From positions 1,058-65,057 of the IMG/VR virus record IMGVR_UViG_3300030376_000575: a stretch of DNA of 64,000 nucleotides. One strand, given 5' to 3'. The stretch is from a virus. Taxonomy: Duplodnaviria > Caudoviricetes. The translations under genes and the position numbers were made by a program. Within the stretch, counting starts at the first letter, position 1. The number at the start of each line of letters is the position of its first letter. Below the pieces are notes generated by a model. The model ran no database searches, was not told where the DNA came from, and saw nothing but the letters and a program-made list of their open reading frames with translations. Below are positions 1 through 64,000 of the stretch, piece by piece.

Positions 1-1
1 T

Positions 2-685
2 GCTGTAGGAATACAAGCTTTTGTAAAAGAATCTATTAATAAATCATTAAATGATATAGCTAATGCAGAACCACAGCTTCCTTTTTTTGCAGTGGCAGCT
101 AGTGGAGGCACAGATCCATTTTACGGTAATGTTACAGTAGCATCAGTAGCAGGACAGCGTTGGTATACTCTTAAAGCAGGAAGCTCTAGTATTACTACAG
201 ACTATGCTTCTATAGATTGGGATGATTTTTATATAACTACAATTAGTGTGTCAGGTGAAACTGCACCTTATGTATCTAAAGGTTTAAAGTTTATAACACT
301 TGCAGACTGGACAAGATATTTAAGAGATGGAGAAAATGCAGACGATGCTGACGCACAAACTTATGGAGAACCTAAGTATGTTATTCGTAGTCCTGATAAT
401 CGCAAATTTGGTCTAAGTCCTATACCTGATAAAGTATATAACGTACATTTTTATGCGTATAATGCACCTACTGCTCTTTCTGCACATGGAGATGCGATTG
501 TATTACCAGATCAGTATGCTTCTGTTATTACAGCTAAAACACGTTATTACGTACATCAGTTTAAAGAAAATTTACAGCAAGCAGCTTTTGCGTTAGATGA
601 CTATAAAAAAAGCATAAGAACTATGAAGTCTAACCTTATTAATCCTCAACCTAAAGACATGACAGACGATAGGATTTATTTCTAA
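2..685 (+). CDS. Tail tubular protein A / head-tail adaptor-like (5' truncated by window edge)
   Basis: Frame is open from base 2 (AVGIQAFVKESINKSLNDIANAEPQLPFF...). Lies immediately upstream of a tubular B-like gene and a fibre, the T7 gp11-gp12-gp17 order. Confidence 0.65.
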   Translation, partial: AVGIQAFVKESINKSLNDIANAEPQLPFFAVAASGGTDPFYGNVTVASVAGQRWYTLKAGSSSITTDYASIDWDDFYITTISVSGETAPYVSKGLKFITLADWTRYLRDGENADDADAQTYGEPKYVIRSPDNRKFGLSPIPDKVYNVHFYAYNAPTALSAHGDAIVLPDQYASVITAKTRYYVHQFKENLQQAAFALDDYKKSIRTMKSNLINPQPKDMTDDRIYF

Positions 686-2301
686 TGGCAGCATCACAAC
701 CTTTTTCAGTTGCGCTGCAAGGTGGTTTAGATAAGTCTAGTAACTCTTTAGAACTTTTACAAACTCCGGGAAAAGCAACAAGATTAAAAAATTTTGAAGT
801 CTCTACAAAAGGTGGGTACAGACGCATTAATGGTTACACGCAATTTGGAGATGGTACAAGACCTAACAGTTCTAATGAAATATTAGGATTACATGTGTAT
901 GCTGATGGAGTTATTGCTGCTTCAGGAACTAACATATATTTTAGTCAAGACGGAAATAGTTGGTTACAAATAAATAAAGACAGCGTAGCAGGCGGAGGAG
1001 ATAACTACAGTACCTTTACAGGTCGTAGCACACTAGCTAGAACAAATCAAAGTAAAACACACTTTGCAACTTTTGAAGGAAATACAACTTATGGTGAAGT
1101 AGTTGTTACTGACGAAGGATCTGGAGTAAAACCTTTTTATTTTAAAATGACAGGTACTGGAGATGCACTAAGTAGTAGGACTTACTTTGCTAAAGAAATA
1201 ACAGTAAGTGGTACACATTATCCTAAGTTTTGTGTAATCCACGATAAACACTTAGTAGTTGCAGGTGCAGCTACAGCTTTAAATACTATATTTTATAGTG
1301 GTACAAGTGATATAGATGATTTTACAACTTCAGGATCAGGCAGTATTGTACTAGACGATCAAGTAGTTGGTCTTAAATCTTTTCGTAATGAACTATTTAT
1401 ATTTTGCAAGAACTCAATTTATAAATTACAAAATATAAATAACTCAAGTACAATAGCTGTTGTACCAGTTACAAAAAATGTAGGTTGTGTAGACGGTAAG
1501 ACTATACAGGAATTTGCAGGTGACTTAATTTTCTTAGCTCCTGATGGTTTTAGAACTATTGCAGGTACAGCAAGAATTGGTGATGTTGAGTTAGGAACTA
1601 TTAGTAAAACTATTGAACCTATAATAAATGAAATTGTTGGAGGAACTTCTACATTTGAATTTAGTAGTGTAGTTCTTAGAAATAAATCTCAATATAGAAT
1701 GTTTTATAGTACTTCTACTTCTTCAACAGCTAATTCAAACGGAGTAATAGGAACTTTAACTCAAAGAGGTTTTGAATGGTCTGAAATATCTGAAATACAA
1801 GCCTGTGCAATAACTTCTGGATTTAACTACGCAGGTAAAGAAAAAAAATATCATGGTGATAGAGATGGATATATCTACAATCACGACACAGGAAATAGTT
1901 TTAATCCTGCAGGAACTGAATCAAATATATTAGCAGAATATCAATCACCTGATTATGATTACGGAGACTTTGGAACTTTAAAGACTTTAGATCACATTAA
2001 AGTTTCTCTATTTCCAGAAGGAGCTGTAGAGCCAACACTTAGAGTTAGGTTTGATTATGATAGTACAGACAGACTTCAACCAACAGATGTAGGAATAATA
2101 TCAGCAACTCCTTCTATATTTGGAGATTCATCAGCAGTTTTTGGTACAAGTACTTTTGGTGCGCCAGAACAACCTTTAGTAAGAGCTACATTAACAGGAA
2201 GTGGACATAGTAACTTCTTTAAAATATTTAGTAACGATACAAATGCTCCTTACACAATAAATGGCTTATACATAAATTACAGACCATCGGGAAGACAATA
2301 A
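685..2301 (+). CDS. Tail tubular protein B / nozzle-like beta-propeller protein
   Basis: 538 aa, beta-rich. Has GLDKSSN...NFEVSTKGGYRRINGY N-terminus and GDLIFLAPDGFRT motif typical of marine podovirus nozzle proteins. Confidence 0.65.
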   Translation: MAASQPFSVALQGGLDKSSNSLELLQTPGKATRLKNFEVSTKGGYRRINGYTQFGDGTRPNSSNEILGLHVYADGVIAASGTNIYFSQDGNSWLQINKDSVAGGGDNYSTFTGRSTLARTNQSKTHFATFEGNTTYGEVVVTDEGSGVKPFYFKMTGTGDALSSRTYFAKEITVSGTHYPKFCVIHDKHLVVAGAATALNTIFYSGTSDIDDFTTSGSGSIVLDDQVVGLKSFRNELFIFCKNSIYKLQNINNSSTIAVVPVTKNVGCVDGKTIQEFAGDLIFLAPDGFRTIAGTARIGDVELGTISKTIEPIINEIVGGTSTFEFSSVVLRNKSQYRMFYSTSTSSTANSNGVIGTLTQRGFEWSEISEIQACAITSGFNYAGKEKKYHGDRDGYIYNHDTGNSFNPAGTESNILAEYQSPDYDYGDFGTLKTLDHIKVSLFPEGAVEPTLRVRFDYDSTDRLQPTDVGIISATPSIFGDSSAVFGTSTFGAPEQPLVRATLTGSGHSNFFKIFSNDTNAPYTINGLYINYRPSGRQ

Positions 2302-2322
2302 CAATAAAGAGAGAATTAAATT

Positions 2323-5300
2323 ATGGCTCAAACATATACTAGACAAAGTTCAATAGCTGATGGAGATACTATTACTGCTGCGTTGTTTAACAACGAATAT
2401 AATCAACTCTTAAATGCGTTTGCTTATAGCTCAAGCAGTGCTTCATCTACAGGACACAGACATGATGGATCTACAGCACAAGGCGGTAATATTTATAAAA
2501 TAGGTGACTTAGATTTTCTTAATAAAATAGAAGCTGATAGTACTAACAATCGTTGGGGAATTTATGTAGAAGTATCTAGTGCAGCCGTAGAGCAAGTAAG
2601 AATATCTGATGGTGTAGTATCTCCTGTTACAGACAGTGACGTTGATCTTGGTACAAGCTCGTTATATTTTAAAAATGCTTACATAGATGCTATCACTACT
2701 ACAGGTAACGTAGCTGTAGGTGGTAACTTAACTGTTACAGGTACTACTGCATTTAACGGTGGTACGTTAACGCTAGGTGATTCAGCTTCTGATAACGTAG
2801 TGTTTGGTGCTGACATTAACAGTAATATGATTCCTAACACAGACAGTGCTTATGATCTTGGTAGCTCTTCACAGGAATGGAGAGACTTATACTTAGACGG
2901 TACTGCACACATTGATACGCTAGACGTAGATGTAAACGCTACCGTTGCAGGTACATTAGGTGTTACAGGCATTGCTACTTTTACTGATGATATTATTATT
3001 GGTGACGGTAAAACTATTGGTTCTGCTTCAGATGTTGACGCTATAACAATAGCAGCTAATGGTCAGCTTACACTTACACAAACTTTAATTGGTACAGCGT
3101 TAGACATTAGCGGTGACATTGATGTAGATGGTACAACTAATCTAGATGTAGTTGATATTGACGGAGCTGTAGATATGGCTAGTACGCTTGCGGTTGCAGG
3201 AGTACTAACAGGAGCTTCTCTAGATATTTCAGGTGACATTGATATTGATGGTACATCTAACCTTGACATTGTAGACATAGATGGCGCAGTTGATATGGCT
3301 ACAACACTTGCTGTTGCAGGTAACGTAGACTTTAACGGTGATTTAGATGTTGATGGCACTACAAATTTAGACGTAGTAGACATAGATGGTGCTGTAGATA
3401 TGGCTTCTACATTAGCAGTTGCAGGTGTTTTAACAGGCGCATCTTTAGATATTAGTGGTGATATAGACATAGACGGTACTTCAAACTTAGACATAGTTGA
3501 TATTGACGGTGCAGTTGATATGGCTACTACACTTACAGTTGGTGGTGAAATAACAGCAGCTAGTTTAGATATATCAGGCAACGTAGACATTGATGGTACA
3601 CTTGAAACAGATGCACTATCTTTAAACGGTACAACAGTTACAGCTACTGCAGCAGACATAAATTTAATAGATGGTATAACTAACGGAACAGTTATAGCAA
3701 GTAAAGCAATCGTTACAGATGCTAACATAGACATAACTGGTGGTAGAAATATTACTATTAGTGGTGAGTTAGACGCTGCAACCTTAGACATATCAGGTGA
3801 TGCAGACATAGACGGTACTTTAGAAGCTGATGCTATTACTGTAAATGGTACAGCTTTGGCAAGTGTTATTGCAGGAACTACAGTAACTAACGCTACAACT
3901 GCTGCAGTGGCTACAACAGTTACAATCACTGACAACGAAAGCACAAACGAAAACAACGCTATTGTCTTTACAGCAGGTGGAGACTTAGACGGTGGTAACT
4001 TAGGTTTAGAATCAGATGGTGATTTAAAATACAACCCAAGCACAGGAACTCTTTCTGCAACTAACATTTCAGTTAGCGGTACTCTTAGTACTGTAGACTC
4101 AGTTACTATGAGTGCTAACAACGCTGTTGTATTTGAAGGTGCTACTGCTGATGCATACGAAACTACACTTACTATTGTAGATGCTACAGCAGATAGAACA
4201 ATTACTTTACCTAACGTATCAGGTACAGTTCCTGTATTAGCTGCAGCAAGTAATACACAAATTACTTCTACACCTGCAGAACTTAATATCTTAGACGGTG
4301 TTACAAGTACTGCTGCAGAGTTAAACATCCTTGATGGTGTTACAAGTACTGCGGCTGAACTTAATGCCTTAGACGGCATCACTGCTGTAGTAGGAGAGCT
4401 TAATGCTCTAGACATAGGTAGTACAGCAATAGGTACGGCAGTAGCTTCTAAAGCTGTTATATTGGACTCTAACAAAGATTATACAGGTGTACGAAACCTT
4501 ACTATAAGCGGTGAGCTTGATGCAGCTACGCTAGATATTAGTGGTGCAATAGATGTTGCAGGCACAGCCAACTTAGATGTCGTAGATGTTGATGGTGCTG
4601 CAAACTTTGCTGCTGATGTAACTTTTGCAGATGGTGCAGACATCATTACGGCTTCAGCAGGAACCTCCAACTTCCGCGCAGGTGTCAACGCGGGTAACAG
4701 CATTGAAAGCGGTGGTAATTATAATACTGTCGTGGGTGATGAAGCGGGTACTGCGATTACTACGGGTGATAACAACACCGCAGTTGGTTCAGCAGCTTTA
4801 GATGCTTGTACTACTGGATCATACAATTCAGCAGTCGGCAGAAATTGTTTGGGAGCTTTAACAACAGGTGGAGAAAATGTTGCTATGGGTTACCAGTCTT
4901 TAGATGCAACTACTACAGGCACAGGCAACACAGCACTTGGTGGTTCTTCTTTAGGAGCAAACACAACAGCAAGTTACAACACAGGAATTGGTTATAATGC
5001 TCTTGCTGGTAATGAAACAGCAACAGGATGTACAGCAGTTGGCGCACATTCTTTAGATGCAAATAATACAGGAAATAACAACACAGCAGTTGGTAAAGAT
5101 GCTTTAGGAGCAAACAGTACAGGTGCAGCAAATACTGCATTAGGTGCAACTGCTTTAGATGCAGCAACAACTGCCAACTATAATGTAGGTATTGGTTATG
5201 CAGCTTTAGGAGCAACTACAACTGGCGCAGATAATACGGCAGTGGGTTCAGGAGCATTGGAAACAAACACCACAGCTTCTAACAACACCGCAGTAGGTCG

Positions 5301-6138
5301 TGCCGCTTTACAAGCAAACACAACAGGATCACTAAACAACGCTTTTGGAAAAGGTACATTAGATGCTAACACAACAGGTAGTGATAACTCAGGATTTGGT
5401 GCAGAGGCTCTTGGTCAAAATACAACAGGTACTGGAAATACTGCTTTTGGATATGCAACTTTAAATGCAAACACAGTTGGAATATCGAATACAGCATTTG
5501 GAAAAAATGCAGGAATGGGTAATACTACTGGAGATGGTAATACTTTTATAGGTAAAGATGCTGGTGATAATAGCACTACTGCAAGCTACAATACTTTAAT
5601 TGGTTTTCGTTCAAGAGCTAATAGTGCTACTGGTTCTAATCAAATAGTTATTGGTACAGGCAACGCTACTTTAACAAGTGGTGGTCTGACTAGATTTACA
5701 GTAGGTGATGGATCAAACAACTCTCACATTGCTTTAGGAGCTTCTGGAGATTGGTCAGGTACTTCAGATGAAAGATTTAAAAAGAATATTAAAGATTCTA
5801 ATATTGGTTTAGATTTTATTACTGAGTTAAGACCTATTACATACCAATGGAAAAACGAAGGTGATATACCTAGTTGGGCTAAAAATTATAAAGAAGGCTC
5901 TACTGAATCATATAGAAACTCTAATACTCATCACGGCTTTGTAGCTCAAGAAGCAAAAGCAGTTATAGATAAATATCCTGAAATAGCAAATGGTTTTCAG
6001 TTTTGGTCAGAAGACGATGATGGACAACAAAATATTGCTTATGGTGCTTTAATGCCAATGATGGTCAAAGCAGTCCAAGAACTTTCAGCAGAAATAGAAG
6101 AATTAAAAAACACTAAATGTAAATGTAACGAGGAATAG
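2323..6138 (+). CDS. Tail fibre with C-terminal intramolecular chaperone (peptidase S74-like)
   Basis: 1271 aa. Virion-anchor N-terminus MAQTYTRQSS..DGDTITA, LDISGDIDxDG repeats, 14-aa NTAVGxxALxxNTTG beta-roll repeats, SDERFKKNI...LRPITYQW chaperone motif and terminal coiled coil. Confidence 0.9.
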   Translation: MAQTYTRQSSIADGDTITAALFNNEYNQLLNAFAYSSSSASSTGHRHDGSTAQGGNIYKIGDLDFLNKIEADSTNNRWGIYVEVSSAAVEQVRISDGVVSPVTDSDVDLGTSSLYFKNAYIDAITTTGNVAVGGNLTVTGTTAFNGGTLTLGDSASDNVVFGADINSNMIPNTDSAYDLGSSSQEWRDLYLDGTAHIDTLDVDVNATVAGTLGVTGIATFTDDIIIGDGKTIGSASDVDAITIAANGQLTLTQTLIGTALDISGDIDVDGTTNLDVVDIDGAVDMASTLAVAGVLTGASLDISGDIDIDGTSNLDIVDIDGAVDMATTLAVAGNVDFNGDLDVDGTTNLDVVDIDGAVDMASTLAVAGVLTGASLDISGDIDIDGTSNLDIVDIDGAVDMATTLTVGGEITAASLDISGNVDIDGTLETDALSLNGTTVTATAADINLIDGITNGTVIASKAIVTDANIDITGGRNITISGELDAATLDISGDADIDGTLEADAITVNGTALASVIAGTTVTNATTAAVATTVTITDNESTNENNAIVFTAGGDLDGGNLGLESDGDLKYNPSTGTLSATNISVSGTLSTVDSVTMSANNAVVFEGATADAYETTLTIVDATADRTITLPNVSGTVPVLAAASNTQITSTPAELNILDGVTSTAAELNILDGVTSTAAELNALDGITAVVGELNALDIGSTAIGTAVASKAVILDSNKDYTGVRNLTISGELDAATLDISGAIDVAGTANLDVVDVDGAANFAADVTFADGADIITASAGTSNFRAGVNAGNSIESGGNYNTVVGDEAGTAITTGDNNTAVGSAALDACTTGSYNSAVGRNCLGALTTGGENVAMGYQSLDATTTGTGNTALGGSSLGANTTASYNTGIGYNALAGNETATGCTAVGAHSLDANNTGNNNTAVGKDALGANSTGAANTALGATALDAATTANYNVGIGYAALGATTTGADNTAVGSGALETNTTASNNTAVGRAALQANTTGSLNNAFGKGTLDANTTGSDNSGFGAEALGQNTTGTGNTAFGYATLNANTVGISNTAFGKNAGMGNTTGDGNTFIGKDAGDNSTTASYNTLIGFRSRANSATGSNQIVIGTGNATLTSGGLTRFTVGDGSNNSHIALGASGDWSGTSDERFKKNIKDSNIGLDFITELRPITYQWKNEGDIPSWAKNYKEGSTESYRNSNTHHGFVAQEAKAVIDKYPEIANGFQFWSEDDDGQQNIAYGALMPMMVKAVQELSAEIEELKNTKCKCNEE
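3100..3600 (+). repeat. Internal 75-codon duplication in fibre (DVDGTTNLDVVDIDGAVDMASTLAVAGVLTGASLDISGDIDIDGTSNLDIVDIDGAVDMATTL x2)
   Basis: The peptide block is repeated identically near 3121 and 3346 with synonymous DNA differences. Confidence 0.9.
4260..4410 (+). repeat. 13-aa coding tandem repeats (TSTxAELNxLDGx, about 4 copies)
   Basis: ITSTPAELNILDGVTSTAAELNILDGVTSTAAELNALDGITAVVGELNALD in the translation. Confidence 0.9.
5520..5636 (+). repeat. 117-bp direct repeat, copy 1
   Basis: Identical to 63884-64000 except A5548 versus C63912. Confidence 0.95.
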
Positions 6139-6140
6139 AC

Positions 6141-6443
6141 ATGGCACAAACAGTAGCAGAAGTGTTAAGCGCGGCAACCGATAGCGTCACCGTAATTAAC
6201 GATATTAATTCAAAGGGCAAAGCATCAGATCATGTTAACGCATCCGATCCGTCTGCGGGAGTCACACAGGCAGATGCAAATGCTAGAGTAAAAGCAAACG
6301 TAGATCATTTATCTACAGTCCTGGCTTATGCACCAGTAGATTCAGGTGACGATACTCCTGATGTAGCTGGATCAAGTGATGATAAATCATCTTACACCAC
6401 AGCAATTAGCACTGGTAATACTTATATTTCAAATAATAGCTAG
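6141..6443 (+). CDS. Small fibre-associated protein (assembly/chaperone candidate)
   Basis: 100-aa ORF directly after the fibre. Function inferred from position only. Confidence 0.55.
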   Translation: MAQTVAEVLSAATDSVTVINDINSKGKASDHVNASDPSAGVTQADANARVKANVDHLSTVLAYAPVDSGDDTPDVAGSSDDKSSYTTAISTGNTYISNNS

Positions 6444-6451
6444 GAAGTTCT

Positions 6452-6616
6452 ATGGATTTTATAATTTGGATATTAATAATAGTTGCAGTTGCTTCAGTTG
6501 TAGTCGCAGTAACTCCTACACCTAAAGATAATAAATGGTTAAAAAAAGGTTACAAATGTATTGAAGTTTTAGCTTTAAACGTTTGGAAAGCAAAGGACAA
6601 GCAATGCCTACGGTGA
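6452..6616 (+). CDS. Holin-like membrane microprotein (54 aa, absent from ORF track)
   Basis: MDFIIWILIIVAVASVVVAVTPTPKDNKWLKKGYKCIEVLALNVWKAKDKQCLR. One TM helix followed by a TPTPKD motif seen in small phage holin-like proteins. Confidence 0.6.
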   Translation: MDFIIWILIIVAVASVVVAVTPTPKDNKWLKKGYKCIEVLALNVWKAKDKQCLR

Positions 6617-6786
6617 AGGATTCTCTATCTAAACTAGAAGCTCACGAGAGAGAATGCGCAATCCGATATGAGTACATAGAAAAAAGACTAGACGAAGGTT
6701 CTGCTAAATTTAAAAAACTAGAAAATATGATATGGGCGGTATACCCATTTATTCTAGCATCCATAGTTTTTGCAAAGTTTGTTTAA
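6604..6786 (+). CDS. Coiled-coil protein with C-terminal TM helix (lysis-region membrane protein)
   Basis: MPTVKDSLSKLEAHERECAIRYEYIEKRL...MIWAVYPFILASIVFAKFV. ATG at 6604 preferred over the track start at 6583. Confidence 0.6.
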   Translation: MPTVKDSLSKLEAHERECAIRYEYIEKRLDEGSAKFKKLENMIWAVYPFILASIVFAKFV

Positions 6787-6981
6787 ATGAGGAAAAGTGT
6801 CATGAGTATATGGAATAAAATTAAATGTTTTTTCTTTCCTAATCTTTTTGAAACGGTTCGTGCCAAAGATAAAAAAGGCAGATACGTAGCAGATGATCCT
6901 AAAACTGCTAAGAACGAAGCGTATGTCAAAAGAGCTAAGAAAAAGAAGAAAACAGTTAAAAAGAAAAAAGCGAAGAAGTAA
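6787..6981 (+). CDS. Small very basic protein
   Basis: 64 aa ending RAKKKKKTVKKKKAKK, with internal RAKDKKGRYVADDPKT. Confidence 0.6.
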   Translation: MRKSVMSIWNKIKCFFFPNLFETVRAKDKKGRYVADDPKTAKNEAYVKRAKKKKKTVKKKKAKK

Positions 6982-7295
6982 TGGACGAAAATATCAAAAA
7001 GAAGATAGAGCTAGAGATTGAAGTAGATACAGTCCACAGCGAACGAAGCATTAACCCATATCAAAAATGGATACATTTAGCAAAAGCAGTAGATGCATGG
7101 CGTATATTTCCTCGTATGTTTTTGAGTGTCTATATCTTCTTACTTTATTATTCAGTAATGTGGTTTATGGAATTACCTGAACCTAACTTAGAACAATCTG
7201 GTCTTATATCTATAATTGTTGGTGCTGGTGCTGCTTGGTTTGGTCTATACGCAGGTAGCGCAAGTTCTAGTAAAAACTTTAAGGGTGAAGAGTAA
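6981..7295 (+). CDS. Two-TM membrane protein, holin candidate
   Basis: DAWRIFPRMFLSVYIFLLYYSVMWF and SGLISIIVGAGAAWFGLYAG hydrophobic segments; lysis-region context. Confidence 0.6.
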   Translation: MDENIKKKIELEIEVDTVHSERSINPYQKWIHLAKAVDAWRIFPRMFLSVYIFLLYYSVMWFMELPEPNLEQSGLISIIVGAGAAWFGLYAGSASSSKNFKGEE

Positions 7296-7481
7296 TTGAA
7301 AATTTTTATTACCAAGATCGACGATATAGATGGTAAAGAGTATGTTGGACCACAGATAATAGCTAAGGACAGAGAAGACGCAGACAGAGAAGCAGAAGAG
7401 CGCGGTATTATGATCGTAGGTGTTCTCGAAACAGTTATTACAGAAGAGGTGGTTGAAGGATGGAACAAGGTTTTGCATTAA
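7296..7481 (+). CDS. Hypothetical protein
   Basis: 61-aa ORF (TTG start) tightly packed in the operon. Confidence 0.5.
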   Translation: MKIFITKIDDIDGKEYVGPQIIAKDREDADREAEERGIMIVGVLETVITEEVVEGWNKVLH

Positions 7482-7756
7482 TAGCTGAATTAGGGCTACC
7501 TGTAGCTGGTGGTCTAACCATGGCTTATTTCATATTTCTCGTAATGAAACAACTAATGGATGGATTAGTTGGTGAAATCAATACAGTTCAAGCCATATCT
7601 AAAATGCTTATCACCAGAGCAGCAACTATGAATAACGATATGATACGAATAGACACTAGCGTATCTTCCGCATTAAATTTATCACCTGATCTTGATAGAA
7701 TAGCTAGAGCAGAAAATTTTGTTGAAGATGGTAAAATAGATGCAAGACGAGATTAG
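7460..7756 (+). CDS. Single-TM coiled-coil membrane protein (paralogue of 7922-8179)
   Basis: ELGLPVAGGLTMAYFIFLV TM segment and NDMIRI motif shared with 7922-8179. Confidence 0.6.
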   Translation: MEQGFALIAELGLPVAGGLTMAYFIFLVMKQLMDGLVGEINTVQAISKMLITRAATMNNDMIRIDTSVSSALNLSPDLDRIARAENFVEDGKIDARRD

Positions 7757-7922
7757 TTTACCACCGATAGGCGATGGTGAAGCTGTAGTAGATGGATTAT
7801 TTACTCTAATTTACCTACACCCCTCTGATTATTTTATTGTAATAGGTTCTATGAGTTTATTTGCTATCTATGGTTTATCTATCTATGCAGGTATTAAATA
7901 CATACAAAAGAAGTTTAAGTAA
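7740..7922 (+). CDS. Small membrane protein
   Basis: 60 aa with hydrophobic YFIVIGSMSLFAIYGLSIYAGI followed by a basic tail. Confidence 0.55.
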   Translation: MQDEISLPPIGDGEAVVDGLFTLIYLHPSDYFIVIGSMSLFAIYGLSIYAGIKYIQKKFK

Positions 7923-8179
7923 TGGATGTCGTAAAGCTCGTATCTGAGTTTGGTTTCCCTGTAGTGATGGTAGTTGGGTTAGGTTATTTTGTTTACTTTG
8001 TATGGCAAACAATAACTAATAAGATTGATCCTGCTGTACAGGAGATGAAAGTCACTATAATAAGACTTACCGATCAATTACGTCTTTTAGACCAAGATAT
8101 GATAAGATTACAACAAAAAGTAAATACTGTATTAGAATTAAAAGAGGAAAATAAATTAAAGGATGAAAATGAAAAGTAG
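7922..8179 (+). CDS. Single-TM coiled-coil membrane protein (YvrJ/holin-like)
   Basis: EFGFPVVMVVGLGYFVYFVW TM segment, QDMIRL motif and heptad pattern. Confidence 0.6.
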   Translation: MDVVKLVSEFGFPVVMVVGLGYFVYFVWQTITNKIDPAVQEMKVTIIRLTDQLRLLDQDMIRLQQKVNTVLELKEENKLKDENEK

Positions 8180-8639
8180 TTTTTTATGGGTTTTAATAAT
8201 ATATGTGTATGTAGTATTGTTGTCATTATTAATAACTTCCTACGGTTATGCAGATGAAATATCTTACAGATTTAAATCACCTAGTTTTTCTGGAATAAAT
8301 ACTTCTAGCCATTACCTTACGATTGAAAATCAGGAAAGCACTAGAAAACAGGCAATCAAAGATGAGATAGAAGCGTATCAAGATGAACTAGCAAGAGATG
8401 CAGACAACACAACCCTCGCTAGATTTATTAGAAATTTAGAAAGCAGAATCTACGCACAACTATCTAGACAAATGGTAGAACAGTTGTTTGGGGAAACCCC
8501 ACAAGAATCAGGTAAACTAGAACTAGAGGGAAATACGATTGAGTATATTGTTGAAAACGAAACAATTACGCTTACGATCACTGATGAAAAAGGCGGTACA
8601 ACTAACATCACTGTTCCTATTGGCGATTTTACTTTCTAG
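8163..8639 (+). CDS. csgF: Curli assembly component CsgF-like
   Basis: Signal peptide followed by DEISYRFKSPSFSGIN...L.IENQE and FIRNLESRIYAQLSRQ. Adjacent to csgG. Confidence 0.8.
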   Translation: MKMKSSFLWVLIIYVYVVLLSLLITSYGYADEISYRFKSPSFSGINTSSHYLTIENQESTRKQAIKDEIEAYQDELARDADNTTLARFIRNLESRIYAQLSRQMVEQLFGETPQESGKLELEGNTIEYIVENETITLTITDEKGGTTNITVPIGDFTF

Positions 8640-9399
8640 TTGCGCATCTAGGAACGTATTAGAGGGAGCAGGTGTTCCTAATATTGTTATACAGAGTTCT
8701 TCTATATTGTCCCTACAGTCAGAAGAACTTAAAAATTTATCTAAAGCTAAACGAAAACCAATAATAGCTATTTATCCTAATAGTTTCAAAGACCACACGG
8801 GACAACGACAAAGCAATGGAGAGTTTGCTTTATTTAGTACAGCTATCACACAAGCTCCAGAAGCATACTTAATCAGGACTTTAAAGCACGCTGCAGGCGG
8901 TGAATTTTTTAAAGTAGTAGAGAGGGTAGGGTTGGAAAGTTTAACTAAAGAAAGACAAATAATACGTTCTACTCGTGATAGTTTTGAAGAAGATAGTGAT
9001 GTAAAACCTTTACTTTTTGCTGGACTTTTAGTACAAGGAGGAGTTTTGAGTTATGATACTAATATAAAGAGTGGTGGATTAGGTGCTAGATATCTTGGAA
9101 TAGGAGCCAGTAAAGAGTACAGAGAGGATTTAATTACAATTAGTTTGAGGTTAGTTTCTGTTTCTACTGGTGAAGTTCTTATTGAAGTTTTAGTTTCTAA
9201 AAGTATTATTTCTGTTGGTTTGTCTCAAGATCTTTTTAGATTTATAGATCAAGGGAGTAAACTGATAGAAGTAGAAGGTGGTGTCGCAGCGAACGAAAGC
9301 ACATCAATAGCTTTGCAAAAAGCGATAGAAGAAGGAGTATTAGAAATAATTAAAGTAGGTATAAACAAGGGGTATTGGGAATATGAAAAAACTAATTAG
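8584..9399 (+). CDS. csgG: Curli secretion channel CsgG-like outer-membrane lipoprotein
   Basis: Lipobox LLSSC; F.DHTGQRQ, FSTAITQ, FKVVERVGLESLTKERQIIR, GGVLSYDTN, GGLGARYLGIG and LRLVSVSTGEVL motifs. ATG at 8584 preferred. Confidence 0.9.
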   Translation: MKKAVQLTSLFLLAILLSSCASRNVLEGAGVPNIVIQSSSILSLQSEELKNLSKAKRKPIIAIYPNSFKDHTGQRQSNGEFALFSTAITQAPEAYLIRTLKHAAGGEFFKVVERVGLESLTKERQIIRSTRDSFEEDSDVKPLLFAGLLVQGGVLSYDTNIKSGGLGARYLGIGASKEYREDLITISLRLVSVSTGEVLIEVLVSKSIISVGLSQDLFRFIDQGSKLIEVEGGVAANESTSIALQKAIEEGVLEIIKVGINKGYWEYEKTN

Positions 9400-10087
9400 T
9401 TTAACACTGATTTGTTGTGTTGCCTTAGCAGACGATAATGAGATCTATGTAGATCAAGTTGGAGCTACTGCTAATATAGATTTAGAACAACTAGGTTCTG
9501 GAAACATTATAGGTGGATTATTATCTGCTCATGGTTCTATGACTAACTTTGATCTAGACGGCACAACTATGACGTTAGATGTGAATCAAATAGGTAATAA
9601 TAACAAGATGTTAGGTGATATAAACGCAGACTCATTCACAGGGTTGTTTGATTTTGATGGGGATACTAACTCGTATACTATTCAAGTTGATCCTGGAAAC
9701 GCTAATTCGGCAGACAATGCTAATGTGAATGTTAATGTAGATGGGTCAACAAACACTATGACGTTAGACTTAGCTACTAATAGTTTATCTAGTGGGGCAG
9801 ATATAGATACTATAGTACAGGGAAATAGTAATACTGTTCATATTGATTTAGACGTAGATTCAGCTACAAACTATATCGATCTTGACGGTGACAGTAACGC
9901 AGTAGATTATAATGGAGACGGATATGCAGGAGCATATTTTAAAATTGAGCATGACGGTTCAACAAGGACTTTTGACATTGACCAACAGTCTACTCAAGAC
10001 AACGATTGGCTTCGTGTTATTTCTAATGGTTCTGGTGGCACTTATTGCATACAGCAAAACGATCAAGGCACAAGTACCTCTTGCTGA
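9383..10087 (+). CDS. Secreted curlin-like (CsgA/CsgB-like) beta-solenoid protein
   Basis: Sec signal MKKLISLTLICCVALA. Rich in N/D/G/Q with repeated Q-x-G-x-x-N units (DQVGATAN, EQLGSGN, NQIGNNN, VQGNSN). Directly after csgG. Confidence 0.6.
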   Translation: MKKLISLTLICCVALADDNEIYVDQVGATANIDLEQLGSGNIIGGLLSAHGSMTNFDLDGTTMTLDVNQIGNNNKMLGDINADSFTGLFDFDGDTNSYTIQVDPGNANSADNANVNVNVDGSTNTMTLDLATNSLSSGADIDTIVQGNSNTVHIDLDVDSATNYIDLDGDSNAVDYNGDGYAGAYFKIEHDGSTRTFDIDQQSTQDNDWLRVISNGSGGTYCIQQNDQGTSTSC

Positions 10088-11108
10088 AAGTATAGGAAGT
10101 ATAACCGAGCTTAAAGGCACTACTAGAGTAGTGAGAGATAAACCGTATGAAAGTGAGATTGATTTCCCACTAAACTCTATGGATAAATTAGAGACAGCTA
10201 TCGGTCGTATGGGTGTTACGTTCAGAGACGAAACGACTATACGTCTTACAGAACACAGTAATGTTATTATTGACAAGTTTGTATTTGATCCTGACCCCAG
10301 CAAATCTAGTATGGCTCTTAATTTTATTAAAGGCACAGGTCGATTCATAAGTAGTAAAAAACCTCGTATACCAAAAGATAACATCAGTATTAAAACTAAT
10401 TCTGCCACGATAGGAATTAGAGGCACAGACTTCACACTCACAGTAAAAGAGACTGGGGAAACTCTTGTCATATTACTACCAGACGAAAATGGTGATGCTA
10501 GTGGTGAAATCACTGTAAATACTGCACTAGGTCAAGTGGTGTTAAATAAACCTTATGAAGCAACAACTGTGTATAATTTTGAAACTTCGCCTACACCAGC
10601 TGTTATTTTAGATCTGACTTTAGATATGATTGATAACTCTTTGATTGTTAATCCACCAAAAAGCGTACAAGAACAAACAGATGAATCTGCTTCTGTAGCA
10701 GATAACTTACTTGACGTTGATTTTTTAGAGTTTGATGAATTAGATCAAGACGAACTAGAACAAGATGATTTAGAATACACAGAACTTGATATAGATTACC
10801 TCGCAGGTAACTTCCTTGAAGATTTATTAGATGTAATTCAAGAAGTCGATGAACTTAGTAAAGCTGAAAAGTCTTTATCTGCTAGTGGGGTTAAAGGAAC
10901 AGCAGTAGGTTATGATAGCGATACTCAAATAAGTACATTCGTAAGTGATGCAGAAGTTAAATTCATAAGACAGATAGAAGATAGCTTACAAATGCAAATA
11001 TCAAAAGACGGTTCGTACAGTATAAGAATAGAACAAGAAGGGAAAGTTAATCAAGTTTCTGTCAACGGTGGCAGTTCATCGAACATCAATATTAAACAAG
11101 GTAGTTAA
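10026..11108 (+). CDS. FecR-domain periplasmic protein
   Basis: LETAIGRMGVTFRDETTIRLTEHSNVIID, IKGTGRFIS and TNSATIGIRGTDF FecR-type motifs. Acidic linker. ATG at 10026 preferred. Confidence 0.8.
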   Translation: MVLVALIAYSKTIKAQVPLAESIGSITELKGTTRVVRDKPYESEIDFPLNSMDKLETAIGRMGVTFRDETTIRLTEHSNVIIDKFVFDPDPSKSSMALNFIKGTGRFISSKKPRIPKDNISIKTNSATIGIRGTDFTLTVKETGETLVILLPDENGDASGEITVNTALGQVVLNKPYEATTVYNFETSPTPAVILDLTLDMIDNSLIVNPPKSVQEQTDESASVADNLLDVDFLEFDELDQDELEQDDLEYTELDIDYLAGNFLEDLLDVIQEVDELSKAEKSLSASGVKGTAVGYDSDTQISTFVSDAEVKFIRQIEDSLQMQISKDGSYSIRIEQEGKVNQVSVNGGSSSNINIKQGS

Positions 11109-11139
11109 AATATTGATCTATTTAGGTTAAACTAGAAAC

Positions 11140-11562
11140 ATGGGTATACAAACAAACATAATACTGGGTGGTTTATTATTAGCGAGTTTGGGTGGAAGTG
11201 TTATGTATATCAATATGCAGAACTCAAAAATAGATAAACTTAACATAGAGTTAAGCGTAGCGATTACTAATCAAGAAGTGTTAAAAGCCTCAGTAGAAAA
11301 AAGTAATAAAGAGCTACAAGATCAATTAGATAGAGAAAAGATAAGTCAGGAAAAAATAGCAGAATTAACAAAAGTGAGTAATGAAGCTCGTAAAGAAGTA
11401 AGTAAATTGAGAAACACATTCGCTAGACATGATCTAAATAGTCTAGCCATAGCAAAAGGTAATTTAGTAGAAAATATTATTAATAAAGGCACAGCTAGGG
11501 TGAATAAAGAATTAGTAGACCTAACTAATCCGAGGCAGTTTGATGAAAGTATTACTAATTAG
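11140..11562 (+). CDS. Inner-membrane spanin (Rz-like) candidate
   Basis: N-terminal TM segment (IILGGLLLASLGGSVMYI) followed by a long coiled coil; upstream of a lipoprotein and the endolysin. Confidence 0.6.
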   Translation: MGIQTNIILGGLLLASLGGSVMYINMQNSKIDKLNIELSVAITNQEVLKASVEKSNKELQDQLDREKISQEKIAELTKVSNEARKEVSKLRNTFARHDLNSLAIAKGNLVENIINKGTARVNKELVDLTNPRQFDESITN

Positions 11563-11935
11563 TTTTATATTATTGACAACTGGGTGTTCTAGCGTATTAT
11601 CTAAGCCACCTAAAGTTGACCCAGTAGAAATCATTACAGTACAAAAACCTGCACCGATGTATCACCCACCGTTACCAGAAGCGGTTTCTCCCGCTGTAGT
11701 TAAATGGAAAATATTAAACCCAGAAACAATGCGAGAGTATATGACGAACTACGAAAAAGGAGATGCTCCTGCTGTAGCTTACTATTCACTGACTACACAA
11801 GGCTATGAAAACCTTTCTAATAACATAGCCGATGTAAAACGGTACATACGACAAAATTTAGCTATAATAGAATACTATAGAGATAATGATCCAACGGTAG
11901 AGGATGATCAAGATGGACAAACAGAAACTAATTGA
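11540..11935 (+). CDS. Outer-membrane lipoprotein spanin (Rz1-like) candidate
   Basis: Lipobox LTTGC and proline-rich PPKVDP...PAPMYHPPLP. Overlaps the 3' end of the i-spanin candidate. Confidence 0.6.
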   Translation: MMKVLLISFILLTTGCSSVLSKPPKVDPVEIITVQKPAPMYHPPLPEAVSPAVVKWKILNPETMREYMTNYEKGDAPAVAYYSLTTQGYENLSNNIADVKRYIRQNLAIIEYYRDNDPTVEDDQDGQTETN

Positions 11936-12323
11936 AGAATTAAAAAGAGATGAAGGGGTTAGATTTAAACCATATCATTGTTCTGCAGATAAACTAACTA
12001 TCGGTGTAGGAAGAAACTTAGATGACGTAGGTATAAGTGAAGCCGAGTCTGATTTTTTATTAGCTAATGATATAGATAATTGTGTGTCTGAATTAAAAAG
12101 AACTTTTAACTGGTACGAAGGTTTATCTAATGTTCGTCAAAGAGTTATGATTAATATGTGTTTTAATTTAGGGCTTAGTAGGTTAATGAATTTTAAAAAC
12201 TTTCTAGGTGCGGTTGAGTCAAAAGATTACACTAAAGCAGGTGTTGAGATGTTAGATTCAAAATGGGCTAGACAAGTTGGACCCAGAGCAACTAGATTAA
12301 AAGATATGATGGTAGAGGGGTAA
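11913..12323 (+). CDS. Endolysin, phage lysozyme (GH24-like)
   Basis: LKRDEGVRFKPYHCSADKLTIGVGRNL catalytic region; INMCFNLG and MLDSKWARQVGPRA motifs. Confidence 0.9.
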   Translation: MDKQKLIEELKRDEGVRFKPYHCSADKLTIGVGRNLDDVGISEAESDFLLANDIDNCVSELKRTFNWYEGLSNVRQRVMINMCFNLGLSRLMNFKNFLGAVESKDYTKAGVEMLDSKWARQVGPRATRLKDMMVEG

Positions 12324-12324
12324 A

Positions 12325-14187
12325 ATGCCTTTAAGTAAATTTATATTTCGTCCAGGAATAAATAGAGAAGGAACTGACTACGATAACGAAGGAGGTTGGT
12401 TTGATGTTAATCTTGTTCGTTTTAAAAATGGCAGACCTCAAAAAATAGGAGGCTGGGCTAAAAACACACTACAGACATTCTTAGGCAAAGCTAGAGCGTT
12501 ACATGCTTGGGTTGCTTTATCTGGAACTAAATTTTTAGGATTAGGAACAACTTTAAAATACTATATTAAAGAAGGTGATAACTTTAATGATATCACCCCT
12601 ATAAGAAAAACTTCCACTAACAGTATTACATTTTCTGCTACTAATGGCAGTTCTACTATCACAGCTACTGATTCTTCGCACGGAGCTGTAGCAAATGATT
12701 TCGTCACTATTTCTGGGGCTGTCAGTCTTGGGGGTGTGGTTACTGCTGCGGTTTTAAACCAAGAATATCAAATAGTTTCTGTCCCTAGTACAAATACATA
12801 TACTTTTGTGGCTAAAGATACTGACGGTGCTGCAGTCACAGCTAACAGTAGTGATAGCGGTAACGGTGGTTCTGGTGTTGATGGCAGTTATCAAATTAAC
12901 GTAGGTCTAGATACATATATTCAAAGTACAGGTTGGGGTGTCGGTACTTGGGGTGCCAGCACGTTTGGTAGCTCTAGTGCTGTTTCTGCAAACAATCAAT
13001 TAAGGTTATGGACACATGATAATTTTGGAGAAGATTTAATTTTGAATCCAAGAGGTGGAGGTATATACAGATGGGTGGAAAATAACGGAATATCAACGAG
13101 AGCTGATGAACTTGCTACTACTTCTGGAGCGGTTAATGTCCCAACACTAGGATTACAAGTTATTACATCTGAAAAAGACAGACATTTAATTGTACTAGGT
13201 GCAGATCCTATGGACGGTAGTTCTCGCAGCGGTGCTATAGATCCTATGTTGATAGCTTTTAGTGATCAAGAAAATCCTTTAGATTTTGAAGCACTGTCTA
13301 CTAACACTGCTGGCAGTTTACGTTTAGATTCCGGTAGCTCTATTATCGGAGCAGTGAAATCTAGGCAAGAGTTATTAATATGGACAGACACAGCTCTATA
13401 CAGTATGCAATTTATTGGACCACCGTTTACTTTTGGCATAAATCTTATTAATGAAAACACAGGTTTAATGGCTCCGAAAGCAGCAGTTACTGCTCCTACT
13501 GGGGTGTTTTGGATGGGTTATGATAATTTTTACACATATACTGGTGCGGTAAAAAAAGTGCCGTGCACAGTTTTAAGTTACGTTTTTGATGATTTTAACT
13601 CAGGTCAAGGATTTAAAACTTTTGGTTTTACTAACACTAAATTTGACGAAGTAGGTTGGTTTTATTGTTCTTCAAGCAGTGAAGAGATAGATAGATACGT
13701 GACCTATAACTATGCTGAAAACGTGTGGACTTATGGTCAATTAGTGAGACATGCTTGGATTGACTCTGGTGTATCAAGTTCTCCTAGAGCTACGACGGAC
13801 AATTATCTCTACACCCATGAATCAGGTTTTGATGCTGATGGTAGCCCTATGACTAATGTGTTTATAGAATCTAGCGATTTTGATATAGCAGACGGAGAAC
13901 AATATGCATTCATATCAAAAATGATTCCAGACTTTAAGTTTTTAGCGAATAGTTCTGGTGGAACAGTTAATTTAGTTTTAAAAACTCGTAATTTTCCAGG
14001 AGATTCCCTCACTACATCAAACACCTCTTCTGTATCGAGTGATACGCAACAGACACACATAAGAGCTAGAGGTAGACAGGCTGTTTTACGTGTAGAATCT
14101 GACGATGATAATGTAAACGGTAATACAGCTACAGGATGGAGACTAGGTGCTACTCGAATGGAAGTTAGACCAGATGGTAGAAGATGA
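12325..14187 (+). CDS. Tail nozzle / packaged-DNA stabilisation protein (P22 gp10-like)
   Basis: 620 aa. RPGINREGTDY..EGGW, DNFGEDL, LIAFSDQENP, FIGPPFTF and WRLGATRMEVRPDGRR motifs. Confidence 0.75.
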   Translation: MPLSKFIFRPGINREGTDYDNEGGWFDVNLVRFKNGRPQKIGGWAKNTLQTFLGKARALHAWVALSGTKFLGLGTTLKYYIKEGDNFNDITPIRKTSTNSITFSATNGSSTITATDSSHGAVANDFVTISGAVSLGGVVTAAVLNQEYQIVSVPSTNTYTFVAKDTDGAAVTANSSDSGNGGSGVDGSYQINVGLDTYIQSTGWGVGTWGASTFGSSSAVSANNQLRLWTHDNFGEDLILNPRGGGIYRWVENNGISTRADELATTSGAVNVPTLGLQVITSEKDRHLIVLGADPMDGSSRSGAIDPMLIAFSDQENPLDFEALSTNTAGSLRLDSGSSIIGAVKSRQELLIWTDTALYSMQFIGPPFTFGINLINENTGLMAPKAAVTAPTGVFWMGYDNFYTYTGAVKKVPCTVLSYVFDDFNSGQGFKTFGFTNTKFDEVGWFYCSSSSEEIDRYVTYNYAENVWTYGQLVRHAWIDSGVSSSPRATTDNYLYTHESGFDADGSPMTNVFIESSDFDIADGEQYAFISKMIPDFKFLANSSGGTVNLVLKTRNFPGDSLTTSNTSSVSSDTQQTHIRARGRQAVLRVESDDDNVNGNTATGWRLGATRMEVRPDGRR

Positions 14188-14513
14188 GCAAATTATTACA
14201 AACCAGACTTCCCATAGAAATGGAAGAAAGTGTCAGTGGATCAACATACAATCGATTAGTTAGGATATTAGAAATAAATTTAGGAGAGTTTGATCCTGAT
14301 AATATAAGGCAAATAAACACAACAGAAAGGGATAAACTAAAATTCAATGAAGGCAGTATAGTATGGAACACGGACATTGGTGCTTTACAGGTTTATGAAG
14401 GATTATACTGGCAAAATATTTCAACACCTACAACACCTAGTGGTTTTGAAGCAGTAGCTAGTGTAGGGAAGGTTACATTAAAGTTAGGCGGTTCAACAAC
14501 AATAAACGTATAG
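14184..14513 (+). CDS. Virion structural protein (hypothetical)
   Basis: 109-aa ORF overlapping the nozzle gene stop. Confidence 0.55.
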   Translation: MSKLLQTRLPIEMEESVSGSTYNRLVRILEINLGEFDPDNIRQINTTERDKLKFNEGSIVWNTDIGALQVYEGLYWQNISTPTTPSGFEAVASVGKVTLKLGGSTTINV

Positions 14514-14521
14514 AGGAAGAT

Positions 14522-14695
14522 ATGAAGATAAAAGGTGTAAAAGTAGATAAACTTAACAAAAGACAACAAACAGCTTTGAAAAAACACGCAAAGCACCATA
14601 CTAAAAAACACGTCAGTAACATGGTAACAGCAATGAATAAAGGTGTCACCTTCACACAATCCCATAAAGACGCTATGAAGAAAGTTGGTGTTTAG
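14522..14695 (+). CDS. Small basic His/Lys-rich protein (57 aa, absent from ORF track)
   Basis: MKIKGVKVDKLNKRQQTALKKHAKHHTKKHVSNMVTAMNKGVTFTQSHKDAMKKVGV, preceded by SD-like GAGG. Confidence 0.7.
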   Translation: MKIKGVKVDKLNKRQQTALKKHAKHHTKKHVSNMVTAMNKGVTFTQSHKDAMKKVGV

Positions 14696-14732
14696 AATAT
14701 ACAATCGAATTAAAAAGAGGTAAACTATTTAC

Positions 14733-15923
14733 ATGAGTTTACAAGGCATAGAAAGTATTGCGATACACGGCAGATTTGGAGACACTATGGTTGGTCATCT
14801 TTCTGCTGGTGAAATGGTTTTACCCAGACCAATAGCAACTGACCCAGTATTAAAAAGAGCTTTGTTCGATGCTTTTCAAAGGCATGAAACTGATCCTAAT
14901 AGATATACCGTAGGTCATTATGATAACTCTATAAACCCGATAACTGGAGCACCTGAGTTTGGGTGGCTCAGTGATACCCTTAAAAAGATAGCACCGACAG
15001 TAGGTCGTGTTATAGGCTTCGCTGTCGGTGGACCAGCAGGTGCTGCGATAGGTGGTGGGATAGGTACTGCTGCTGCGGGTGGTAATAGAAAAGATATACT
15101 TCAATCTACAGCAGTTTCTTATGTTGGCGGTAGTGTTGCGCAAGGCGCAGGAATACAAGGCGGTACTTTCGGAGAAACTACTTTCAGTGAAGGTATAGGT
15201 ACACTTAATCCTTTCGGTGAAGAATTTATGTTTGCTAAAGGCAATATAGCTGGACCAACTCCTGGCAGTGGATCAGGTATCGGTAGTATATTTCAAGATA
15301 TAGGCGCATCAGGGCGAGCAGCACTCACAGACGCTACATTACCAGAAGGGTTTAAACTAGGTGAAAGATATAAAGAGTTAAGTGCTTTAGAAAAATTAGG
15401 TGCAGGTGCCACAGCAATGACAGCTATGGGTGCATTTAACCCAGACGAAACTAGAGGTACGATGCCTGCTCCTAGCGGTGCGTTAGGTGGCTATTTACAA
15501 AACCCTTTAACACCAGCGATAACACCGTCTCAATACCAAGTTACAGGTTCTTCTACTCCTAGTTTTCAATCAGCTAACAGGACACTACCAACACAAGCCA
15601 TAGCTTCTCTTGATCCAGCAGTAGCTGAGTTTTTTAGAGAAGCAGCAGGCGAAGACGAAAATTATGTAAATTTAATGTTCCCTACGTTCAATAAAGGTGG
15701 GGATATAGATTTAAGAGAAACTGGTGGAGCTACTGTAGACCCACAAGGATCTGGGGATGAAGATACTATTGACGCTAAATTAGCAGACGGTGAGTTTGTG
15801 CTCACTAAACAGAGCGTTAAAGGTATAGGTGACGGAGACCACGACAAGGGCATAGAACGGTTATATGATTTTATGAATTTTAACGAAAATAAAGCAATGA
15901 GCATGGGGTTAGGAAGAGCATAA
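14733..15923 (+). CDS. Internal virion / ejection protein
   Basis: GRFGDTMVGHLSAGEMVLP..NPITGAPEF N-terminus, Gly/Ala-rich middle, and FNKGG...AKLADGEFVLT C-terminal domain. Confidence 0.65.
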   Translation: MSLQGIESIAIHGRFGDTMVGHLSAGEMVLPRPIATDPVLKRALFDAFQRHETDPNRYTVGHYDNSINPITGAPEFGWLSDTLKKIAPTVGRVIGFAVGGPAGAAIGGGIGTAAAGGNRKDILQSTAVSYVGGSVAQGAGIQGGTFGETTFSEGIGTLNPFGEEFMFAKGNIAGPTPGSGSGIGSIFQDIGASGRAALTDATLPEGFKLGERYKELSALEKLGAGATAMTAMGAFNPDETRGTMPAPSGALGGYLQNPLTPAITPSQYQVTGSSTPSFQSANRTLPTQAIASLDPAVAEFFREAAGEDENYVNLMFPTFNKGGDIDLRETGGATVDPQGSGDEDTIDAKLADGEFVLTKQSVKGIGDGDHDKGIERLYDFMNFNENKAMSMGLGRA

Positions 15924-17107
15924 TGGCAGTAGAAGAATCGTATCAACGAAATGAGATACTACCTCCTCAATTTTTAGCAGATTTTTTCAGTGGTGTTCCA
16001 GGACAAAACGTTCCTGGAATCATGCCTCTGTTAAATCAAGATCTGTATAATAAAATGATGGGTTTTGGGGTAGCTGGAGCTAATCCATTTACTTATCAAG
16101 GTGAAAGGATAGCTGATTTTACACCTGCACAAATAGAAGCGATGCGGTTATCAGCCGAAGGAGTCGGTGCGTATAGTCCATACATAAATAGAGCAGAAGA
16201 TATAACCGAAGGTGCATTAGCAGATGTAACTGGAGCTTATAGTACTGGCGCTGGATTATTAGATGAAGCTATCAAGCAAGGATCTGCTCCGATAGGTGCA
16301 GGTATAGATATGTTGGGTGACGCAGTAGCACTTGGGCAAGGTGCGATGCAAGGATTTACCGCAGATGATATAGCACCATTTTCTAACAGATACCAAGACC
16401 AAGTAGTAGACCAAGCACTTGATGATGTTTCAAGAAGATTAGCAGAAACTGATATATCTAATAGAGCTTTAGCAATAGGTAAAGGTGCAGGATTCGGTGA
16501 TAGAAGCGGAATACAAAGAAGTGATGCTAGGTCTGATATAGCGAGAGGTGCGATGCAGGGGATAGGCTCACTAAGAATGCAAGCTGAAGAAGCTGCAGCA
16601 AACAGAGCTCAAACTGCATTTGAATCCCAACAAGGTAGACAAGCAAACCAAGCTAGGATGATGGGTTCTGCAGCAGGAGGCATGGGTGCGCTAGGTGGTG
16701 CGCTAGGTAATCTATACGCTGGCGCAGGTAACGACGCATTTAGAATGGGAGCTCAAACTGGTCAACTAGGATCAAACTTCGGTGCTCAAATAGGTAATTT
16801 AGGTGGAGCAATGTCAGGTTTAATGGGAACTGATATAGCTAGAATGTATGGTATGGGCGGTATGCAGCAGGGAGCTAATCAAGCAGGATTAGATCTAGAC
16901 TACGGTAACTTTGTTGGAGCTTATAACTTACCGACTAATACTATTGGACAATTCGGTAACATGGCAGCAGCATACGCACCAGTACTAGGTAGTACTCAAA
17001 TGTCCTCAACTTCTGCTAGTAATCCTAGTAACCCACTTATGCAAGGAATAGGTACAGCTCTTACTGCATACGGTGCTATGCAAGGTAATCAACAACCATT
17101 GGTGTAA
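15923..17107 (+). CDS. DNA ejection protein (P22 gp7-like position and composition)
   Basis: Q/A/G/M-rich helical protein with RIADFTPAQ and PFSNRYQDQVVDQAL motifs. Confidence 0.6.
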   Translation: MAVEESYQRNEILPPQFLADFFSGVPGQNVPGIMPLLNQDLYNKMMGFGVAGANPFTYQGERIADFTPAQIEAMRLSAEGVGAYSPYINRAEDITEGALADVTGAYSTGAGLLDEAIKQGSAPIGAGIDMLGDAVALGQGAMQGFTADDIAPFSNRYQDQVVDQALDDVSRRLAETDISNRALAIGKGAGFGDRSGIQRSDARSDIARGAMQGIGSLRMQAEEAAANRAQTAFESQQGRQANQARMMGSAAGGMGALGGALGNLYAGAGNDAFRMGAQTGQLGSNFGAQIGNLGGAMSGLMGTDIARMYGMGGMQQGANQAGLDLDYGNFVGAYNLPTNTIGQFGNMAAAYAPVLGSTQMSSTSASNPSNPLMQGIGTALTAYGAMQGNQQPLV

Positions 17108-17109
17108 AT

Positions 17110-19494
17110 ATGTCAAGACCAGCAAATTTAATGTTCCCGATGCGTAATCAAGTAATTGACTTAGCACGTAATGGAATGTCTATGGATCAGATAGCTCAAA
17201 TAACAGCACAACCTCCAGAAGTTATACAAGCGTTGCTGGCTGATTCGGTGAGGGGTTCAAACGATCTACAGAGTCAACAAAATTTTGGTATTGTTAATTC
17301 TGGTTTAGACAGCACTATAACCGAGATGGCTGGCGGTGTAGCTACTTCGAAAACTAATCAGTTAGAAGCAAATGTAGCAGACACAATGCGAAAAACACTT
17401 GATATTGATAACGAAAAACCAGAAAGTGAGATGACGTTTGTAGATAAATTAAACCAAGCGATGACTTTAGGTACAGCAAAAAGAGACGGTGAGGAAGTAA
17501 CTCAAAGTGGGGTAGATACTTACAGCACTATGGATAAAATTAATAGATTTTACGGAGTAGATCCTGAAAGTCAAGCAGACGCTAATAAAATATATTTAGA
17601 CGCATTTAAAGAATATCTAGACACAGACGATATTAAAAAGTTAGTTCCCCAACCCGACAAAGCACTCCCCTATCTCGCTGCAGGTGCTGCTCTTATAAAT
17701 TCAGGTACTAAAGGCGATGACTGGGGTACTGCTTTATCTAATGCATTTTTGAATTATGCCTCTGGTTCAGCTAAAGAAAAGAAACAATATCAAGACGCTA
17801 TGGCAAGTATTGATATAAACAAAGCCAAAAGAATACAAGATTTTAGTGCTAATCTTATGCTGTCTAGTGCTAAAGAGAGAAACAGTTTAAGGACAGCTTT
17901 GATAAAATCTAAAAGAGAACCATACACTATCCCTGGACAAGAGTTTCCAGAATATTTGACAGATCAAGAAGTGTCCATGTATCCTGGAGCAGTTCCATAT
18001 TCAGGTGAAATGAAAGCCTACACAATATACGCAGACGTAGACGGTGACGGTAAACCAGATCCATCAGCAGGTGCTGCAGCAGGTTTATATAATCAACAAA
18101 CTGCTTCACGATTAGCAAATCAAGGATTCATAGTCACTCCTGGACACGACTCTATGAAGGGTAGAAATCAATATATGATAGAAGGTAAGATCCAATCTTT
18201 AACTGATTTTGAACTTCAAGAAGTTTTAAAAGCTAAACCAGGAATGGAGTATTCTAAAATAGGTACAGCAAAAGTAATTCAAGCACTGAACAGTTATACT
18301 GGTAGACCTGAATTTACACTAGAAAGTAATTTGATAGGTGGTAAAAATAAAGGTGCACGTAAAGGGTATGAACATTTAGTACCACTCACCGAAGATTACA
18401 ATTTCACTTACGGAGCAAATGGTGAAATAAGTTTCCAAAAAGGAAGACCTCAGTTAAGTATGGCTGGATCATTAACTATAGATCAAGCTAATAAACAACA
18501 ACAAAAAATAGAGGCTGATTTACAATCAATAAATACAGGAACAAGAAATATTTTAAATACAACAGATAAAATATTCACTATAATAGATGACGCTAGAGCT
18601 AGAGATCAAGATGTTACTTTCGGTAATCCAGTTACTGGGCTCACGCAGTTCGGTAAAAACGTTATAGGTCAATTTGAACAATTAAATGATATTTTAGACA
18701 GCGGTCAGTTTGATTATTTTAATGATGCAAATAACAATGGTAAAAGAGATCCTGGAGAACAAGTTACAAATCCGAGTGATTTTAGAAACCAATTTAATGA
18801 AACTTTTGAAGACACTGGTATTTACGATTTCTTAAAAAATTCTGGACTAGATACTAAAAGAGTACAAAATTTAATATTTACTCTCGCACTACAAAGTGCT
18901 GCGCTAGATAATCAAAAAGGTCGAGATATATCAGATAAAGATATTGAAAGATTCCTTAACCGAGCTGGTGCTAATGCTAGTACCTTTGAAGATTTTGAAC
19001 AGCAAGTATATGATCTAGTAGAAGGCGCAGTAGATAAATACGACGGTTATGTTATGGGTGCAAAAGAATTTAATAACTCATATATTTTAGACCCTAGTGA
19101 AGCTAAAAAATTTGAAGAAGGTTTAATATCAGGAGTACCTTACGAACCTGTAAAAACCAGATTTATCGACACTGTTCTTTCAGATGAAAATATGGAACGT
19201 TACGACAGCATACCTATAAACAGAGGTAGTGATAAAAGTATAAACACATACAGAGATTTAGTGAAAAATAGGGATAGAAGAGCCCCCAGTAACGTTGGTC
19301 CAGGAACCAGTACCTCACTTGAGGGTTTGCCACAAGGCGCAGGAACTGCGAGTGGTATAGGAACAATGAGTAATGAAGAACTTTATCAAAGATTAGTTAG
19401 CCAACCAACTTTAGGTGCGACGTATCAAACAAATTACCCAGACGCATACGAGCAATTTAAAAATTATCTGAAAGTTAGAGCACAAATTCAATGA
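17110..19494 (+). CDS. Large internal virion / ejection protein
   Basis: 794 aa in the ejectosome gene block. Confidence 0.55.
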   Translation: MSRPANLMFPMRNQVIDLARNGMSMDQIAQITAQPPEVIQALLADSVRGSNDLQSQQNFGIVNSGLDSTITEMAGGVATSKTNQLEANVADTMRKTLDIDNEKPESEMTFVDKLNQAMTLGTAKRDGEEVTQSGVDTYSTMDKINRFYGVDPESQADANKIYLDAFKEYLDTDDIKKLVPQPDKALPYLAAGAALINSGTKGDDWGTALSNAFLNYASGSAKEKKQYQDAMASIDINKAKRIQDFSANLMLSSAKERNSLRTALIKSKREPYTIPGQEFPEYLTDQEVSMYPGAVPYSGEMKAYTIYADVDGDGKPDPSAGAAAGLYNQQTASRLANQGFIVTPGHDSMKGRNQYMIEGKIQSLTDFELQEVLKAKPGMEYSKIGTAKVIQALNSYTGRPEFTLESNLIGGKNKGARKGYEHLVPLTEDYNFTYGANGEISFQKGRPQLSMAGSLTIDQANKQQQKIEADLQSINTGTRNILNTTDKIFTIIDDARARDQDVTFGNPVTGLTQFGKNVIGQFEQLNDILDSGQFDYFNDANNNGKRDPGEQVTNPSDFRNQFNETFEDTGIYDFLKNSGLDTKRVQNLIFTLALQSAALDNQKGRDISDKDIERFLNRAGANASTFEDFEQQVYDLVEGAVDKYDGYVMGAKEFNNSYILDPSEAKKFEEGLISGVPYEPVKTRFIDTVLSDENMERYDSIPINRGSDKSINTYRDLVKNRDRRAPSNVGPGTSTSLEGLPQGAGTASGIGTMSNEELYQRLVSQPTLGATYQTNYPDAYEQFKNYLKVRAQIQ

Positions 19495-22400
19495 GCCAAA
19501 TGACTCCTGATCAAATTGCTTTTTTACTAGATCCATTATCAGTAGATAAGGCACTAGATAGTAAACTTGCTAATTCTCCTAAATTAAATGAAGACAGTCT
19601 TACACAACCTCAAGCAGATGCACTGAGCCAGTATGGTTACAAGCCTGTAAATTTTCCTGGAGTTTACCAACCTACATCAAAACTTTCAACCGATGTTCGT
19701 GAAGCAGCAGAAAAAGGAATATTAGCAGGAGATCCTTTAGTAACGAAAGATTTTATGTCACAAATGGATCCTCAGTTTCTTTCTCAATACAGTGGTGTAG
19801 ATTACGATGTAGAAGTTACTCCTGGAAAAGCAATAGAAACTTTAGAGTTACTACCTGAAGATGTAAGAAACGACCCAAAAGAAGGTCCAGATTCTATAAC
19901 TAAAATATTACAAGATAACTATCGTGACGCAGGGTTTACTAACCCACAGTTTAATTGGGATGTTAGAGTAGATCCATTTACTAAAGACTACATATTTAAC
20001 GATCCATTTACAGGCAAGCCTAGACCAGTAAATCCTCCTGGAATGAACATGGGAGATTTCACAGCATTCATGAAACCGTTTGCTGCTGAAATTGGTCCAG
20101 CTATTATTGCTGCTGGTATAACAAGAAATCCAGTTATAGGTGTAGCTACAGAAGCAATGGGAGCATACATCTATAGGATGAATGCTTTAGAGGGTATGCA
20201 AGATAAAGGTTATCTACCTGTTGGTTACGATATAAATATGGAATCTATGAAACAAGCTGGTTTAGTTGGAGCATTCGGTGCTGCTGGTGGAACAGCGTAT
20301 AAAATCTATAAAATGTGGAAAGGTCGAGGAATGAGTGCTGTACCTATTGATGAAGACGAATTCATAGAAGCATATGAAAAACTATCGAAAGACGGAGTTG
20401 TAGATCCTGACGAGTTAACCTCTCCTCAAGTAGTGATGAGTGTAGACGCAGCAGGAGCAGCAAACGTAGAAAGATATTTAAAAAATCAATCAAATTTAGA
20501 CACCCCTTTCGGTAAAAAACTCAGGGAAAAATATGCGAATCAAGAAGAATTGTTTACTAGAATAGTAGACAATCTTATAAATACTCAAGGAGTAACAAGA
20601 GCACAAGCAGAAGAGTCTGCTAATTTATATATACGACAACAAACTGGTCAAGATATTCAAGAAGCAGTAGCAACAGATGTAGCAAGACAAACAGTACCGA
20701 TAGATCAAAAAATAGCAGACCTAGATACACAAGCAAATGAAATGTTAAGTAATCTTACTAGCGGTAGGATAAGTGGTGATGAAGCTGGAAAACAGTTCCG
20801 TGATGCTACTGTTCAACTTAAACAAGCTAGGTATGATAAAGTCAATTCAGACTACGACGATGCGTATAAAATGGCAGGTTTCAAAGGTAATGCTAAACCT
20901 TTTGACTATTCTGTGATGGAAAAAACGTTAGACAAAATTATCGCAAATCAAAGTCAAGCTGGTCTACCTAACAAACAAATACTAGATATAGCCACAACAT
21001 TAAAAGGTGGTTTAAAAAACAAGAAAAATTTTAAACAGTTTAAAGGTGACATTCGTCAGTTGCAAAGTAATATAAATGCGATAGCGAGCAAGGGTGGAGA
21101 TTTTTCTGATCTTATAACTATACGAGATGCTATGGATCAAATTCGTGTAGGTGCTTTAAAGAATGGGGATCCTAAAGCATTAAAAACATTTAATGCAGCA
21201 GAAGATGCATACAAACAAGCTGACGCAGCATTCGACAATAATATAATAAAACAGATAACTGACCTACAAAAATCAAGTTCAGACTTATATCAGCTGGGTG
21301 ATAAACAAGCGTATGATCGATTACTGAGTGTGTTGCGTAGTAATAAAGACACAAGTTATTTGAATAAAATTTTAGACCCAGAAAATGCTGATGCATTTGA
21401 AGCTATACGTCAAGGTCTGCGTGGAGATTTTTTCAGTAAAGTAGTCGATGATACTAATCCTGACGGTTTGCTACGACCAAAAGGCGGTAAAGAATACGAT
21501 TCTTTTATGAACGATAATCGTAAACTGTTAGAAAGATTTTTCGACGAAGACGAGTTAACAGATTTTTTAAATCCCGAACAATTTATAAGAGCTTTTAAAC
21601 GTAATCAAGCAGAACTAGAATCAGCACGTAATGCTATTGACAGCACAGGAGCGTTGCGTAATATAGTAAAAACAGATAGTCCAGAAGCAATATTTAGTTC
21701 TTCATGGTCAAAAGACAAACTAAGCGTTACTGCTGAACTCAGAAAAGCACTTGGTAGGAGCAGAGAGTTAACAGAACAATACAAAAGATATATTGCTAAA
21801 GACATATTTGACGAAGTTTCAGATGATTCAAAATTAGTGATAGGTAGATCTGCGATTAACGGTAAAAAATTAATAGCGTATGCAGATGATTATTCAGCAC
21901 AACTAGCTGAGTGGTTTGGTCCAGACTTTCCTAGGCAATTAAAAGGTATTGGTGAAGAATTACAAGTATTTGATGAGGTTAATGTTGCTGGTTTAGCACC
22001 AGAACAATCAACTTTGTTCAATATAATCAACCAAGGTGCTAGAACATATGTAGGTCTATTTACTACAGAAGGTCGTATGTTAACTGCTTTAAAAGTAGCA
22101 AAAGCATACACAGAAAAAGCTAGATTTATGGATCTCCTTACAAACCCAAATAAACTTTATGATGCTATTAAAAAATCTAAACAAATGAATCAAGCAGATC
22201 GTAGTGTTTTAGCTAGAGCGTTTGGCAGAGAAACTGGTGATGCTTTTACTGACGATGAGCCACAGTCTCAAACACAACCACTAGAAGTTCTATATGAACC
22301 TAACCTACAAGTACCAGACGAAGAACAACTACAACTAAACCGTGGCGGTCATGTCACTAGGAAATTAAATATACCACTACAATATGGATTCGGAGAGTAA
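19491..22400 (+). CDS. Large internal virion / ejection protein
   Basis: 969 aa, helical, with a hydrophobic patch near residue 200 and LNRGG near the C-terminus. Confidence 0.55.
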   Translation: MSQMTPDQIAFLLDPLSVDKALDSKLANSPKLNEDSLTQPQADALSQYGYKPVNFPGVYQPTSKLSTDVREAAEKGILAGDPLVTKDFMSQMDPQFLSQYSGVDYDVEVTPGKAIETLELLPEDVRNDPKEGPDSITKILQDNYRDAGFTNPQFNWDVRVDPFTKDYIFNDPFTGKPRPVNPPGMNMGDFTAFMKPFAAEIGPAIIAAGITRNPVIGVATEAMGAYIYRMNALEGMQDKGYLPVGYDINMESMKQAGLVGAFGAAGGTAYKIYKMWKGRGMSAVPIDEDEFIEAYEKLSKDGVVDPDELTSPQVVMSVDAAGAANVERYLKNQSNLDTPFGKKLREKYANQEELFTRIVDNLINTQGVTRAQAEESANLYIRQQTGQDIQEAVATDVARQTVPIDQKIADLDTQANEMLSNLTSGRISGDEAGKQFRDATVQLKQARYDKVNSDYDDAYKMAGFKGNAKPFDYSVMEKTLDKIIANQSQAGLPNKQILDIATTLKGGLKNKKNFKQFKGDIRQLQSNINAIASKGGDFSDLITIRDAMDQIRVGALKNGDPKALKTFNAAEDAYKQADAAFDNNIIKQITDLQKSSSDLYQLGDKQAYDRLLSVLRSNKDTSYLNKILDPENADAFEAIRQGLRGDFFSKVVDDTNPDGLLRPKGGKEYDSFMNDNRKLLERFFDEDELTDFLNPEQFIRAFKRNQAELESARNAIDSTGALRNIVKTDSPEAIFSSSWSKDKLSVTAELRKALGRSRELTEQYKRYIAKDIFDEVSDDSKLVIGRSAINGKKLIAYADDYSAQLAEWFGPDFPRQLKGIGEELQVFDEVNVAGLAPEQSTLFNIINQGARTYVGLFTTEGRMLTALKVAKAYTEKARFMDLLTNPNKLYDAIKKSKQMNQADRSVLARAFGRETGDAFTDDEPQSQTQPLEVLYEPNLQVPDEEQLQLNRGGHVTRKLNIPLQYGFGE

Positions 22401-23441
22401 ATGGGAGTTTTAGCAGACATAGTTTCTAATATGAAAAGCAGAGAAGGATTGCCATCTGTAGGTGATGACTTCATGGATAATTTTAAAAACACTAGTCGCT
22501 TCACTACAGAAGATTTAATCACTGCAAAAGCACCTAATCAGATGCCTATACCAGATCAACTTGGTTTGAATGCTAGGCAGAGAGAAACTTTTGGTAGTAA
22601 TTTTTTTGCTAATAGACCTGCTCCAGTACCGACCCCTGAACCTACTACAGATCCACTTACAGAGTCTTTAACAGGTAAAGAAACAATGTATGGTGTCCCT
22701 GGAGCAGCAAGTGCAGCAGTCAATATGGGCGGTAGTCTTAGTGGCGGTGGGTTAGGAAGTTTTCAAGCACCTATAAGTGCTCGTGATATGTTTGTAACTG
22801 ACCAAGCTCAATCGTATGAAAAAAGTTTTGAGATAGATCCTGAACAAGATCAAGTACCGTCAGGAACAACTTTAGCACCTATGCCTACTAAATTTAGTGG
22901 TGTTGGTCCAGGAGTACAGTTCGACCCAGATGCTCCTCCTCCTGAAAGAGTAGATTCTGCAACATTTAACGCACAGATGGAAGCGAGCAGAAGAAACGAT
23001 TTAGCAAGTGCTATGCAAACTTTGTATGGTGCTGCTGGTTCTAGTTTTGAATCAGGGCGTAATGAATATACTGAATCAGGTCAATACGACATAGACAAAG
23101 CAATCAGAGATGCTGAGTTTGATGCGATGCGTGCAGGTAATACACCTCTTACTCGCGAAGAAACTGCTAGAAGATTAGCAGAACTACAGGCTTCAATAGG
23201 TTTCGGTGGAGCTATGGCACCTGCAAATGCTCCGATGAGTACAAGAGTTGAACCAAACCCAATACCTACTAACTTTGAGTTAGTGTCTGGGTATAATGTT
23301 CCAGCTCCAGTAACAGGATTACCATCAATGTCATCAGCGAGTGAAACAACAATGTCTCCTATAGAAAGAAATCGTAGAGCTAGGTTAGGTCGTGGTCGTA
23401 TGATGATGAACTATGGTGGTATAGCTACTCTAGGTTTATAA
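22401..23441 (+). CDS. Pro-rich hypothetical protein, last gene of late block
   Basis: 346 aa, ends MNYGGIATLGL. Confidence 0.6.
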   Translation: MGVLADIVSNMKSREGLPSVGDDFMDNFKNTSRFTTEDLITAKAPNQMPIPDQLGLNARQRETFGSNFFANRPAPVPTPEPTTDPLTESLTGKETMYGVPGAASAAVNMGGSLSGGGLGSFQAPISARDMFVTDQAQSYEKSFEIDPEQDQVPSGTTLAPMPTKFSGVGPGVQFDPDAPPPERVDSATFNAQMEASRRNDLASAMQTLYGAAGSSFESGRNEYTESGQYDIDKAIRDAEFDAMRAGNTPLTREETARRLAELQASIGFGGAMAPANAPMSTRVEPNPIPTNFELVSGYNVPAPVTGLPSMSSASETTMSPIERNRRARLGRGRMMMNYGGIATLGL

Positions 23442-24881
23442 TAACCAATCTTTCCAGTGGTCTTCACCCAGTACTGTTTGTGCTATATTCTGTTTTTGAC
23501 GTAATGCTTTGACTATTTTTTCATCTACTGTACGTTCACAAACAATATCTATATAAGTAACTTTATTAGTTTGACCTATACGATGCGCTCTGTCCTCTGA
23601 CTGTAACCTTTTTTCTAAGTCATAGTTATTAGAGTAATACACTACTGTACTTGCAGCAGTCAGTGTGATACCATAACCGCCTGTTTGTGTATTACCTATA
23701 AAAAATCTAAGAGGATGTTCTTTATCTTGAAATTTATTGATAACATCTTCTCTATCTTCTTGACTGACGTCACCGTAGTAAGTACCCACGGACTCTGCAC
23801 CGTAGAGCTTTGTAAGTTCTTTTTCTATTTTTTGTATGTCATGTCTGTAGTTAGCCCAGATTATTACTTTGCCGTCTGTTTCTTCTATCACACTTAATAA
23901 CTCAGCCATCCTTTGAGAAGGTAGTTCAGTTAATGTACCGTTATCTAATTTTATAAAGCCACAAGATATTTGATGTAGTCTTATGACTTGAGTAATCAAA
24001 TGTGTGATAGTAACTTTACTACCACCGAGTAAAGATTGAGCTTTCTTTTGTAGATCTTTATAAACTCTTTTCTGCTCATCTGTCATTTGTATAACTCGTT
24101 TGAGATAAACTTTATCTGGTAGGTCTAAACAATCTTTCTTGAGTACCCTGTAACTAAATGCGTTAATTAACTCATTTAATTCATTCAGGTTTTTATAACC
24201 TGTGACTAATTTGAATGACCTACCACCTGCAGATTTTTCTACCAAGTTAGCATATCTAGTTCTAAATGCATAGTAACTATTGAACCCCAGTAATGCTGGG
24301 TCTAAAAAGTAACACTGACTATATAAATCTAGTGGACTTTTAGTTACTGGACTGCCTGTTAGTATTCTTTTATAGTAAGCGTATTTACCTATACGAACCG
24401 CGTTCATAGTTCTCTTAGCTTGATGGTTTTTTATAGTTGTACTTTCATCTATTATGAACATAGTTTTACGGTTGAACAGAAAATTAGTAGCGAACTTTGT
24501 ACCTTTTTTCGTGCTCAATGCTTCAGTGTTCATAACTAATATACTAAGTTTGTCTGGGTCTTCGTATAACGATTGTAACTGTGCTAGGTTTTTCTTAGAG
24601 CTTGAGTTAGACCATTTAACCACAACAGGTTCTAACTCATTTTCTGGTAAGTGTATTGGAATCTCTTTGCTGTACCATGTGTCGTAAACACCTTTGTTAG
24701 CTAAGATTAAAACACCGTTTATTAACTTTTCTTTATGTAGATAAACAAAATTATCTATAACTACTTTAGATTTACCACAGCCCATCTCCATAAATAATGC
24801 AAAATTCTTTTTATCGTAAGAGTTTTGTAGTGCATCTAATTGATGGTCATACGGTTTAGTTTTGAAGTAAAACTGAGTCAA
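23436..24881 (-). CDS. SNF2-family (SF2) helicase
   Basis: PYDHQL Q-motif, MEMGCGKS Walker A, IIDESTTIKN, LTGSPV, GGYGITLTAA and QSEDRAHRIGQ. Confidence 0.92.
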   Translation of the reverse strand: MTQFYFKTKPYDHQLDALQNSYDKKNFALFMEMGCGKSKVVIDNFVYLHKEKLINGVLILANKGVYDTWYSKEIPIHLPENELEPVVVKWSNSSSKKNLAQLQSLYEDPDKLSILVMNTEALSTKKGTKFATNFLFNRKTMFIIDESTTIKNHQAKRTMNAVRIGKYAYYKRILTGSPVTKSPLDLYSQCYFLDPALLGFNSYYAFRTRYANLVEKSAGGRSFKLVTGYKNLNELNELINAFSYRVLKKDCLDLPDKVYLKRVIQMTDEQKRVYKDLQKKAQSLLGGSKVTITHLITQVIRLHQISCGFIKLDNGTLTELPSQRMAELLSVIEETDGKVIIWANYRHDIQKIEKELTKLYGAESVGTYYGDVSQEDREDVINKFQDKEHPLRFFIGNTQTGGYGITLTAASTVVYYSNNYDLEKRLQSEDRAHRIGQTNKVTYIDIVCERTVDEKIVKALRQKQNIAQTVLGEDHWKDWLL

Positions 24882-25276
24882 GAGTAGTCCTTTATATAAG
24901 TAAGTTATAAGTATAAGCTAGTTAATAAGTAAGTAACTAGCATCATGTTTTAGCATTACTTTGCTAATAGCTAATAGGGGGGTAATAGGATAGCTAATAT
25001 CAGAGTAAAACTCTCGATAGTAAAGAGTTTCGAAGTTTACATTATTAGATTATTACTATATTTAAAATATTTTAGCATAAGTGCTTTATAAATTTTTAAA
25101 TCTATATAATACTAATAGGGCTAGTTAGTAGTAGCATAGGTAGTCGGCGGTGCGCCATAAGTCTTAGCTTACCATAACTAATCGAGTTATATAACTATAC
25201 CGTAAAAACACCCTATACTCGATTATAAAATATAGACACACCGCCTTTAACAATTAACGATTAATAAGGAACCAGT
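24882..25276. promoter_or_regulatory. Divergent AT-rich control region (candidate origin plus promoter of replication operon)
   Basis: TAATAG repeat array at 24963-24999; TGCTTT(25082)-17 bp-TATAAT(25105); nested inverted repeats at 25146-25245. Confidence 0.55.
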
Positions 25277-25831
25277 ATGAGAATACCAGACCACATCTTC
25301 GAAGAAGATTCTAAAAAAGCCAGTGTAGGTTTAAAAGACCTTGGAGACATAGGTGCTCTAGGGAAAAAGTTAACAGAAATGGCAAGCCTCATAGACGATG
25401 AGGAAAAGAAACTTAAAAAGTTAAAAGCAGATTATAAAAAATTAAGTGAAGAAGACATACCTGATAAATTAAGAGAAGTAGGTATAAGCGAGTTTAAACT
25501 ACTCGACGGAACTAAACTTTCTATTCAACCATATTACTCAGCTAGGATAACTCCTGACAATAGAGAGGTATGCTTTAATTGGCTTGAAAGTAATGGTTTA
25601 GGTGACGTTATTAAAAACACAGTTTCAGCTAACTTTGGTCGAGGTGAAGACGAAGTAGCCCAAGAACTCATGGCAAAACTAGAAAAAGATGGGCATACAC
25701 TTACTCAAAAGAAGTGGGTAGAGCCTATGACTTTGAAAGCACTTGTCAGAGAGCAGGTAGAACAAGGGAACGACCTACCCTTAGATACCTTTAATGTTTA
25801 TATAGGTCAAAAAACTAAGGTAAATAAGTAA
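25277..25831 (+). CDS. Conserved phage replication-module protein
   Basis: Coiled coil followed by IPDKLREVGISEFKLLDG..FNWLESNGLGDVIKN; SD AGGA. Confidence 0.7.
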   Translation: MRIPDHIFEEDSKKASVGLKDLGDIGALGKKLTEMASLIDDEEKKLKKLKADYKKLSEEDIPDKLREVGISEFKLLDGTKLSIQPYYSARITPDNREVCFNWLESNGLGDVIKNTVSANFGRGEDEVAQELMAKLEKDGHTLTQKKWVEPMTLKALVREQVEQGNDLPLDTFNVYIGQKTKVNK

Positions 25832-26616
25832 TGAGCAATGAAAAAGAGAAAAGTGATAATAAAGAAGTAGCTAGTAAAAAGTCTACAGATATTGCTGTCG
25901 GTTCTGCGTTTGAAGCAGATGCTGGTGGTGGTATGGAACACATGACCCCAGAGGATTTTACTATCCCTCGTTTAAAAATCTTACAGGCACTTAGCCCAGA
26001 GGTAAATAAACGTGATGGTGGATATATAGACGGTGCTGCAGCAGGTGATATTGTAAATACTGTTACTAAACAGTTATATACAGAAGATAACCCTTTGACA
26101 GTTTTACCTGTGGCATATAAGCGTATGTACTTAGAATGGCAACCTCGTGAAAGTGGTGGTGGTTTAGTGAATCAACACACAGACGCAAGTATATTAGGTC
26201 AAACTACAAAAGATGAGAGGTATGCAGATGTGTTGCCTAACGGTAATTACATACAAACTTCTGCCACTCACTATGCGTTAACACTCGAAGGTGATTCGTT
26301 TCAACAAGTTATGATACCTATGTCTAACACACAGTTGAAAAAGTCTCGTACTTGGAACTCTGTTATGTCTAGTATTAAGATAAAAGGTAGTGAGGGTAAT
26401 GTATTTACCCCACCGTCATACAGTCATAAGTATAAACTGACTACAGTACAAGAGTCTAACGACCGTGGTACTTGGTTCGGTTGGAACATAGAGTTGCTTG
26501 GACCTATTACAGAAACTGAGATGAGTCTATATGCGATAGCAAGAGAGTTTGCTAAAACTGTAAATGTAGATGCTCCACCTGCAACGACAGTAAGCACTGA
26601 CGAAGCACCGTTTTAA
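25831..26616 (+). CDS. Single-stranded DNA-binding/annealing protein candidate
   Basis: PRLKILQALSPEV and NDRGTWFGWNI motifs; acidic C-terminal tail ending DEAPF. Confidence 0.7.
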   Translation: MSNEKEKSDNKEVASKKSTDIAVGSAFEADAGGGMEHMTPEDFTIPRLKILQALSPEVNKRDGGYIDGAAAGDIVNTVTKQLYTEDNPLTVLPVAYKRMYLEWQPRESGGGLVNQHTDASILGQTTKDERYADVLPNGNYIQTSATHYALTLEGDSFQQVMIPMSNTQLKKSRTWNSVMSSIKIKGSEGNVFTPPSYSHKYKLTTVQESNDRGTWFGWNIELLGPITETEMSLYAIAREFAKTVNVDAPPATTVSTDEAPF

Positions 26617-26623
26617 ATAACAC

Positions 26624-26680
26624 AAACTGACGATCCTTTACTTTTTCTTAGAAGTAAAGGAGGGTAGAGGGTCTCAGTTT
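26624..26680 (+). other. Long intergenic stem-loop (possible RNase III or attenuation site)
   Basis: TCCTTTACTT/AAGTAAAGGA 10-bp stem nested in AAACTGA/TCAGTTT. Confidence 0.5.
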
Positions 26681-26704
26681 TATACTCTAAAAAGGGAGAG
26701 TTAG

Positions 26705-28216
26705 TTGGATATTACAGAAAAATTACATGAGATATTTTATGGATCTTCAAGAGCTCATGGAAGTTTTACTGTTAACAATACATCCTTTGGTCAAAAGAAA
26801 CAAGGCACTGCTAAAACTATAAAAACTGTTGGCGCTACTGTAAAACACTGGAAGGCTCATGTAGAAGGCACAGAAGGTTTAGGGGTAGTTCCTATAGATG
26901 AAGAAAACCTTGTCAAGTGGGGTGCTATAGATATAGACACCTACTCGTTAGATATCAAAAAGTTAGTATTAAAGATAGAAGAATTTAAACTACCGCTAGT
27001 TGTTTGTAGAAGCAAAAGCGGTGGAGCTCATGTATATTGTTTCTTAAAAGATAAAGCACCTGCAGGAGACATGCAAGACAAACTTAGAGAAGTATCTGCT
27101 GGTCTAGGTTACGGTGGTGTGGAAATATTTCCTAAACAACGAGAAGTATTAGTTGATAGAGGAGACATAGGTTCTTGGTTAAACATGCCGTATTTTGAAG
27201 GTGATGAATCTTTACGTTATGCATATAATCCAAAAGGTGATGCACTAACCGTAGAAAAATTTATAAAGTTCGTAGAAGAAAGATTACTGAGTTACGACGA
27301 ATTAACAAATTTAGAAGTTCCTGTACTCGACGATATAAAAGATGGTCCACCATGCTTACAAGTATTGCTCAAGCAAGGATTCCCACAAGGTACTCGTAAC
27401 AATGGATTGTTTAACGTTGGGGTGTATCTTAAAAAGTCTACACCTGAATCTTGGCAGATAGACATAGAAGAATATAACCGTAAGTATGTTCACCCACCAC
27501 TACCTGCACAAGAAGTTATGACCCTGATAGGTACGCTCAAGAAAAAAGAATACAACTATAAGTGTAGTGACGAACCTATTAGATCTTACTGTAACGTAGC
27601 TAAATGTCGTGGGTGTAAGTTTGGGATAGGCGGTAGTAATGCTACACCTACGTTTTCGAGTTTATCTAAATTAGACACTAAACCACCGTTATGGTTTTTA
27701 TCGATAGACGATAAAAGGTTAGAACTCACTACAGAACAACTACAGAATCAAATTAAGTTTCAGAGAGCTTGTATGGAAATACTTAATATGATGCCACCTA
27801 AAATGCAAGAAAGAGCATGGCAAACTTTGATACAAACCTTAATGGATAGTGGTATGGAAATCATAGAGGTCAGTGATGATGTTACCATAGAAGGTCAGTT
27901 TATGGAACTACTAGAATCTTTTTGCACAGATATGGCTCAAGCTAATACTCGAGACGAGATACTACTGGGTAAACCGTACACAGAAGAAGGTAAAACTTTC
28001 TTTAGAATCAAAGACTTGAAAGATTATTTAGTGAAGCATAGATTTACAGACATGGAAACTAACCGCATTGCTTCTAAGTTACGAGATCTAAAAGCTGAAC
28101 ATAAGTTCTTTAATATAAAGGGTAGAGGAACTAATGTCTGGTCAATTAAAGAGTTTAAATATAAAACAGAAAGTGAATCTCTAGACACTAAAAACTTTGC
28201 AGAGAGAACCTTGTGA
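26705..28216 (+). CDS. AEP-family primase (primase-polymerase)
   Basis: WGAIDIDTY (DxD), RSKSGGAHVY, and PPCL...GTRNNGLF PriCT-like region. TTG start. Confidence 0.8.
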   Translation: MDITEKLHEIFYGSSRAHGSFTVNNTSFGQKKQGTAKTIKTVGATVKHWKAHVEGTEGLGVVPIDEENLVKWGAIDIDTYSLDIKKLVLKIEEFKLPLVVCRSKSGGAHVYCFLKDKAPAGDMQDKLREVSAGLGYGGVEIFPKQREVLVDRGDIGSWLNMPYFEGDESLRYAYNPKGDALTVEKFIKFVEERLLSYDELTNLEVPVLDDIKDGPPCLQVLLKQGFPQGTRNNGLFNVGVYLKKSTPESWQIDIEEYNRKYVHPPLPAQEVMTLIGTLKKKEYNYKCSDEPIRSYCNVAKCRGCKFGIGGSNATPTFSSLSKLDTKPPLWFLSIDDKRLELTTEQLQNQIKFQRACMEILNMMPPKMQERAWQTLIQTLMDSGMEIIEVSDDVTIEGQFMELLESFCTDMAQANTRDEILLGKPYTEEGKTFFRIKDLKDYLVKHRFTDMETNRIASKLRDLKAEHKFFNIKGRGTNVWSIKEFKYKTESESLDTKNFAERTL

Positions 28217-29709
28217 CTTGGAACATTGTCCTTGGTCCACCTGGAACTGGTAAAACAACCTATTTATTAAATAAAGTAGAAGAGTATCTAGACTCTGGTG
28301 TAAGACCAGATAAAATGGGGTATATAGCTTTCACTAAGAAAGCAGCAAACGAGGCTCTGAGCAGAGCAGTAACTAAGTTCGGTTATGACCCAGACGAATT
28401 AACTTATTTTAGAACCTTACATTCTTTATGCTATGGTTGGTTAGGTATGACTAGAAGCGATGTAATGTCTAGAAGTAATTTACGAAACTTTAGTAAGAGC
28501 ATAGGAGAGCGTATAAACTCTGCATGGGATGGAGAAAATATTATGTCGTTAGCTAGTAAAGGCGATAGGATGCTTTTCCTAGAAAACATGGCTCGTAATC
28601 AGTGTATGGGACACAGAGAGATATGGAATAATGCAGACTCTAATATATCTTGGATGCATTTTGAGTGGTTCATTAAAAACTATGCAAAGTATAAAGAAGC
28701 ATATTTTTTAACAGACTTCACAGATATGTTAGAAATGTTTGTATCTTCAAAAGGTAAACCACAACTCGAAGTTCTTATTATAGATGAGGCTCAGGATTTA
28801 TCTACACTTCAATGGCGGTGCGTTGAGAAGTTAGCAGAAGGTGTGAAACATGTTTACATAGCAGGTGACGATGACCAAGCTATCTATAAATGGGCAGGAG
28901 CAGACGTAGAACATTTTATAAACCTACAGGGTAATCATACATACTTAAAACAATCATACCGCATACCTAGAAAAGTACATGACGTTGCGTTAAAAGTTGT
29001 CAACAGAATACACACTAGGAAAGAAAAGGTTTGGGAACCTAGAGTAGAAGAAGGTAGTGTAACTTACCATACTAATTTTGAGCATGTAGATTTATCAAGT
29101 GGTGAATGGTTATTCTTAGCTAGGAATAACTACCTATTAAATAATGTAGAACACCACCTTAAAATGATTGGTAGAGTGTTTCAGAAAAATAATAAACCGT
29201 CTGTGTCACAAAGTTTAGTGACTGCTATAAAAGATTGGGAGCACTTGCGTAAAGGTAATAAGATCAGCGCAGAAAGGATACGCAGAGTGTTTAAGTATAT
29301 GAAGGCTGGTAAGGGTGTCAAAAAAGGGTTTAAAACCCTTAAAACGATAAATGCGGAAGCCTTATTAGACATTCAAGGGTTAAAAAGTAACTATGGTTTA
29401 TTAGTAGACTCAATCTGGCATGAATGTTTTGATTTGATAGGAAATACACAAAGAGAATATCTTATATCTTGTTTAAGAAAAGGTGAAAAACTAGACTCAT
29501 CTCAGATAAAATTAAATACGATACACGCAGCAAAAGGTGGTGAAGCAGAAAATGTTGTATTACTTACTGACTTAGCTACTAAAACGTATGAAGAACTGTA
29601 TAACAACCCAGATAATGAGTGTCGTGCTTTTTATGTAGGGGTTACACGAACTAAAACTAATCTTCACATAGTGAGAGGAAAAACTAGAAAAGAGTTTCTT
29701 TTCGTTTAA
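28213..29709 (+). CDS. SF1 UvrD/Rep-like DNA helicase
   Basis: GPPGTGKT, FRTLHS, IDEAQD, GDDDQAIY, LKQSYR, TIHAAKGGEA and YVGVTR. Confidence 0.92.
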   Translation: MTWNIVLGPPGTGKTTYLLNKVEEYLDSGVRPDKMGYIAFTKKAANEALSRAVTKFGYDPDELTYFRTLHSLCYGWLGMTRSDVMSRSNLRNFSKSIGERINSAWDGENIMSLASKGDRMLFLENMARNQCMGHREIWNNADSNISWMHFEWFIKNYAKYKEAYFLTDFTDMLEMFVSSKGKPQLEVLIIDEAQDLSTLQWRCVEKLAEGVKHVYIAGDDDQAIYKWAGADVEHFINLQGNHTYLKQSYRIPRKVHDVALKVVNRIHTRKEKVWEPRVEEGSVTYHTNFEHVDLSSGEWLFLARNNYLLNNVEHHLKMIGRVFQKNNKPSVSQSLVTAIKDWEHLRKGNKISAERIRRVFKYMKAGKGVKKGFKTLKTINAEALLDIQGLKSNYGLLVDSIWHECFDLIGNTQREYLISCLRKGEKLDSSQIKLNTIHAAKGGEAENVVLLTDLATKTYEELYNNPDNECRAFYVGVTRTKTNLHIVRGKTRKEFLFV

Positions 29710-29763
29710 AATTATTACGAGGATGCTATACTTCCCCTTTACTTGTAAAGTAAACTAAATGAT

Positions 29764-30225
29764 ATGAATATATTTAAACTCGATAAAACTATAAAGTCCT
29801 GTGCCGAAATGCACTGTGATAAACACGTATCTAAAATGATATTAGAATCTGCTCAAATGCTATGTACTGCGTTATGGAGTAATGATGAAACTGCTCCCTA
29901 TAAACCTGTACACGCTAAACACCCCTGTACTCTCTGGGCTGGAGCTAGTCTCGATAACTGGCTATGGTTAAAAGATTTAACTATATACTTAAACGAGGAG
30001 TTTTGCTGGCGGTATGATAGAAACGTCAACCATAAATCAGCTGACGTAGTTATGTCTTTGCCTAACCCTAACATAGAAAGTAAAGGGTTACAACAGCACC
30101 CTCAGTGTATGCCTGATGAGTATAAGGTTGAAAATGACGCGATAACAGCGTATCGTAAATACTATATAGGTGAAAAGCATTTCGCTAAGTGGACTAAACG
30201 AGGAGTACCAGAATGGTATATGTAG
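29764..30225 (+). CDS. Pyrimidine-dimer DNA glycosylase (DenV/endonuclease V-like family)
   Basis: MNIF.LD....AEMHCDKHVSKMILESAQMLCTA, HPCTLW and PQCMPDEYK...AYRKYY. Confidence 0.75.
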   Translation: MNIFKLDKTIKSCAEMHCDKHVSKMILESAQMLCTALWSNDETAPYKPVHAKHPCTLWAGASLDNWLWLKDLTIYLNEEFCWRYDRNVNHKSADVVMSLPNPNIESKGLQQHPQCMPDEYKVENDAITAYRKYYIGEKHFAKWTKRGVPEWYM

Positions 30226-31055
30226 ATACAAAGTGGGATAACGTAGAAAACTTTTTCGGTTATATAAACGAAAGACATTTTATATATTTAAACCGACAGG
30301 ACAATCAAAAACCGCCTTGGACTGAGGACAAGATATTACAAACTTATAGTTTCTGTAATGTTTATAGGGAATTAGATAAGGTTACTATATGGATAAGGAA
30401 AAACTGGAAAGAGCCATATAAAGACCACCCTCACCTACCTTTTGCTATGTCTGTAGCACGTCAAATAAATCACCCTCCGACTTTAAAAGCGATAGGTTTT
30501 CCAGATTCCTGGGATCCTACACGTGTAAAAGCCATAATGCAGGATAGAATGAATAATAAAAAGAAAGTATACACTGGTGCGTATATGTTAACTGGCACCT
30601 TAGGAGGAACTAAGGTAGAACAGACTATAGATAAAATACTCACACCTTTGTTCAATAACCCACCGAAACTTTACGAAGACAGTTTAGAAAAAACTTGGAA
30701 AGAGTATTTACCCTATGCTGGATTCAGTGGTTTTATGGCTTATGAGGTTGTAACTGATTTAAGATTTACAAAGCATTTAGAAAACGCTACAGACATTATG
30801 ACTTGGGCTAATGCTGGTCCAGGAGCGAAACGTGGGCTCAATAGAATACACAACAGAAAGTTAGAACAAACTATAAAGAAAGAACAGTTGACCGTAGAGA
30901 TGAAAGAATTACTGGATGTTTCTAATGATTACATAGACCCAGCATTACCAGCTTTAGAAATGAGAGAAATAGAGCATTGCTTGTGTGAGTTTGATAAATA
31001 TGAAAGAGTACGTTTAGGTGAAGGTAGACCAAGGTCGAAATATAAGTATGGATGA
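30213..31055 (+). CDS. aGPT-PPlase clade 1 / 5-hmdU DNA kinase helical-domain family protein
   Basis: FFGYINERH.IY..R...PPWTEDKILQTYSFCNVYRELDKVTIW, GFSGFMAYEVVTDL, GPGAKRGLNR and EIEHCLCEFDKYER. Confidence 0.8.
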   Translation: MVYVDTKWDNVENFFGYINERHFIYLNRQDNQKPPWTEDKILQTYSFCNVYRELDKVTIWIRKNWKEPYKDHPHLPFAMSVARQINHPPTLKAIGFPDSWDPTRVKAIMQDRMNNKKKVYTGAYMLTGTLGGTKVEQTIDKILTPLFNNPPKLYEDSLEKTWKEYLPYAGFSGFMAYEVVTDLRFTKHLENATDIMTWANAGPGAKRGLNRIHNRKLEQTIKKEQLTVEMKELLDVSNDYIDPALPALEMREIEHCLCEFDKYERVRLGEGRPRSKYKYG

Positions 31056-31554
31056 TTTAGATAATTTATTTGAGGTAGTACGCGGTGGTACAATAAAAAG
31101 ATATCACACGCTGGAAACTATTGGAGAGCAGTCAGTAGGTGCACATTCATGGGGAGTAGCTATGATACTACAGTACCTTGACAAATCAGTGAGTAAGGAA
31201 GCTATATTGAAAGCACTAACACACGATATAGCTGAACTATATACAGGAGATATCCCAGCACCAGTCAAATGGGACAACCCTGATTTAGTTAAATCGTTAA
31301 AATCAATAGAACGTGCTTACGAAAAGAAACTAGGTATAGACTACAGTAACGTTCTAGGGAAAAAAGAAGCAATTTTATTCAAACAAGCAGATATGTTTGA
31401 GCTTTTATTTTTCTGTATGCGTCAAAGAAAGATGGGTAATACTAATATGAACACGGTATTTAGCAATGGAGTAGAATACTTAGCAAATCAATCACTTAAC
31501 AAACGTGGTTCAAACCTACTCGGTAAACTTATAGAGGAGTATGGAGGCATATGA
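31048..31554 (+). CDS. HD-domain 5'-deoxynucleotidase (YfbR-like)
   Basis: IKRYHT...QSVGAHSWGVA and ALTHDIAELYTGDIPAPVK. Confidence 0.85.
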   Translation: MDDLDNLFEVVRGGTIKRYHTLETIGEQSVGAHSWGVAMILQYLDKSVSKEAILKALTHDIAELYTGDIPAPVKWDNPDLVKSLKSIERAYEKKLGIDYSNVLGKKEAILFKQADMFELLFFCMRQRKMGNTNMNTVFSNGVEYLANQSLNKRGSNLLGKLIEEYGGI

Positions 31555-31850
31555 AGAAAAAATTTCAAGAAATGCTAGACATAGCTGAGCAAGATGTAGA
31601 AGAACTTATGGAAGCAGAAAAAAGTTATGGAAATAGTTGGCGTAAACGTGGTGGTGTTGGTGCTTTTATGATGCTAGCTCGTAAATGGGATAGGATAGAG
31701 AATCAGGTCCAAGGATCTAACTTTGATATATTTTCTGCTATACAAAACGATACAAGACCAGAAGGTATCATAGACGACATACACGATTTAAGAAGATATT
31801 TAATATTAGTAGAACAACATGTAAGCAGTAATAAAGAGGAAAGTGAATGA
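31551..31850 (+). CDS. Nucleotide-modification-associated all-alpha (MazG-like/DUF1599-type) protein
   Basis: EKSYGNSW.KRGGVGAFMMLARKWDRIEN and DDIHDLRRY motifs; gene context. Confidence 0.6.
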   Translation: MKKKFQEMLDIAEQDVEELMEAEKSYGNSWRKRGGVGAFMMLARKWDRIENQVQGSNFDIFSAIQNDTRPEGIIDDIHDLRRYLILVEQHVSSNKEESE

Positions 31851-32653
31851 AAATATATATCCCTACAAGAGGTAGACCCGACAACCAAGAAACACTCAAG
31901 TGGTTTCCAGAAAGTATGATCAAAGATGGCACGGTAATACTAGCTATAGATGAAGACGAGCAGGATAAGTACACTAAATACCCAGAAGTACAAAAGTTTA
32001 TAGTTCCGTCATCCGTTAAAGGTATTAGTGCTAAAAGAAAGTACATAATAGAACAAGCCGATCGACGCCATAGATTAGACTCACGTGTAGTTATGCTAGA
32101 CGATGATTTACGGTTTTATGTCCGTAAAAGCGCGGACGATTGGCATTTAAGATACCTAGAACCAGAAGAATATCCTGCTTTATTTGGGTTACTTGATGAG
32201 TGGATGGATCAAGGTTACGCTCATGTAGGTGTAAGTGCTAGAGAAGGTAATAATCGAGTAGAAGAGTTAGCTGTAGAAAATACTAGATATATGAGAGTAT
32301 TGGCGTACAATCTAGACGCTTTCCCTGAAGATATCGAGTGGGGCAGAACTCGGGTGATGGAAGATTTTGATATATCACTACAACTGCTTAGGCGAGGTAA
32401 AGCCTGTAGAGTAAGTTATTTTTACGCTCAGGGTCAAAAGTCTTCTAATGCTGACGGTGGCTGTAGTGAGTGGAGAACTATCGACGTACATAACGCAGGT
32501 GCTGATAGGCTACATGAACTTCACCCTAGTTGTGTTAGGGTGGTAGAAAAACAAACTAAAACTGCGTGGAATGGTTTACCGCGTAGGGATGTAATAGTGG
32601 GGTGGAAAAAAGCATACAAGGAAGGCATAGAACATGCAAACAATAACAGTTAG
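31847..32653 (+). CDS. GT-A fold glycosyltransferase (TET-associated/GREB1-like family)
   Basis: KIYIPTRGR, VVMLDDDLRF (DxD), MEDFDISLQLLRRG and SNADGGCS. Confidence 0.75.
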   Translation: MKIYIPTRGRPDNQETLKWFPESMIKDGTVILAIDEDEQDKYTKYPEVQKFIVPSSVKGISAKRKYIIEQADRRHRLDSRVVMLDDDLRFYVRKSADDWHLRYLEPEEYPALFGLLDEWMDQGYAHVGVSAREGNNRVEELAVENTRYMRVLAYNLDAFPEDIEWGRTRVMEDFDISLQLLRRGKACRVSYFYAQGQKSSNADGGCSEWRTIDVHNAGADRLHELHPSCVRVVEKQTKTAWNGLPRRDVIVGWKKAYKEGIEHANNNS

Positions 32654-33641
32654 AAATGTACATGAAGCCCTGCCTAGAGGTCTAGATTATCTAGATCAAA
32701 GCGGAGTATTACTAGACAGTAGGAACGGTATGATGTATGAAGCACCGTGTCCTGTAACTACGGTGTATAAAAAACCTGATGAACGAGTAGTTTTCTGGTC
32801 GCACCGTAACGCTAATCCGTTTTTTCATTTTATGGAAGGGTTGTGGATGCTACACGGTCGTAATGATTTAGAAACTGTAGAGTGGTATGCTAAAAGCATG
32901 CGGAATTATAGTGATGATGGTCGTATTTTATGGGGAGCATATGGGTGGCGATGGCGCAAGTTTTTTAATACAGATCAATTAGACACTATTGTAGCTATGT
33001 TAAGAAAAAACCCAGAGGATAGGAGAGCTGTGTTACAGATGTGGGCTATACAAGATTTAGGTCGTAACGGTAAAGATGTACCTTGTAATACCTGCATATA
33101 TTTTAAAATACGAAACAATAAGTTAAATATGACTGTGTCTAATAGATCTAACGATGTTATATGGGGAGCTTATGGTGCTAACGCAGTACATATGTCTATG
33201 CTACAAGAGTACATGGCAAGTAGAATCGGTGTCGACATAGGTGTGTATTATCAAGTGAGTGATAGTTATCATGCATACAAAGATATTTTTGATGATCTTT
33301 TACAGAAGTTTGCTGAAGATGATATACTAGACTACTATGTGCAATCATTACCACATAGCATGCGACGCATGAATCCATATCGGTCTGGGGAAGTCAGCGC
33401 ATACCCCATGATGTCTTCACGCAGTAAATACACGTGGGACTTAGAATTAAAATTATTTTTTCGTAATAAACCATTAGACCGTAAGTGTGATAAGTTTTGG
33501 CAAGAAGTAGCTATTCCTATACGAGATTCGTGGATGGCTTACAAAGGCGGTAGTTCAAAAGAAGGTATAAAAATATTGGATAATTGTCAAGCTAGTGACT
33601 GGCGTAAAGCATGTGTAGAGTGGCTAGAGAGGAAACTATGA
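32634..33641 (+). CDS. Thymidylate-synthase-fold enzyme, probable dUMP hydroxymethylase
   Basis: RNANPFFHFMEGLWML.GRND, GAYGWRWR, DRRAVLQMW, DVPCN (catalytic Cys), and RSNDVIWGAYGAN with the Asn typical of dUMP specificity. Confidence 0.82.
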   Translation: MQTITVRNVHEALPRGLDYLDQSGVLLDSRNGMMYEAPCPVTTVYKKPDERVVFWSHRNANPFFHFMEGLWMLHGRNDLETVEWYAKSMRNYSDDGRILWGAYGWRWRKFFNTDQLDTIVAMLRKNPEDRRAVLQMWAIQDLGRNGKDVPCNTCIYFKIRNNKLNMTVSNRSNDVIWGAYGANAVHMSMLQEYMASRIGVDIGVYYQVSDSYHAYKDIFDDLLQKFAEDDILDYYVQSLPHSMRRMNPYRSGEVSAYPMMSSRSKYTWDLELKLFFRNKPLDRKCDKFWQEVAIPIRDSWMAYKGGSSKEGIKILDNCQASDWRKACVEWLERKL

Positions 33642-34318
33642 TACCACAATGGTCGTATAGTAGGTTAGGCTGTTATGAAAGATGCCCTAAGCAAGCAGAA
33701 TTTAAGTTTATAAAAAAGTTTAAAGAGCCTCAGCACCCTGCAATGGAAAGAGGTAAAAATATCCATCAGATGTGTGAGGACTACATACGCGGTAATTTAG
33801 AAAAGATTCCCAAGGAGTTAGCAGACTTTGAAGACGCATTTGATTTACTAAAAGATCAATACCTACACGGTCATGTTATATGTGAAAGTGATTGGGCGAT
33901 AACTACCGAGTGGAAAAAGACAGGTTGGTTTGACGAGGATACTTGGGGTAGAGCTAAAGTAGATGCGTTTGTATATGAGGAAGGGTTAAGTAAAGAAGCG
34001 AGAGTGATAGACTTTAAAACAGGTAGATACGCAGGCAATCAGGAGTCACACAGAGAGCAGTGTGAGTTTTACGGTGCGGTAGCGTTAAATCGATATCCCG
34101 AATTAGAAAGTATCATCACTGAGATGTGGTATGTTGACCATGGTAAAATAGATAGATATGTCTATACACCCCAGAGTATAAAATTTAAGCAAGAAAGGAT
34201 ACATAACCGAGCTATGGCTATGACTACTGCAACAGAGTTCCCAGCTAAACCTTCTAGATTCGGCTGTAAGTGGTGTCATTTTGGAAAAGAAAATATGTGT
34301 AGAGAGGCTATTAGTTAA
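33638..34318 (+). CDS. PD-(D/E)XK exonuclease (Cas4/RecB-like)
   Basis: WSYSRL..YE.CP, AKVD, VIDFKTG and C-terminal CKWCHF..C cluster. Confidence 0.85.
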   Translation: MIPQWSYSRLGCYERCPKQAEFKFIKKFKEPQHPAMERGKNIHQMCEDYIRGNLEKIPKELADFEDAFDLLKDQYLHGHVICESDWAITTEWKKTGWFDEDTWGRAKVDAFVYEEGLSKEARVIDFKTGRYAGNQESHREQCEFYGAVALNRYPELESIITEMWYVDHGKIDRYVYTPQSIKFKQERIHNRAMAMTTATEFPAKPSRFGCKWCHFGKENMCREAIS

Positions 34319-36198
34319 TGCAAGATCCATTATTTCCACCAGAGGTAGATTGGTCACCACCTACTTCATTTCCTGATTTGACAGGTCAAAAAACTATAGC
34401 TATTGATTTAGAAACTAAAGATCCATGGCTCATGTCCCATGGTCCAGGATGGGCATTTAGGGACAGAGGTTTTATTATAGGTATTGCGATAGCTACCGAG
34501 GGATATAAAGCATATTTCCCTGTAGCTCATGAGGTGGGCGGTAATTTAGATAAAACAGTAGTCTATAGATGGTTGAAAAAACAATTAGAAGCACCTAATG
34601 AAAAAGTATTTCATAACGCTCAGTATGACGTAGGTTGGTTAATGAGAGAAGGATTTACTATCAATGGTAAGATACACGACACTATGATGGCAGCACCACT
34701 ACTTAACGAGAATCAATATGGGTACTCTCTAAATAAAGTTGGTAAAGAGTATCTAAATGAGGAAAAAGATGAGTCAATGTTGGTAGAAGCTGCACAGGTG
34801 TACGGTATAAACCCGAAAGCAGAAATGTATCGTTTACCGCCTGAGTATGTAGGTAATTACGCAGAGCAGGATGCAGATCTAACATATAGACTGTGGCAAA
34901 AACTATCGGAAGGTATAGCCTCAGAAAAAGTTAGTAAAATATACGAGCTAGAAAGTTCATTGATACCTGTGCTCATAGATATGCGTAACCGAGGTGTCCG
35001 TATTGATTTAGATAGAACTCAAAAAGTTAAAACACAGTTGCGTAAGAAAGAAAATCAAATAACTTCAGAAATACACAGGTGGTATGGTCTCAAACCAGAT
35101 TTATGGGCAGCACAATCTTTATCACAAGTGTTTGACAGAGCAGGTCTTGATTATCCTAAAACACCTAAAACTAATGCACCTAGTTTCCAAGCTAAGTGGC
35201 TTGAAGAGCATACACACAAACTACCACTAGCGATAGCTAAAGCAAGAAAACTAAACAAAGCACGTACTACATTTATAGACAAGATGATACTAGAACATTT
35301 AGTAGACGGTAGGATACATGGGGAACTACACCCTCTTAGGTCTGACGACGGAGGTACGGTTACTGGTAGATTTAGTTGCTCTAAACCTAACCTTCAACAA
35401 GTGCCTGCTAGAGATCCAGAAGTTGGTCCATTGATTCGTAGTTTATTCATACCCGAAGAAGGTCACCACTGGGGTTGTTTTGATTACTCCCAACAAGAAC
35501 CTAGACTAACTGTTCACTACTCTGTATTAACGCATCAAGAAGGCGCAGAAGAGGCAGCAGCAGATTACTCAGGTGATGCTGACTTTCATCAGATAGTAGC
35601 AGATATGGCTAACATAAGTCGTAAGGAAGCTAAGATTATTAACTTAGGATTGAGTTATGGTATGGGTAAAGAAAAACTAACTAATCAACTAGGTATAAGC
35701 CCAGAAGAAGCAGAAGTATTATTTGACCAGTATCATAAACGAGTACCTTTTGTCCGTGGATTACGAGACTCTGCAGCTCGTCAGGGGTCAAATAGGGGGT
35801 ATGTCAATACTATACTCGGTCGTAAGTGTCGTTTTAACCTGTACGAACCTATAGATAGGCGAGCTATGCCATACCCCTACGATAAAGCTCTGGAGGAGTA
35901 TGGAGGTCAGTTAAAACGTGCGTTTACTTATAAAGCTATGAATCGTTTAATTCAAGGTTCTGCTGCCGATATGACAAAGAAAGCTATGCTTGATTTATAC
36001 AACGAAGGTATTTTAGCACATACACAAGTACACGATGAATTAAATATATCTGTTACCGATAAACTTGAGTGTGAAAAAGTTATGGAAATAATGCGAGATT
36101 GTGTTAAGTTGGAAGTCCCTAATAAAGTAGATGGGGAGATAGGTAAAAACTGGGCTCATGTAGTAGACTATAGGGAGTATTTTAGTGAGAAGGAGTGA
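34318..36198 (+). CDS. polA: Family A DNA polymerase with 3'-5' exonuclease
   Basis: IDLETKD, FHNAQYD, DTMMAA, TVTGRFSC..PNLQQVP, DYSQQEPR, KIINLGLSYG, IQGSAAD and QVHDE. Confidence 0.95.
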   Translation: MQDPLFPPEVDWSPPTSFPDLTGQKTIAIDLETKDPWLMSHGPGWAFRDRGFIIGIAIATEGYKAYFPVAHEVGGNLDKTVVYRWLKKQLEAPNEKVFHNAQYDVGWLMREGFTINGKIHDTMMAAPLLNENQYGYSLNKVGKEYLNEEKDESMLVEAAQVYGINPKAEMYRLPPEYVGNYAEQDADLTYRLWQKLSEGIASEKVSKIYELESSLIPVLIDMRNRGVRIDLDRTQKVKTQLRKKENQITSEIHRWYGLKPDLWAAQSLSQVFDRAGLDYPKTPKTNAPSFQAKWLEEHTHKLPLAIAKARKLNKARTTFIDKMILEHLVDGRIHGELHPLRSDDGGTVTGRFSCSKPNLQQVPARDPEVGPLIRSLFIPEEGHHWGCFDYSQQEPRLTVHYSVLTHQEGAEEAAADYSGDADFHQIVADMANISRKEAKIINLGLSYGMGKEKLTNQLGISPEEAEVLFDQYHKRVPFVRGLRDSAARQGSNRGYVNTILGRKCRFNLYEPIDRRAMPYPYDKALEEYGGQLKRAFTYKAMNRLIQGSAADMTKKAMLDLYNEGILAHTQVHDELNISVTDKLECEKVMEIMRDCVKLEVPNKVDGEIGKNWAHVVDYREYFSEKE

Positions 36199-36478
36199 AC
36201 TCAAAAAAGCATATTTCGAAATTTATATGAGATATAAAAACAACTACATTACATTAGAAGACATAGGGAATAAATATGGCATTTCAAAACAAAGAGTATG
36301 GCAAATTATCAGATTTTCTAAAATAGGTAAGGGTGATTACTACGCTGGGTTACGAGAGTATGAACAAACAAAAACTAAAATAAAGAAGGCTTACCCAGAA
36401 GCTAGTACAAAAGAAACTAATAGTTTATTAAGAGAGTGGCTTCGCATAAACGATATAAGGTTGATCAAGAATGGGTAA
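36185..36478 (+). CDS. HTH protein (sigma-70 region 4-like)
   Basis: TLEDIGNKYGISKQRVWQII helix-turn-helix; GTG start. Confidence 0.7.
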   Translation: MRRSELKKAYFEIYMRYKNNYITLEDIGNKYGISKQRVWQIIRFSKIGKGDYYAGLREYEQTKTKIKKAYPEASTKETNSLLREWLRINDIRLIKNG

Positions 36479-36899
36479 AATAAATTCAAGAAATAAAGGT
36501 GCATCATTTGAAAGAGATATCGCTAGTAAAATCAATGAGTTCTTAGAACAAAACAGCAATAAATTCCATAAATTTAAAGATGTACCGAAGGTTAAAAGAA
36601 ATCTAGATCAATATCAAGAAAAAGGTTTAGGTGATTTAGAGTTACCGAACCACATTATTGAATGTAAACGATATGCTTCTGGTAACTGGTATAAGCAAGA
36701 TTGGTGGAAACAGACGGTAACTGCACGAGCAGGCAATATTCCTGTCTTGATATGGAAATACGATCGCCAACCTATACGAGTTTGTTTACCCTTGAGTGTA
36801 CTCAGTAAAGACTGGCAATACCCCAACAGACAGAACACAGACGTTACTGCTGTGATAGATTTTGATACTTGGTTGTGGACTCTCTGTTATAATCTTTAA
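36471..36899 (+). CDS. Holliday-junction resolvase-like nuclease
   Basis: SRNKGASFERDIA, GD and IECKR nuclease motifs. Confidence 0.75.
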   Translation: MGKINSRNKGASFERDIASKINEFLEQNSNKFHKFKDVPKVKRNLDQYQEKGLGDLELPNHIIECKRYASGNWYKQDWWKQTVTARAGNIPVLIWKYDRQPIRVCLPLSVLSKDWQYPNRQNTDVTAVIDFDTWLWTLCYNL

Positions 36900-36986
36900 G
36901 AACATGCTTTTATCATAAGTACCGTATATATAATATAAAGGGTATGTTTAGTAATTAAGCTAAACATTTATGATAAGGAGAGCAAT

Positions 36987-38015
36987 ATGGCTCATGCAGT
37001 AGAAACAATGGCTTACGCTGGGGAAGTTCCTTGGCATGGTCTAGGTGTACAGGTTGATCCTAACCTATCACCGCAAGAGATGCTAGTTGCTGCTGGACTT
37101 GACTGGTCAGTTAGCAAACGTCATCTTTTTACGCACGAACAGCCAGATTTAGATTCGTCTAGTGACGTAATCGCTGTCCCTGATTATTATGTTATCACTC
37201 GTGATAGCGATAATAAAACTTTTGGACCATGTGGTAAGCGGTTCATACCTACGCAAAACGCTGAGGCTTTTGAGTTTTTCAAAAAGTTTACAGATGCGGG
37301 AGATATGGCTATGGAAACTGCTGGTGCTTTAAAAGGTGGGGAACAAGTCTGGGGTTTAGCTAATGTCAGTAAAGACTTTACACTTCCAGGAGATGACCGT
37401 GTACTAGGTTATTTATTAGTAAGTGTGTCTCATAAATGGGGTAAGTCTAACGAGATTAAGTTTACACCGATTCGTGTGGTTTGTAACAACACTCTAACTA
37501 TGGCACTGTCTAGTGACAGACAAAACTCATTTAGAGTGCCTCACGTTAGGTCTTTAGACTCTGAAGTTTTCGTTGCTGCTGAAGAAGCTTTAGGTTTAGC
37601 TGGCGACCGTATGAAAGAGTTTCAAGAAAGCGCAGAGTTTCTTGCTCGTAAGAAATTTAATAAGGATACCGTTGTCAATTATATCGCCGACGTGTTTCAA
37701 CCTGAACTGTTGAAAGCACAAGAGGAGATAGAAAATATGACAGAAGTGAGGGCGATAGCTACTCGTCAGTCAATGGTTGATGACTTTAAACGTATCCCTT
37801 CATTAGTGCACCAAGCAGTAGAGGAACAGCCAGGAGCAAGACTCAAGTCATCGAAAGGTACTTGGTGGGGAGCTATGAACGCTGTTACTTTTGTGGTGGA
37901 CCATAAATGGGGACACGATAGAGATGCGTCGTTACATAATGCATGGTTCGGGAACCGTGCTTCTCTCAAGCAGAAAGCTATGAATAAAGCCATAGAATAC
38001 GCTGAGGCAGCATAG
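36987..38015 (+). CDS. DUF932-family protein
   Basis: MAHAVETMAY.GEVPWHGLG, QNAEAFEFF, ETAGALKGG and TPIRVVCNNTL. Confidence 0.88.
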   Translation: MAHAVETMAYAGEVPWHGLGVQVDPNLSPQEMLVAAGLDWSVSKRHLFTHEQPDLDSSSDVIAVPDYYVITRDSDNKTFGPCGKRFIPTQNAEAFEFFKKFTDAGDMAMETAGALKGGEQVWGLANVSKDFTLPGDDRVLGYLLVSVSHKWGKSNEIKFTPIRVVCNNTLTMALSSDRQNSFRVPHVRSLDSEVFVAAEEALGLAGDRMKEFQESAEFLARKKFNKDTVVNYIADVFQPELLKAQEEIENMTEVRAIATRQSMVDDFKRIPSLVHQAVEEQPGARLKSSKGTWWGAMNAVTFVVDHKWGHDRDASLHNAWFGNRASLKQKAMNKAIEYAEAA

Positions 38016-38131
38016 TATCCGCATCCCACACCTGTCTTTTGCTCAGTCGGGATAGGATAGGATTAAAATGCGCAGGCTGGGCTTTATTATGCTTTTATAC
38101 GAGTATATTGTAGGTTATACTTTTATATACT

Positions 38132-38545
38132 ATGAAAGATACATACATCTGTAAACAATGTGGTGATCAATTAAAAGGACAAAGAAGGAAGTTTTGTAGT
38201 GATGAGTGTGGTCAATCATGGATTCATGCTCAAAATAGAATGGATTTCGGCACTGGTAAGTGTCATAACGACACTGTTACTTACGATCAAAGGGTAGATG
38301 CTTCCGCAATACAAACTTTGCATGTACCTCATGAAATATTAGAAGAAGCAAAAGTTTATACAGATTGTAGGTCTGGTGGATACTGTCACCCACTAGGGTA
38401 TAAAATATTAGACGATTATGAAGAAATAAATCAAGCAGTGTACATGTTAAACGAGTTTTATCCTAAAAAATATAGAAAAGTGAAAAGTAAAGAAAAACAA
38501 TTAAAAAATCATGTTCCAGGAATTAGTCGAAAAGACTTCAATTAA
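38132..38545 (+). CDS. Zn-finger protein
   Basis: CKQC...KFCSDEC. Confidence 0.6.
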   Translation: MKDTYICKQCGDQLKGQRRKFCSDECGQSWIHAQNRMDFGTGKCHNDTVTYDQRVDASAIQTLHVPHEILEEAKVYTDCRSGGYCHPLGYKILDDYEEINQAVYMLNEFYPKKYRKVKSKEKQLKNHVPGISRKDFN

Positions 38546-38563
38546 AATAGAAAGGTGATTTAA

Positions 38564-38800
38564 ATGTATCAAATACAAAACAATATTCCTATCCCTGACA
38601 CGTTTACCCCAAGAAATAATAAGTATGATTTCCATAAAATGGGTGTCGGTGATTGCATAGAACGATGTTATGAAGCGGTAGAAGCACAGCGGATGCGAGT
38701 TGCTGCGTCTAACTATGCTACTAGAAACAATAAAAAATTCACTAGCAGAAAAGTTTTGAAAGATGATAAAACATTATTTAGGTTGTGGAGAGTAGCGTGA
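38564..38800 (+). CDS. Small putative DNA-binding protein
   Basis: IQNNIPIP..KYDFHKMGVGD..RVAAS...KKFTSR..LWRVA pattern. Confidence 0.6.
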   Translation: MYQIQNNIPIPDTFTPRNNKYDFHKMGVGDCIERCYEAVEAQRMRVAASNYATRNNKKFTSRKVLKDDKTLFRLWRVA

Positions 38801-39273
38801 GCAGTAAAAAGCTCACACCTAAACAAGAAAAATTTGCTCAGAACGTAGCGAAAGGTATGAAGAAAAAAGACGCTGCTCAAGAAGCAGGATACAGCGGTAA
38901 AAATGCTGGGCGAGCTGGTACTGTGTTAGCGAGTGATAAAAACCCTGTTGTTAAAAAACGTATTCAAGAACTACAAGCCAAAGCAGCAAACAGAGCTGTT
39001 GTTGATTTATCTACGCACTTAACCGACCTCAAAGATATTCGTGATGGGGCTATGCGTAATGGTGCGTGGTCTGCTGCAGTTACAGCTGAGGTTAACAGAG
39101 GCAAGGCAGCAGGATTGTATGTGACTCGTAGTGAGATAGTCGTAAACAAAGTAGAGACTATGAATAAACATCAAATTTTAGAGAGGATGAGAGAAATATA
39201 CGATGAAACAGGAGGCGTACTACCTTCTGGAACTCTTATAGAAGGCGAGTCTGAAGAGCTTGATAATCTATAA
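38797..39273 (+). CDS. terS: Terminase small subunit-like HTH protein
   Basis: LTPKQEKFAQ.VAKG....AAQEAGYS HTH and AVTAEVNRGKAAGLY. GTG start. Confidence 0.7.
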   Translation: MSSKKLTPKQEKFAQNVAKGMKKKDAAQEAGYSGKNAGRAGTVLASDKNPVVKKRIQELQAKAANRAVVDLSTHLTDLKDIRDGAMRNGAWSAAVTAEVNRGKAAGLYVTRSEIVVNKVETMNKHQILERMREIYDETGGVLPSGTLIEGESEELDNL

Positions 39274-39439
39274 TACGACTATGCTTTTATTTCATATAGC
39301 TCTAAGGTTTAATATACTTAGGGCTAGTATATAGTCTAGGATTCGGGGAGTGCTCGGTGGCTAGAGATCTCGAAAGTAAACAGAACCCTGCAGCCAGTTT
39401 ACAGAGCTCCCCAATCCGCTTTAACTAACAGGAGGCAGT

Positions 39440-39727
39440 ATGTCAGAAAACGATACAAAGCTAAAAGATTGGGACAAACAAGTAAATATGGTTGTTGCAC
39501 AAAATGGTATTATGGAAACACACTTCAAAAGTGGTAGGGTAGTTCGTAGGGAAAAAGATGGTACTATAACAGAAACACCGTCTGATATATCTAAAACTAA
39601 ACAATTGAAAGAGTATACCATTGATCAAGAATACAAAGCTAAGTGGAATAAAAATAGAGAAGTACACTCATACAAAATAAATAAAAAAGGCATTTTAGAA
39701 GACGTTATCATTAAAGAAAATGCTTAA
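39440..39727 (+). CDS. Hypothetical protein
   Basis: 95 aa with strong SD (AGGAGG). Confidence 0.6.
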   Translation: MSENDTKLKDWDKQVNMVVAQNGIMETHFKSGRVVRREKDGTITETPSDISKTKQLKEYTIDQEYKAKWNKNREVHSYKINKKGILEDVIIKENA

Positions 39728-39787
39728 CATGTAAACGTTCTAGGTTATTATTAATACCTAGTTTTAAAATAATAAGGAATATTATTC

Positions 39788-40369
39788 ATGTCTCATCCTT
39801 CACAGAAGTTTGACTGCGCTAACATCATCACTATACGTTCTACTAAACCGATACTCAGTAAAATTATAAAATTCTTAGAAGGTGATTCAGGTGTTTTCGA
39901 TTTCAATAGGTTGTGTCCTATACCTACTGAGTTAGCAGATATGGAATTATTTGCAATAGGTACTACAGATTATTATTATTTCCGTGAGGTGTTCAAAGCG
40001 TCGGGTAATGAATTACTTACGATAGAGTGGGTTATGGAAAACTGTATCGATCTTTTCACTCTCCGTCGTTTAAAGAAACAGTATGGTTTTTTATCGCGTC
40101 AGGATTGGTGTGTCAAAAACTGGGGTGTTATGGTCAACGCACACAATAGTAATTACGTACAGAACGATAAAGAGGACGATAGGTTTTGTGAGCTAGTCTA
40201 TTGTTTCGATACCATGTGGTCTGAGCCTCAACAGATATATGATTTATTATTTGTCTATCTACAGTCTTTACAGCATCCTGCTCATTTTGAGTGGTACTTT
40301 AAAGACAGTGGTCAAAATTATGAAGGTTATATGGAACCTTCTGGACATATTGCTGGCATAGATACTTGA
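39788..40369 (+). CDS. DUF1281/YubB-like protein
   Basis: FDFNRLCPIP.EL, DWCVKNWG and FDTMWSEP. Confidence 0.65.
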   Translation: MSHPSQKFDCANIITIRSTKPILSKIIKFLEGDSGVFDFNRLCPIPTELADMELFAIGTTDYYYFREVFKASGNELLTIEWVMENCIDLFTLRRLKKQYGFLSRQDWCVKNWGVMVNAHNSNYVQNDKEDDRFCELVYCFDTMWSEPQQIYDLLFVYLQSLQHPAHFEWYFKDSGQNYEGYMEPSGHIAGIDT

Positions 40370-40382
40370 TATAACATCTTCC

Positions 40383-40411
40383 TTTACTTTGGTTATACCA
40401 GTTTATATACT
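40383..40411 (+). promoter_or_regulatory. Sigma70-type promoter
   Basis: TTTACT-17 bp-TATACT. Confidence 0.65.
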
Positions 40412-40432
40412 TTATTTAAGGTTATAAACTAT

Positions 40433-40924
40433 ATGAAACAGCCAATTACAAATGAAGTATTAGTAACTACGTATCATGACAACGATTGGCATAAAGGTGA
40501 AGTAAAATCCTTACTGGCTATACAGTTTACAGCCGAGTTTGAAACTAAGCGTGGAATGCGGTATGGGTTCTACTTTTATAAAGATCGTAACATAACCTGG
40601 AAAAATCCAGAGGAGGTAAGCGAAATGGCTACGGCTAAGAAAAAAGTTAACACAGTTACATCAATCAGTAAACCTAGATTTAAAGCAGCACCAGGAGCTT
40701 TGAAGAAAGCGGTTGAAAAGTCTAATAACAACACACAAATCAAAGGGTTAGACCTTGATCGTGTTATTATTAATAATAAAGAAAAGATGGCTCGGTCAAA
40801 GGAGAACGCTGAGCGTCATGAAGAGTTGAGTGGAATGACTGTAAGGGATGCTTTAGCAACTCGTAGAGTTGAAGCTAAGGACATCAGGTACGACCTTGAT
40901 AAAGGTTTTATGAAGTACAAGTAG
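40433..40924 (+). CDS. Two-part protein whose C-terminal part belongs to the NAERH/DIKYD family (internal start at 40625 likely)
   Basis: GAGGAGG SD before in-frame ATG 40625. C-terminus KMARSKENAERHEELSGMTVRDAL..KDIRYDLDKGF. Confidence 0.65.
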   Translation: MKQPITNEVLVTTYHDNDWHKGEVKSLLAIQFTAEFETKRGMRYGFYFYKDRNITWKNPEEVSEMATAKKKVNTVTSISKPRFKAAPGALKKAVEKSNNNTQIKGLDLDRVIINNKEKMARSKENAERHEELSGMTVRDALATRRVEAKDIRYDLDKGFMKYK

Positions 40925-41224
40925 GTTTGTTTGGGGGAGGGTGTTCATATGTTATTATTCTCCTGTCCCTTCCCCAATCAAGAGAGGTACGTCCAGTAGG
41001 GTTTAAAGGGAAAAAGCCGTAACAGGTCGCGCTAAGTGGAGGGGTAACATAAGTCTAGCGAAAAAGCTCCCAGCCCCCAAGCCTCTCACCCTCTTTAACC
41101 TTGACCACGAGTGTCCCAAATCCCTTGTCGTGGTCGGGGTTATCTTAATTAACATTATCCTAGTAGATCAGTACCTGTACTATATACTTATATTTTATTT
41201 AAAACTTAACTTTAGGAGCATATC

Positions 41225-41410
41225 GTGGCACTAGATAAATTTCAAACCCAAGAATTATATAAAGCTATCGAGGCTGTAGCACTTGCGCATAAAGCACTCG
41301 ACGAAGTAAAAGCTGAGCATAAACAGCTCAAGTTAGAACTAGAGGAAGCAGAGCTAGATAAACAGCATGATATGCTGCAGAGGTTAAATGATGAAGAAGC
41401 CCAGCTCTAA
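41225..41410 (+). CDS. Small coiled-coil protein
   Basis: 61 aa, GTG start, SD AGGAG. Confidence 0.6.
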   Translation: MALDKFQTQELYKAIEAVALAHKALDEVKAEHKQLKLELEEAELDKQHDMLQRLNDEEAQL

Positions 41411-41594
41411 ATTAAAAGATATATTATTACATGAATTAGATATGGTTGTCTACATGAAAGCTGGTGAGAGACCCTCTCAAACTTTTAACAGGCAAATGCA
41501 GAAAGTTTTTAAAATAGTTCATGACATACCTGAAACAGTTCTTTACAACCCAAAAAGAATCAGTAGTCAAAAAGTTTACATTCAACCAAAGTGA
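41388..41594 (+). CDS. Hypothetical protein
   Basis: 68-aa ORF coupled to neighbours. Confidence 0.5.
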   Translation: MMKKPSSKLKDILLHELDMVVYMKAGERPSQTFNRQMQKVFKIVHDIPETVLYNPKRISSQKVYIQPK

Positions 41595-41603
41595 GGTGTT
41601 AAA

Positions 41604-41780
41604 ATGGAATGTAGTATATGTGAGAAAGAAATAGAAGTACAAAAAACAGACAGTGGTGAAGTTATCTGGGACCAAGGTCATAATGCAGAGCCAGTAAACG
41701 ATGGTAGGTGTTGTGGTGATTGTAATGTGAACGCGGTTATACCTGCTAGACTGTACATGATGACTAAAAATGGAGTATGA
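41604..41780 (+). CDS. Cys-rich Zn-binding microprotein (58 aa, absent from ORF track)
   Basis: MECSICEKEI...GHNAEPVNDGRCCGDCNVNAVIPARL; SD GAGGTG. Confidence 0.7.
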   Translation: MECSICEKEIEVQKTDSGEVIWDQGHNAEPVNDGRCCGDCNVNAVIPARLYMMTKNGV

Positions 41781-41916
41781 ACTACACCCCGAAGAACTTT
41801 ATTTGATAGAGTTGACTGAAAAAGCATATCTGGCAAGCTTGAACGATTCTATATTGCTAGCCATCGCTATCTCTGTTGTTTTAGGCATATACTTTTACGG
41901 AACAAAAGACGATTAG
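41770..41916 (+). CDS. Membrane microprotein (48 aa, absent from ORF track)
   Basis: MEYELHPEELYLIELTEKAYLASLNDSILLAIAISVVLGIYFYGTKDD. Confidence 0.45.
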   Translation: MEYELHPEELYLIELTEKAYLASLNDSILLAIAISVVLGIYFYGTKDD

Positions 41917-41997
41917 CTGATAACGCATCATGCTAGTTGATGTAATAATCCCTAGTATTATTAATATACGCTAAATAAATATAAGGAGAACCAGCGT

Positions 41998-42204
41998 ATG
42001 ATGTTATTAAACTATACAAGTAAGAAACAGCTCAAAGAAGCAGTCGGTGAACGACTCAGTTATGTCGAAACATCTATTTTCGGTGATGAGTACAAATCTA
42101 CAGGTAGTTTTGTCGGTGCTCGTCGACCTCACTTACAAGGTGGCGGTCATGAGTTTTTTGCTAAAATTATTATGAAAGACGATATAATCGTCAAGGTGGT
42201 GTAG
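41998..42204 (+). CDS. Hypothetical early protein
   Basis: YTSKKQLKEAVGERLSYVETSIFG..Y...FFAKI; SD AGGAG. Confidence 0.65.
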   Translation: MMLLNYTSKKQLKEAVGERLSYVETSIFGDEYKSTGSFVGARRPHLQGGGHEFFAKIIMKDDIIVKVV

Positions 42205-42205
42205 T

Positions 42206-42493
42206 ATGAGTAAAATTGAAGAAGTACGGATTAGCCAACCTGACGAGACGCGTACTATAACAGTCACCAACATGTGGGGTGACGATGTAGAAACTACCCG
42301 AAAAGAATTTACCGAAAGATGGGTAACAGCTATCAAAGACCTAGGACTACTTAGAATTATGACCCATGCTTGGAATACTGATTTAGGTACAGAAGACCTC
42401 AAGAAAAAAGATGACTTTGAAGTATGGGTTGAAGATATGGCAGGTCGTGAGTGGGATTATACATACATGGAGCAAACTGATGGGGACTCGTAG
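42206..42493 (+). CDS. Hypothetical early protein
   Basis: 95-aa ORF in operon. Confidence 0.55.
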   Translation: MSKIEEVRISQPDETRTITVTNMWGDDVETTRKEFTERWVTAIKDLGLLRIMTHAWNTDLGTEDLKKKDDFEVWVEDMAGREWDYTYMEQTDGDS

Positions 42494-43037
42494 TTATATT
42501 GCGTACAGCTCGTGGAACGAAAACGAGGTTCATGCAAGCTATTGTCATTATGATAGTTATCTAGAACACAACGGTTTCATGCTTTATGGTTTTTATCGCA
42601 GTATGTTAAAGGCTCGTAGATTAGTAGACTCTGGTTGTATTTCTTCTTTGAGACGATTACCTGCCGAGTGTGAAAGAACTAATAAAGATCCAGTAGAGAT
42701 ATATGACGATCTTACATCATTCGTAGAAGCTCTTGATCCTTTGTATCATGAGTATGTTTACATATATTTAGACAAACCACACCTTGAACGTAAAGGTTGG
42801 TATTGGGCTAAAGCAATATATCCTGAAACTGAAGACACGTTTTTCCATGTAGCGAACGGTCATTACACCGCTTTTAAACCATTGGGTCGAGCTCTGTCTC
42901 GCATAGATTTGCCTAAATGGTATGATAGTCGATGGAAACCTGTGAACTACATAACCGACAGTGAGGAAAATACAGCAACGAACACTTCGATGACTGTTGC
43001 CAGCCCTTGGCACATACCTATAAGTGATGATGTTTAA
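42480..43037 (+). CDS. Conserved phage early protein (MGTRS..YCHYDSY type)
   Basis: MGTRSYIAY...ASYCHYDSYLEHNG.ML..FY N-terminus. Confidence 0.6.
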   Translation: MGTRSYIAYSSWNENEVHASYCHYDSYLEHNGFMLYGFYRSMLKARRLVDSGCISSLRRLPAECERTNKDPVEIYDDLTSFVEALDPLYHEYVYIYLDKPHLERKGWYWAKAIYPETEDTFFHVANGHYTAFKPLGRALSRIDLPKWYDSRWKPVNYITDSEENTATNTSMTVASPWHIPISDDV

Positions 43038-43115
43038 TCATTTAACAATATGTTAGGTAATCTAGTTAATGTATTTTATTATATATTTACTACTAATATA
43101 AATAAGGGGAATAAC

Positions 43116-43340
43116 TTGAACGATTCTATAGTATTAACAGGTAAACAAATACCTTTAGCACGATTACTGGCTATGAAAGCAGCATTAAAGATGGAAATCA
43201 TAGGGCTAACTAGAAGCAAGGGCGGTTCTATATACTCATTAGTTAAAAAAGAACTAGGTATAAAAGGCAATAAAGGAAATGTGTTGTCTCAACTAGAAGC
43301 ACACATAGACGAGGTGTATCATGCTACGATGGTCAATTGA
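43116..43340 (+). CDS. Small basic early protein
   Basis: TTG start after AAGGGG; ARLLAMKAALKMEIIGLTRSKGGSIYSLVKKELG. Confidence 0.55.
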   Translation: MNDSIVLTGKQIPLARLLAMKAALKMEIIGLTRSKGGSIYSLVKKELGIKGNKGNVLSQLEAHIDEVYHATMVN

Positions 43341-43665
43341 TAATATACGCGATTATAAAGCATTGTGGAACTATGACGGTACAAAACCCGAAAGTGAGCA
43401 ATACATTCTTAACAACTGCACTGAGTCTATGATATATATGACCATTGCTGTAGGTATGAGTAATATTACCGAAAAAAATCACCTAGACTTTTGGTCACGT
43501 TTACGAATTATGGGGCTTGATGACAATCATAGTTACCAAGATGTTAAACGTCATATAGGGCTAACCACTAACGCAACACCATTAACTAAGGCAAAGTTTT
43601 TAAAACACGCATACGATAAAATATACGAAGAAGCTTTATATGAAAAGGAGAAAGCTGATGGGTGA
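43321..43665 (+). CDS. Hypothetical early protein
   Basis: 114-aa ORF coupled to neighbours. Confidence 0.55.
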   Translation: MLRWSIDNIRDYKALWNYDGTKPESEQYILNNCTESMIYMTIAVGMSNITEKNHLDFWSRLRIMGLDDNHSYQDVKRHIGLTTNATPLTKAKFLKHAYDKIYEEALYEKEKADG

Positions 43666-44026
43666 AACTTACGAATTTACCTTATGGAACGTAGGCGGTA
43701 GACATGAACATGATTACCAAAACTGTGTAGCATGGTTAGAAAAACAATACGATGATAGCGAGTGGACAGAAATCGCTGCCAATACTTACGATGCTGAGTT
43801 TCGGGAACCATGGACTCGGGAGTTAATATCTACTATGTTTAAGAATCCTTTAACTAATATGGGTATATTAGATGAAGAAGATACTTTTGTATTGATGAGT
43901 TTCCATCTAGATGATCCACTTAATAAATATATATACTCTGCACAAAGACAGTGGTCTAAACCAGATCCTTTATACCCTCTTGAACTAATACGAACTTCTA
44001 GTTTGTGGAGACATAATAGAGTTTAG
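43658..44026 (+). CDS. Hypothetical early protein
   Basis: ATG at 43658 after AGGAG. Confidence 0.55.
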   Translation: MGETYEFTLWNVGGRHEHDYQNCVAWLEKQYDDSEWTEIAANTYDAEFREPWTRELISTMFKNPLTNMGILDEEDTFVLMSFHLDDPLNKYIYSAQRQWSKPDPLYPLELIRTSSLWRHNRV

Positions 44027-44127
44027 TTAGTAGTGGGGGCTTCATTTAGGACTATCCTAGGTGATCGCCCCCTTCTTTACTATAGTTATATAGTAATAAG
44101 TTAATTAACTAACAGGAGGAATAACTT

Positions 44128-44415
44128 ATGACTTGGGAAATAATATTAGAAAGTGTGGACCAGAAACGTCATGCTATAGGTAAAGTGAAAACATTAGACG
44201 ATGCTCAAACTTTAATGAATGATTTAGAAACTCAATACGAAGAGTGGTCTTTAGAAATTGCGCAAGGTGGTGATAGTATATTGGCACCTGATGAATGTTT
44301 TTATTATTCTGCTGATTTCTTTATACGACCTATGAAAGAATACCCTATGATTGAAATTAGAACGTGGGAAAATGGTAAAATTTATCTCATGCGCAACTGT
44401 ACTTCTATCTTTTAA
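44128..44415 (+). CDS. Hypothetical early protein
   Basis: 95 aa, SD AGGAGG. Confidence 0.55.
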   Translation: MTWEIILESVDQKRHAIGKVKTLDDAQTLMNDLETQYEEWSLEIAQGGDSILAPDECFYYSADFFIRPMKEYPMIEIRTWENGKIYLMRNCTSIF

Positions 44416-44940
44416 TAGTTCTTTCTATATTAGTTGTCACGAATTTAGTTTAACAAATGTACACAAATATCTGCGTTTAGCCAATAAGCCAATATCTTAA
44501 TCTCTATAACCCTCGTTGCTAGTCCTTGTGCGAGGGTTATTGGCTATCCTATTAGCGACCTATTACCTTTGAACAGCCAATATGACCATGGACTGTGGTC
44601 GATGGTAACTTGATGGTAATATTGGTAAAGGTGTGATAAAGCATGTGAAAGATCTTTAGACAGTGGTTTGTGGACTGTGGACCATTGTATATAGAAACTA
44701 GGATCGACCATGATCACATCTACAGACATAAATACTACAGGAAATGGACACTGATCCACGAATTATAGACTTCCAGCTAATAGCCAATAGGCAAATACAT
44801 CTGTAAACTGACCAAGCTTTTTCAGATCTGAACCACAGTCCACAGTCCAGGGTTTTAAGTCTAGTTCTAGTCCGACCATGGTCCATTATTCAGATCGCAT
44901 TGTGATCAGAACAGGGTATAAAATTAATTAGTGATCATCC
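44416..44940. repeat. Non-coding region with short direct/inverted repeats and palindromes
   Basis: GGACTGTGG twice and inverted CCACAGTCC twice; TTCAGATCTGAA palindrome at 44821; ATAACCCTCG/CGAGGGTTAT hairpin; CYAATA repeats. Confidence 0.65.
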
Positions 44941-44941
44941 C

Positions 44942-44970
44942 TTTACTTTTATATACTTTTAAACTATCAT
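44942..44970 (+). promoter_or_regulatory. Sigma70-type promoter
   Basis: TTTACT-17 bp-TATCAT. Confidence 0.65.
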
Positions 44971-45046
44971 ATATGTGTTAGTTTAATTAATAGGGTGATT
45001 ATGCTAACTCAACTACTACTAATTAACCCTTATTACGGTGAATAAA

Positions 45047-45280
45047 ATGGCTAAAAAAGCTACTAAAGTTAAGCAAGAAGTTAAAGTCAACTGTGGTCCA
45101 TTCTCTCCTACTGGTGTTTATACCGCTACTGGGAAAGTGGCTCGCGCTACTCATAACGCGGAACGTCATGATGAGTTTAATGGTAAAACGGTCAGTGAGA
45201 TCCTGTCCCTTAAACCTACTCGTATGGTGCTCGCAGATATCAAGTATGATGTTAAGTGTGGCTTTATAACTATTGAATAA
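45047..45280 (+). CDS. Small basic protein, NAERH/DIKYD family copy A
   Basis: Lys-rich N-tail; 40/54 identical to copy B over the core. Confidence 0.85.
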   Translation: MAKKATKVKQEVKVNCGPFSPTGVYTATGKVARATHNAERHDEFNGKTVSEILSLKPTRMVLADIKYDVKCGFITIE

Positions 45281-45286
45281 TAGTTA

Positions 45287-45313
45287 GGGGGACTTCGGTC
45301 CCCTTTTTCTTTT
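45287..45313 (+). terminator. Intrinsic terminator
   Basis: GGGGAC-TTCG-GTCCCC followed by TTTTTCTTTT. Confidence 0.85.
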
Positions 45314-45467
45314 CGCTGGCTATTCAGATCTGAACAATGGTCTGTAAACTATATTCCTCTGTAAACTATATCAGCCCAATTGAACATGCGCCAGCATATA
45401 TACTCAGTCTAGTTCTATATATAGATTAGTTCATAATTATTTCTGATCTGAACTGTTTTATGTGCGT

Positions 45468-45497
45468 AAAAAAAGGGCTACCATTACAGTAGCCCTT
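45468..45497 (-). terminator. Intrinsic terminator (minus strand)
   Basis: AAGGGCTAC/GTAGCCCTT stem preceded by an A-run on the plus strand. Confidence 0.8.
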
Positions 45498-45509
45498 GAG
45501 GGAATTACC

Positions 45510-45749
45510 TTAACTTTCTAAGGTAATGAAGCCTACTTTTACGTCGTACTTAATATCAGCGGGAGTCATGACGGTAGGTTTAATACTTAATATTTCCTGA
45601 ACCGTTTGACCGCTATATAAATCGTGACGCTCAGCATTATGAGCAGCCCTAGCTATTTTACCAGTTTTAGTATACACAGCCTGAGCAGGTAAGCCACCTA
45701 AGTTAATTTTAGGAGCGTTAGCTTTAGATTTTTTAGTAGTTTTTGACAT
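45510..45749 (-). CDS. Small basic protein, NAERH/DIKYD family copy B
   Basis: Paralogue of 45047-45280 in convergent orientation. Confidence 0.85.
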   Translation of the reverse strand: MSKTTKKSKANAPKINLGGLPAQAVYTKTGKIARAAHNAERHDLYSGQTVQEILSIKPTVMTPADIKYDVKVGFITLES

Positions 45750-45819
45750 TTGATTATTACCTATTTAGGGTTAGTTAGTAGTAGTTAGTATTTATTACCC
45801 TATTAACAAATACAAATAT

Positions 45820-45848
45820 AGTGTACCTTAAAGTAAAGTATAAGTAAA
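45820..45848 (-). promoter_or_regulatory. Sigma70-type promoter (minus strand)
   Basis: On the minus strand: TTTACT-17 bp-TACACT. Confidence 0.65.
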
Positions 45849-46032
45849 GTTTTATTTACTTTTATTTACTTTTATTTTTGCTCAGTATGCCATTACTGGC
45901 GCTGGCTGTACTCTGTACTGCGTAATTTGGACCTCCTAGATCGGGTTCCAGGATGACCCCCCACCCCCCTTATACAGACACCATATACGCGTCAGCGTGT
46001 GTGTCGGTTTTAAAGACACGTACCAGTAAAAT

Positions 46033-46064
46033 TTTACTTTTCGACATTAGTGTAATACACTAAT
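46033..46064 (+). promoter_or_regulatory. Sigma70-type promoter with overlapping palindromic operator
   Basis: TTTACT-17 bp-TACACT; ATTAGTGTA-A-TACACTAAT inverted repeat covers the -10. Confidence 0.65.
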
Positions 46065-46132
46065 AGTCAGAAGTCTAAGTATAAAAAATATTTTGCAAAA
46101 TTTTTATAACACATAGGATCACTACCTGAGCC

Positions 46133-48298
46133 ATGGCAGAAGAAAAACCGACAAGAAACTATTCTCCTTCTCTAGCGAATTATCCTATTGATTTATTGAA
46201 GTACCCCCACACAGACGGTACAGACTACGAACTCAAGCCAGAACCAGTTGTGTCCCCTGGACAAATGGCGTGGTTCGGTACTCAAATATTACCTGGAGCA
46301 GCAGGAATAGACACAGCAGGCAAGATGCCTGGACCACCGTCCTATGAACAACCAATATCAGAGTTCATGTCTGGCGAACCAATGCCCAGTATGGCAGAAA
46401 ACATAGAGCGTGGTGGAATCGGTGGTTATTTTGGCGCTGCTATGCAAGGACTTGGTAATGTTGGGGATGCGATGTATGCTGCACCTTGGATGGCACCAAT
46501 AGCAGGCAGTCTCAAAACAATCAGCACCGCTGGAAAAGTTGCAAAAAATTTAATACCAACAGTACAGAAAACACAAAGATTACGCACCGACCGAAGCGGT
46601 GTAGAAAAAGCGATAGATCCTCCAGGTGGGATTGCTGGGTTTCTAGGCTCAGAAAGAACAGACATATTTTCATCCGGAAAGATAGACCCAGAAAAAATCA
46701 AAGTCGATGGACCACAAATACAACTTAACGCAGAAAGATTTATTATAGATAACCCACAATATACGAACCCAAACAAAAAATATTCGGTGGATCAGGTTGT
46801 AGAAAGTACCATAGCACAAGCTGGTAAAAAAGGAAGTGGACTAGAACAAACAGTCAAAGATCAATTCGCACGATACATTTCTCCTAATCTACGTGGTTCA
46901 AAAGCAACGCTTCAAGAAATCCTAGACGACATAGGTAAGAACAAACCGACAATAAGAGAAAACTACAGTTCTACAGACAATGTTACTGGTTACCAAAAAA
47001 ATTACCAAGGCGAAAAAGTCCCAGACCGAGATTCTGTGTATGCAAGACTTATGCCCTCTATTGGTGAACCAGCGGGAGGGGATGCTAGACTAAATATGAA
47101 CAGATACACAGAAAGAAGTTACTCTATAGACGACCCAACCAGTAGCGCAACTTGGAGAGATCCTGGGCATGTTGAAGTTAGTACCGGAAATTTATCAGCG
47201 AGAATGAAGGATATAAAACCAGAACAAGTGGCAGATCCCGCAAACGCAGAGAATCGTATATTCACTAGTCGCGCAGGATTGTACGATAACGACGGTGTAC
47301 CAACCTATGTCGCAGCAGAAGGGCAATCAGGTATATACGGTATGACAGATTCAGTAACAGAAGCACAAAAGAGTGTTCGTTCACAGATGATACGTCTTAA
47401 CGATGAACCTTCAGAATCTTTACAGACTTCTCTACGAAACATGATTAACGATCCAGAAGATATGCACATATCTTTACAAAACCCTGGACCATCTAGAATA
47501 GTACCAGATGAACAGAACGCTGGTACGCTCTTATATGAAGTAGATTCTATGCCCAGTTCCCAAAAATTTCTAGACACGCTTGCTAAAAATGGGTACGACA
47601 TAGAAGATTGGAACATGATTGCTAGAAACCATAAAATGGATTTACAGCAAAGAATGTTAACCACACTTCAGCAACATCTAGGTACTAAACCATTCGGTCC
47701 TAGAGTAAACCACATGAATTTACAGTTTAATGAATTTATGAATCGAACACAACAAGTCGTAGACGAACTTTCTACCTCGACTACTATGAATAGATTCTCT
47801 GGTGACGATTTAGCGTTTGACTTAGATTTAGCACGACACGACAGCTATGAAAAATATGGTCCAATGTATCAAGAAATGTTTAGCGCAGAAGATGCTACCT
47901 TCCCTAGAGATCTTGACACACCTTTCCTAAGAGAGTGGTTTCCACTACACATGAAAACATCAATCAATGATGCGGTAGAACAAGGCGCAGAAGTGATACG
48001 ATTCCCTATGAATGATGTTTCTATACAACCAGCAACTGGTGCAGAATTAAACAGCTCAACAGTTCAAGGACTAGGAAAAATTTATCCTAAAAAGACATAC
48101 GCAGGGATAAAACGTATCGAAGCAGAGTACGATATAAAACTTAACCCTGAACTAGTGACAGATGCACCTGAGTTTGGACACGGTGCAGACTTTTTAGAAA
48201 TAAAACTCACACCAGAAATTAAAAAAGCATTTAAAGTGTTGGTTTATAATCGTGGTGGTGCAGTTATTAAAAAACCCTTGATGAATCTTAGGTATTAA
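46133..48298 (+). CDS. Large putative virion-internal protein
   Basis: 721 aa; WFPLHMKTSINDAVEQGAEVIRFP C-terminal domain; ends YNRGGAVIKKPLMNLRY. Confidence 0.6.
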   Translation: MAEEKPTRNYSPSLANYPIDLLKYPHTDGTDYELKPEPVVSPGQMAWFGTQILPGAAGIDTAGKMPGPPSYEQPISEFMSGEPMPSMAENIERGGIGGYFGAAMQGLGNVGDAMYAAPWMAPIAGSLKTISTAGKVAKNLIPTVQKTQRLRTDRSGVEKAIDPPGGIAGFLGSERTDIFSSGKIDPEKIKVDGPQIQLNAERFIIDNPQYTNPNKKYSVDQVVESTIAQAGKKGSGLEQTVKDQFARYISPNLRGSKATLQEILDDIGKNKPTIRENYSSTDNVTGYQKNYQGEKVPDRDSVYARLMPSIGEPAGGDARLNMNRYTERSYSIDDPTSSATWRDPGHVEVSTGNLSARMKDIKPEQVADPANAENRIFTSRAGLYDNDGVPTYVAAEGQSGIYGMTDSVTEAQKSVRSQMIRLNDEPSESLQTSLRNMINDPEDMHISLQNPGPSRIVPDEQNAGTLLYEVDSMPSSQKFLDTLAKNGYDIEDWNMIARNHKMDLQQRMLTTLQQHLGTKPFGPRVNHMNLQFNEFMNRTQQVVDELSTSTTMNRFSGDDLAFDLDLARHDSYEKYGPMYQEMFSAEDATFPRDLDTPFLREWFPLHMKTSINDAVEQGAEVIRFPMNDVSIQPATGAELNSSTVQGLGKIYPKKTYAGIKRIEAEYDIKLNPELVTDAPEFGHGADFLEIKLTPEIKKAFKVLVYNRGGAVIKKPLMNLRY

Positions 48299-49825
48299 AT
48301 GACTGATAAATTTATGGAACATGCAGAGGAGATCCCTCTCGATGTTTTAAAAGAACACTTAGAACTTACCGAACGCTTAAAGCAACTTAAAGAAGTAGAA
48401 AAAGCGCAAACAGGTTTTTTACCTTTCGTCAAGAGTCAATGGCCATCGTTTATACAAGGTGCGCACCACAAAAAGATGGCAGATGCTTTTGATCGTATCG
48501 CAGATGGAAAAATAAAACGACTGATTATAAACATGCCTCCACGGCACACGAAGTCAGAGTTTGCGAGCCACATGTTTCCTGCGTATCTTGTAGGTCGTAA
48601 CCCTTCTCTCAAAATACTACAAGCCACACACACTGCTGACCTTGCGGTAAAGTTTGGTCGTAAGATTCGTGACTTAATGTTAACAGAAGATTTTCAAGAT
48701 GTGTTCGACAACGTACTTATAAACCCAGACTCAAAAGCAGCAGGTAAGTGGGAAACACAAGATAAACGCGACCCAAAACTTAAAGGCGAATATTATGCAG
48801 CAGGTGTGGGCGGTGCACTCGCTGGTCGTGGTGCAGATCTATTTATTATTGACGACCCACACTCAGAGCAAGACGCCATGAACCCTAAGTCTATGGAAGA
48901 TACTTATGAGTGGTACACTTCTGGACCAAGACAACGTCTTCAACCAGGAGGCGCAATCGTAATCGTAATGACAAGGTGGAACGTCAACGATCTTACAGGT
49001 AAGTTGCTCAAAGATGCAGCACGAGATCCGAAAGCAGATCAATGGGAAGTTATAGAACTACCAGCTATATTGCCGAGTGGTAAGCCACTTTGGCCAGAGT
49101 ACTGGCGAATAGAAGAACTCGAAAGTGTTAAAGCATCCTTGCGTGGTGGACCGAAATGGCACGCGCAGTATATGCAGAACCCCACCTCGGAAGAAGGCGC
49201 ACTTATCAAACGCGAGTGGTGGAAAGAATGGCCAAACAAAAACCCACCAGCTTGTGATTATATAATACAAAGTTATGATACCGCATTTTTAAAAAGCCAA
49301 TCAGCGGATTACTCGGCTATCACAACTTGGGGAGTATTTTATCCAGAAGGTAGATTAGGTGGGGATGAAATATACAGCGGTGATACACCCCACATTGTTT
49401 TACTCGACGTGGTGAAAGGTAGATACAACTTTCCTGAACTTAAAGGTGTAGCATTAAAACAATACGAACATTGGAACCCTGACGTGGTTATAATAGAAGG
49501 TAAAGCGTCAGGATTACCGCTCACCCAAGAACTGCGGAACATAGGTGTCCCAGTACAAAATTTTACGCCATCTCGCGGAAACGACAAAGTTGCAAGAGTA
49601 AATGCATCAGCACCTTTGTTTGAGTCGGGGATGGTTTGGTATCCCGATACAAACTGGGCGCACGATGTTATAGAAGAGTGTGCAGCTTTTCCAGCAGGGG
49701 ATCACGACGATTTAGTAGACTCTACAACCCAAGCTCTGTTACGTTTTAGGCAAGGAGGTTTTGTTAGATTGCCGAGTGATTATGAGGAAGAGGTTTTATA
49801 TCGTAAGAAAATGAGTTACTATTGA
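48299..49825 (+). CDS. terL: Terminase large subunit
   Basis: LIINMPPRHTKS, GRGADLFIIDDPHSEQ, VMTRW, QSYDTA, IEGKASG and HDDLVDS. Confidence 0.95.
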   Translation: MTDKFMEHAEEIPLDVLKEHLELTERLKQLKEVEKAQTGFLPFVKSQWPSFIQGAHHKKMADAFDRIADGKIKRLIINMPPRHTKSEFASHMFPAYLVGRNPSLKILQATHTADLAVKFGRKIRDLMLTEDFQDVFDNVLINPDSKAAGKWETQDKRDPKLKGEYYAAGVGGALAGRGADLFIIDDPHSEQDAMNPKSMEDTYEWYTSGPRQRLQPGGAIVIVMTRWNVNDLTGKLLKDAARDPKADQWEVIELPAILPSGKPLWPEYWRIEELESVKASLRGGPKWHAQYMQNPTSEEGALIKREWWKEWPNKNPPACDYIIQSYDTAFLKSQSADYSAITTWGVFYPEGRLGGDEIYSGDTPHIVLLDVVKGRYNFPELKGVALKQYEHWNPDVVIIEGKASGLPLTQELRNIGVPVQNFTPSRGNDKVARVNASAPLFESGMVWYPDTNWAHDVIEECAAFPAGDHDDLVDSTTQALLRFRQGGFVRLPSDYEEEVLYRKKMSYY

Positions 49826-49847
49826 TACATAAACAAAGGTTGATATT

Positions 49848-52241
49848 ATGGCGATTGAAGTTCAAAGATATGCGAACAAGGGAATAGACCCAGTAGAACA
49901 ACCGTCCCCAGAAGAATTAACGGTAGAATTACCAGAAGAACTGGATATTCAAGGGGAAACTACTGCGGAGTTTCAAGTTATGCCCGACGGTGCTATTATG
50001 GTGCCATCCGTAACAGAAGAAACTATAATAACAGAACACAATGTAAACCTAACAGAAGTGTTAGATGAATCTCAATTAGATTCTATTAGTTCAGAGTTAA
50101 TTTCTTCTTACGATGAAGACAAATCTTCTAGAGAAGATTGGCTTACCACATTTTCTGATGGACTAGATCTACTAGGTATACAAGCAGAAGAACGAGACCA
50201 ACCATTTCCAGGTGCGAGTGGTGTAACTCACCCAATTTTAAGTGAAGCAGCTACACAGTTTCAAGCACAAGCATACAAAGAACTCCTACCAGCAGGCGGT
50301 CCAGTCAAAACCCAGACCGTTGGTGCGGAAAATTCCGAAGTTATGGAACAATCTAAACGTGTCAAAGAGTTTATGAACTATCAAATCACGGAAGTTATGC
50401 AAGAATATGACCCAGATATGGATAGTTTGCTATTTTATCTCCCTTTAGCGGGATCTGCCTTCAAAAAAGTGTATTTTGACACACTTTTGAACCGTGCTAC
50501 CGCCAGTTTCGTCAAAGCTGAGGACTTAGTAGTCAGTTACGACACAACAAACATAGAAACTAGTCCTAGAACGACTCATTGTATCAATATGACAGGTAAT
50601 GACATCCGAAAAATGCAAATAAACGGTGTTTTTCGTGATATTCCGATAGGTGGTCCAGGAGAGATTGATTATAGTGATGCAAAAGACAAAATAGACGAAT
50701 TACAAGGGTTGAGTAAACCTTCTAGTGACTATAATGAGTATAAACTACTAGAAATACACGTAAATTTAGAATTAGAAGGTATAGATGAGTATGATTACGC
50801 TGTACCTTACATAGTAACTATCTTAGAAGATTCTGGTGAAATATTGTCTATGAGACGTAATTGGGAAGCAGGTGACGAACTTTTCCGTAAAAAAGAATAT
50901 TTCGTACACTATAAGTTCCTCCCAGGACTCGGTTTCTACGGTTTCGGTTTAATACACATGATAGGTGGTCTAACTAAATCAGCCACTTCTATATTAAGAC
51001 AACTTATCGACGCAGGCACACTAGCTAATCTACCAGCAGGATTTAAAGCACGTGGTATGAGAGTTCAAGGTGAAGACGAACCTTTGCGTCCTGGAGAATT
51101 TAGAGACGTTGATGTTCCAGGAGGAACTATCCGTGATGCGTTGATGCCTTTACCGTATAAAGAACCTAGTGCAGTATTGAGCCAACTACTCGGATTACTC
51201 ATAGATTCTGGTAGAAGGTTTGCGAGTATCGCAGATATGCAAGTAGGTGATATAGGTAGTCAACAACTTCCAGTAGGGACAACGGTAGCTATGTTGGAAA
51301 GAGGCACTAAAGTAATGTCGGCTATACACAAACGACTACACTTTGCTCAGAAAAAAGAGTTTAGATTACTTGCTAAAGTTTTTTCTAGATCACTCCCACC
51401 TATGTACCCTTATCAAGTAGCAGGCGCAGATCAGTCAATTAAACAATCAGACTTTGACGATAGGGTAGATATTATTCCTGTAAGTGATCCTAACATATTC
51501 AGTATGGCACAACGTGTGATGATTGCGCAACAAGAATTACAAATGGCACAATCAGCACCCGAAATACATAACCTACGCGAAGCGTACAAAAGAATGTACG
51601 AAGCGTTAGAAATTAAAAATATAGATCTACTGTTACCTGAAATACAAGAAGTTCCACCTCGTGATCCTATAAGTGAACAACAGGCAGCAATGATGGGACA
51701 ACCTATAAAAGCATTCGAGTTTCAAAACCATGAAGCCTATATAACTTCTCATTCAGCGTTTTTACAAAATCCAGTGCTTCAACAAAATCAAGTCGCAGCA
51801 ACTGCTATACAATCTAATATACAAGAACATCAAGCTATGATGTACAGGATTCAAATAGAACAAGCAATGGGACAACAATTACCACAAATGCAAGACAAAG
51901 CTCTGCCTCCAGAAATTATGAATCAGATAGCTCTCGCAGCAGCAACTGCTACGCAACAAGTTACTGGTCAAGCACAGGCAATGGCGCAAGCTATGCAAAA
52001 TGCTCAAGTAGATCCTATCGTAGAAATTAAGAAAGAAGAAATTGCACAAAAAGCTCAATCAGAGGCTTTACGAACCGAGGTAGATTTAGCTAGAATAGAA
52101 TCACAAGAAGCAATAGCTGAAATGAAAGTTGCACAAGATAGGGAAGAAGCTTCTATGAGAGCACAAAATGAATCTACTAAAACATATGGTCAGATATTGA
52201 AAGACGTACGAACAGCAGACACTAAAACTAAGGGATCTTGA
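49848..52241 (+). CDS. Portal protein (P22-like/podovirus type)
   Basis: 797 aa after TerL. SREDW, PFPGASGVTHPILSEAATQFQA, GSAFKKVY, GLGFYGFGL and Q-rich C-terminal barrel. Confidence 0.9.
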   Translation: MAIEVQRYANKGIDPVEQPSPEELTVELPEELDIQGETTAEFQVMPDGAIMVPSVTEETIITEHNVNLTEVLDESQLDSISSELISSYDEDKSSREDWLTTFSDGLDLLGIQAEERDQPFPGASGVTHPILSEAATQFQAQAYKELLPAGGPVKTQTVGAENSEVMEQSKRVKEFMNYQITEVMQEYDPDMDSLLFYLPLAGSAFKKVYFDTLLNRATASFVKAEDLVVSYDTTNIETSPRTTHCINMTGNDIRKMQINGVFRDIPIGGPGEIDYSDAKDKIDELQGLSKPSSDYNEYKLLEIHVNLELEGIDEYDYAVPYIVTILEDSGEILSMRRNWEAGDELFRKKEYFVHYKFLPGLGFYGFGLIHMIGGLTKSATSILRQLIDAGTLANLPAGFKARGMRVQGEDEPLRPGEFRDVDVPGGTIRDALMPLPYKEPSAVLSQLLGLLIDSGRRFASIADMQVGDIGSQQLPVGTTVAMLERGTKVMSAIHKRLHFAQKKEFRLLAKVFSRSLPPMYPYQVAGADQSIKQSDFDDRVDIIPVSDPNIFSMAQRVMIAQQELQMAQSAPEIHNLREAYKRMYEALEIKNIDLLLPEIQEVPPRDPISEQQAAMMGQPIKAFEFQNHEAYITSHSAFLQNPVLQQNQVAATAIQSNIQEHQAMMYRIQIEQAMGQQLPQMQDKALPPEIMNQIALAAATATQQVTGQAQAMAQAMQNAQVDPIVEIKKEEIAQKAQSEALRTEVDLARIESQEAIAEMKVAQDREEASMRAQNESTKTYGQILKDVRTADTKTKGS

Positions 52242-52242
52242 T

Positions 52243-52512
52243 ATGTATAAAAGAACGTATGAATATGGCGGTAAAGTCGAAAAGATGGGATATGGCGGTG
52301 CTGCTAAGAAAAAGAAAAAGAAAATGGCTGACGGTGGCGAATATCGTGAAGAAATGAAAGAAGGTGGTCGTCCTGGTCTTTGGGCAAACATCCACGCAAA
52401 GCGCAAACGTATAAAAGCAGGTAGCGGAGAAAAAATGCGTAAGAAAGGTGATAAAGGCGCACCGACCGAAGCTAATATAAAAAGAGCACAAAAAGGAACT
52501 AAAAATGCCTAA
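52243..52512 (+). CDS. Basic microprotein with repeated xxGG motifs
   Basis: YEYGG, MGYGG, MADGG and MKEGG, then GLWANIHAKRKRIKAGSGEKMRK. Confidence 0.7.
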   Translation: MYKRTYEYGGKVEKMGYGGAAKKKKKKMADGGEYREEMKEGGRPGLWANIHAKRKRIKAGSGEKMRKKGDKGAPTEANIKRAQKGTKNA

Positions 52513-52702
52513 AAGTAAATATTCAGCTAAACAGAAAAAATTAGCAGCAGTTGCAGAACCTAGAGACAGTATAACTGGTGCAGACTTCAAAGCAATGAAG
52601 AAGGAAAAATCCTTCAAAATAGGTGGCGCTGTATCTTCTGGTATGCATAGAGGATGCGGTGCTGTAATGGATGAAAGAAGAAAAAGAACTAAATACTCAT
52701 AG
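52505..52702 (+). CDS. Basic microprotein
   Basis: KQKKLAAVAEPRDSITGADF, FKIGG and RGCGAVM..RRKRTKY. Confidence 0.7.
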   Translation: MPKSKYSAKQKKLAAVAEPRDSITGADFKAMKKEKSFKIGGAVSSGMHRGCGAVMDERRKRTKYS

Positions 52703-52704
52703 GG

Positions 52705-52899
52705 GTGATTATGAAAGATACAACTAAATATAAAACAGTTAGTGTACCAGGACCAGATCGAATAAATCTTGCTAAACCTGTAACTTCTGGGACAGCTTTA
52801 TACAAAGATGTTTTTGGTAAAGGTCAAAGCACGGTACAGGGTGGCGGTGCTGCAACTAAAGGTTTAAAATACAATACGAGTTCAAGCGGTAAAAGATAG
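52705..52899 (+). CDS. Small basic protein
   Basis: 64 aa; RGGG-like VQGGGAATKG motif. Confidence 0.6.
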   Translation: MIMKDTTKYKTVSVPGPDRINLAKPVTSGTALYKDVFGKGQSTVQGGGAATKGLKYNTSSSGKR

Positions 52900-53297
52900 T
52901 GAGTGCTCCAGAAACGTTTGTTTATAACGCTACACTAGATAGAATTATTGATGGAGACACATTTGATTGTGTCATAGATTTAGGATTTGATGTGAGATTA
53001 CATAAACAACGAGTACGTTTAGCAGGAATCGACACCCCAGAATCTAGAATCAACACAAAAAGATACCCAGAACGAGCTCAAGAAAAGGTTATGGGTAAAG
53101 CAGCAAAAGAAAGATTAAAAGAACTTTGTACTGGTTCTTTCAAAGTTAAATCACTAGGTAAAGGCAAGTATGGTAGAATACTAGGTGTCCCATACACAGA
53201 AGACGGTGAAGATATCTGTGCTAAATTAATAGAAGAAGGGCATGCTGTAGAATATTGGGGTGGATCTAAAACTAAACTGTGGGGACAAGATGGCTGA
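52899..53297 (+). CDS. Thermonuclease (SNase-like) family protein
   Basis: RIIDGDT, RVRLAGIDTPES and KGKYGRILG. Confidence 0.85.
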   Translation: MSAPETFVYNATLDRIIDGDTFDCVIDLGFDVRLHKQRVRLAGIDTPESRINTKRYPERAQEKVMGKAAKERLKELCTGSFKVKSLGKGKYGRILGVPYTEDGEDICAKLIEEGHAVEYWGGSKTKLWGQDG

Positions 53298-53556
53298 GTA
53301 TCAAGGTAAAACAGTAAAATTAAACACACCGAGAGCACTCCGTAAAGGAGAAACTGGGCACGGTAAAAAACGTAAAGTCGTTTTTGTAAAAGACCCAAGC
53401 ACAGGCAGAGTTAAAAAAATTACATTTGGCGATGCTAACTTAGGTATGCACAAAGGTGACAAAGCACGCAAAAAATCATATTGCGCACGTAGTGCTGGAA
53501 TGGGAAGCGATAGAACTAAAGCTAACTATTGGGCACGCAGAGATTGGGGTTGTTAA
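53290..53556 (+). CDS. Conserved basic marine-phage protein
   Basis: KKRKVVFVK....KKITFGD...RKKSYCARS...KANYWARRDW. Confidence 0.7.
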   Translation: MAEYQGKTVKLNTPRALRKGETGHGKKRKVVFVKDPSTGRVKKITFGDANLGMHKGDKARKKSYCARSAGMGSDRTKANYWARRDWGC

Positions 53557-53789
53557 TGGATCCTATATATCTAATGGAAAAATTTTTAAAAGAACTCCGT
53601 CTAAGACAGTCTGATTTAGAAGAAGTTATAACGACTGGCGGTGTTCAAGATTGGGCAGCATATCAAAAAATTCTGGGGGAGTTAACAGGTCTGACTTCTG
53701 CAGAAAGAATATTATTAGACCTGCAAAAAAAGAGTAGTGAGGAAAGTAATGTCAGCAAAGCAAGTTTTGGGAACCAATCCCACAGGTAA
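53556..53789 (+). CDS. Conserved hypothetical head-region protein
   Basis: GGVQDWAAYQKILGELTGL motif. Confidence 0.65.
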   Translation: MDPIYLMEKFLKELRLRQSDLEEVITTGGVQDWAAYQKILGELTGLTSAERILLDLQKKSSEESNVSKASFGNQSHR

Positions 53790-54216
53790 GTCTATACCAA
53801 ATCATGTAGACAATTCCAAAAGTTTTAAAGAAAAAGAAACAATAATATCCCCTGAGTCTGTTCAAGAAGACGAAAGTTTAATGGAAAAACTACCGTCACC
53901 GACAGGTTACAGAATATTAATACTACCGTTTAGTCAGAAAGCTGTGACTAAAGGCGGTATAGCTTTAGCAGAATCCTATGTTGAAAAAGAAAGATTGTCG
54001 ACTAATGTAGGTTATGTTGTCGCTTTAGGTCCAGACGCATATAAAGATAAAAATAAATTCCCTAACGGTGCTTGGTGCCAAGAAAATGACTGGGTTATTT
54101 TCGGTAGATATGCTGGCGCAAGAATTAAAATAGAAGGTGGGGATTTACGTTTATTAAACGACGATGAAGTTTTAGCAGTTATAAACGATCCAGAAGATGT
54201 AACAACTCCCGTGTAA
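53749..54216 (+). CDS. groES: Co-chaperonin GroES-like
   Basis: PTGYRILILP, TKGGIAL, GYVVALGPDAY, DWVIFGRYAG and LLNDDEVLA. Confidence 0.88.
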   Translation: MSAKQVLGTNPTGKSIPNHVDNSKSFKEKETIISPESVQEDESLMEKLPSPTGYRILILPFSQKAVTKGGIALAESYVEKERLSTNVGYVVALGPDAYKDKNKFPNGAWCQENDWVIFGRYAGARIKIEGGDLRLLNDDEVLAVINDPEDVTTPV

Positions 54217-54240
54217 CCACGCAAACAAGAGGACAGTATC

Positions 54241-55140
54241 ATGGCAGAACCCATGCAAGTAGAAGAAAATGAAGATGTAGAAATAGAGTTAGAAGCAGCA
54301 GAATCAGAGGTAGGTAAAAATGAAGAAATCGAAGTTGAGCCTACTAAAAAAGAAACTGTTACTGAAAAAAGTGATTCAGGAAAGGAAGAAAAACCAGAAG
54401 AAGAAATAGCTGAGTATAGTGAATCTGTTAAAAAGCGAATAAATAAGCTCACTTATAAGATTCGTGAAGCCGAAAGACGTGAAAAAGCAGCGATTGAATA
54501 TGCTCAAAATGTTCAGGAAAAATTAAATAATACTCAAGCAACCCTTTCACAAAAAGATAAAAACCTATATGATGAATATAGTGCAAGAGTCCAGAGTCAG
54601 TTGAACTCAGCAGAATCAGCGTATAGAAAAGCGCATGATATTGGCGATACAGATGCCATGCTTGAGTCTCAGAAAGACGTTGCGAAACTTGCGGTAGAGT
54701 TAGAAAGTTTAAAAAGAGTTAAGCCAGAGGAGGCAAAAGAGCAAAAAGTTGAAACAGCAACACAACCTGCTCCAAAAGCTCCCCCAACTCCAGATCCACA
54801 AGCTCAGGAGTGGGCAAATAAAAATGATTGGTTTGGTTCTGATTTAGCAATGACTACAAGTGCTTTTGCTTTTCATAAAGAACTTGTAGAAAAAGAAGGA
54901 TTTGATCCAGCTTCTAGTGATTACTATAAGCAGATTGATAAAAGAATGGCTGAGGCTTTTCCTCATAAACTAGGAAACACCCCACCACCGAACGTTCAAG
55001 AGAATGTTACAAACTCAAGCCGAGGGGCGAGAGGAAAAACAGGAAAAGGACGCACAGTTAAGTTGACACCAAGTCAGGTAGCAATAGCTAAAAGATTAGG
55101 TGTTCCACTTGAAGAATACGCTAAACACGTTAAATCGTGA
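54241..55140 (+). CDS. Capsid scaffolding protein candidate
   Basis: Acidic N-terminus, coiled coil (YSESVKKRINKLT), and C-terminal VKLTPSQVAIAKRLGVPLEEYAK. Confidence 0.75.
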   Translation: MAEPMQVEENEDVEIELEAAESEVGKNEEIEVEPTKKETVTEKSDSGKEEKPEEEIAEYSESVKKRINKLTYKIREAERREKAAIEYAQNVQEKLNNTQATLSQKDKNLYDEYSARVQSQLNSAESAYRKAHDIGDTDAMLESQKDVAKLAVELESLKRVKPEEAKEQKVETATQPAPKAPPTPDPQAQEWANKNDWFGSDLAMTTSAFAFHKELVEKEGFDPASSDYYKQIDKRMAEAFPHKLGNTPPPNVQENVTNSSRGARGKTGKGRTVKLTPSQVAIAKRLGVPLEEYAKHVKS

Positions 55141-55150
55141 AGGAGTTAAA

Positions 55151-55630
55151 ATGGTAGATAAAAATACTAATACCGTATCAGATCGAGCTCCCAGATCTGC
55201 AGATAGTCGAGCAAAAACGGCTCGTACCAAACCATGGCAACCACCGTCTTTACTAGACGCACCAACACCCCCTGATGGATTTGTTTACAGATGGTTACGA
55301 GAAGCAATGGTCGGAGTAGATGACAAAGCGAATATGTCAAAACGTATTCGTGAAGGTTGGGAACCTGTGAGAGCAGAAGACCACCCTGAGTTTGAAGCAC
55401 CAACTGTTGAAGATGGTAAACATGCTGGAGTAATCGGTGTAGGAGGGTTAATACTTGCAAAGATGCCCACAGAAATCGTCAACCAAAGACGAGATTATTA
55501 TGATCGACAAGCTGCTGACCAAATGCAGGCTGTTGATAACAATCTTATGCGAGAAAGTGACAATAGAATGCCTATTAGTAACCCTAATAGAAAATCTCAA
55601 GTCACATTTGGTAGAGGAAATGATTCTTAG
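55151..55630 (+). CDS. Conserved head-region protein
   Basis: WQPPSLLDAPTPPDGFVYRWLR and GVGGLILAKMP; SD AGGAG before ATG 55151. Confidence 0.7.
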   Translation: MVDKNTNTVSDRAPRSADSRAKTARTKPWQPPSLLDAPTPPDGFVYRWLREAMVGVDDKANMSKRIREGWEPVRAEDHPEFEAPTVEDGKHAGVIGVGGLILAKMPTEIVNQRRDYYDRQAADQMQAVDNNLMRESDNRMPISNPNRKSQVTFGRGNDS

Positions 55631-55673
55631 GAATCATTATTTTTTTAATTATGACAAAAAAAGGTAAAATAGA

Positions 55674-56213
55674 ATGGCGAATGTAAATAGCCCCAACGGT
55701 TTTACTCCTGCTTATCATATGTCTGGCGGTACTATAAGACCTTCCGAGTTCGCAATCGCAAGTGCGACTAACGCATCTATCTTTAGTGGTGATGTTGTTA
55801 ATCTCTCTAGTGGTTACGTTATACAAGGAACGGCTACTGGTGCTCCTCTAGGCGTGTTCGCAGGTGTAGAATATACAGCTACTGACGGCTCTATCGTTTT
55901 TTCGAAAATGTGGACAGCCGACACAGCTACCCTCGGATCTGCTGATGCGAAAGCGTATGTTTATGCCGACCCTGATATTGTGTACGAGGCGCAGGGATCT
56001 GCAACTCCAACACAAGCAACGGTTGGTACAACAAACACTATCACAACAACAGCAGGTGATTCTTCAACAGGTCGATCAAAAGAAGCAGTGACAGCTACTA
56101 CTTCTAGTGGGATCGCGACAGTAGTGGGGTTTGTAGATAGACCCGACAACTCAATCGGTCAATACGCTAGAATGTATGTAATATTCCCAGCTTCTGTATT
56201 CGGCAATAACTAA
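55674..56213 (+). CDS. Minor capsid/decoration protein candidate
   Basis: 179 aa, immediately upstream of the major capsid gene; MANVNSPNGF, IFSGDVV and GVFAGVEY. Confidence 0.6.
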   Translation: MANVNSPNGFTPAYHMSGGTIRPSEFAIASATNASIFSGDVVNLSSGYVIQGTATGAPLGVFAGVEYTATDGSIVFSKMWTADTATLGSADAKAYVYADPDIVYEAQGSATPTQATVGTTNTITTTAGDSSTGRSKEAVTATTSSGIATVVGFVDRPDNSIGQYARMYVIFPASVFGNN

Positions 56214-56225
56214 AAGGTGACTTAA

Positions 56226-57134
56226 ATGGCGATTAATAGAGCGCAGTTAGTAAAAGAACTCGAGCCAGGACTAAATGCACTTTTTGGTCTCGAGTACAAC
56301 CGTTACGAGAATGAGCACTCTGAAATTTTTGATACTGAAAATTCAGACAGAGCATTTGAAGAGGAAGTGATGTTATCAGGTTTCGCACAAGCTCCAGTTA
56401 AAGGAGAAGGTGCAGCAGTAACTTATGATGCAGCGCAAGAAACTTTCACGTCTCGTTACACTCATGAAACAGTAGCCCTCGCATTTGCGTTGACAGAAGA
56501 AGCTATCGAAGATAATCTCTACGATACACTTTCTTCAAGATACACAAGAGCTTTGGCTAGATCTATGGCAACCACTAAACAGGTTAAAGCAGCAAACGTG
56601 CTTAACAATGGTTTCTCTTCCTCCTTTGCAGGCGGTGACGGGAAAGCACTCATGACAACTGATCACCCAACTTTGACAGCTGGTGACCAGTCTAATGAGC
56701 CAAGCACAGCAGCAGATCTTAACGAAACTTCGTTAGAAAATGCTTTAATTGATATTTCTTCGTTTAAAGACGAAAGAGGTATTAAAGTTAACGTGCAAGC
56801 TAGAAAACTGATCATACCACCACAACTACAGTTTGTGGCGGATAGGATCTTAAACTCTCCAGGAAGAGTATCTACTTCTGATAACGACATCAACGCTATG
56901 AAAAACATGGGGATGTTGCCAGAAGGTTATATAGTAAACCACTACTTAACTGATACTGATGCATTTTTCATTAAGACAGATGCACCTAACGGCTTGAAAC
57001 ATTTTGAAAGAGCAGCCATGACTACAGGTATGGAAGGCGATTTTGAAACTGGTAACGTTCGTTACAAAGCTCGTGAGAGATATTCCTTCGGGTTTAGTGA
57101 TTGGCGTGGAATCTACGGATCTCCAGGCGCATAA
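56226..57134 (+). CDS. Major capsid protein
   Basis: MAINRAQLVKELEPGLNALFGLEY, SDRAFEEEV, RYTHETVALAFALTEEAIEDNLY and KARERYSFG.SDWRG. Confidence 0.92.
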   Translation: MAINRAQLVKELEPGLNALFGLEYNRYENEHSEIFDTENSDRAFEEEVMLSGFAQAPVKGEGAAVTYDAAQETFTSRYTHETVALAFALTEEAIEDNLYDTLSSRYTRALARSMATTKQVKAANVLNNGFSSSFAGGDGKALMTTDHPTLTAGDQSNEPSTAADLNETSLENALIDISSFKDERGIKVNVQARKLIIPPQLQFVADRILNSPGRVSTSDNDINAMKNMGMLPEGYIVNHYLTDTDAFFIKTDAPNGLKHFERAAMTTGMEGDFETGNVRYKARERYSFGFSDWRGIYGSPGA

Positions 57135-57157
57135 GCTAAAAACAATCTGGAATGTTG

Positions 57158-57186
57158 AAAGGGGTCTTCGGATCCCTTTCTTTTTT
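57158..57186 (+). terminator. Intrinsic terminator after major capsid gene
   Basis: AAAGGGGTC-TTCG-GATCCCTTT followed by a T-run. Confidence 0.85.
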
Positions 57187-57291
57187 ATATTTAATAATAT
57201 ATGATTAAATTACTAGGATAACTTTTACTCACCGACTGACCTAGCAGACAAGCCAAGACGGTGAATTATTATTCTCATAGGAGGGAATAAA

Positions 57292-57798
57292 ATGGCAAAA
57301 TCAACATTTTCAGGTCCAGTTAGATCACTCGCTGGATTTATATCGGCAGGTAACGCTAATGTAGTTAGTCTAACCGCTGATACAACTTTAACTGTTGCCG
57401 CACACGCAGGTAAAGTTCTTTTAACTAATGATGCAGATGGTAAATTTACTTTACCTACTATTGTAGCGACTGCTCCAGGACGCGATGACGATCCGAATCA
57501 AACTAATAATCTAGGTGCTGTTTTTACATTTGTAGTAGTTACTGCAGCAACCGATATGGATATTTTAACTGATGGTACAGATAAATTCGTAGGCGGTACT
57601 TATACTGGTATAACTGACGCAACAGGTAAAACTTTTATTTCAGGTGCAAGTAACGATGTTATTACTATGAATGGATCAACCAAAGGTGGACTAGCTGGTA
57701 GTATTGTGAGATGTACTGCAATAGCTTCTGCTAAATATGCGGTAGAAGGAATAATACTTGGTTCAGGTACATTAGTAACTCCATTCGCTGACGCTTAA
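57292..57798 (+). CDS. Virion structural protein (capsid decoration/spike candidate)
   Basis: MAKSTFSGPVRS N-terminus; beta-rich, A/T/G-rich. Confidence 0.6.
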   Translation: MAKSTFSGPVRSLAGFISAGNANVVSLTADTTLTVAAHAGKVLLTNDADGKFTLPTIVATAPGRDDDPNQTNNLGAVFTFVVVTAATDMDILTDGTDKFVGGTYTGITDATGKTFISGASNDVITMNGSTKGGLAGSIVRCTAIASAKYAVEGIILGSGTLVTPFADA

Positions 57799-57811
57799 TC
57801 GGAGGTGACAT

Positions 57812-58219
57812 ATGGCAGATGCAGTAACTTCAACAACTATTGTTGATAATGACAGACAAGCCGTCATACAACTAACCAATACTTCTGATGGAACAGGTGA
57901 AGCAGCAGTAACTAAAGTAGACGTAAGCGCACTTGCGTCAAGAAGCACAGATGGTGCAGCATGTACAGGTTGTAAAGTAGAAAGGATTAATTACTCAACA
58001 TTTGGTATGAGTGTTAAATTGCTTTGGGACGCTTCAACAGATACAATCTGCTGGGATTTAAATTCTGATTATAGTGATGATGTAGATTTTTCATATATGG
58101 GCGGTTTACAAAACACTGCTGCTTCTGGTGGGAAAACAGGAGATATTCAGTTGACAACCACAGGTCATGCGAGTGCAGATTCTTACGTTATTGTTTTAAC
58201 AGTAATTAAAGAATTTTAA
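57812..58219 (+). CDS. Virion structural protein
   Basis: MADAVTS.TI.D...AVIQLTN.SDGTGE..V.KVDVSAL conserved-looking pattern. Confidence 0.6.
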   Translation: MADAVTSTTIVDNDRQAVIQLTNTSDGTGEAAVTKVDVSALASRSTDGAACTGCKVERINYSTFGMSVKLLWDASTDTICWDLNSDYSDDVDFSYMGGLQNTAASGGKTGDIQLTTTGHASADSYVIVLTVIKEF

Positions 58220-58893
58220 TGGCGACTTCGGGTACTAAGACTTTTCAGTTAACGATTGCGGACACAATAGAGGAAGCATACGAGTTAGCTGGTTTAGAAC
58301 TTAGGACAGGTTATGATGCGGAGACTGCTCGGCGATCATTAAATATTATGTTCGCCGATTGGTCTAACAGAGGTGTAAATCTCTGGACGATAGATCAAGT
58401 TGCAACAAGCCTAACGTCAGGGACTAATAGTTATACTTTAAACGCATATGATATAGACATAGTTTCCGCTATCATAAGACAAGTAGACAATAACACTACA
58501 ACAGATCTGCAAATCACACGCATAGGAAGAACAGAATATTTAAACATACCTGACAAGGATTCTACTGGAAGACCAACTCAGTATTTTTTAGATAGGCAAA
58601 CTACTCCAGTCATCAAACTTTGGCCAACACCAGACAGTGCAGCAACTTATACTTTAATAGCTAACACTATTCAAAGAATAGATGATGTATCAGCTTCTGC
58701 TCAAGATCCAGAAGTACCTTCAAGATTTATTCCATGCATGGCGAGTGGACTAGCATACTACATAGCAATGAAAAGAAACCCTGAAAAAGTACCGTTATTA
58801 AAACAACAGTACGAACAAGATTTTAAATTAGCTGCAGACGAAGACAGAGGTAGAGTTTCTTTACACCTAGTTCCCCATAGGAGTTATTTATAA
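58219..58893 (+). CDS. Head-tail adaptor/connector protein
   Basis: MATSGT..F.L, ARRSLNIMFADWSNRGVNLW, IPDK..TGRPTQYF and P.RF.PCMASGLAYY. Confidence 0.7.
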   Translation: MATSGTKTFQLTIADTIEEAYELAGLELRTGYDAETARRSLNIMFADWSNRGVNLWTIDQVATSLTSGTNSYTLNAYDIDIVSAIIRQVDNNTTTDLQITRIGRTEYLNIPDKDSTGRPTQYFLDRQTTPVIKLWPTPDSAATYTLIANTIQRIDDVSASAQDPEVPSRFIPCMASGLAYYIAMKRNPEKVPLLKQQYEQDFKLAADEDRGRVSLHLVPHRSYL

Positions 58894-59255
58894 TGGGATA
58901 TGCAGTTGGTAAATATTCTCAAGCTCAGTGCGATAGGTGCGGTTTCGTATATAAATACCTATATTTGAAAAAAGAATGGAATGGTTTGAAAGTTTGCAAT
59001 ACCTGTTTCGAACCTAAGCACCCACAGTTAGAACCTATTACAACACCCACAGACCCAGAAGCTCTTATACAACCTAGAGGAACTGAGTCTGCTCCCACAA
59101 CAGGTTATGGGGTGGTAAAAACAGAAAACACTAAAAACAGTTTAGGAGTTACTGCTCCTTCTATGTTTGTATCTCATAACGACACGATAGGATCAAGTTT
59201 TTTCACAGATAGTTTAGTTGGAAAAGTTGGGGAAGTAACAGTTACAACAGGATAA
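58893..59255 (+). CDS. Neck-region protein with CxxC...CxxC
   Basis: CDRCGF...EWNGLKVCNTCFEPKHPQL. Confidence 0.65.
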   Translation: MGYAVGKYSQAQCDRCGFVYKYLYLKKEWNGLKVCNTCFEPKHPQLEPITTPTDPEALIQPRGTESAPTTGYGVVKTENTKNSLGVTAPSMFVSHNDTIGSSFFTDSLVGKVGEVTVTTG

Positions 59256-59259
59256 TATT

Positions 59260-59910
59260 ATGAGTTGGACATACGCTACGCTAAAAACAGCAATACAAGA
59301 TTACGCCGAGTCTACAGAATCTTCTTTTGTTACACACCTACCAGATTTTATTAAAACAGCAGAAGAGCGCATTTTAAAAGCTGTACAGTTAGATGATTTT
59401 ATCAAAAACGTAACAGGAACAGCAACTGCTAGTTCTGCTTATTTAGGCGCACCTAGTGATTTTTTATCTTCTTTTAGTTTAGCGGTTATAGACAGCGATT
59501 CTAACTACAACTATTTAAAATTGAAACATCCAAGTTTTATTCGGGATTTTACACCTGCATCCGCTACCACAGGGACACCAAAGTATTATGCAGAGTTTGA
59601 TGATGATACTTTCATATTAGCACCAACACCATCTACTAATTTTACTTTTGAGTTACACTATTTTTATAGACCCTCATCCCTTACTTCGGCAGGTGATTCT
59701 GGCACAACTTGGCTATCTACCAATGCTCCCAATGCAATATTGTACGGTAGTTTAGCAGAAGCCATGATGTATTTAAAAAATTATGAGACATCACCGATCT
59801 ATGAAACCAGATTTCAAGAGGCACTCGCCTTAATGAAAAATCTTGGGGAAGGCAAATCTACCCGAGATCAATATAGATATGACCAAGTAAGGAGAACACC
59901 ACAAGCATGA
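59260..59910 (+). CDS. Head-tail adaptor/tail tube-like protein
   Basis: TYATLKTAIQDY, FI..AEERI, GTPKYYA and APTP....ELHYFYRP. Confidence 0.7.
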   Translation: MSWTYATLKTAIQDYAESTESSFVTHLPDFIKTAEERILKAVQLDDFIKNVTGTATASSAYLGAPSDFLSSFSLAVIDSDSNYNYLKLKHPSFIRDFTPASATTGTPKYYAEFDDDTFILAPTPSTNFTFELHYFYRPSSLTSAGDSGTTWLSTNAPNAILYGSLAEAMMYLKNYETSPIYETRFQEALALMKNLGEGKSTRDQYRYDQVRRTPQA

Positions 59911-60641
59911 AAATACAGACATTGGACGGGGCGAATGTCGCTATCGTCGCTATGGGCGAGAGTCAGTTAGATTATCACCTATCTGTTTCACACGGACAAG
60001 AATATGACGAAGTCTGGGCGATAAACGCTATGGCAGGTATAGCTAGACAAGTTGATAGAACATTTATGTTAGACCCACCAAGCAGATTCCTAGATAGTGA
60101 TGCTTCAGGCAGTCAAACACATCTAATGCGTAAAGTTTTAAAATCTCATCCTGGACCAATATACACTTGTGAACTAGATAAAAGATGTGATAATTTAGTA
60201 GAGTTTCCCCTACTTGATGTTGTAAAAGAAACAGGATCTAATTATTTAAACAACACAGTTTGTTTTGCTATTGCTTTTGCTTTATATAATAGAGTAAGTA
60301 GGTTAAATATGTTTGGAGTAGATTTTACCTATAAAGGTAATCTGCACTTTGCAGAAGCAGGAAGAGCTTGTGTAGAGTTTTGGTTATCTAAATGTATAAC
60401 TGCAGGAATGGTGGTCAGTGTAGCACCTCGTTCTGGATTATTAGATACAGATGTACCGTTAAAAGATAAAATATATGGATACCATAGGCTAGATAATCCA
60501 CCATTAGTGATGATTGACCCAAAAACTAAGGAGTTCTATGAAGTTAGTTATAATAACTACATAGAGACTAAAGAAAAAGAATTACGAAATGGAGATCTTG
60601 TTCCTGTATTGAACACACCACCAGAGGCAAAAAGATATTGA
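59907..60641 (+). CDS. Putative glycosyltransferase-like (GT29/MptE-like Rossmann-fold) enzyme
   Basis: VAIVAMGES, DEVWAINAM, NNTVCFAIAFA and MFGVDF motif order resembles GT29-like proteins. Confidence 0.45.
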   Translation: MKIQTLDGANVAIVAMGESQLDYHLSVSHGQEYDEVWAINAMAGIARQVDRTFMLDPPSRFLDSDASGSQTHLMRKVLKSHPGPIYTCELDKRCDNLVEFPLLDVVKETGSNYLNNTVCFAIAFALYNRVSRLNMFGVDFTYKGNLHFAEAGRACVEFWLSKCITAGMVVSVAPRSGLLDTDVPLKDKIYGYHRLDNPPLVMIDPKTKEFYEVSYNNYIETKEKELRNGDLVPVLNTPPEAKRY

Positions 60642-60642
60642 T

Positions 60643-60936
60643 ATGATAGAAATAGACACAGTAAGCACTTTAGGAAATATAACAGTAGACACTGAACAAA
60701 ATAGAGGACATCCCCCTGAATACTGGGCACAGAGGGCAACAGAAAGAATATGTGGAATATCCGAAGATGCTGCTCCACACATTAAACAACAAGCTGAGGC
60801 ATTTAGAGTAGCTATTTACAACACAATACTTTATTATATTAAACAGGGCATTAATAGTGAAAGATGCACTATGAAAAATGTTTTAATAAAACAAGGACAC
60901 GAAAATTTAGCTAAAATACTTACGGAGTTAAAATAA
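60643..60936 (+). CDS. Conserved hypothetical protein
   Basis: RGHPPEYWAQRATERI..ISE.A.PHIKQQAEAF. Confidence 0.65.
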   Translation: MIEIDTVSTLGNITVDTEQNRGHPPEYWAQRATERICGISEDAAPHIKQQAEAFRVAIYNTILYYIKQGINSERCTMKNVLIKQGHENLAKILTELK

Positions 60937-60937
60937 A

Positions 60938-61366
60938 ATGGCTATAACATCAACATTAACTACGAGTTTTAAAAAAGAACTGCTAGAAGCAAAACATAAT
61001 TTTTTGGCTTCTGGAGGCAACTCTTTTAAACTAGCTCTGTACACAAGTTCTGCTACAATGGGTGCGGCAACAACTGCATACACTACCACTAACCAAGTTA
61101 CTGGTACTAATTACACAGCTGGTGGTGCAGCTCTGACTAATATCAACCCAGCGAGCGGTGGAACAACAGGTTTCACTGATTTTGCAGACCTTACATTTGG
61201 TACAGCTACAGTTACTGCAAGAGGTTGTTTGATCTATAACGATACAAATTCTGATGTATCTGTAGCAACTATTGATTTCGGTGGAGATAAAACTTCTACA
61301 GCTGGTGATTTCACCATAGTTTTTCCTGCTGCAGCAGCAAGCACAGCTATTATTAGAATAGCGTAG
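60938..61366 (+). CDS. Virion structural (tail-associated) protein
   Basis: MAIT..LTTSFK.ELL...HNF...FKLALYTSSA and DFGGDKTST.GDFTI.FP. Confidence 0.7.
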   Translation: MAITSTLTTSFKKELLEAKHNFLASGGNSFKLALYTSSATMGAATTAYTTTNQVTGTNYTAGGAALTNINPASGGTTGFTDFADLTFGTATVTARGCLIYNDTNSDVSVATIDFGGDKTSTAGDFTIVFPAAAASTAIIRIA

Positions 61367-61374
61367 TTTAAAAA

Positions 61375-62136
61375 ATGGCAGCGATCACTGGTTGGGGTCG
61401 AGGCACTTGGGGTTCTGATACTTGGGGTGAGCCAAACCCTGTCACACTCACAGGTCTTTCATCAACAGGCGCGGTTGGTTCTGTTACTGTAACAGGTGTA
61501 GCAAATATATCTGTATCGGGACAATCAGCAACAACAGGCGCGCCAACAGCAGGTGTAAATGCACAAGCTATAGCTGTTATAACAGGTGCTGTTGGAACAG
61601 TTGGTTCTGTCACTGTAGATATAGACGGAGAAGCAAATGTTTCTGTGACTGGAGTTACAGCCACTAGTGCTGTAGGTGCTTTCACATTCATAGGTAAAGC
61701 TAACTTAACACTTGCTGGTCAAAGTGCTACTGGCGCAATCGGTTCTCCAGTTCCAAAAGCTGCATCAAATACAACTCTCACAGGTTTATCGAGTACAAGC
61801 ACAGTAGGAAGTGTAAGTACAGATGCTGAGTCAAATACTACACCTGCTGGTCAAAGTGCTACTGGCGCAGTGGGATCACCCACAATAGTATTCGGAATAA
61901 ATGTCAACATAGACAGTGTATCAGCATCAGGTAGTTTAGGTACTTTAACTGTTTCTAGTAAAGCAAATGTTTCTTTAACGGGAGTAGAAGCAACAGCAGG
62001 AGTTCCTTCGGTGAATGTTTGGGGGTTAATAGATGATAGTCAAAACCCAAGCTGGACAGGAGTGAATGATAGTCAAAACCCAAGCTGGACAGGAGTGAAT
62101 GATAGTCAAAACCCTAATTGGGAAGAAGTAGCTTAA
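61375..62136 (+). CDS. Tail-associated repeat protein
   Basis: GWGRGTWGSDTWG N-terminus, repeated LTG.SATGAVG units, and C-terminal 11-aa repeats. Confidence 0.7.
   Translation: MAAITGWGRGTWGSDTWGEPNPVTLTGLSSTGAVGSVTVTGVANISVSGQSATTGAPTAGVNAQAIAVITGAVGTVGSVTVDIDGEANVSVTGVTATSAVGAFTFIGKANLTLAGQSATGAIGSPVPKAASNTTLTGLSSTSTVGSVSTDAESNTTPAGQSATGAVGSPTIVFGINVNIDSVSASGSLGTLTVSSKANVSLTGVEATAGVPSVNVWGLIDDSQNPSWTGVNDSQNPSWTGVNDSQNPNWEEVA
62035..62114 (+). repeat. 33-bp tandem repeat (2 exact copies plus partial third) encoding DSQNPSWTGVN
   Basis: GATAGTCAAAACCCAAGCTGGACAGGAGTGAAT at 62035 and 62068, partial at 62101. Confidence 0.95.
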
Positions 62137-62161
62137 CAATTGTCTAAAATAGTAGTATAAT
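62133..62161 (+). promoter_or_regulatory. Sigma70-type promoter for tail-fibre gene
   Basis: TTAACA-17 bp-TATAAT. Confidence 0.55.
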
Positions 62162-62189
62162 CTTAAGAGGTTAACCGAGGGAATAAACA

Positions 62190-64000
62190 ATGGCAAGCAC
62201 ATATGTAAATGATTTAAGACTCAACGAGATGGCTACTGGTGACGGTAGTGGAACGTGGGGTACAACAACAAACACTAACTTAGAGCTTATTGCAGAAGGA
62301 TTAAGTTTTGGTACAGAAGCAATAACAACAAATGCAGACACACACACTTCAACTGTAGCTGATGGTGCAACAGACCCTGCTAGGTCAATCTATATTAAAT
62401 ACACTGGAACACTCGATTCAGCTTGTACTATTACAATAGCACCAAACACAATAAGTAGATTACACTTTATCGAGAATGGCACAAGTGGTTCGCAAAATAT
62501 TATAATTTCACAAGGTAGTGGTGCTAACGTAACTATCCCAGCTGGTGATACTAAAGCAGTATACTTAGATGGTGCTGGTAGTGGTGCAGCGGTTGTTGAT
62601 GCTTTTGCCAGTTTAAACGTAGTAGATTTAAAAGTAGAAGATGATTTAACTGTTACAGATGATCTCATAGTTAATGGTGATATAGACCTAGAAGGTTCTA
62701 TTGATGTAAATGGTACAGCTAACCTAGATGTCGTAGACGTTGATGGCGCTGTTAACTTTGCCGCAGACGTAACGTATGCAGATGGTGCAGACATCATCAC
62801 GGCTTCAGCTGGCACATCAAACTTCAGAGCGGGTGTCAACGCGGGTAACTCAATTGAATCAGGGGGTAATTACAATGTCTGCGTAGGTGATGAAGCAGGT
62901 ACTGCGATCACTACTGGTGATTCAAATACGCTTATCGGTTATCTAGCGGGTGACGCTGTAACAACGGTAAGTTATATAACCGCTGTTGGAGAAAAAGCAC
63001 TAAGTGCGAATACTTCTGGACAAAAAAATACGGCAGTAGGTAGAGCAGCTTTACAATCAATAACAACAGTTAATAACAACACCGCAGTAGGTTATAACTG
63101 TTTATCAGGTGGGAGCAACGCTGCTTCTGGAAATACTGGTGTTGGTGCAGATGTATTATCCGCAAACACTTCTGGAGAAAATAACACAGGAGTTGGATTG
63201 GATTCTTTAAAATCAAACACAACTGGTGCTGAGAACGTAGCAGTCGGCACAGAAGCCCTAGAAGCGAATACTACTGGTGGTTCAAATACAGCAATAGGTA
63301 TGAGAGCTATGGAAGCAACTACTACTGGTGGAAATAACACAGCGGTGGGTATCTTTGCTATGGGTGTTAATACTACGGGACAGTTTAATACTGCGGTGGG
63401 TGGAAATTCTTTAGATGCTAATACAACAGGCAGTAATAATTCAGCATTCGGTAGACTAGCGTTAACAGCAAACACAACTGGCTCGCATAATACTGGACTT
63501 GGTTATGAATCATTAAAAGAAAATACAACGGCTTCTTACAACACAGGAATCGGTTATCAAGCGTTAAAGTTAAGCGACACAGGTGCAAATTCTTATAACG
63601 TAGGAGTAGGGGCTAGTGCAGCAACAGCAGCAACTACTGCTCAAGCTGTTACTTGTGTAGGAGGTCGATCAGGTCTTGCACTTACAACTGGAAGTAATAA
63701 TACTTTACTAGGTTATCAAGCTGGAGCTGCAGTAACTACAGGTGCTAGCAACACAGGTGTTGGTACAAATGCTCTGGTAACAAACACCACAGCAACTTAC
63801 AACACGGCAGTCGGTTCTGATGCTTTATATTCAACCACAGTTGGAATATCAAATACAGCAATCGGAAGAAGTGCAGGATATGCTAATACTACTGGAGATG
63901 GTAATACTTTTCTAGGTAAAGATGCTGGTGATAATAGCACTACTGCAAGCTACAATACTTTAATTGGTTTTCGTTCAAGAGCTAATAGTGCTACTGGTTC
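62190..64000 (+). CDS. Tail fibre of the main phage (3' truncated; missing from ORF track)
   Basis: MASTYVNDLRLNEMATGDGSGTWGTTTNTNLELIAE... is open to the window end, with NTAVG/NTTG repeats. Last 117 bp equal 5520-5636, in frame. Confidence 0.9.
   Translation, partial: MASTYVNDLRLNEMATGDGSGTWGTTTNTNLELIAEGLSFGTEAITTNADTHTSTVADGATDPARSIYIKYTGTLDSACTITIAPNTISRLHFIENGTSGSQNIIISQGSGANVTIPAGDTKAVYLDGAGSGAAVVDAFASLNVVDLKVEDDLTVTDDLIVNGDIDLEGSIDVNGTANLDVVDVDGAVNFAADVTYADGADIITASAGTSNFRAGVNAGNSIESGGNYNVCVGDEAGTAITTGDSNTLIGYLAGDAVTTVSYITAVGEKALSANTSGQKNTAVGRAALQSITTVNNNTAVGYNCLSGGSNAASGNTGVGADVLSANTSGENNTGVGLDSLKSNTTGAENVAVGTEALEANTTGGSNTAIGMRAMEATTTGGNNTAVGIFAMGVNTTGQFNTAVGGNSLDANTTGSNNSAFGRLALTANTTGSHNTGLGYESLKENTTASYNTGIGYQALKLSDTGANSYNVGVGASAATAATTAQAVTCVGGRSGLALTTGSNNTLLGYQAGAAVTTGASNTGVGTNALVTNTTATYNTAVGSDALYSTTVGISNTAIGRSAGYANTTGDGNTFLGKDAGDNSTTASYNTLIGFRSRANSATG
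63884..64000 (+). repeat. 117-bp direct repeat, copy 2
   Basis: 116/117 identity to 5520-5636. Confidence 0.95.

Follow-up and report, generated by a model that had tools for sequence, protein, structure and literature searches.

A curli-type secretion module in a pelagiphage genome

The 64,000-nucleotide window analysed here (positions 1,058 to 65,057 of IMG/VR record IMGVR_UViG_3300030376_000575) derives from a 65,057-bp record that CheckV rates as 100% complete and that belongs to an HTVC023P-type pelagiphage, its TerL being 54–62% identical to those of HTVC027P, 023Pt_psg01 and HTVC023P. Seven forward-strand genes lie between a candidate holin gene and the i-spanin, o-spanin and endolysin genes. 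They encode a small membrane protein (TMa, 7460–7756), a hydrophobic 60-residue ORF (7740–7922), the TMa paralogue TMb (7922–8179), a CsgF-like protein (8163–8639), a CsgG-like outer-membrane lipoprotein channel (8584–9399), a secreted curlin-like subunit that is the candidate cargo (9383–10087), and an exported FecR-domain protein that ends at 11108 and starts at 9951 or 10026. The first-pass annotation had recognised a curli-type module here, and its CsgF, its CsgG and the signal-peptide-bearing protein that follows them are all real; it had left the last gene unnamed.

Modules of this kind are already known and are common in ocean viromes. Wittmers et al. (2022, mSystems; PMC9599517) described an HK-CsgF-CsgG-CsgA/B-FecR(-CsgA/B-AC) 'partner-AMG' module in HTVC023P-type pelagipodophages, and the present locus shares its phage backbone, its order of small 'HK' genes, CsgF, CsgG, CsgA/B-like and FecR genes, its absence of CsgE, CsgC and CsgD, and the functional hypotheses attached to it. 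We identify positions 7460–11108, with near certainty, as this published viral type VIII (curli-type) secretion (T8SS) module of HTVC023P-type SAR11 podophages. Unlike the module as described, the present variant has neither a second curlin gene nor an adenylate cyclase, both of which were reported to be present frequently, not always (PMC9599517); the spanin, endolysin and holin surroundings are not discussed in that paper. Two TM genes, CsgF, CsgG, a curlin-repeat gene and FecR also occur in the same order in HTVC008M and Melnitz (KC465899, MZ577097; PMC7029224, PMC9004378), which, in contrast to the present phage, are T4-like myophages of 141–147 kb whose modules extend beyond FecR to another curlin-repeat gene and a CHASE2 cyclase and have no lysis genes adjacent. 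The podovirus-like setting and the cargo, which had been put forward as new, therefore have precedents: the module with its CsgA/B-like cargo and FecR in HTVC023P-type podophages (PMC9599517), and the cargo in the two myophages (PMC9599517; GenBank annotations).

CsgF and CsgG homologues

The CsgF-like protein carries a signal peptide and matches Pfam PF10614 at 66.7 bits (E = 2.9e-18; cut-off 25.8 bits). Its N-terminal F-x-x-P-x-F-x-G motif is invariant with respect to Escherichia coli CsgF (F37, P40, F42 and G44; alignment A2), and this N-terminal segment is the predicted docking segment for the CsgG barrel. CsgG is encoded within the ORF at 8539–9399 (PF03783, 158.5 bits, E = 1.8e-46; cut-off 20.8 bits), and translation probably begins at the ATG at 8584, yielding MKKAVQLTSLFLLAILLSSC with a lipobox cysteine. 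The cysteine of this lipobox, LLSSC, is invariant in alignment A3, in which the protein is 37% identical to E. coli CsgG and differs from it in the constriction residues. Identity to CsgG of myophages HTVC008M and Melnitz is 43–49%; the nearest cellular homologues are alphaproteobacterial and flavobacterial, at 36–45% identity, with csgF and curlin genes alongside. A holdfast HfaB assignment was rejected, the NCBIfam curli CsgG model scoring 148.5 bits, yet under its equivalog cut-off, against 26.2 bits for HfaB.

The reported absence of CsgE and CsgC is borne out across the whole 65,057-bp genome, in which neither PF10627 nor PF10610 found a match at E ≤ 1. Both proteins are also missing from alphaproteobacterial curli loci (PMC9599517) and thus do not define the wider curli family. 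Compared with the E. coli system (csgBAC/csgDEFG), the phage locus retains the CsgG lipobox, the CsgF docking motif and, at family level, curlin repeats in the cargo, but it has a single cargo gene and no CsgE, CsgC or CsgD.

A curlin-like candidate cargo

The product of 9383–10087 has a signal peptide (…CCVALA/DDNE), a mature length of about 215 residues and a conserved C-terminal cysteine pair. Taken alone it falls below the cut-off of the Pfam Curlin_rpt model (PF07012; 14.1 against 20.7 bits), whereas 28 of 37 members of its family match that model at E ≤ 1, the best at 1.6e-6. A profile built from close relatives only (A1) gave no CsgA match in the PDB; the broader family profile (A4) matches CsgA entries 8c50 at 3.8e-10 and 8enq at 9e-4, and also recovers the curlin genes beside csgFG in bacterial genomes. 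Alignment of the family to E. coli CsgA with hhalign gave a probability of 85%.

The AlphaFold (AF2) model of the protein is a β-solenoid (pLDDT 82), and its top structural match (VIA) is CsgA, 8c50_A, with a Z score of 17.4; this match has an rmsd of 9 Å and ties with unrelated β-helices, which means that fold by itself is not diagnostic. A Foldseek search of the model against the PDB returned nothing at E ≤ 0.001, only weak β-helix hits. We class the protein, from its sequence relationships, as curlin-like at the family level. The curlin-like assignment made in the first-pass annotation stands at that level; for the single sequence it does not. The genome holds only one Curlin_rpt-like place, and a nucleator and major subunit pair is not recognisable in the complete sequence.

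An exported FecR-domain protein

The gene that had been left unnamed begins, whichever start is used, within the 3′ part of the curlin gene and encodes a FecR-domain protein (PF04773, 41.7 bits, above the cut-off, E = 1.6e-10; phrog_37870, 5.6e-67). Like E. coli FecR, it has a periplasmic PF04773 domain. Unlike E. coli FecR, it has an N terminus consisting only of a signal peptide or anchor, with no cytoplasmic anti-sigma domain, and an acidic linker and small β domain replace the FecR C-terminal domain. Nor does the phage genome encode an ECF sigma factor, as judged by the lack of any Sigma70_r2 match. With no anti-sigma domain, no ECF sigma factor and a different C terminus, the phage protein is no FecR-style iron regulator, and the published label 'iron regulator FecR' needs correcting. 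Its profile found nothing below E = 0.25 among PDB sequences, and its AlphaFold model, built on a 22-sequence alignment, was unusable (mean pLDDT 50, pTM 0.36). Protein Atlas entries for this protein and for TMb are virus-only clusters that carry no extra annotation.

Small membrane proteins upstream of csgF

TMa and TMb form a paralogous pair of phrog_18771 proteins (E = 1.1e-22 and 8.6e-26, respectively), TMa being a small bitopic membrane and coiled-coil protein. Both had been described as holin-like genes flanking the module, and they do match a holin PHROG weakly (E = 0.001–0.003; phrog_4898 at 0.003 for TMb). Their distribution argues for membership of the module instead. TMa is orthologous to HTVC008M 6900–7181 and Melnitz _97 (alignment A5), TMa/TMb orthologues precede csgF in both myophages, and each of 74 related viral loci has a TM gene ahead of csgF. 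We looked for TM genes without a T8SS by tblastn of a phage collection and by locus surveys; the TMb search of 50,697 phage records matched csg-carrying phages only. On this sequence evidence, TMa and TMb belong to the curli module and not demonstrably to the lysis cassette.

TMa corresponds to the 'HK' (histidine kinase) of Wittmers et al. (PMC9599517). That label finds no domain support: the family's proteins are 85–116 residues long, and nine members gave no HisKA or HATPase_c match in Pfam at E ≤ 1. A profile search of the PDB with the TMa/TMb family returned generic coiled-coil matches only. The ORF between the two genes has no family match and is kept only in relatives of the window's type, at 83–95% identity.

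The module is conserved as a unit

All 81 non-redundant IMG/VR loci show the order TM-CsgF-CsgG-curlin-FecR where sequence is available, indicating that the module travels as a unit. All of its genes are under strong purifying selection: relative to locus L010, dN/dS is 0.04–0.10 across the seven (0.044 for TMa, 0.051 for TMb and 0.079 for the FecR gene), at a dS of about 0.9–1.25. Around csgG in 78 cellular loci, none of TMa/TMb, the FecR protein or the cyclase was found within 6 kb. The cultured phages HTVC023P and HTVC027P lack a T8SS; 2OG-Fe(II) oxygenase genes precede their homologue of the 620-residue virion protein, and the two genomes do not display the empty insertion site. A scan of 5800–14600 found fewer promoter-like sites than in shuffled sequence, and the borders of the module showed no convincing terminator, a result that neither supports nor opposes a separate transcription unit.

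Lysis genes next to the module

Downstream of the module lie an i-spanin gene (Rz-like, 11140–11562; phrog_739, 2.2e-12), whose product has an N-terminal transmembrane helix and a coiled coil; an o-spanin gene (Rz1-like lipoprotein, 11540–11935; phrog_812, 7.3e-15) that overlaps its end and encodes an …LLTTGC N terminus followed by a proline-rich stretch; and a T4-type lysozyme gene for the endolysin (11904–12323; Phage_lysozyme PF00959, 3.6e-10; phrog_7, 7.9e-19), all on the forward strand. These matches confirm the separate spanin pair and lysozyme of the first-pass annotation.

Upstream, the forward-strand gene at 6981–7295 encodes a 104-residue protein with two hydrophobic segments (phrog_10198, function unknown). 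Its homologue directly precedes TMa in T8SS carriers and adjoins the i-/o-spanin pair in four relatives that have no T8SS (L213, L229, L230 and L248). This context makes it a better holin candidate than TMa or TMb, and its assignment as a holin is putative. Since cassettes with spanins and a 6981-type gene exist without a T8SS, lysis does not depend on the module.

A proposed fibre-export mechanism and its alternatives

The best overall explanation, which we consider probable, is that the locus is a variant, lacking adenylate cyclase, of the T8SS module published for HTVC023P-type SAR11 podophages, operating by the following mechanism. The module would share its transcription with the structural and lysis genes of the late phase. 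CsgG would be lipidated, reach the outer membrane and assemble into an oligomeric channel, and CsgF, exported by Sec, would dock in its barrel through the conserved N-terminal motif. The curlin-like protein, likewise exported by Sec, would cross the channel unfolded and then fold or stack into β-solenoid fibres on the surface of the infected cell. These would be fibres that SAR11, a host in which curli genes are reported to be missing (PMC9599517), could not build on its own. The FecR-domain protein would be a periplasmic accessory rather than an iron or sigma regulator and may replace the missing CsgE; TMa and TMb would be inner-membrane accessories; and lysis proper would fall to the candidate holin, the endolysin and the spanins. 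Fibre export itself, drawn from sequence and predicted structure, we regard as somewhat favoured. Several observations weigh against it: Buchholz et al. saw no clumping with Melnitz, the cargo scores under the Curlin_rpt cut-off, CsgE, CsgC and a nucleator and major subunit pair are missing, the CsgG constriction residues depart from those of E. coli, and the persistent proximity of lysis genes may point to a link with lysis.

The strongest alternative is a pore that times lysis or permeabilises the envelope: CsgG and CsgF, with no CsgE gate, would form an open channel, and the TM proteins would be its holin- or antiholin-like partners. A lysis-timing role was proposed for the Melnitz module by Buchholz et al., and the missing CsgE and the weak holin PHROG matches of TMa and TMb fit such a pore. 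So does gene position: of 42 loci anchored on the i-spanin in which the arrangement is determinable, 40 have the module directly beside the spanin pair, in two different orders (upstream of the pair in 30, downstream in 10), and an endolysin gene lies 1–3 kb upstream in 22 of 40 other loci. These loci come from related phages, however, whose shared synteny may simply be inherited, and the myophage modules do not adjoin lysis genes. The present phage also has both spanins, an endolysin and, separately, a holin candidate with two TM segments, related phages keep the lysis cassette without any T8SS, and a pore leaves unexplained a curlin-like cargo and a FecR gene kept at dN/dS 0.08–0.10. We therefore consider a lysis pore unlikely. 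The first-pass argument that the channel may serve for something other than outer-membrane lysis is sound in its logic, the cargo gene speaking for export, given that T8SS-less relatives keep the spanins and the 6981-type gene and that the cargo is under purifying selection and of curlin family; as a new idea it does not hold.

The adjacency to the spanins might alternatively be functional rather than inherited, with curlin export coupled to the lysis programme, a reading that we rate as quite unlikely. Under such coupling, fibres would be deposited on the envelope at the moment of lysis or shortly beforehand, and debris and progeny would stay aggregated or competing phages would be trapped. 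TMa and TMb would then act as holin-like inner-membrane timers, and the cyclase-less lineage would mark lysis coupling, not cAMP signalling, as the core function.

An ungated CsgG/CsgF pore could also admit cofactors or nutrients to the infected cell and so support replication, which Zaragoza-Solas 2020 and Wittmers 2022 suggested among other options and which is consistent with the failure to find a CsgE gate. Uptake gives the conserved secreted cargo no role, and the module's neighbours are late structural and lysis genes rather than early or metabolic genes; we find this function improbable. Most improbable is an envelope sensor in which a CHASE2 adenylate cyclase would work with the FecR-fold protein of the periplasm and with the curli pore or fibre to pass surface signals to the cytoplasm as cAMP: FecR is followed by a CHASE2 and Guanylate_cyc protein in 38 of 48 relative loci, but the present complete genome has no PF00211 match, the cyclase domain is also absent from the 99%-complete relative that holds locus L011 and from two less complete ones, and purifying selection is strong on FecR and the rest of the module in this cyclase-less lineage, so that the module works without cAMP output, at least here.

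Implications for pelagiphage biology

Fibre export to the surface of the infected SAR11 cell would bear on functions already under discussion. What such fibres would do was asked in 2020–2022, podophages included; aggregation, 'sibling capture' and the blocking of superinfection are published hypotheses, with aggregation and superinfection exclusion among the ideas of Wittmers 2022 (PMC9599517). To this the present genome adds a complete cyclase-less variant that keeps the core of pore, cargo and FecR without cAMP output, a recurrent link between module and lysis cassette among the determinable relatives, purifying selection on all module genes, and two published labels to correct. Phage-driven amyloid-like fibres on host cells could alter aggregation in the ocean, particle export, superinfection and gene exchange.

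An HTVC023P-type podo-pelagiphage encodes CsgF and CsgG

The window spans positions 1058-65057 of a 65,057-bp IMG/VR virus record, 100% complete by CheckV, and the + strand carries almost all genes of the window. PHROG matches include a family A DNA polymerase, primase, helicases, thymidylate synthase, large terminase, portal, major head protein, DNA ejection protein and tail-fibre/tail-spike proteins; the same search of the window genes identified no sheath or tape-measure protein. The first-pass annotation had called the phage podovirus-like, correctly: its large terminase is 62% identical to that of 023Pt_psg01, 60% to that of Pelagibacter phage HTVC027P and 54% to that of HTVC023P, indicating an HTVC023P-type podo-pelagiphage. 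Several nearly identical repeats (…DISGDIDIDGT.NLD.VDIDGAVDMA.TLAVAG…) occur within the 1,271-aa tail-fibre/tail-spike protein (2323-6138), which also has a C-terminal region in common with a partial fibre gene (62190-63998).

CsgF (ORF 8163-8639) scores 66.7 bits against a Pfam CsgF cut-off of 25.8, and alignment with the E. coli protein shows the N-terminal F-x-x-P-x-F-x-G motif to be conserved. CsgG (ORF 8539-9399) scores 158.5 bits against a Pfam CsgG cut-off of 20.8 and is 37% identical to E. coli CsgG. Translation from its likely start, the ATG at 8584, yields MKKAVQLTSLFLLAILLSSC, in which a lipobox cysteine is invariant in alignment with E. coli CsgG and the myophage proteins. With scores well over the cut-offs and a readable lipobox, the original assignment of CsgF and a lipoprotein CsgG stands, as does the reported absence of CsgE and CsgC, for which a domain search found no match anywhere in the complete genome. 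At the CsgG constriction (8584-9399; E. coli positions Y51/N55/F56), the window phage keeps the Phe alone and myophage CsgG residues differ again; the pore may therefore behave differently from the E. coli channel.

This arrangement has precedents. HTVC008M and Melnitz are annotated with csgF, csgG, a curlin-repeat protein and a FecR-domain protein in the same four-gene order as the window, followed there by an additional second curlin gene and a cyclase. For HTVC023P-type podophages, Wittmers et al. 2022 described HK, CsgF, CsgG, CsgA/B, FecR and optional CsgA/B + AC, noted that CsgC, CsgD and CsgE are absent, and found the module at 65/65 GOV2.0 stations and expressed in metatranscriptomes (PMC9599517). 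The podovirus context and candidate cargo, presented as new in the first pass, were thus already published.

Sequence profiles place the cargo in the curlin family

The curlin-like cargo (9383-10087; 234 aa, signal peptide) scores low as a single sequence: an initial Pfam search gave no Curlin_rpt match at E<=0.1, and scored alone it reaches 14.1 bits (residues 17-41) against a cut-off of 20.7. Its family is very large, with more than 2,168 metagenomic clusters at 90% identity, none carrying a precomputed Pfam domain. Searching 1.84 billion representatives with a profile retrieved more distant full-length relatives, 28 of 37 of which match Curlin_rpt at E<=1 (best 1.6e-6). The family alignment profile matches solved structures of CsgA from Pontibacter korlensis (8c50, E 3.8e-10) and E. 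coli (8enq, E 9e-4), hhalign pairs the family with E. coli CsgA at 85% probability (E 5.9e-6), and in bacterial genomes the profile recovers the curlin genes that neighbour csgF-csgG. AlphaFold predicts an all-beta solenoid (pLDDT 82). A representative-wide structural search with this model ranks CsgA 8c50 first (Z 17.4, 20% identity), at an rmsd of 9 Å and tied with SufD-type beta-helices, and Foldseek returned no significant match. Family profiles, not the fold, therefore place the cargo among curlins.

Additional module components

The last third of the span first reported for the module (8163-11108) is a separate gene, missed in that account although its csgF, csgG and cargo genes were right. 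This gene starts at 9951 or 10026 and ends at 11108; its product is exported and has a FecR domain (PF04773, 41.7 bits; phrog_37870). Its first 62-137 nt, according to which start is used, also form the curlin gene's 3′ end, read in a different frame; relatives show similar overlaps (for example, L019 9356-9441). From the N-terminus, the protein comprises a signal peptide or anchor, the FecR domain, a highly acidic linker and, at the C-terminus, a small beta region. The linker (gene 10026-11108) is amphipathic (…LDVDFLEFDELDQDELEQDDLEYTELDIDYL…), and the C-terminus (about 11040-11105) bears an invariant Q-x-G…N-G-G-x-S-S-x-I-x-I-x-Q tail, which resembles one curlin-type strand motif and might bind the fibre or the channel. 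We rejected a FecR-type iron regulator, which has an anti-sigma domain and an ECF sigma partner: the protein lacks a cytoplasmic anti-sigma domain and the phage genome encodes no ECF sigma.

The small membrane genes upstream of csgF, TMa (7460-7756) and TMb (7922-8179), are paralogues (both phrog_18771). TMa and TMb each pair with a separate orthologue in HTVC008M and Melnitz, where the two genes immediately precede csgF, tblastn of one protein against 50,697 phage records matched only csg-carrying phages, and a homologue precedes csgF in 74/74 related loci with enough sequence. These genes, initially read as holin-like, therefore belong to the module. In Wittmers et al. they are named histidine kinases (PMC9599517), a label that we rejected: the proteins (85-116 aa) consist of a single hydrophobic helix at the N-terminus and then a coiled coil, and show generic coiled-coil similarity with no HisKA or HATPase_c match.

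The module lies inside a lysis cassette

Downstream of the module lie the expected spanin pair, two Rz-like proteins (11140-11562, PHROG 739; 11540-11935, PHROG 812), and the lysozyme, an endolysin (11904-12323; Pfam Phage_lysozyme, PHROG endolysin). Upstream, 6981-7295 encodes a protein with two hydrophobic segments in a PHROG of unknown function. Among 56 non-redundant spanin-anchored loci from related phages, module placement was settled in 42 and 14 were left aside: in 30 the module immediately precedes the spanins, which is the window's own arrangement, in 10 it immediately follows them (i-spanin, o-spanin, 6981-7295 homologue, TMa, TMb, CsgF and so on) and in 2 it is absent within 2 kb. 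Relatives lacking the module (L213, L229, L230, L248) retain both spanins and the 6981-7295 homologue, making that gene a lysis-cassette partner and the best holin candidate. The module is thus inside the lysis cassette, as first described, and the cassette also exists without it. Because all surveyed loci come from related phages, the adjacency may be inherited synteny.

In a 4,238-bp contig (L234, IMGVR_UViG_3300028548_008150), a second-curlin gene, cyclase, i-spanin, o-spanin, 6981-7295 homologue, TMa, TMb and CsgF follow one another, placing module parts on both sides of the spanins; this could represent two modules, an intermediate between both arrangements or an assembly artefact. Many relatives encode a 156-164-aa phrog_1544 protein between the endolysin and the module TM gene (for example, L019 6340-6810), with a glycine-zipper-like N-terminus (…GAVAPTIGTALGGPMGGMAANMIADVLG…); it may be a further lysis-cassette membrane protein. 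A 538-aa protein (685-2301) matches a PHROG annotated 'amidase' (lysis category; 9.6e-79) and, weakly, virion structural protein PHROG 3287, also matched by the 620-aa protein after the endolysin (12325-14187); the former is possibly a wall hydrolase associated with the virion, or else a structural paralogue.

The viral module is maintained without a cyclase in this lineage

Relatives of CsgG occur in at least 570 IMG/VR contigs. Across 81 non-redundant CsgG-anchored loci (CsgG identity 64-94%), TM, CsgF, CsgG, curlin and FecR are constant in all loci with enough sequence; the gene after FecR encodes a CHASE2 + Guanylate_cyc protein in 38/48, and an endolysin lies 1-3.1 kb upstream in 22/40. 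The 78 closest cellular loci (Alphaproteobacteria, Flavobacteriia; CsgG 36-45% identity) contain csgF, csgG and curlin genes, with no TM, FecR or CHASE2 homologue within 6 kb. Two 'Maricaulis sp.' MAG contigs (NZMJ01000004.1, 11.8 kb; NZMJ01000081.1, 7.2 kb) carry the full phage-type module of TM genes, CsgF, CsgG, curlin, FecR and cyclase with CsgG at 55-58% identity, unlike true cellular loci. Phage DNA binned with the MAG is their probable source.

The complete genome of the window phage has no cyclase domain, nor was a cyclase found in the 99%-complete genome holding locus L011 or in two less complete relatives. Against L010, a locus of the same architecture, dN/dS is 0.044 for TMa, 0.051 for TMb, 0.10 for CsgF, 0.089 for CsgG, 0.095 for curlin and 0.079 for FecR; for comparison, the spanins give 0.07, the endolysin 0.17 and a virion protein 0.125 (dS 0.9-1.25, except endolysin 0.51). 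The module as a whole, down to FecR and TMa/TMb, is therefore maintained without cAMP output.

The best-supported reading of these directly observed domain identities, export signals, cargo family membership, conservation and synteny is that the phage makes a minimal curli-type secretion system late in infection. We infer that CsgG would then assemble as the channel and CsgF as its cap, while the curlin-like subunit would pass through Sec export and secretion to form fibres outside the cell. The FecR-fold protein would act as a periplasmic accessory and TMa/TMb as inner-membrane accessories, leaving lysis to the holin candidate, endolysin and spanins. A rival is the lysis-timing pore that Buchholz et al. 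2022 proposed for Melnitz, in which clumping was not seen (PMC9004378). An uptake channel is another rival, import being among the functions that Wittmers et al. 2022 proposed alongside aggregation, 'sibling capture' and superinfection exclusion (PMC9599517). Upkeep in a cyclase-less lineage argues against the third rival, an envelope sensor with cAMP output, as the core function here.

The literature searchable here yielded no experimental follow-up of a viral curli module. Amyloid export by the phage, as first proposed, is a reasonable interpretation of an observation that we confirm with corrections, and one already in print. The module is known, and the biological question that it poses, what a curli-type secretion system does for the phage, is testable.

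Follow-up and report, generated by a model that had tools for sequence, protein, structure and literature searches.

What DNA base would be made by a block of viral genes that joins a thymidylate-synthase (TS)-fold enzyme to a glycosyltransferase and has no amino-acid transferase? The window analysed is a 64,000-nucleotide stretch (positions 1,058 to 65,057) of the IMG/VR record IMGVR_UViG_3300030376_000575; the 65,057-bp record is rated 100% complete by CheckV, as a preliminary description of the locus had supposed. Reading the genes from sequence, we favour, at a probability of about 0.6, a kinase-free glycosyltransferase-type thymidine modification operon set among the replication genes of a marine podovirus of the HTVC023P type, the predicted product being a base-J-like glycosylated 5-hydroxymethyluracil (hmU). 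HTVC023P-type phages are an abundant type in the ocean.

Gene content and organization of the locus

The features of the locus, with the evidence for each, are as follows.

29764..30225, + strand: endonuclease V (DenV)/pyrimidine-dimer glycosylase-like protein, 153 aa (phrog_624, ESM Atlas)
30213..31055, + strand: aGPT-Pplase1 / PF18723 HMUDK_hel protein (HMM, AF2 model, structural match)
31018..31554, + strand: HD-domain YfbR-like 5′-deoxynucleotidase (PF12917, PF13023)
31551..31850, + strand: 99-aa helical-bundle protein (homologue family, ESM Atlas, AF2)
31847..32653, + strand: TAGT-family GT-A glycosyltransferase (PF20691, phrog_842)
32634..33641, + strand: TS-fold pyrimidine hydroxymethylase, predicted (PF00303, phrog_5131, residues, tree)
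33611..36198, + strand: PD-(D/E)XK exonuclease and family-A DNA polymerase, directly following the cluster (PF12705, 2.2e-16; PF00476, 6.4e-63)

The five cluster genes (30213–33641) are translationally coupled, with successive overlaps of 4–38 nt by ORF coordinates. The cluster is also coupled by overlap to the replication genes, as the exonuclease/PolA region begins at 33611, inside the last cluster ORF, and no terminator-like site was found on the + strand between 24.8 and 38.9 kb. All five of the contiguous genes previously placed between the helicase and exonuclease/PolA are present, but a sixth, the DenV-like gene, separates the cluster from the helicase, with a 13-nt overlap into the Pplase1 gene. 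Its product matched phrog_624 (1.3e-47) and no Pfam family, and PF03013 Pyr_excise is found in each of its 30 ESM Atlas neighbours (score 0.96). The gene is kept beside Pplase1 in most related loci; its membership of the modification pathway is uncertain. For the cluster itself, HMM searches upheld four of the family assignments made earlier (PF18723, the YfbR-like HD domain, PF20691 and the TS fold).

The TS-fold enzyme resembles phage dUMP hydroxymethylases

The TS-fold protein matched PF00303 (6e-21) and phrog_5131 (3.6e-119), and the cysteine and conserved motif reported for it were both found: the catalytic C151 lies in ‘DVPCNT’, and ‘RSNDVIWGAYGAN’ is also present. The PF00303 match would equally suit an ordinary thymidylate synthase supplying dTMP, or a dCMP hydroxymethylase leading to a T-even-like glycosyl-hmC, and the best PDB sequence match is the CMP (cytidylate) hydroxymethylase MilA. 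Several features make either enzyme very improbable. Asn183 occupies the position of E. coli N177 and T4 D179, so that the residue selecting between uracil and cytosine is Asn, not Asp. The protein also lacks, relative to ThyA, the His that follows the catalytic Cys, the pair of Trp residues and the closing residues of the C terminus. It is 19% identical to ThyA and 23% identical to T4 gp42; the corresponding figures are 48% over the full length for M6 gp58 and 30% for SPO1 gp29.

The motifs ‘PCN’ and ‘GxxG[AI]N’ and a C-terminal extension are common to the TS-fold protein, SPO1 gp29, M6 gp58 and the ViI and phiW-14 proteins; T4 gp42 lacks the extension of these phage hydroxymethylase-type homologues. 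In a tree the protein falls with the homologues from M6, PhiJL001, SPO1, ViI and phiW-14, apart from E. coli ThyA and T4 gp42. Relatives also encode a dUTPase, and PhiJL001 a dCMP deaminase, each of them a source of dUMP. From these sequence comparisons the enzyme is predicted to be a dUMP hydroxymethylase making 5-hmdUMP. The profile matches, residues and tree support the earlier proposal that the cluster modifies thymidine and has an enzyme of the dUMP-hydroxymethylase type as its basis.

The first cluster gene does not supply a kinase

The first cluster gene had been described as encoding a DNA kinase-family protein. The family assignment stands, with a match to PF18723 HMUDK_hel (the old aGPT-Pplase1) at 5.9e-46, but the name does not denote an activity: the match (profile positions 4–277 of 281) is to the helical domain alone, and a sequence scan found no P-loop or Walker A motif. 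The protein is ∼40% identical to M6 gp55. Its AF2 model (pLDDT 92.8) has as best structural match the AADT PaMx11 gp46 (8z2n_B; Z 11.8 over 212 residues). Not a kinase, Pplase1 has a helix-hairpin-helix DNA-glycosylase-like fold, and of the paralogues of the amino acid:DNA transferases (AADTs) it is the closest.

Nor was a kinase found elsewhere: no P-loop kinase of the three known 5-HMUDK types was detected in the genome, and the idea that the first gene provides this activity is not supported. The reported lack of a clade-2 transferase, PLP enzyme or radical-SAM enzyme was borne out. PF18724 ADDT, the PF18748 kinase, Radical_SAM and Tet_JBP gave no match across the whole 65,057-bp record, M6 gp51–54 as tblastn queries gave none in the genome, and Pfam scans of ∼60 ORFs revealed no PLP enzyme or kinase. 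No phage dNMP kinase for phosphorylation of hmdUMP was identified. To our knowledge, every characterised thymine-hypermodifying phage uses both a kinase and an amino-acid transferase. Of the end products previously suggested, phosphorylated and sugar-phosphate hmU find no support, because without a 5-HMUDK-type P-loop kinase in the genome they have no enzyme; glycosylated hmU is the most economical.

A TAGT glycosyltransferase occupies a probable slot for sugar transfer

The glycosyltransferase matched PF20691 (5.6e-26; score 92.2 bits, cut-off 27.5) and phrog_842 (2.4e-50), and its DDD motif (D85-D86-D87) is invariant across 22 homologues, in agreement with its initial description as a GT-A enzyme with this motif. 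It is 43% identical to PhiJL001 gp22 and ∼25% identical, over 86–90% of the length, to the T-even beta-glucosyl-HMC-alpha-glucosyltransferases encoded beside gene 42. The DNA-glucosylating enzyme of T2/T6 belongs to the TAGT family (PMC13216743), and earlier literature notes GT-A enzymes beside ThyS homologues as well as solitary TAGTs. The sole characterised TAGT, that of T2/T6, puts a second sugar on an already glucosylated base. The predicted acceptor here is hmU in DNA, with a host NDP-sugar as the donor; direct transfer onto the hydroxymethyl group is inferred by analogy with TET-associated glycosyltransferases.

GT-A enzymes are versatile, and LPS and teichoic-acid enzymes are the presumed ancestors of phage glycosyltransferases, as would suit a substrate other than DNA (host envelope, phage protein or small molecule), with the DNA containing only hmU, or T. 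The genomic setting makes this improbable. The TAGT gene overlaps both neighbours within the replication operon, and it adjoins the hydroxymethylase gene in PhiJL001 and in all 45 of the IMG/VR loci that encode a TAGT homologue; the T-even phages show the same adjacency, and there the enzyme acts on DNA. Pplase1, TAGT and TS occur together in 43 of these 45 loci, the other two being cut off upstream, and one of the TAGTs is merely 32% identical to that of the window.

Occupancy of the slot was also examined in a census of viral Pplase1 loci, comprising the best 80 of at least 574 matches and biased to relatives of this phage's Pplase1. Within these 80, TAGT was found in 49 loci, an unrelated GT-B (with or without an FkbM methyltransferase) in the same slot in 11, and a DNA-modifying kinase and/or AADT in 11, where such a cassette takes the place of the sugar module; none mixed the two kinds of module. 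Such replacement of one glycosyltransferase by a non-homologous one points to glycosylation as the slot's function.

The HD nucleotidase and the 99-aa protein

The HD nucleotidase assignment is sustained by matches to PF12917 YfbR-like (3.8e-17) and PF13023 (5.4e-9). The gene has a probable ATG start at 31048 and is present in only 10 of the 45 TAGT loci; in one locus (L008) a dUTPase fills the slot between the 99-aa protein gene and TAGT. We infer that the HD protein is an accessory nucleotide-pool enzyme lowering dTMP or other dNMP pools.

The gene for the 99-aa protein is found in 43 of the 45 loci. The protein matched no Pfam family, DUF1599 included, and neither did 30 members of its family, which comprises 1816 homologous 50%-identity clusters at E ≤ 1e-3; it is a core cluster member from a large family outside Pfam coverage. 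The MazG-like/DUF1599-type identity first given to it is hinted at by 19 of 30 ESM Atlas neighbour clusters, which share a DUF1599-bearing family set, and by the AF2 model (pLDDT 92.5), whose full-length fold matches are MazG-like only (2p06, 4qgp, 2a3q) and non-significant at Z ∼7. It possibly binds or hydrolyses nucleotides.

A proposed pathway and the role of Pplase1

In the pathway we propose, the TS-fold enzyme would hydroxymethylate dUMP to 5-hmdUMP, as its homology and residues suggest, and the HD nucleotidase, or a dUTPase in some relatives, would tune the pools towards hmdU. Host kinases would then produce hmdUTP, and the phage PolA would put hmU in place of T. Once hmU is in DNA, its hydroxymethyl group would be O-glycosylated by TAGT, to judge from that enzyme's family and synteny, with a host NDP-sugar as donor; a base-J-like 5-(glycosyloxymethyl)uracil would result. 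Finally, the AADT-like Pplase1 may act on hmU-DNA, for example by base flipping and site selection or by covalent C6 chemistry. The modification probably serves to shield the phage DNA from host nucleases.

The two-enzyme route leaves one observation unexplained, namely the invariance of C258 and E259 (together with D261 and K262) among 33 Pplase1 sequences, and for this reason the real product may be more complex. Pplase1 might use AADT-like C6 chemistry on hmU without phosphorylation, attaching a non-sugar group or linker or turning part of the hmU into T, while the glycosyltransferase decorates the remainder or the new group. The outcome would be a linker-plus-sugar base like that of SP-15 and YerA41, or a sequence-dependent mosaic. 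The structural match to PaMx11 gp46 fits this scheme, as does an ‘E-x3-C-E..K’ motif resembling the catalytic E243/C247 motif of the AADTs. Pplase1 and the hydroxymethylase occur together in 75 of the 80 loci (the best 80 of at least 574 matches), whatever the decorating module. Pplase1 is present in phiW-14, ViI and PhiJL001 and absent from SPO1, the DNA of which retains plain hmU. SP15-like phages with glycosylated T have Pplase1 and no detectable kinase (PMC13697223). According to PMC5889632, it is not known how such phages turn hmU into T. Against these points, the M6 intermediate formed in vitro without gp55, the Pplase1 orthologue (PMC8989533), and a profile comparison of Pplase1 with M6 gp51 was not significant (probability 0.26). 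The genome also has no hydroxyl-activating enzyme and encodes no co-substrate pathway. We consider such a more complex product rather unlikely and retain simple glycosylation of hmU as the preferred reading.

Comparison with known modification systems

The clusters of M6 and PaMx11, and those of ViI, phiW-14 and SP10, have the same chassis beside PolA. The likeness to M6 extends to sequence (gp58, 48%; gp55, 40%; gp59, 33%) and to the predicted logic, with hmdU synthesised ahead of replication and decorated once it is in the new DNA. The present cluster differs in having no 5-HMUDK P-loop kinase, clade-2 transferase, PLP, rSAM or FAD enzymes; TAGT and the 99-aa DUF1599-like protein occur in place of these. 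PhiJL001, a cultured Alphaproteobacteria phage (Mesyanzhinovviridae), carries the same module in the same order, PolA included, in gp19–gp28 (Pplase1 37%, TAGT-type glucosyltransferase 43%, TS homologue 46%, HD 29% identical), and no PF18748 kinase was found in it. It differs as a siphovirus with an M6-like backbone, with Nmad5 and DUF3310 proteins and no 99-aa protein; no report of its DNA chemistry was found in the searchable papers.

The same four annotations next to PolA have been described in HTVC023P-type pelagiphages as ‘DNA hypermodification partner-AMGs’ (Wittmers 2022, PMC9599517), and the CsgF/CsgG/FecR module, also carried by the present genome, places it in that phage group. That study treats the genes as M6-like; the missing kinase and transferase are not remarked upon and no product is proposed. 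The gene set is therefore published and recurrent, and the novelty first claimed for it narrows to the DNA product, on whose chemistry no report was found in the literature searchable here.

As in T2 and T6, a PF20691 enzyme adjoins a TS-fold pyrimidine hydroxymethylase. The T-even TAGT acts second, placing another glucose on the alpha-glucosyl-hmC that a GT-B alpha-GT must first have made, whereas the TAGT here stands alone and a uracil-derived base is predicted. An O-glycosylated hmU as predicted end product recalls base J, made by JBP1/2 and JGT in kinetoplastids. Kinetoplastids form hmU post-replicatively, from T, with a Tet/JBP dioxygenase; the present genome has no Tet_JBP domain, and its hmU would come from the TS-fold enzyme at the nucleotide level. 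Sugar-modified T, as predicted here, is shared with SP-15, YerA41, Carin-5 and the RP13-type jumbo phages, and in RP13, EP_H11 and IME92 aGPT-Pplase1 is likewise present with 5-HMUDK not detectable (PMC13697223). The SP-15/RP13-type phages differ in being jumbo myoviruses with long linkers, several sugars and UDG-fused polymerases.

A long replication operon carries the cluster

The whole record is 65,057 bp long, with a CheckV rating of 100% complete, and the window covers its bases 1058-65057. It carries CsgF, CsgG and FecR genes, which identify it as an HTVC023P-type pelagiphage podovirus with the curli module described for such phages by Wittmers et al. 2022 (PMC9599517). This curli-type secretion module occupies 8163-11108 of the window and adjoins a lysozyme gene, in agreement with the published HTVC023P-type T8SS module. 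Tail-fibre-like genes at window 4543-5636 and 62694-64000 contain 51-nt periodic repeats, with stretches that are 81-82% identical; these stretches lie 58.2-58.4 kb apart and are not exact terminal repeats. Were the window a join of two phages, the cluster would not be affected, since its position is mid-genome and its context conserved.

The five open reading frames of the cluster lie on the + strand at 30213-33641, exactly where the preliminary description had placed them. Together with the gene that precedes them, they are as follows.

Genes of the cluster and the preceding gene (window coordinates)
29764-30225, +, 153-aa endonuclease-V-like protein (phrog_624)
30213-31055, +, aGPT-Pplase1 (Pplase1), the PF18723 'HMUDK_hel' protein
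31018-31554, +, HD nucleotidase
31551-31850, +, 99-aa protein
31847-32653, +, GT-A glycosyltransferase of family PF20691 (TAGT)
32634-33641, +, TS-fold enzyme (TS homologue)

Each gene of the cluster shares 4 to 38 nt with its neighbour; the probable start of the HD gene, ATG 31048, lies 8 nt ahead of the stop of the preceding gene. The terminator scan revealed no + strand terminator-like site in the region 24.8-38.9 kb, and promoter and terminator scanning gave no signal above chance. The overlaps and the lack of a + strand terminator-like site in this region therefore place the cluster within one long replication operon, in the order AEP primase, UvrD helicase, 153-aa endonuclease-V-like protein, the five cluster genes, PD-(D/E)XK exonuclease and PolA. 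The cluster had been described as lying between the helicase and the exonuclease/PolA genes. This holds on the exonuclease/PolA side, whereas on the other side the endonuclease-V-like gene separates the helicase from the cluster. That gene overlaps the start of Pplase1 by 13 nt and accompanies Pplase1 in most related loci. Its product has no Pfam match, and its ESM-Atlas neighbours are all clusters of PF03013, the pyrimidine-dimer DNA glycosylase/endonuclease V family (30/30); it may serve ordinary UV repair or be linked to the modified base. Sequence searches of the PDB gave no match for the endonuclease-V-like protein, Pplase1 or TAGT. With blastn, the cluster had no match among 50,697 phage records; protein-level searches alone succeeded.

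The TS homologue is predicted to hydroxymethylate dUMP

The TS-fold assignment of the last gene was borne out by HMM (phrog_5131, 3.6e-119). The protein is 48% identical to M6 gp58 over its full length, 49% identical to PhiJL001 gp24 and 30% identical to SPO1 gp29; the values for Escherichia coli ThyA and T4 gp42 are 19% and 23%, respectively. On alignment, the catalytic C151 lies in a 'PCN' context, the ThyA counterpart being 'PCH', and the ThyA-specific His147 and C-terminal closing residues are missing. Asn183 occupies the uracil-specifying position (ThyA N177), which is Asp in the cytosine-specific enzymes T4 gp42 and MilA. A C-terminal extension of ~100 aa is common to the phage hydroxymethylase-type homologues that were aligned and is missing from T4 gp42. 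In a maximum-likelihood tree, a small one with few taxa and long branches, the TS homologue grouped with M6 and PhiJL001 (89/92) and, more widely, with SPO1, ViI and phiW-14 (93/94), apart from ThyA. From these sequence features, the enzyme is predicted to be a dUMP hydroxymethylase of the SPO1 gp29 type, as opposed to a thymidylate synthase.

The HD protein matches PF12917, the YfbR-like 5'-deoxynucleotidases (63 bits, cut-off 25.9). In the related IMG/VR locus L008, the 99-aa gene and TAGT are separated by a dUTPase gene (6546-7004), and there is no HD gene. The same slot holds a dUTPase in L051, L054, L057 and L067, close relatives that are likewise without the HD nucleotidase. A dCMP deaminase is present in PhiJL001. 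The dUTPase of the relatives and the dCMP deaminase of PhiJL001 both supply dUMP, and the dUTPase and the HD nucleotidase look like alternative means of managing dUMP/dTTP pools.

The kinase and amino acid transferase of known pathways are missing

It had been noted from the sequence that this apparently complete genome has no recognizable clade-2 transferase, PLP enzyme or radical-SAM enzyme, and profile searches agreed. Neither PF18724 (ADDT), the model for the clade-2 amino acid:DNA transferases (AADTs), at E<=1 nor Radical_SAM matched anything in the 65,057-bp record, and tblastn found no homologues of M6 gp51-54 in the genome. Pfam scans of ~60 ORFs yielded no PLP enzyme or other tailoring candidate (PLP decarboxylase, radical-SAM isomerase, FAD lyase or acetyltransferase). 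The Tet/JBP family (PF12851) was likewise without a match in the record at E<=1.

The 5-hmdU DNA kinase (5-HMUDK) model, PF18748, which does detect the ViI and M6 kinases, matched nothing anywhere in the record at E<=10. A negative with PF18748 alone is nevertheless weak: the model fails on the experimentally proven phiW-14 gp37 kinase (NC_013697.1) and, of the two ViI kinases, detects just one (see L135:2496-3068). Because phiW-14 gp37 is overlooked, the search was widened to three kinase types and supplemented by a Walker A scan. When M6 gp54 and the ViI and phiW-14 gp37 kinases were compared with all window ORFs by phmmer, nothing was found at E<=10. The sole Walker A motif of kinase/NTPase type is in the UvrD helicase, and the three other matches to the pattern fall in two tail-fibre proteins and a Cpn10-like ORF.

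A glycosyltransferase occupies a slot with interchangeable contents

TAGT matches PF20691 with 92.2 bits (cut-off 27.5) over profile positions 1-205 of 205. All 22 homologues compared, the most distant at 26% identity, keep the D85-D86-D87 sequence, an acidic DXD-type metal/NDP-sugar motif. The family match and the invariant motif agree with the GT-A glycosyltransferase with a DDD motif that was originally proposed. The T2/T6 beta-glucosyl-HMC-alpha-glucosyltransferase, an enzyme with DNA as its substrate, belongs to PF20691 (the TET-associated family), and a GT-A fold has been reported for T6 TAGT; the same 2026 paper lists 288 phage genomes with 'solitary' TAGTs whose product is unknown (PMC13216743). 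The T2/T6 enzymes are ~25% identical to the window TAGT over 86-90% of its length, and in the T-even phages the TAGT-family gene adjoins the dCMP hydroxymethylase gene.

We compared 45 IMG/VR loci containing a TAGT homologue (32-90% identity). A TS gene adjoins TAGT in every one of them (45/45). Pplase1 is found in 43/45, the remaining two loci being truncated, and the 99-aa gene is also found in 43/45; the HD gene is present in only 10/45. Homologues of M6 gp51-54 occur in none (0/45). In the cultured phage PhiJL001, genes for Pplase1, TAGT, Nmad5, TS, HD and PolA stand on an M6-like backbone, and a PF18748 kinase search of this phage gave no match.

A census then covered the IMG/VR loci with the Pplase1 proteins most similar to that of the window, the best 80 of at least 574 matches. 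A TS homologue lies within 8 kb of Pplase1 in 75/80 of these loci. The accompanying slot is filled in several ways.

Contents of the slot in the census loci
TAGT: 49 loci
Unrelated GT-B glycosyltransferase (Glycos_transf_1): 11 loci, 4 with an FkbM-type methyltransferase
Kinase and/or AADT: 11 loci
Cassette of unidentified proteins: 4 loci

In none of these best 80 Pplase1 loci do a glycosyltransferase and a kinase/AADT module occur together. Two unrelated glycosyltransferase folds thus share the slot, neither of them together with the kinase/AADT cassette, which argues that the slot would encode the decoration of an hmU-derived base, predicted to be a sugar in the window's cluster. This slot pattern is the strongest argument for that reading. 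Within the best 80 of at least 574 matches, the census shows that sugar and kinase/amino acid modules are interchangeable on one chassis. The context of TAGT, namely the operon overlap, its 45/45 adjacency to a hydroxymethylase and its replacement within the slot, makes DNA (a hydroxymethylpyrimidine or glycosylated base) the predicted acceptor. A complex prediction for TAGT with Pplase1 scored 0.00, which speaks neither for nor against their association.

Among the relatives without TAGT, GT-B (Glycos_transf_1/GT4-like) genes lie at L093:8906-10198, L099:1967-3304 and L091:6743-7990, and FkbM-type genes at L099:970-1662, L126:8843-9487 and L082:9116-9826. The presence of an FkbM-type methyltransferase beside GT-B suggests methylated sugars on the base. 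In four loci with Pplase1 and TS (L101:8897-9892, L083:6885-7967, and also L100 and L104), two related proteins of 331-360 aa replace the glycosyltransferase or kinase. These paired proteins have no Pfam match and could represent a third type of decorating module.

The 99-aa protein has a tentative family assignment

The 99-aa protein belongs to a family of 1816 clusters (50% identity, E <= 1e-3) that lies outside Pfam coverage. PF07659 (DUF1599) had no match in the protein, in its family members or elsewhere in the genome. The predicted structure is a helical bundle (pLDDT 92.5) whose only full-length fold matches are MazG-like proteins, at a non-significant Z of ~7 that is in the noise range for helical bundles. 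In the ESM Atlas, 19/30 neighbour clusters share a family set that includes DUF1599, and comparison of the family profile with the PDB gave nothing meaningful. Within the family, D15, D75 and D79 are invariant, but conservation does not extend to the EExxE motif. The 'DUF1599/MazG-like' label is thus to be taken as a lead rather than a result. Of the five family labels first given to the cluster, HMMs recovered PF18723, the YfbR-like HD nucleotidase, PF20691 TAGT and the TS fold, but not this one.

Pplase1 has no kinase motif and resembles an amino acid:DNA transferase

Pplase1 matches PF18723, once called aGPT-Pplase clade 1 and now carrying the name of a helical domain, with 157.5 bits (cut-off 25). 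Its 280 aa are filled by the helical domain of this family, with no Walker A/P-loop, so the original 'kinase-family' reading is set aside. The M6 kinase is a separate protein, gp54, which matches PF18748; the PF18723 protein of M6 is gp55, which is dispensable in the in vitro reaction and without an assigned function (PMC8989533). Relatives of Pplase1 number 4142 at E <= 1e-5 in a collection of 5.8 billion proteins, many of them from Tara or other marine samples.

The closest structure to the Pplase1 model (pLDDT 92.8) is the AADT PaMx11 gp46 (8z2n_B; Z 11.8, rmsd 3.5, 212 aligned, Foldseek probability 0.94), followed by the HhH DNA glycosylases Ogg, Mag and EndoIII (Z 8-10.6). On this model, Pplase1 is predicted to have an HhH DNA-glycosylase-like fold related to AADT. 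Its C-terminal helix reads 'E254-H-C-L-C258-E259-F-D-K262', in which C258, E259, D261 and K262 do not vary across 33 Pplase1 sequences and E254 is kept in 27/33. This resembles the 'E-T-V-L-C-K-W-K' motif of M6 gp51, where the Glu and Cys are catalytic (PMC8989533; PMC11472151). Profile comparison with M6 gp51 aligned the Cys motif alone, with a non-significant probability of 0.26; the proposed homology to AADT thus rests on the fold search.

Eight long fused forms of PF18723 were found, with TS, primase/helicase, PolA or methylase partners and a kinase in none (0/8). The 625-aa P0001 joins PF18723 to a hydroxymethylase-type TS with the same RSND..GAN signature as in the window. In the other fusions (P0002, P0003, P0005, P0006 and P0007) the domain accompanies P4/D5-type primase-helicases, lies inside PolA or accompanies an N6/N4 DNA methylase. 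SPO1, in which hmU stays undecorated in the DNA, has no member of the PF18723 family; phiW-14, ViI and PhiJL001 do. Pplase1 therefore seems tied to the fate of hmU after its synthesis, at or close to the replisome. The step from hmU to T in these phages has been stated to be unknown (PMC5889632), and Pplase1 without the kinase is reported for SP15-like phages whose T is glycosylated (PMC13697223).

The role of Pplase1 is the part of the finding that could surprise. One proposal, which we regard as rather unlikely, is that it would be a kinase-independent, cysteine-dependent enzyme on hmU-DNA, forming a C5 exocyclic methylene from hmU or glycosyl-hmU that would then be reduced to T or transferred to a nucleophile. 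Pplase1, the glycosyltransferase, the hydroxymethylase and the 99-aa protein would then be a minimal set that makes either a T-derived base not described before or a mosaic patterned by sequence. If true, this would identify the hmU-to-thymine step missing for phiW-14, SP10, M6 and ViI, and would place an undescribed base in some of the ocean's most abundant phages.

Implications and comparison with known systems

Pelagiphages of the HTVC023P type occur widely in surface ocean waters. Should glycosylated hmU be present in their DNA, as the preferred reading of a sugar on hmU predicts, this would be, as far as we have found, the first base-J-like base made by a thymidylate-synthase route in a virus. 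Recovery of these phages by sequencing or restriction-based methods would be affected, and a sugar-bearing deoxynucleoside would be added to marine dissolved organic matter. The interchange of modules on one chassis also offers a simple rule by which the kind of T modification can be predicted from a phage's sequence. With Pplase1, the 99-aa protein, one glycosyltransferase, one hydroxymethylase and no kinase, the cluster is a small natural system in which functions could be assigned to aGPT-Pplase1, without an assignment since 2013, and to the 99-aa DUF1599-like protein.

The proposal of a candidate new modified base stands in part. The gene set has already been published for the HTVC023P-type group (PMC9599517), and GT-A enzymes adjoining ThyS homologues have been noted in metaviromes; none of the papers that we searched identifies the DNA product of the cluster.

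The predicted product is like base J, but the route differs, no Tet/JBP enzyme having been found. The M6/PaMx11-type pathway, also that of ViI and phiW-14, shares its chassis with the window cluster, including a TS-fold enzyme that in the window is a predicted dUMP hydroxymethylase. That pathway has in addition the 5-HMUDK, the clade-2 AADT and tailoring enzymes, all three of which the window cluster lacks. Since the kinase and AADT define the M6/PaMx11 pathway, the cluster is a variant of this pathway rather than a member of it.
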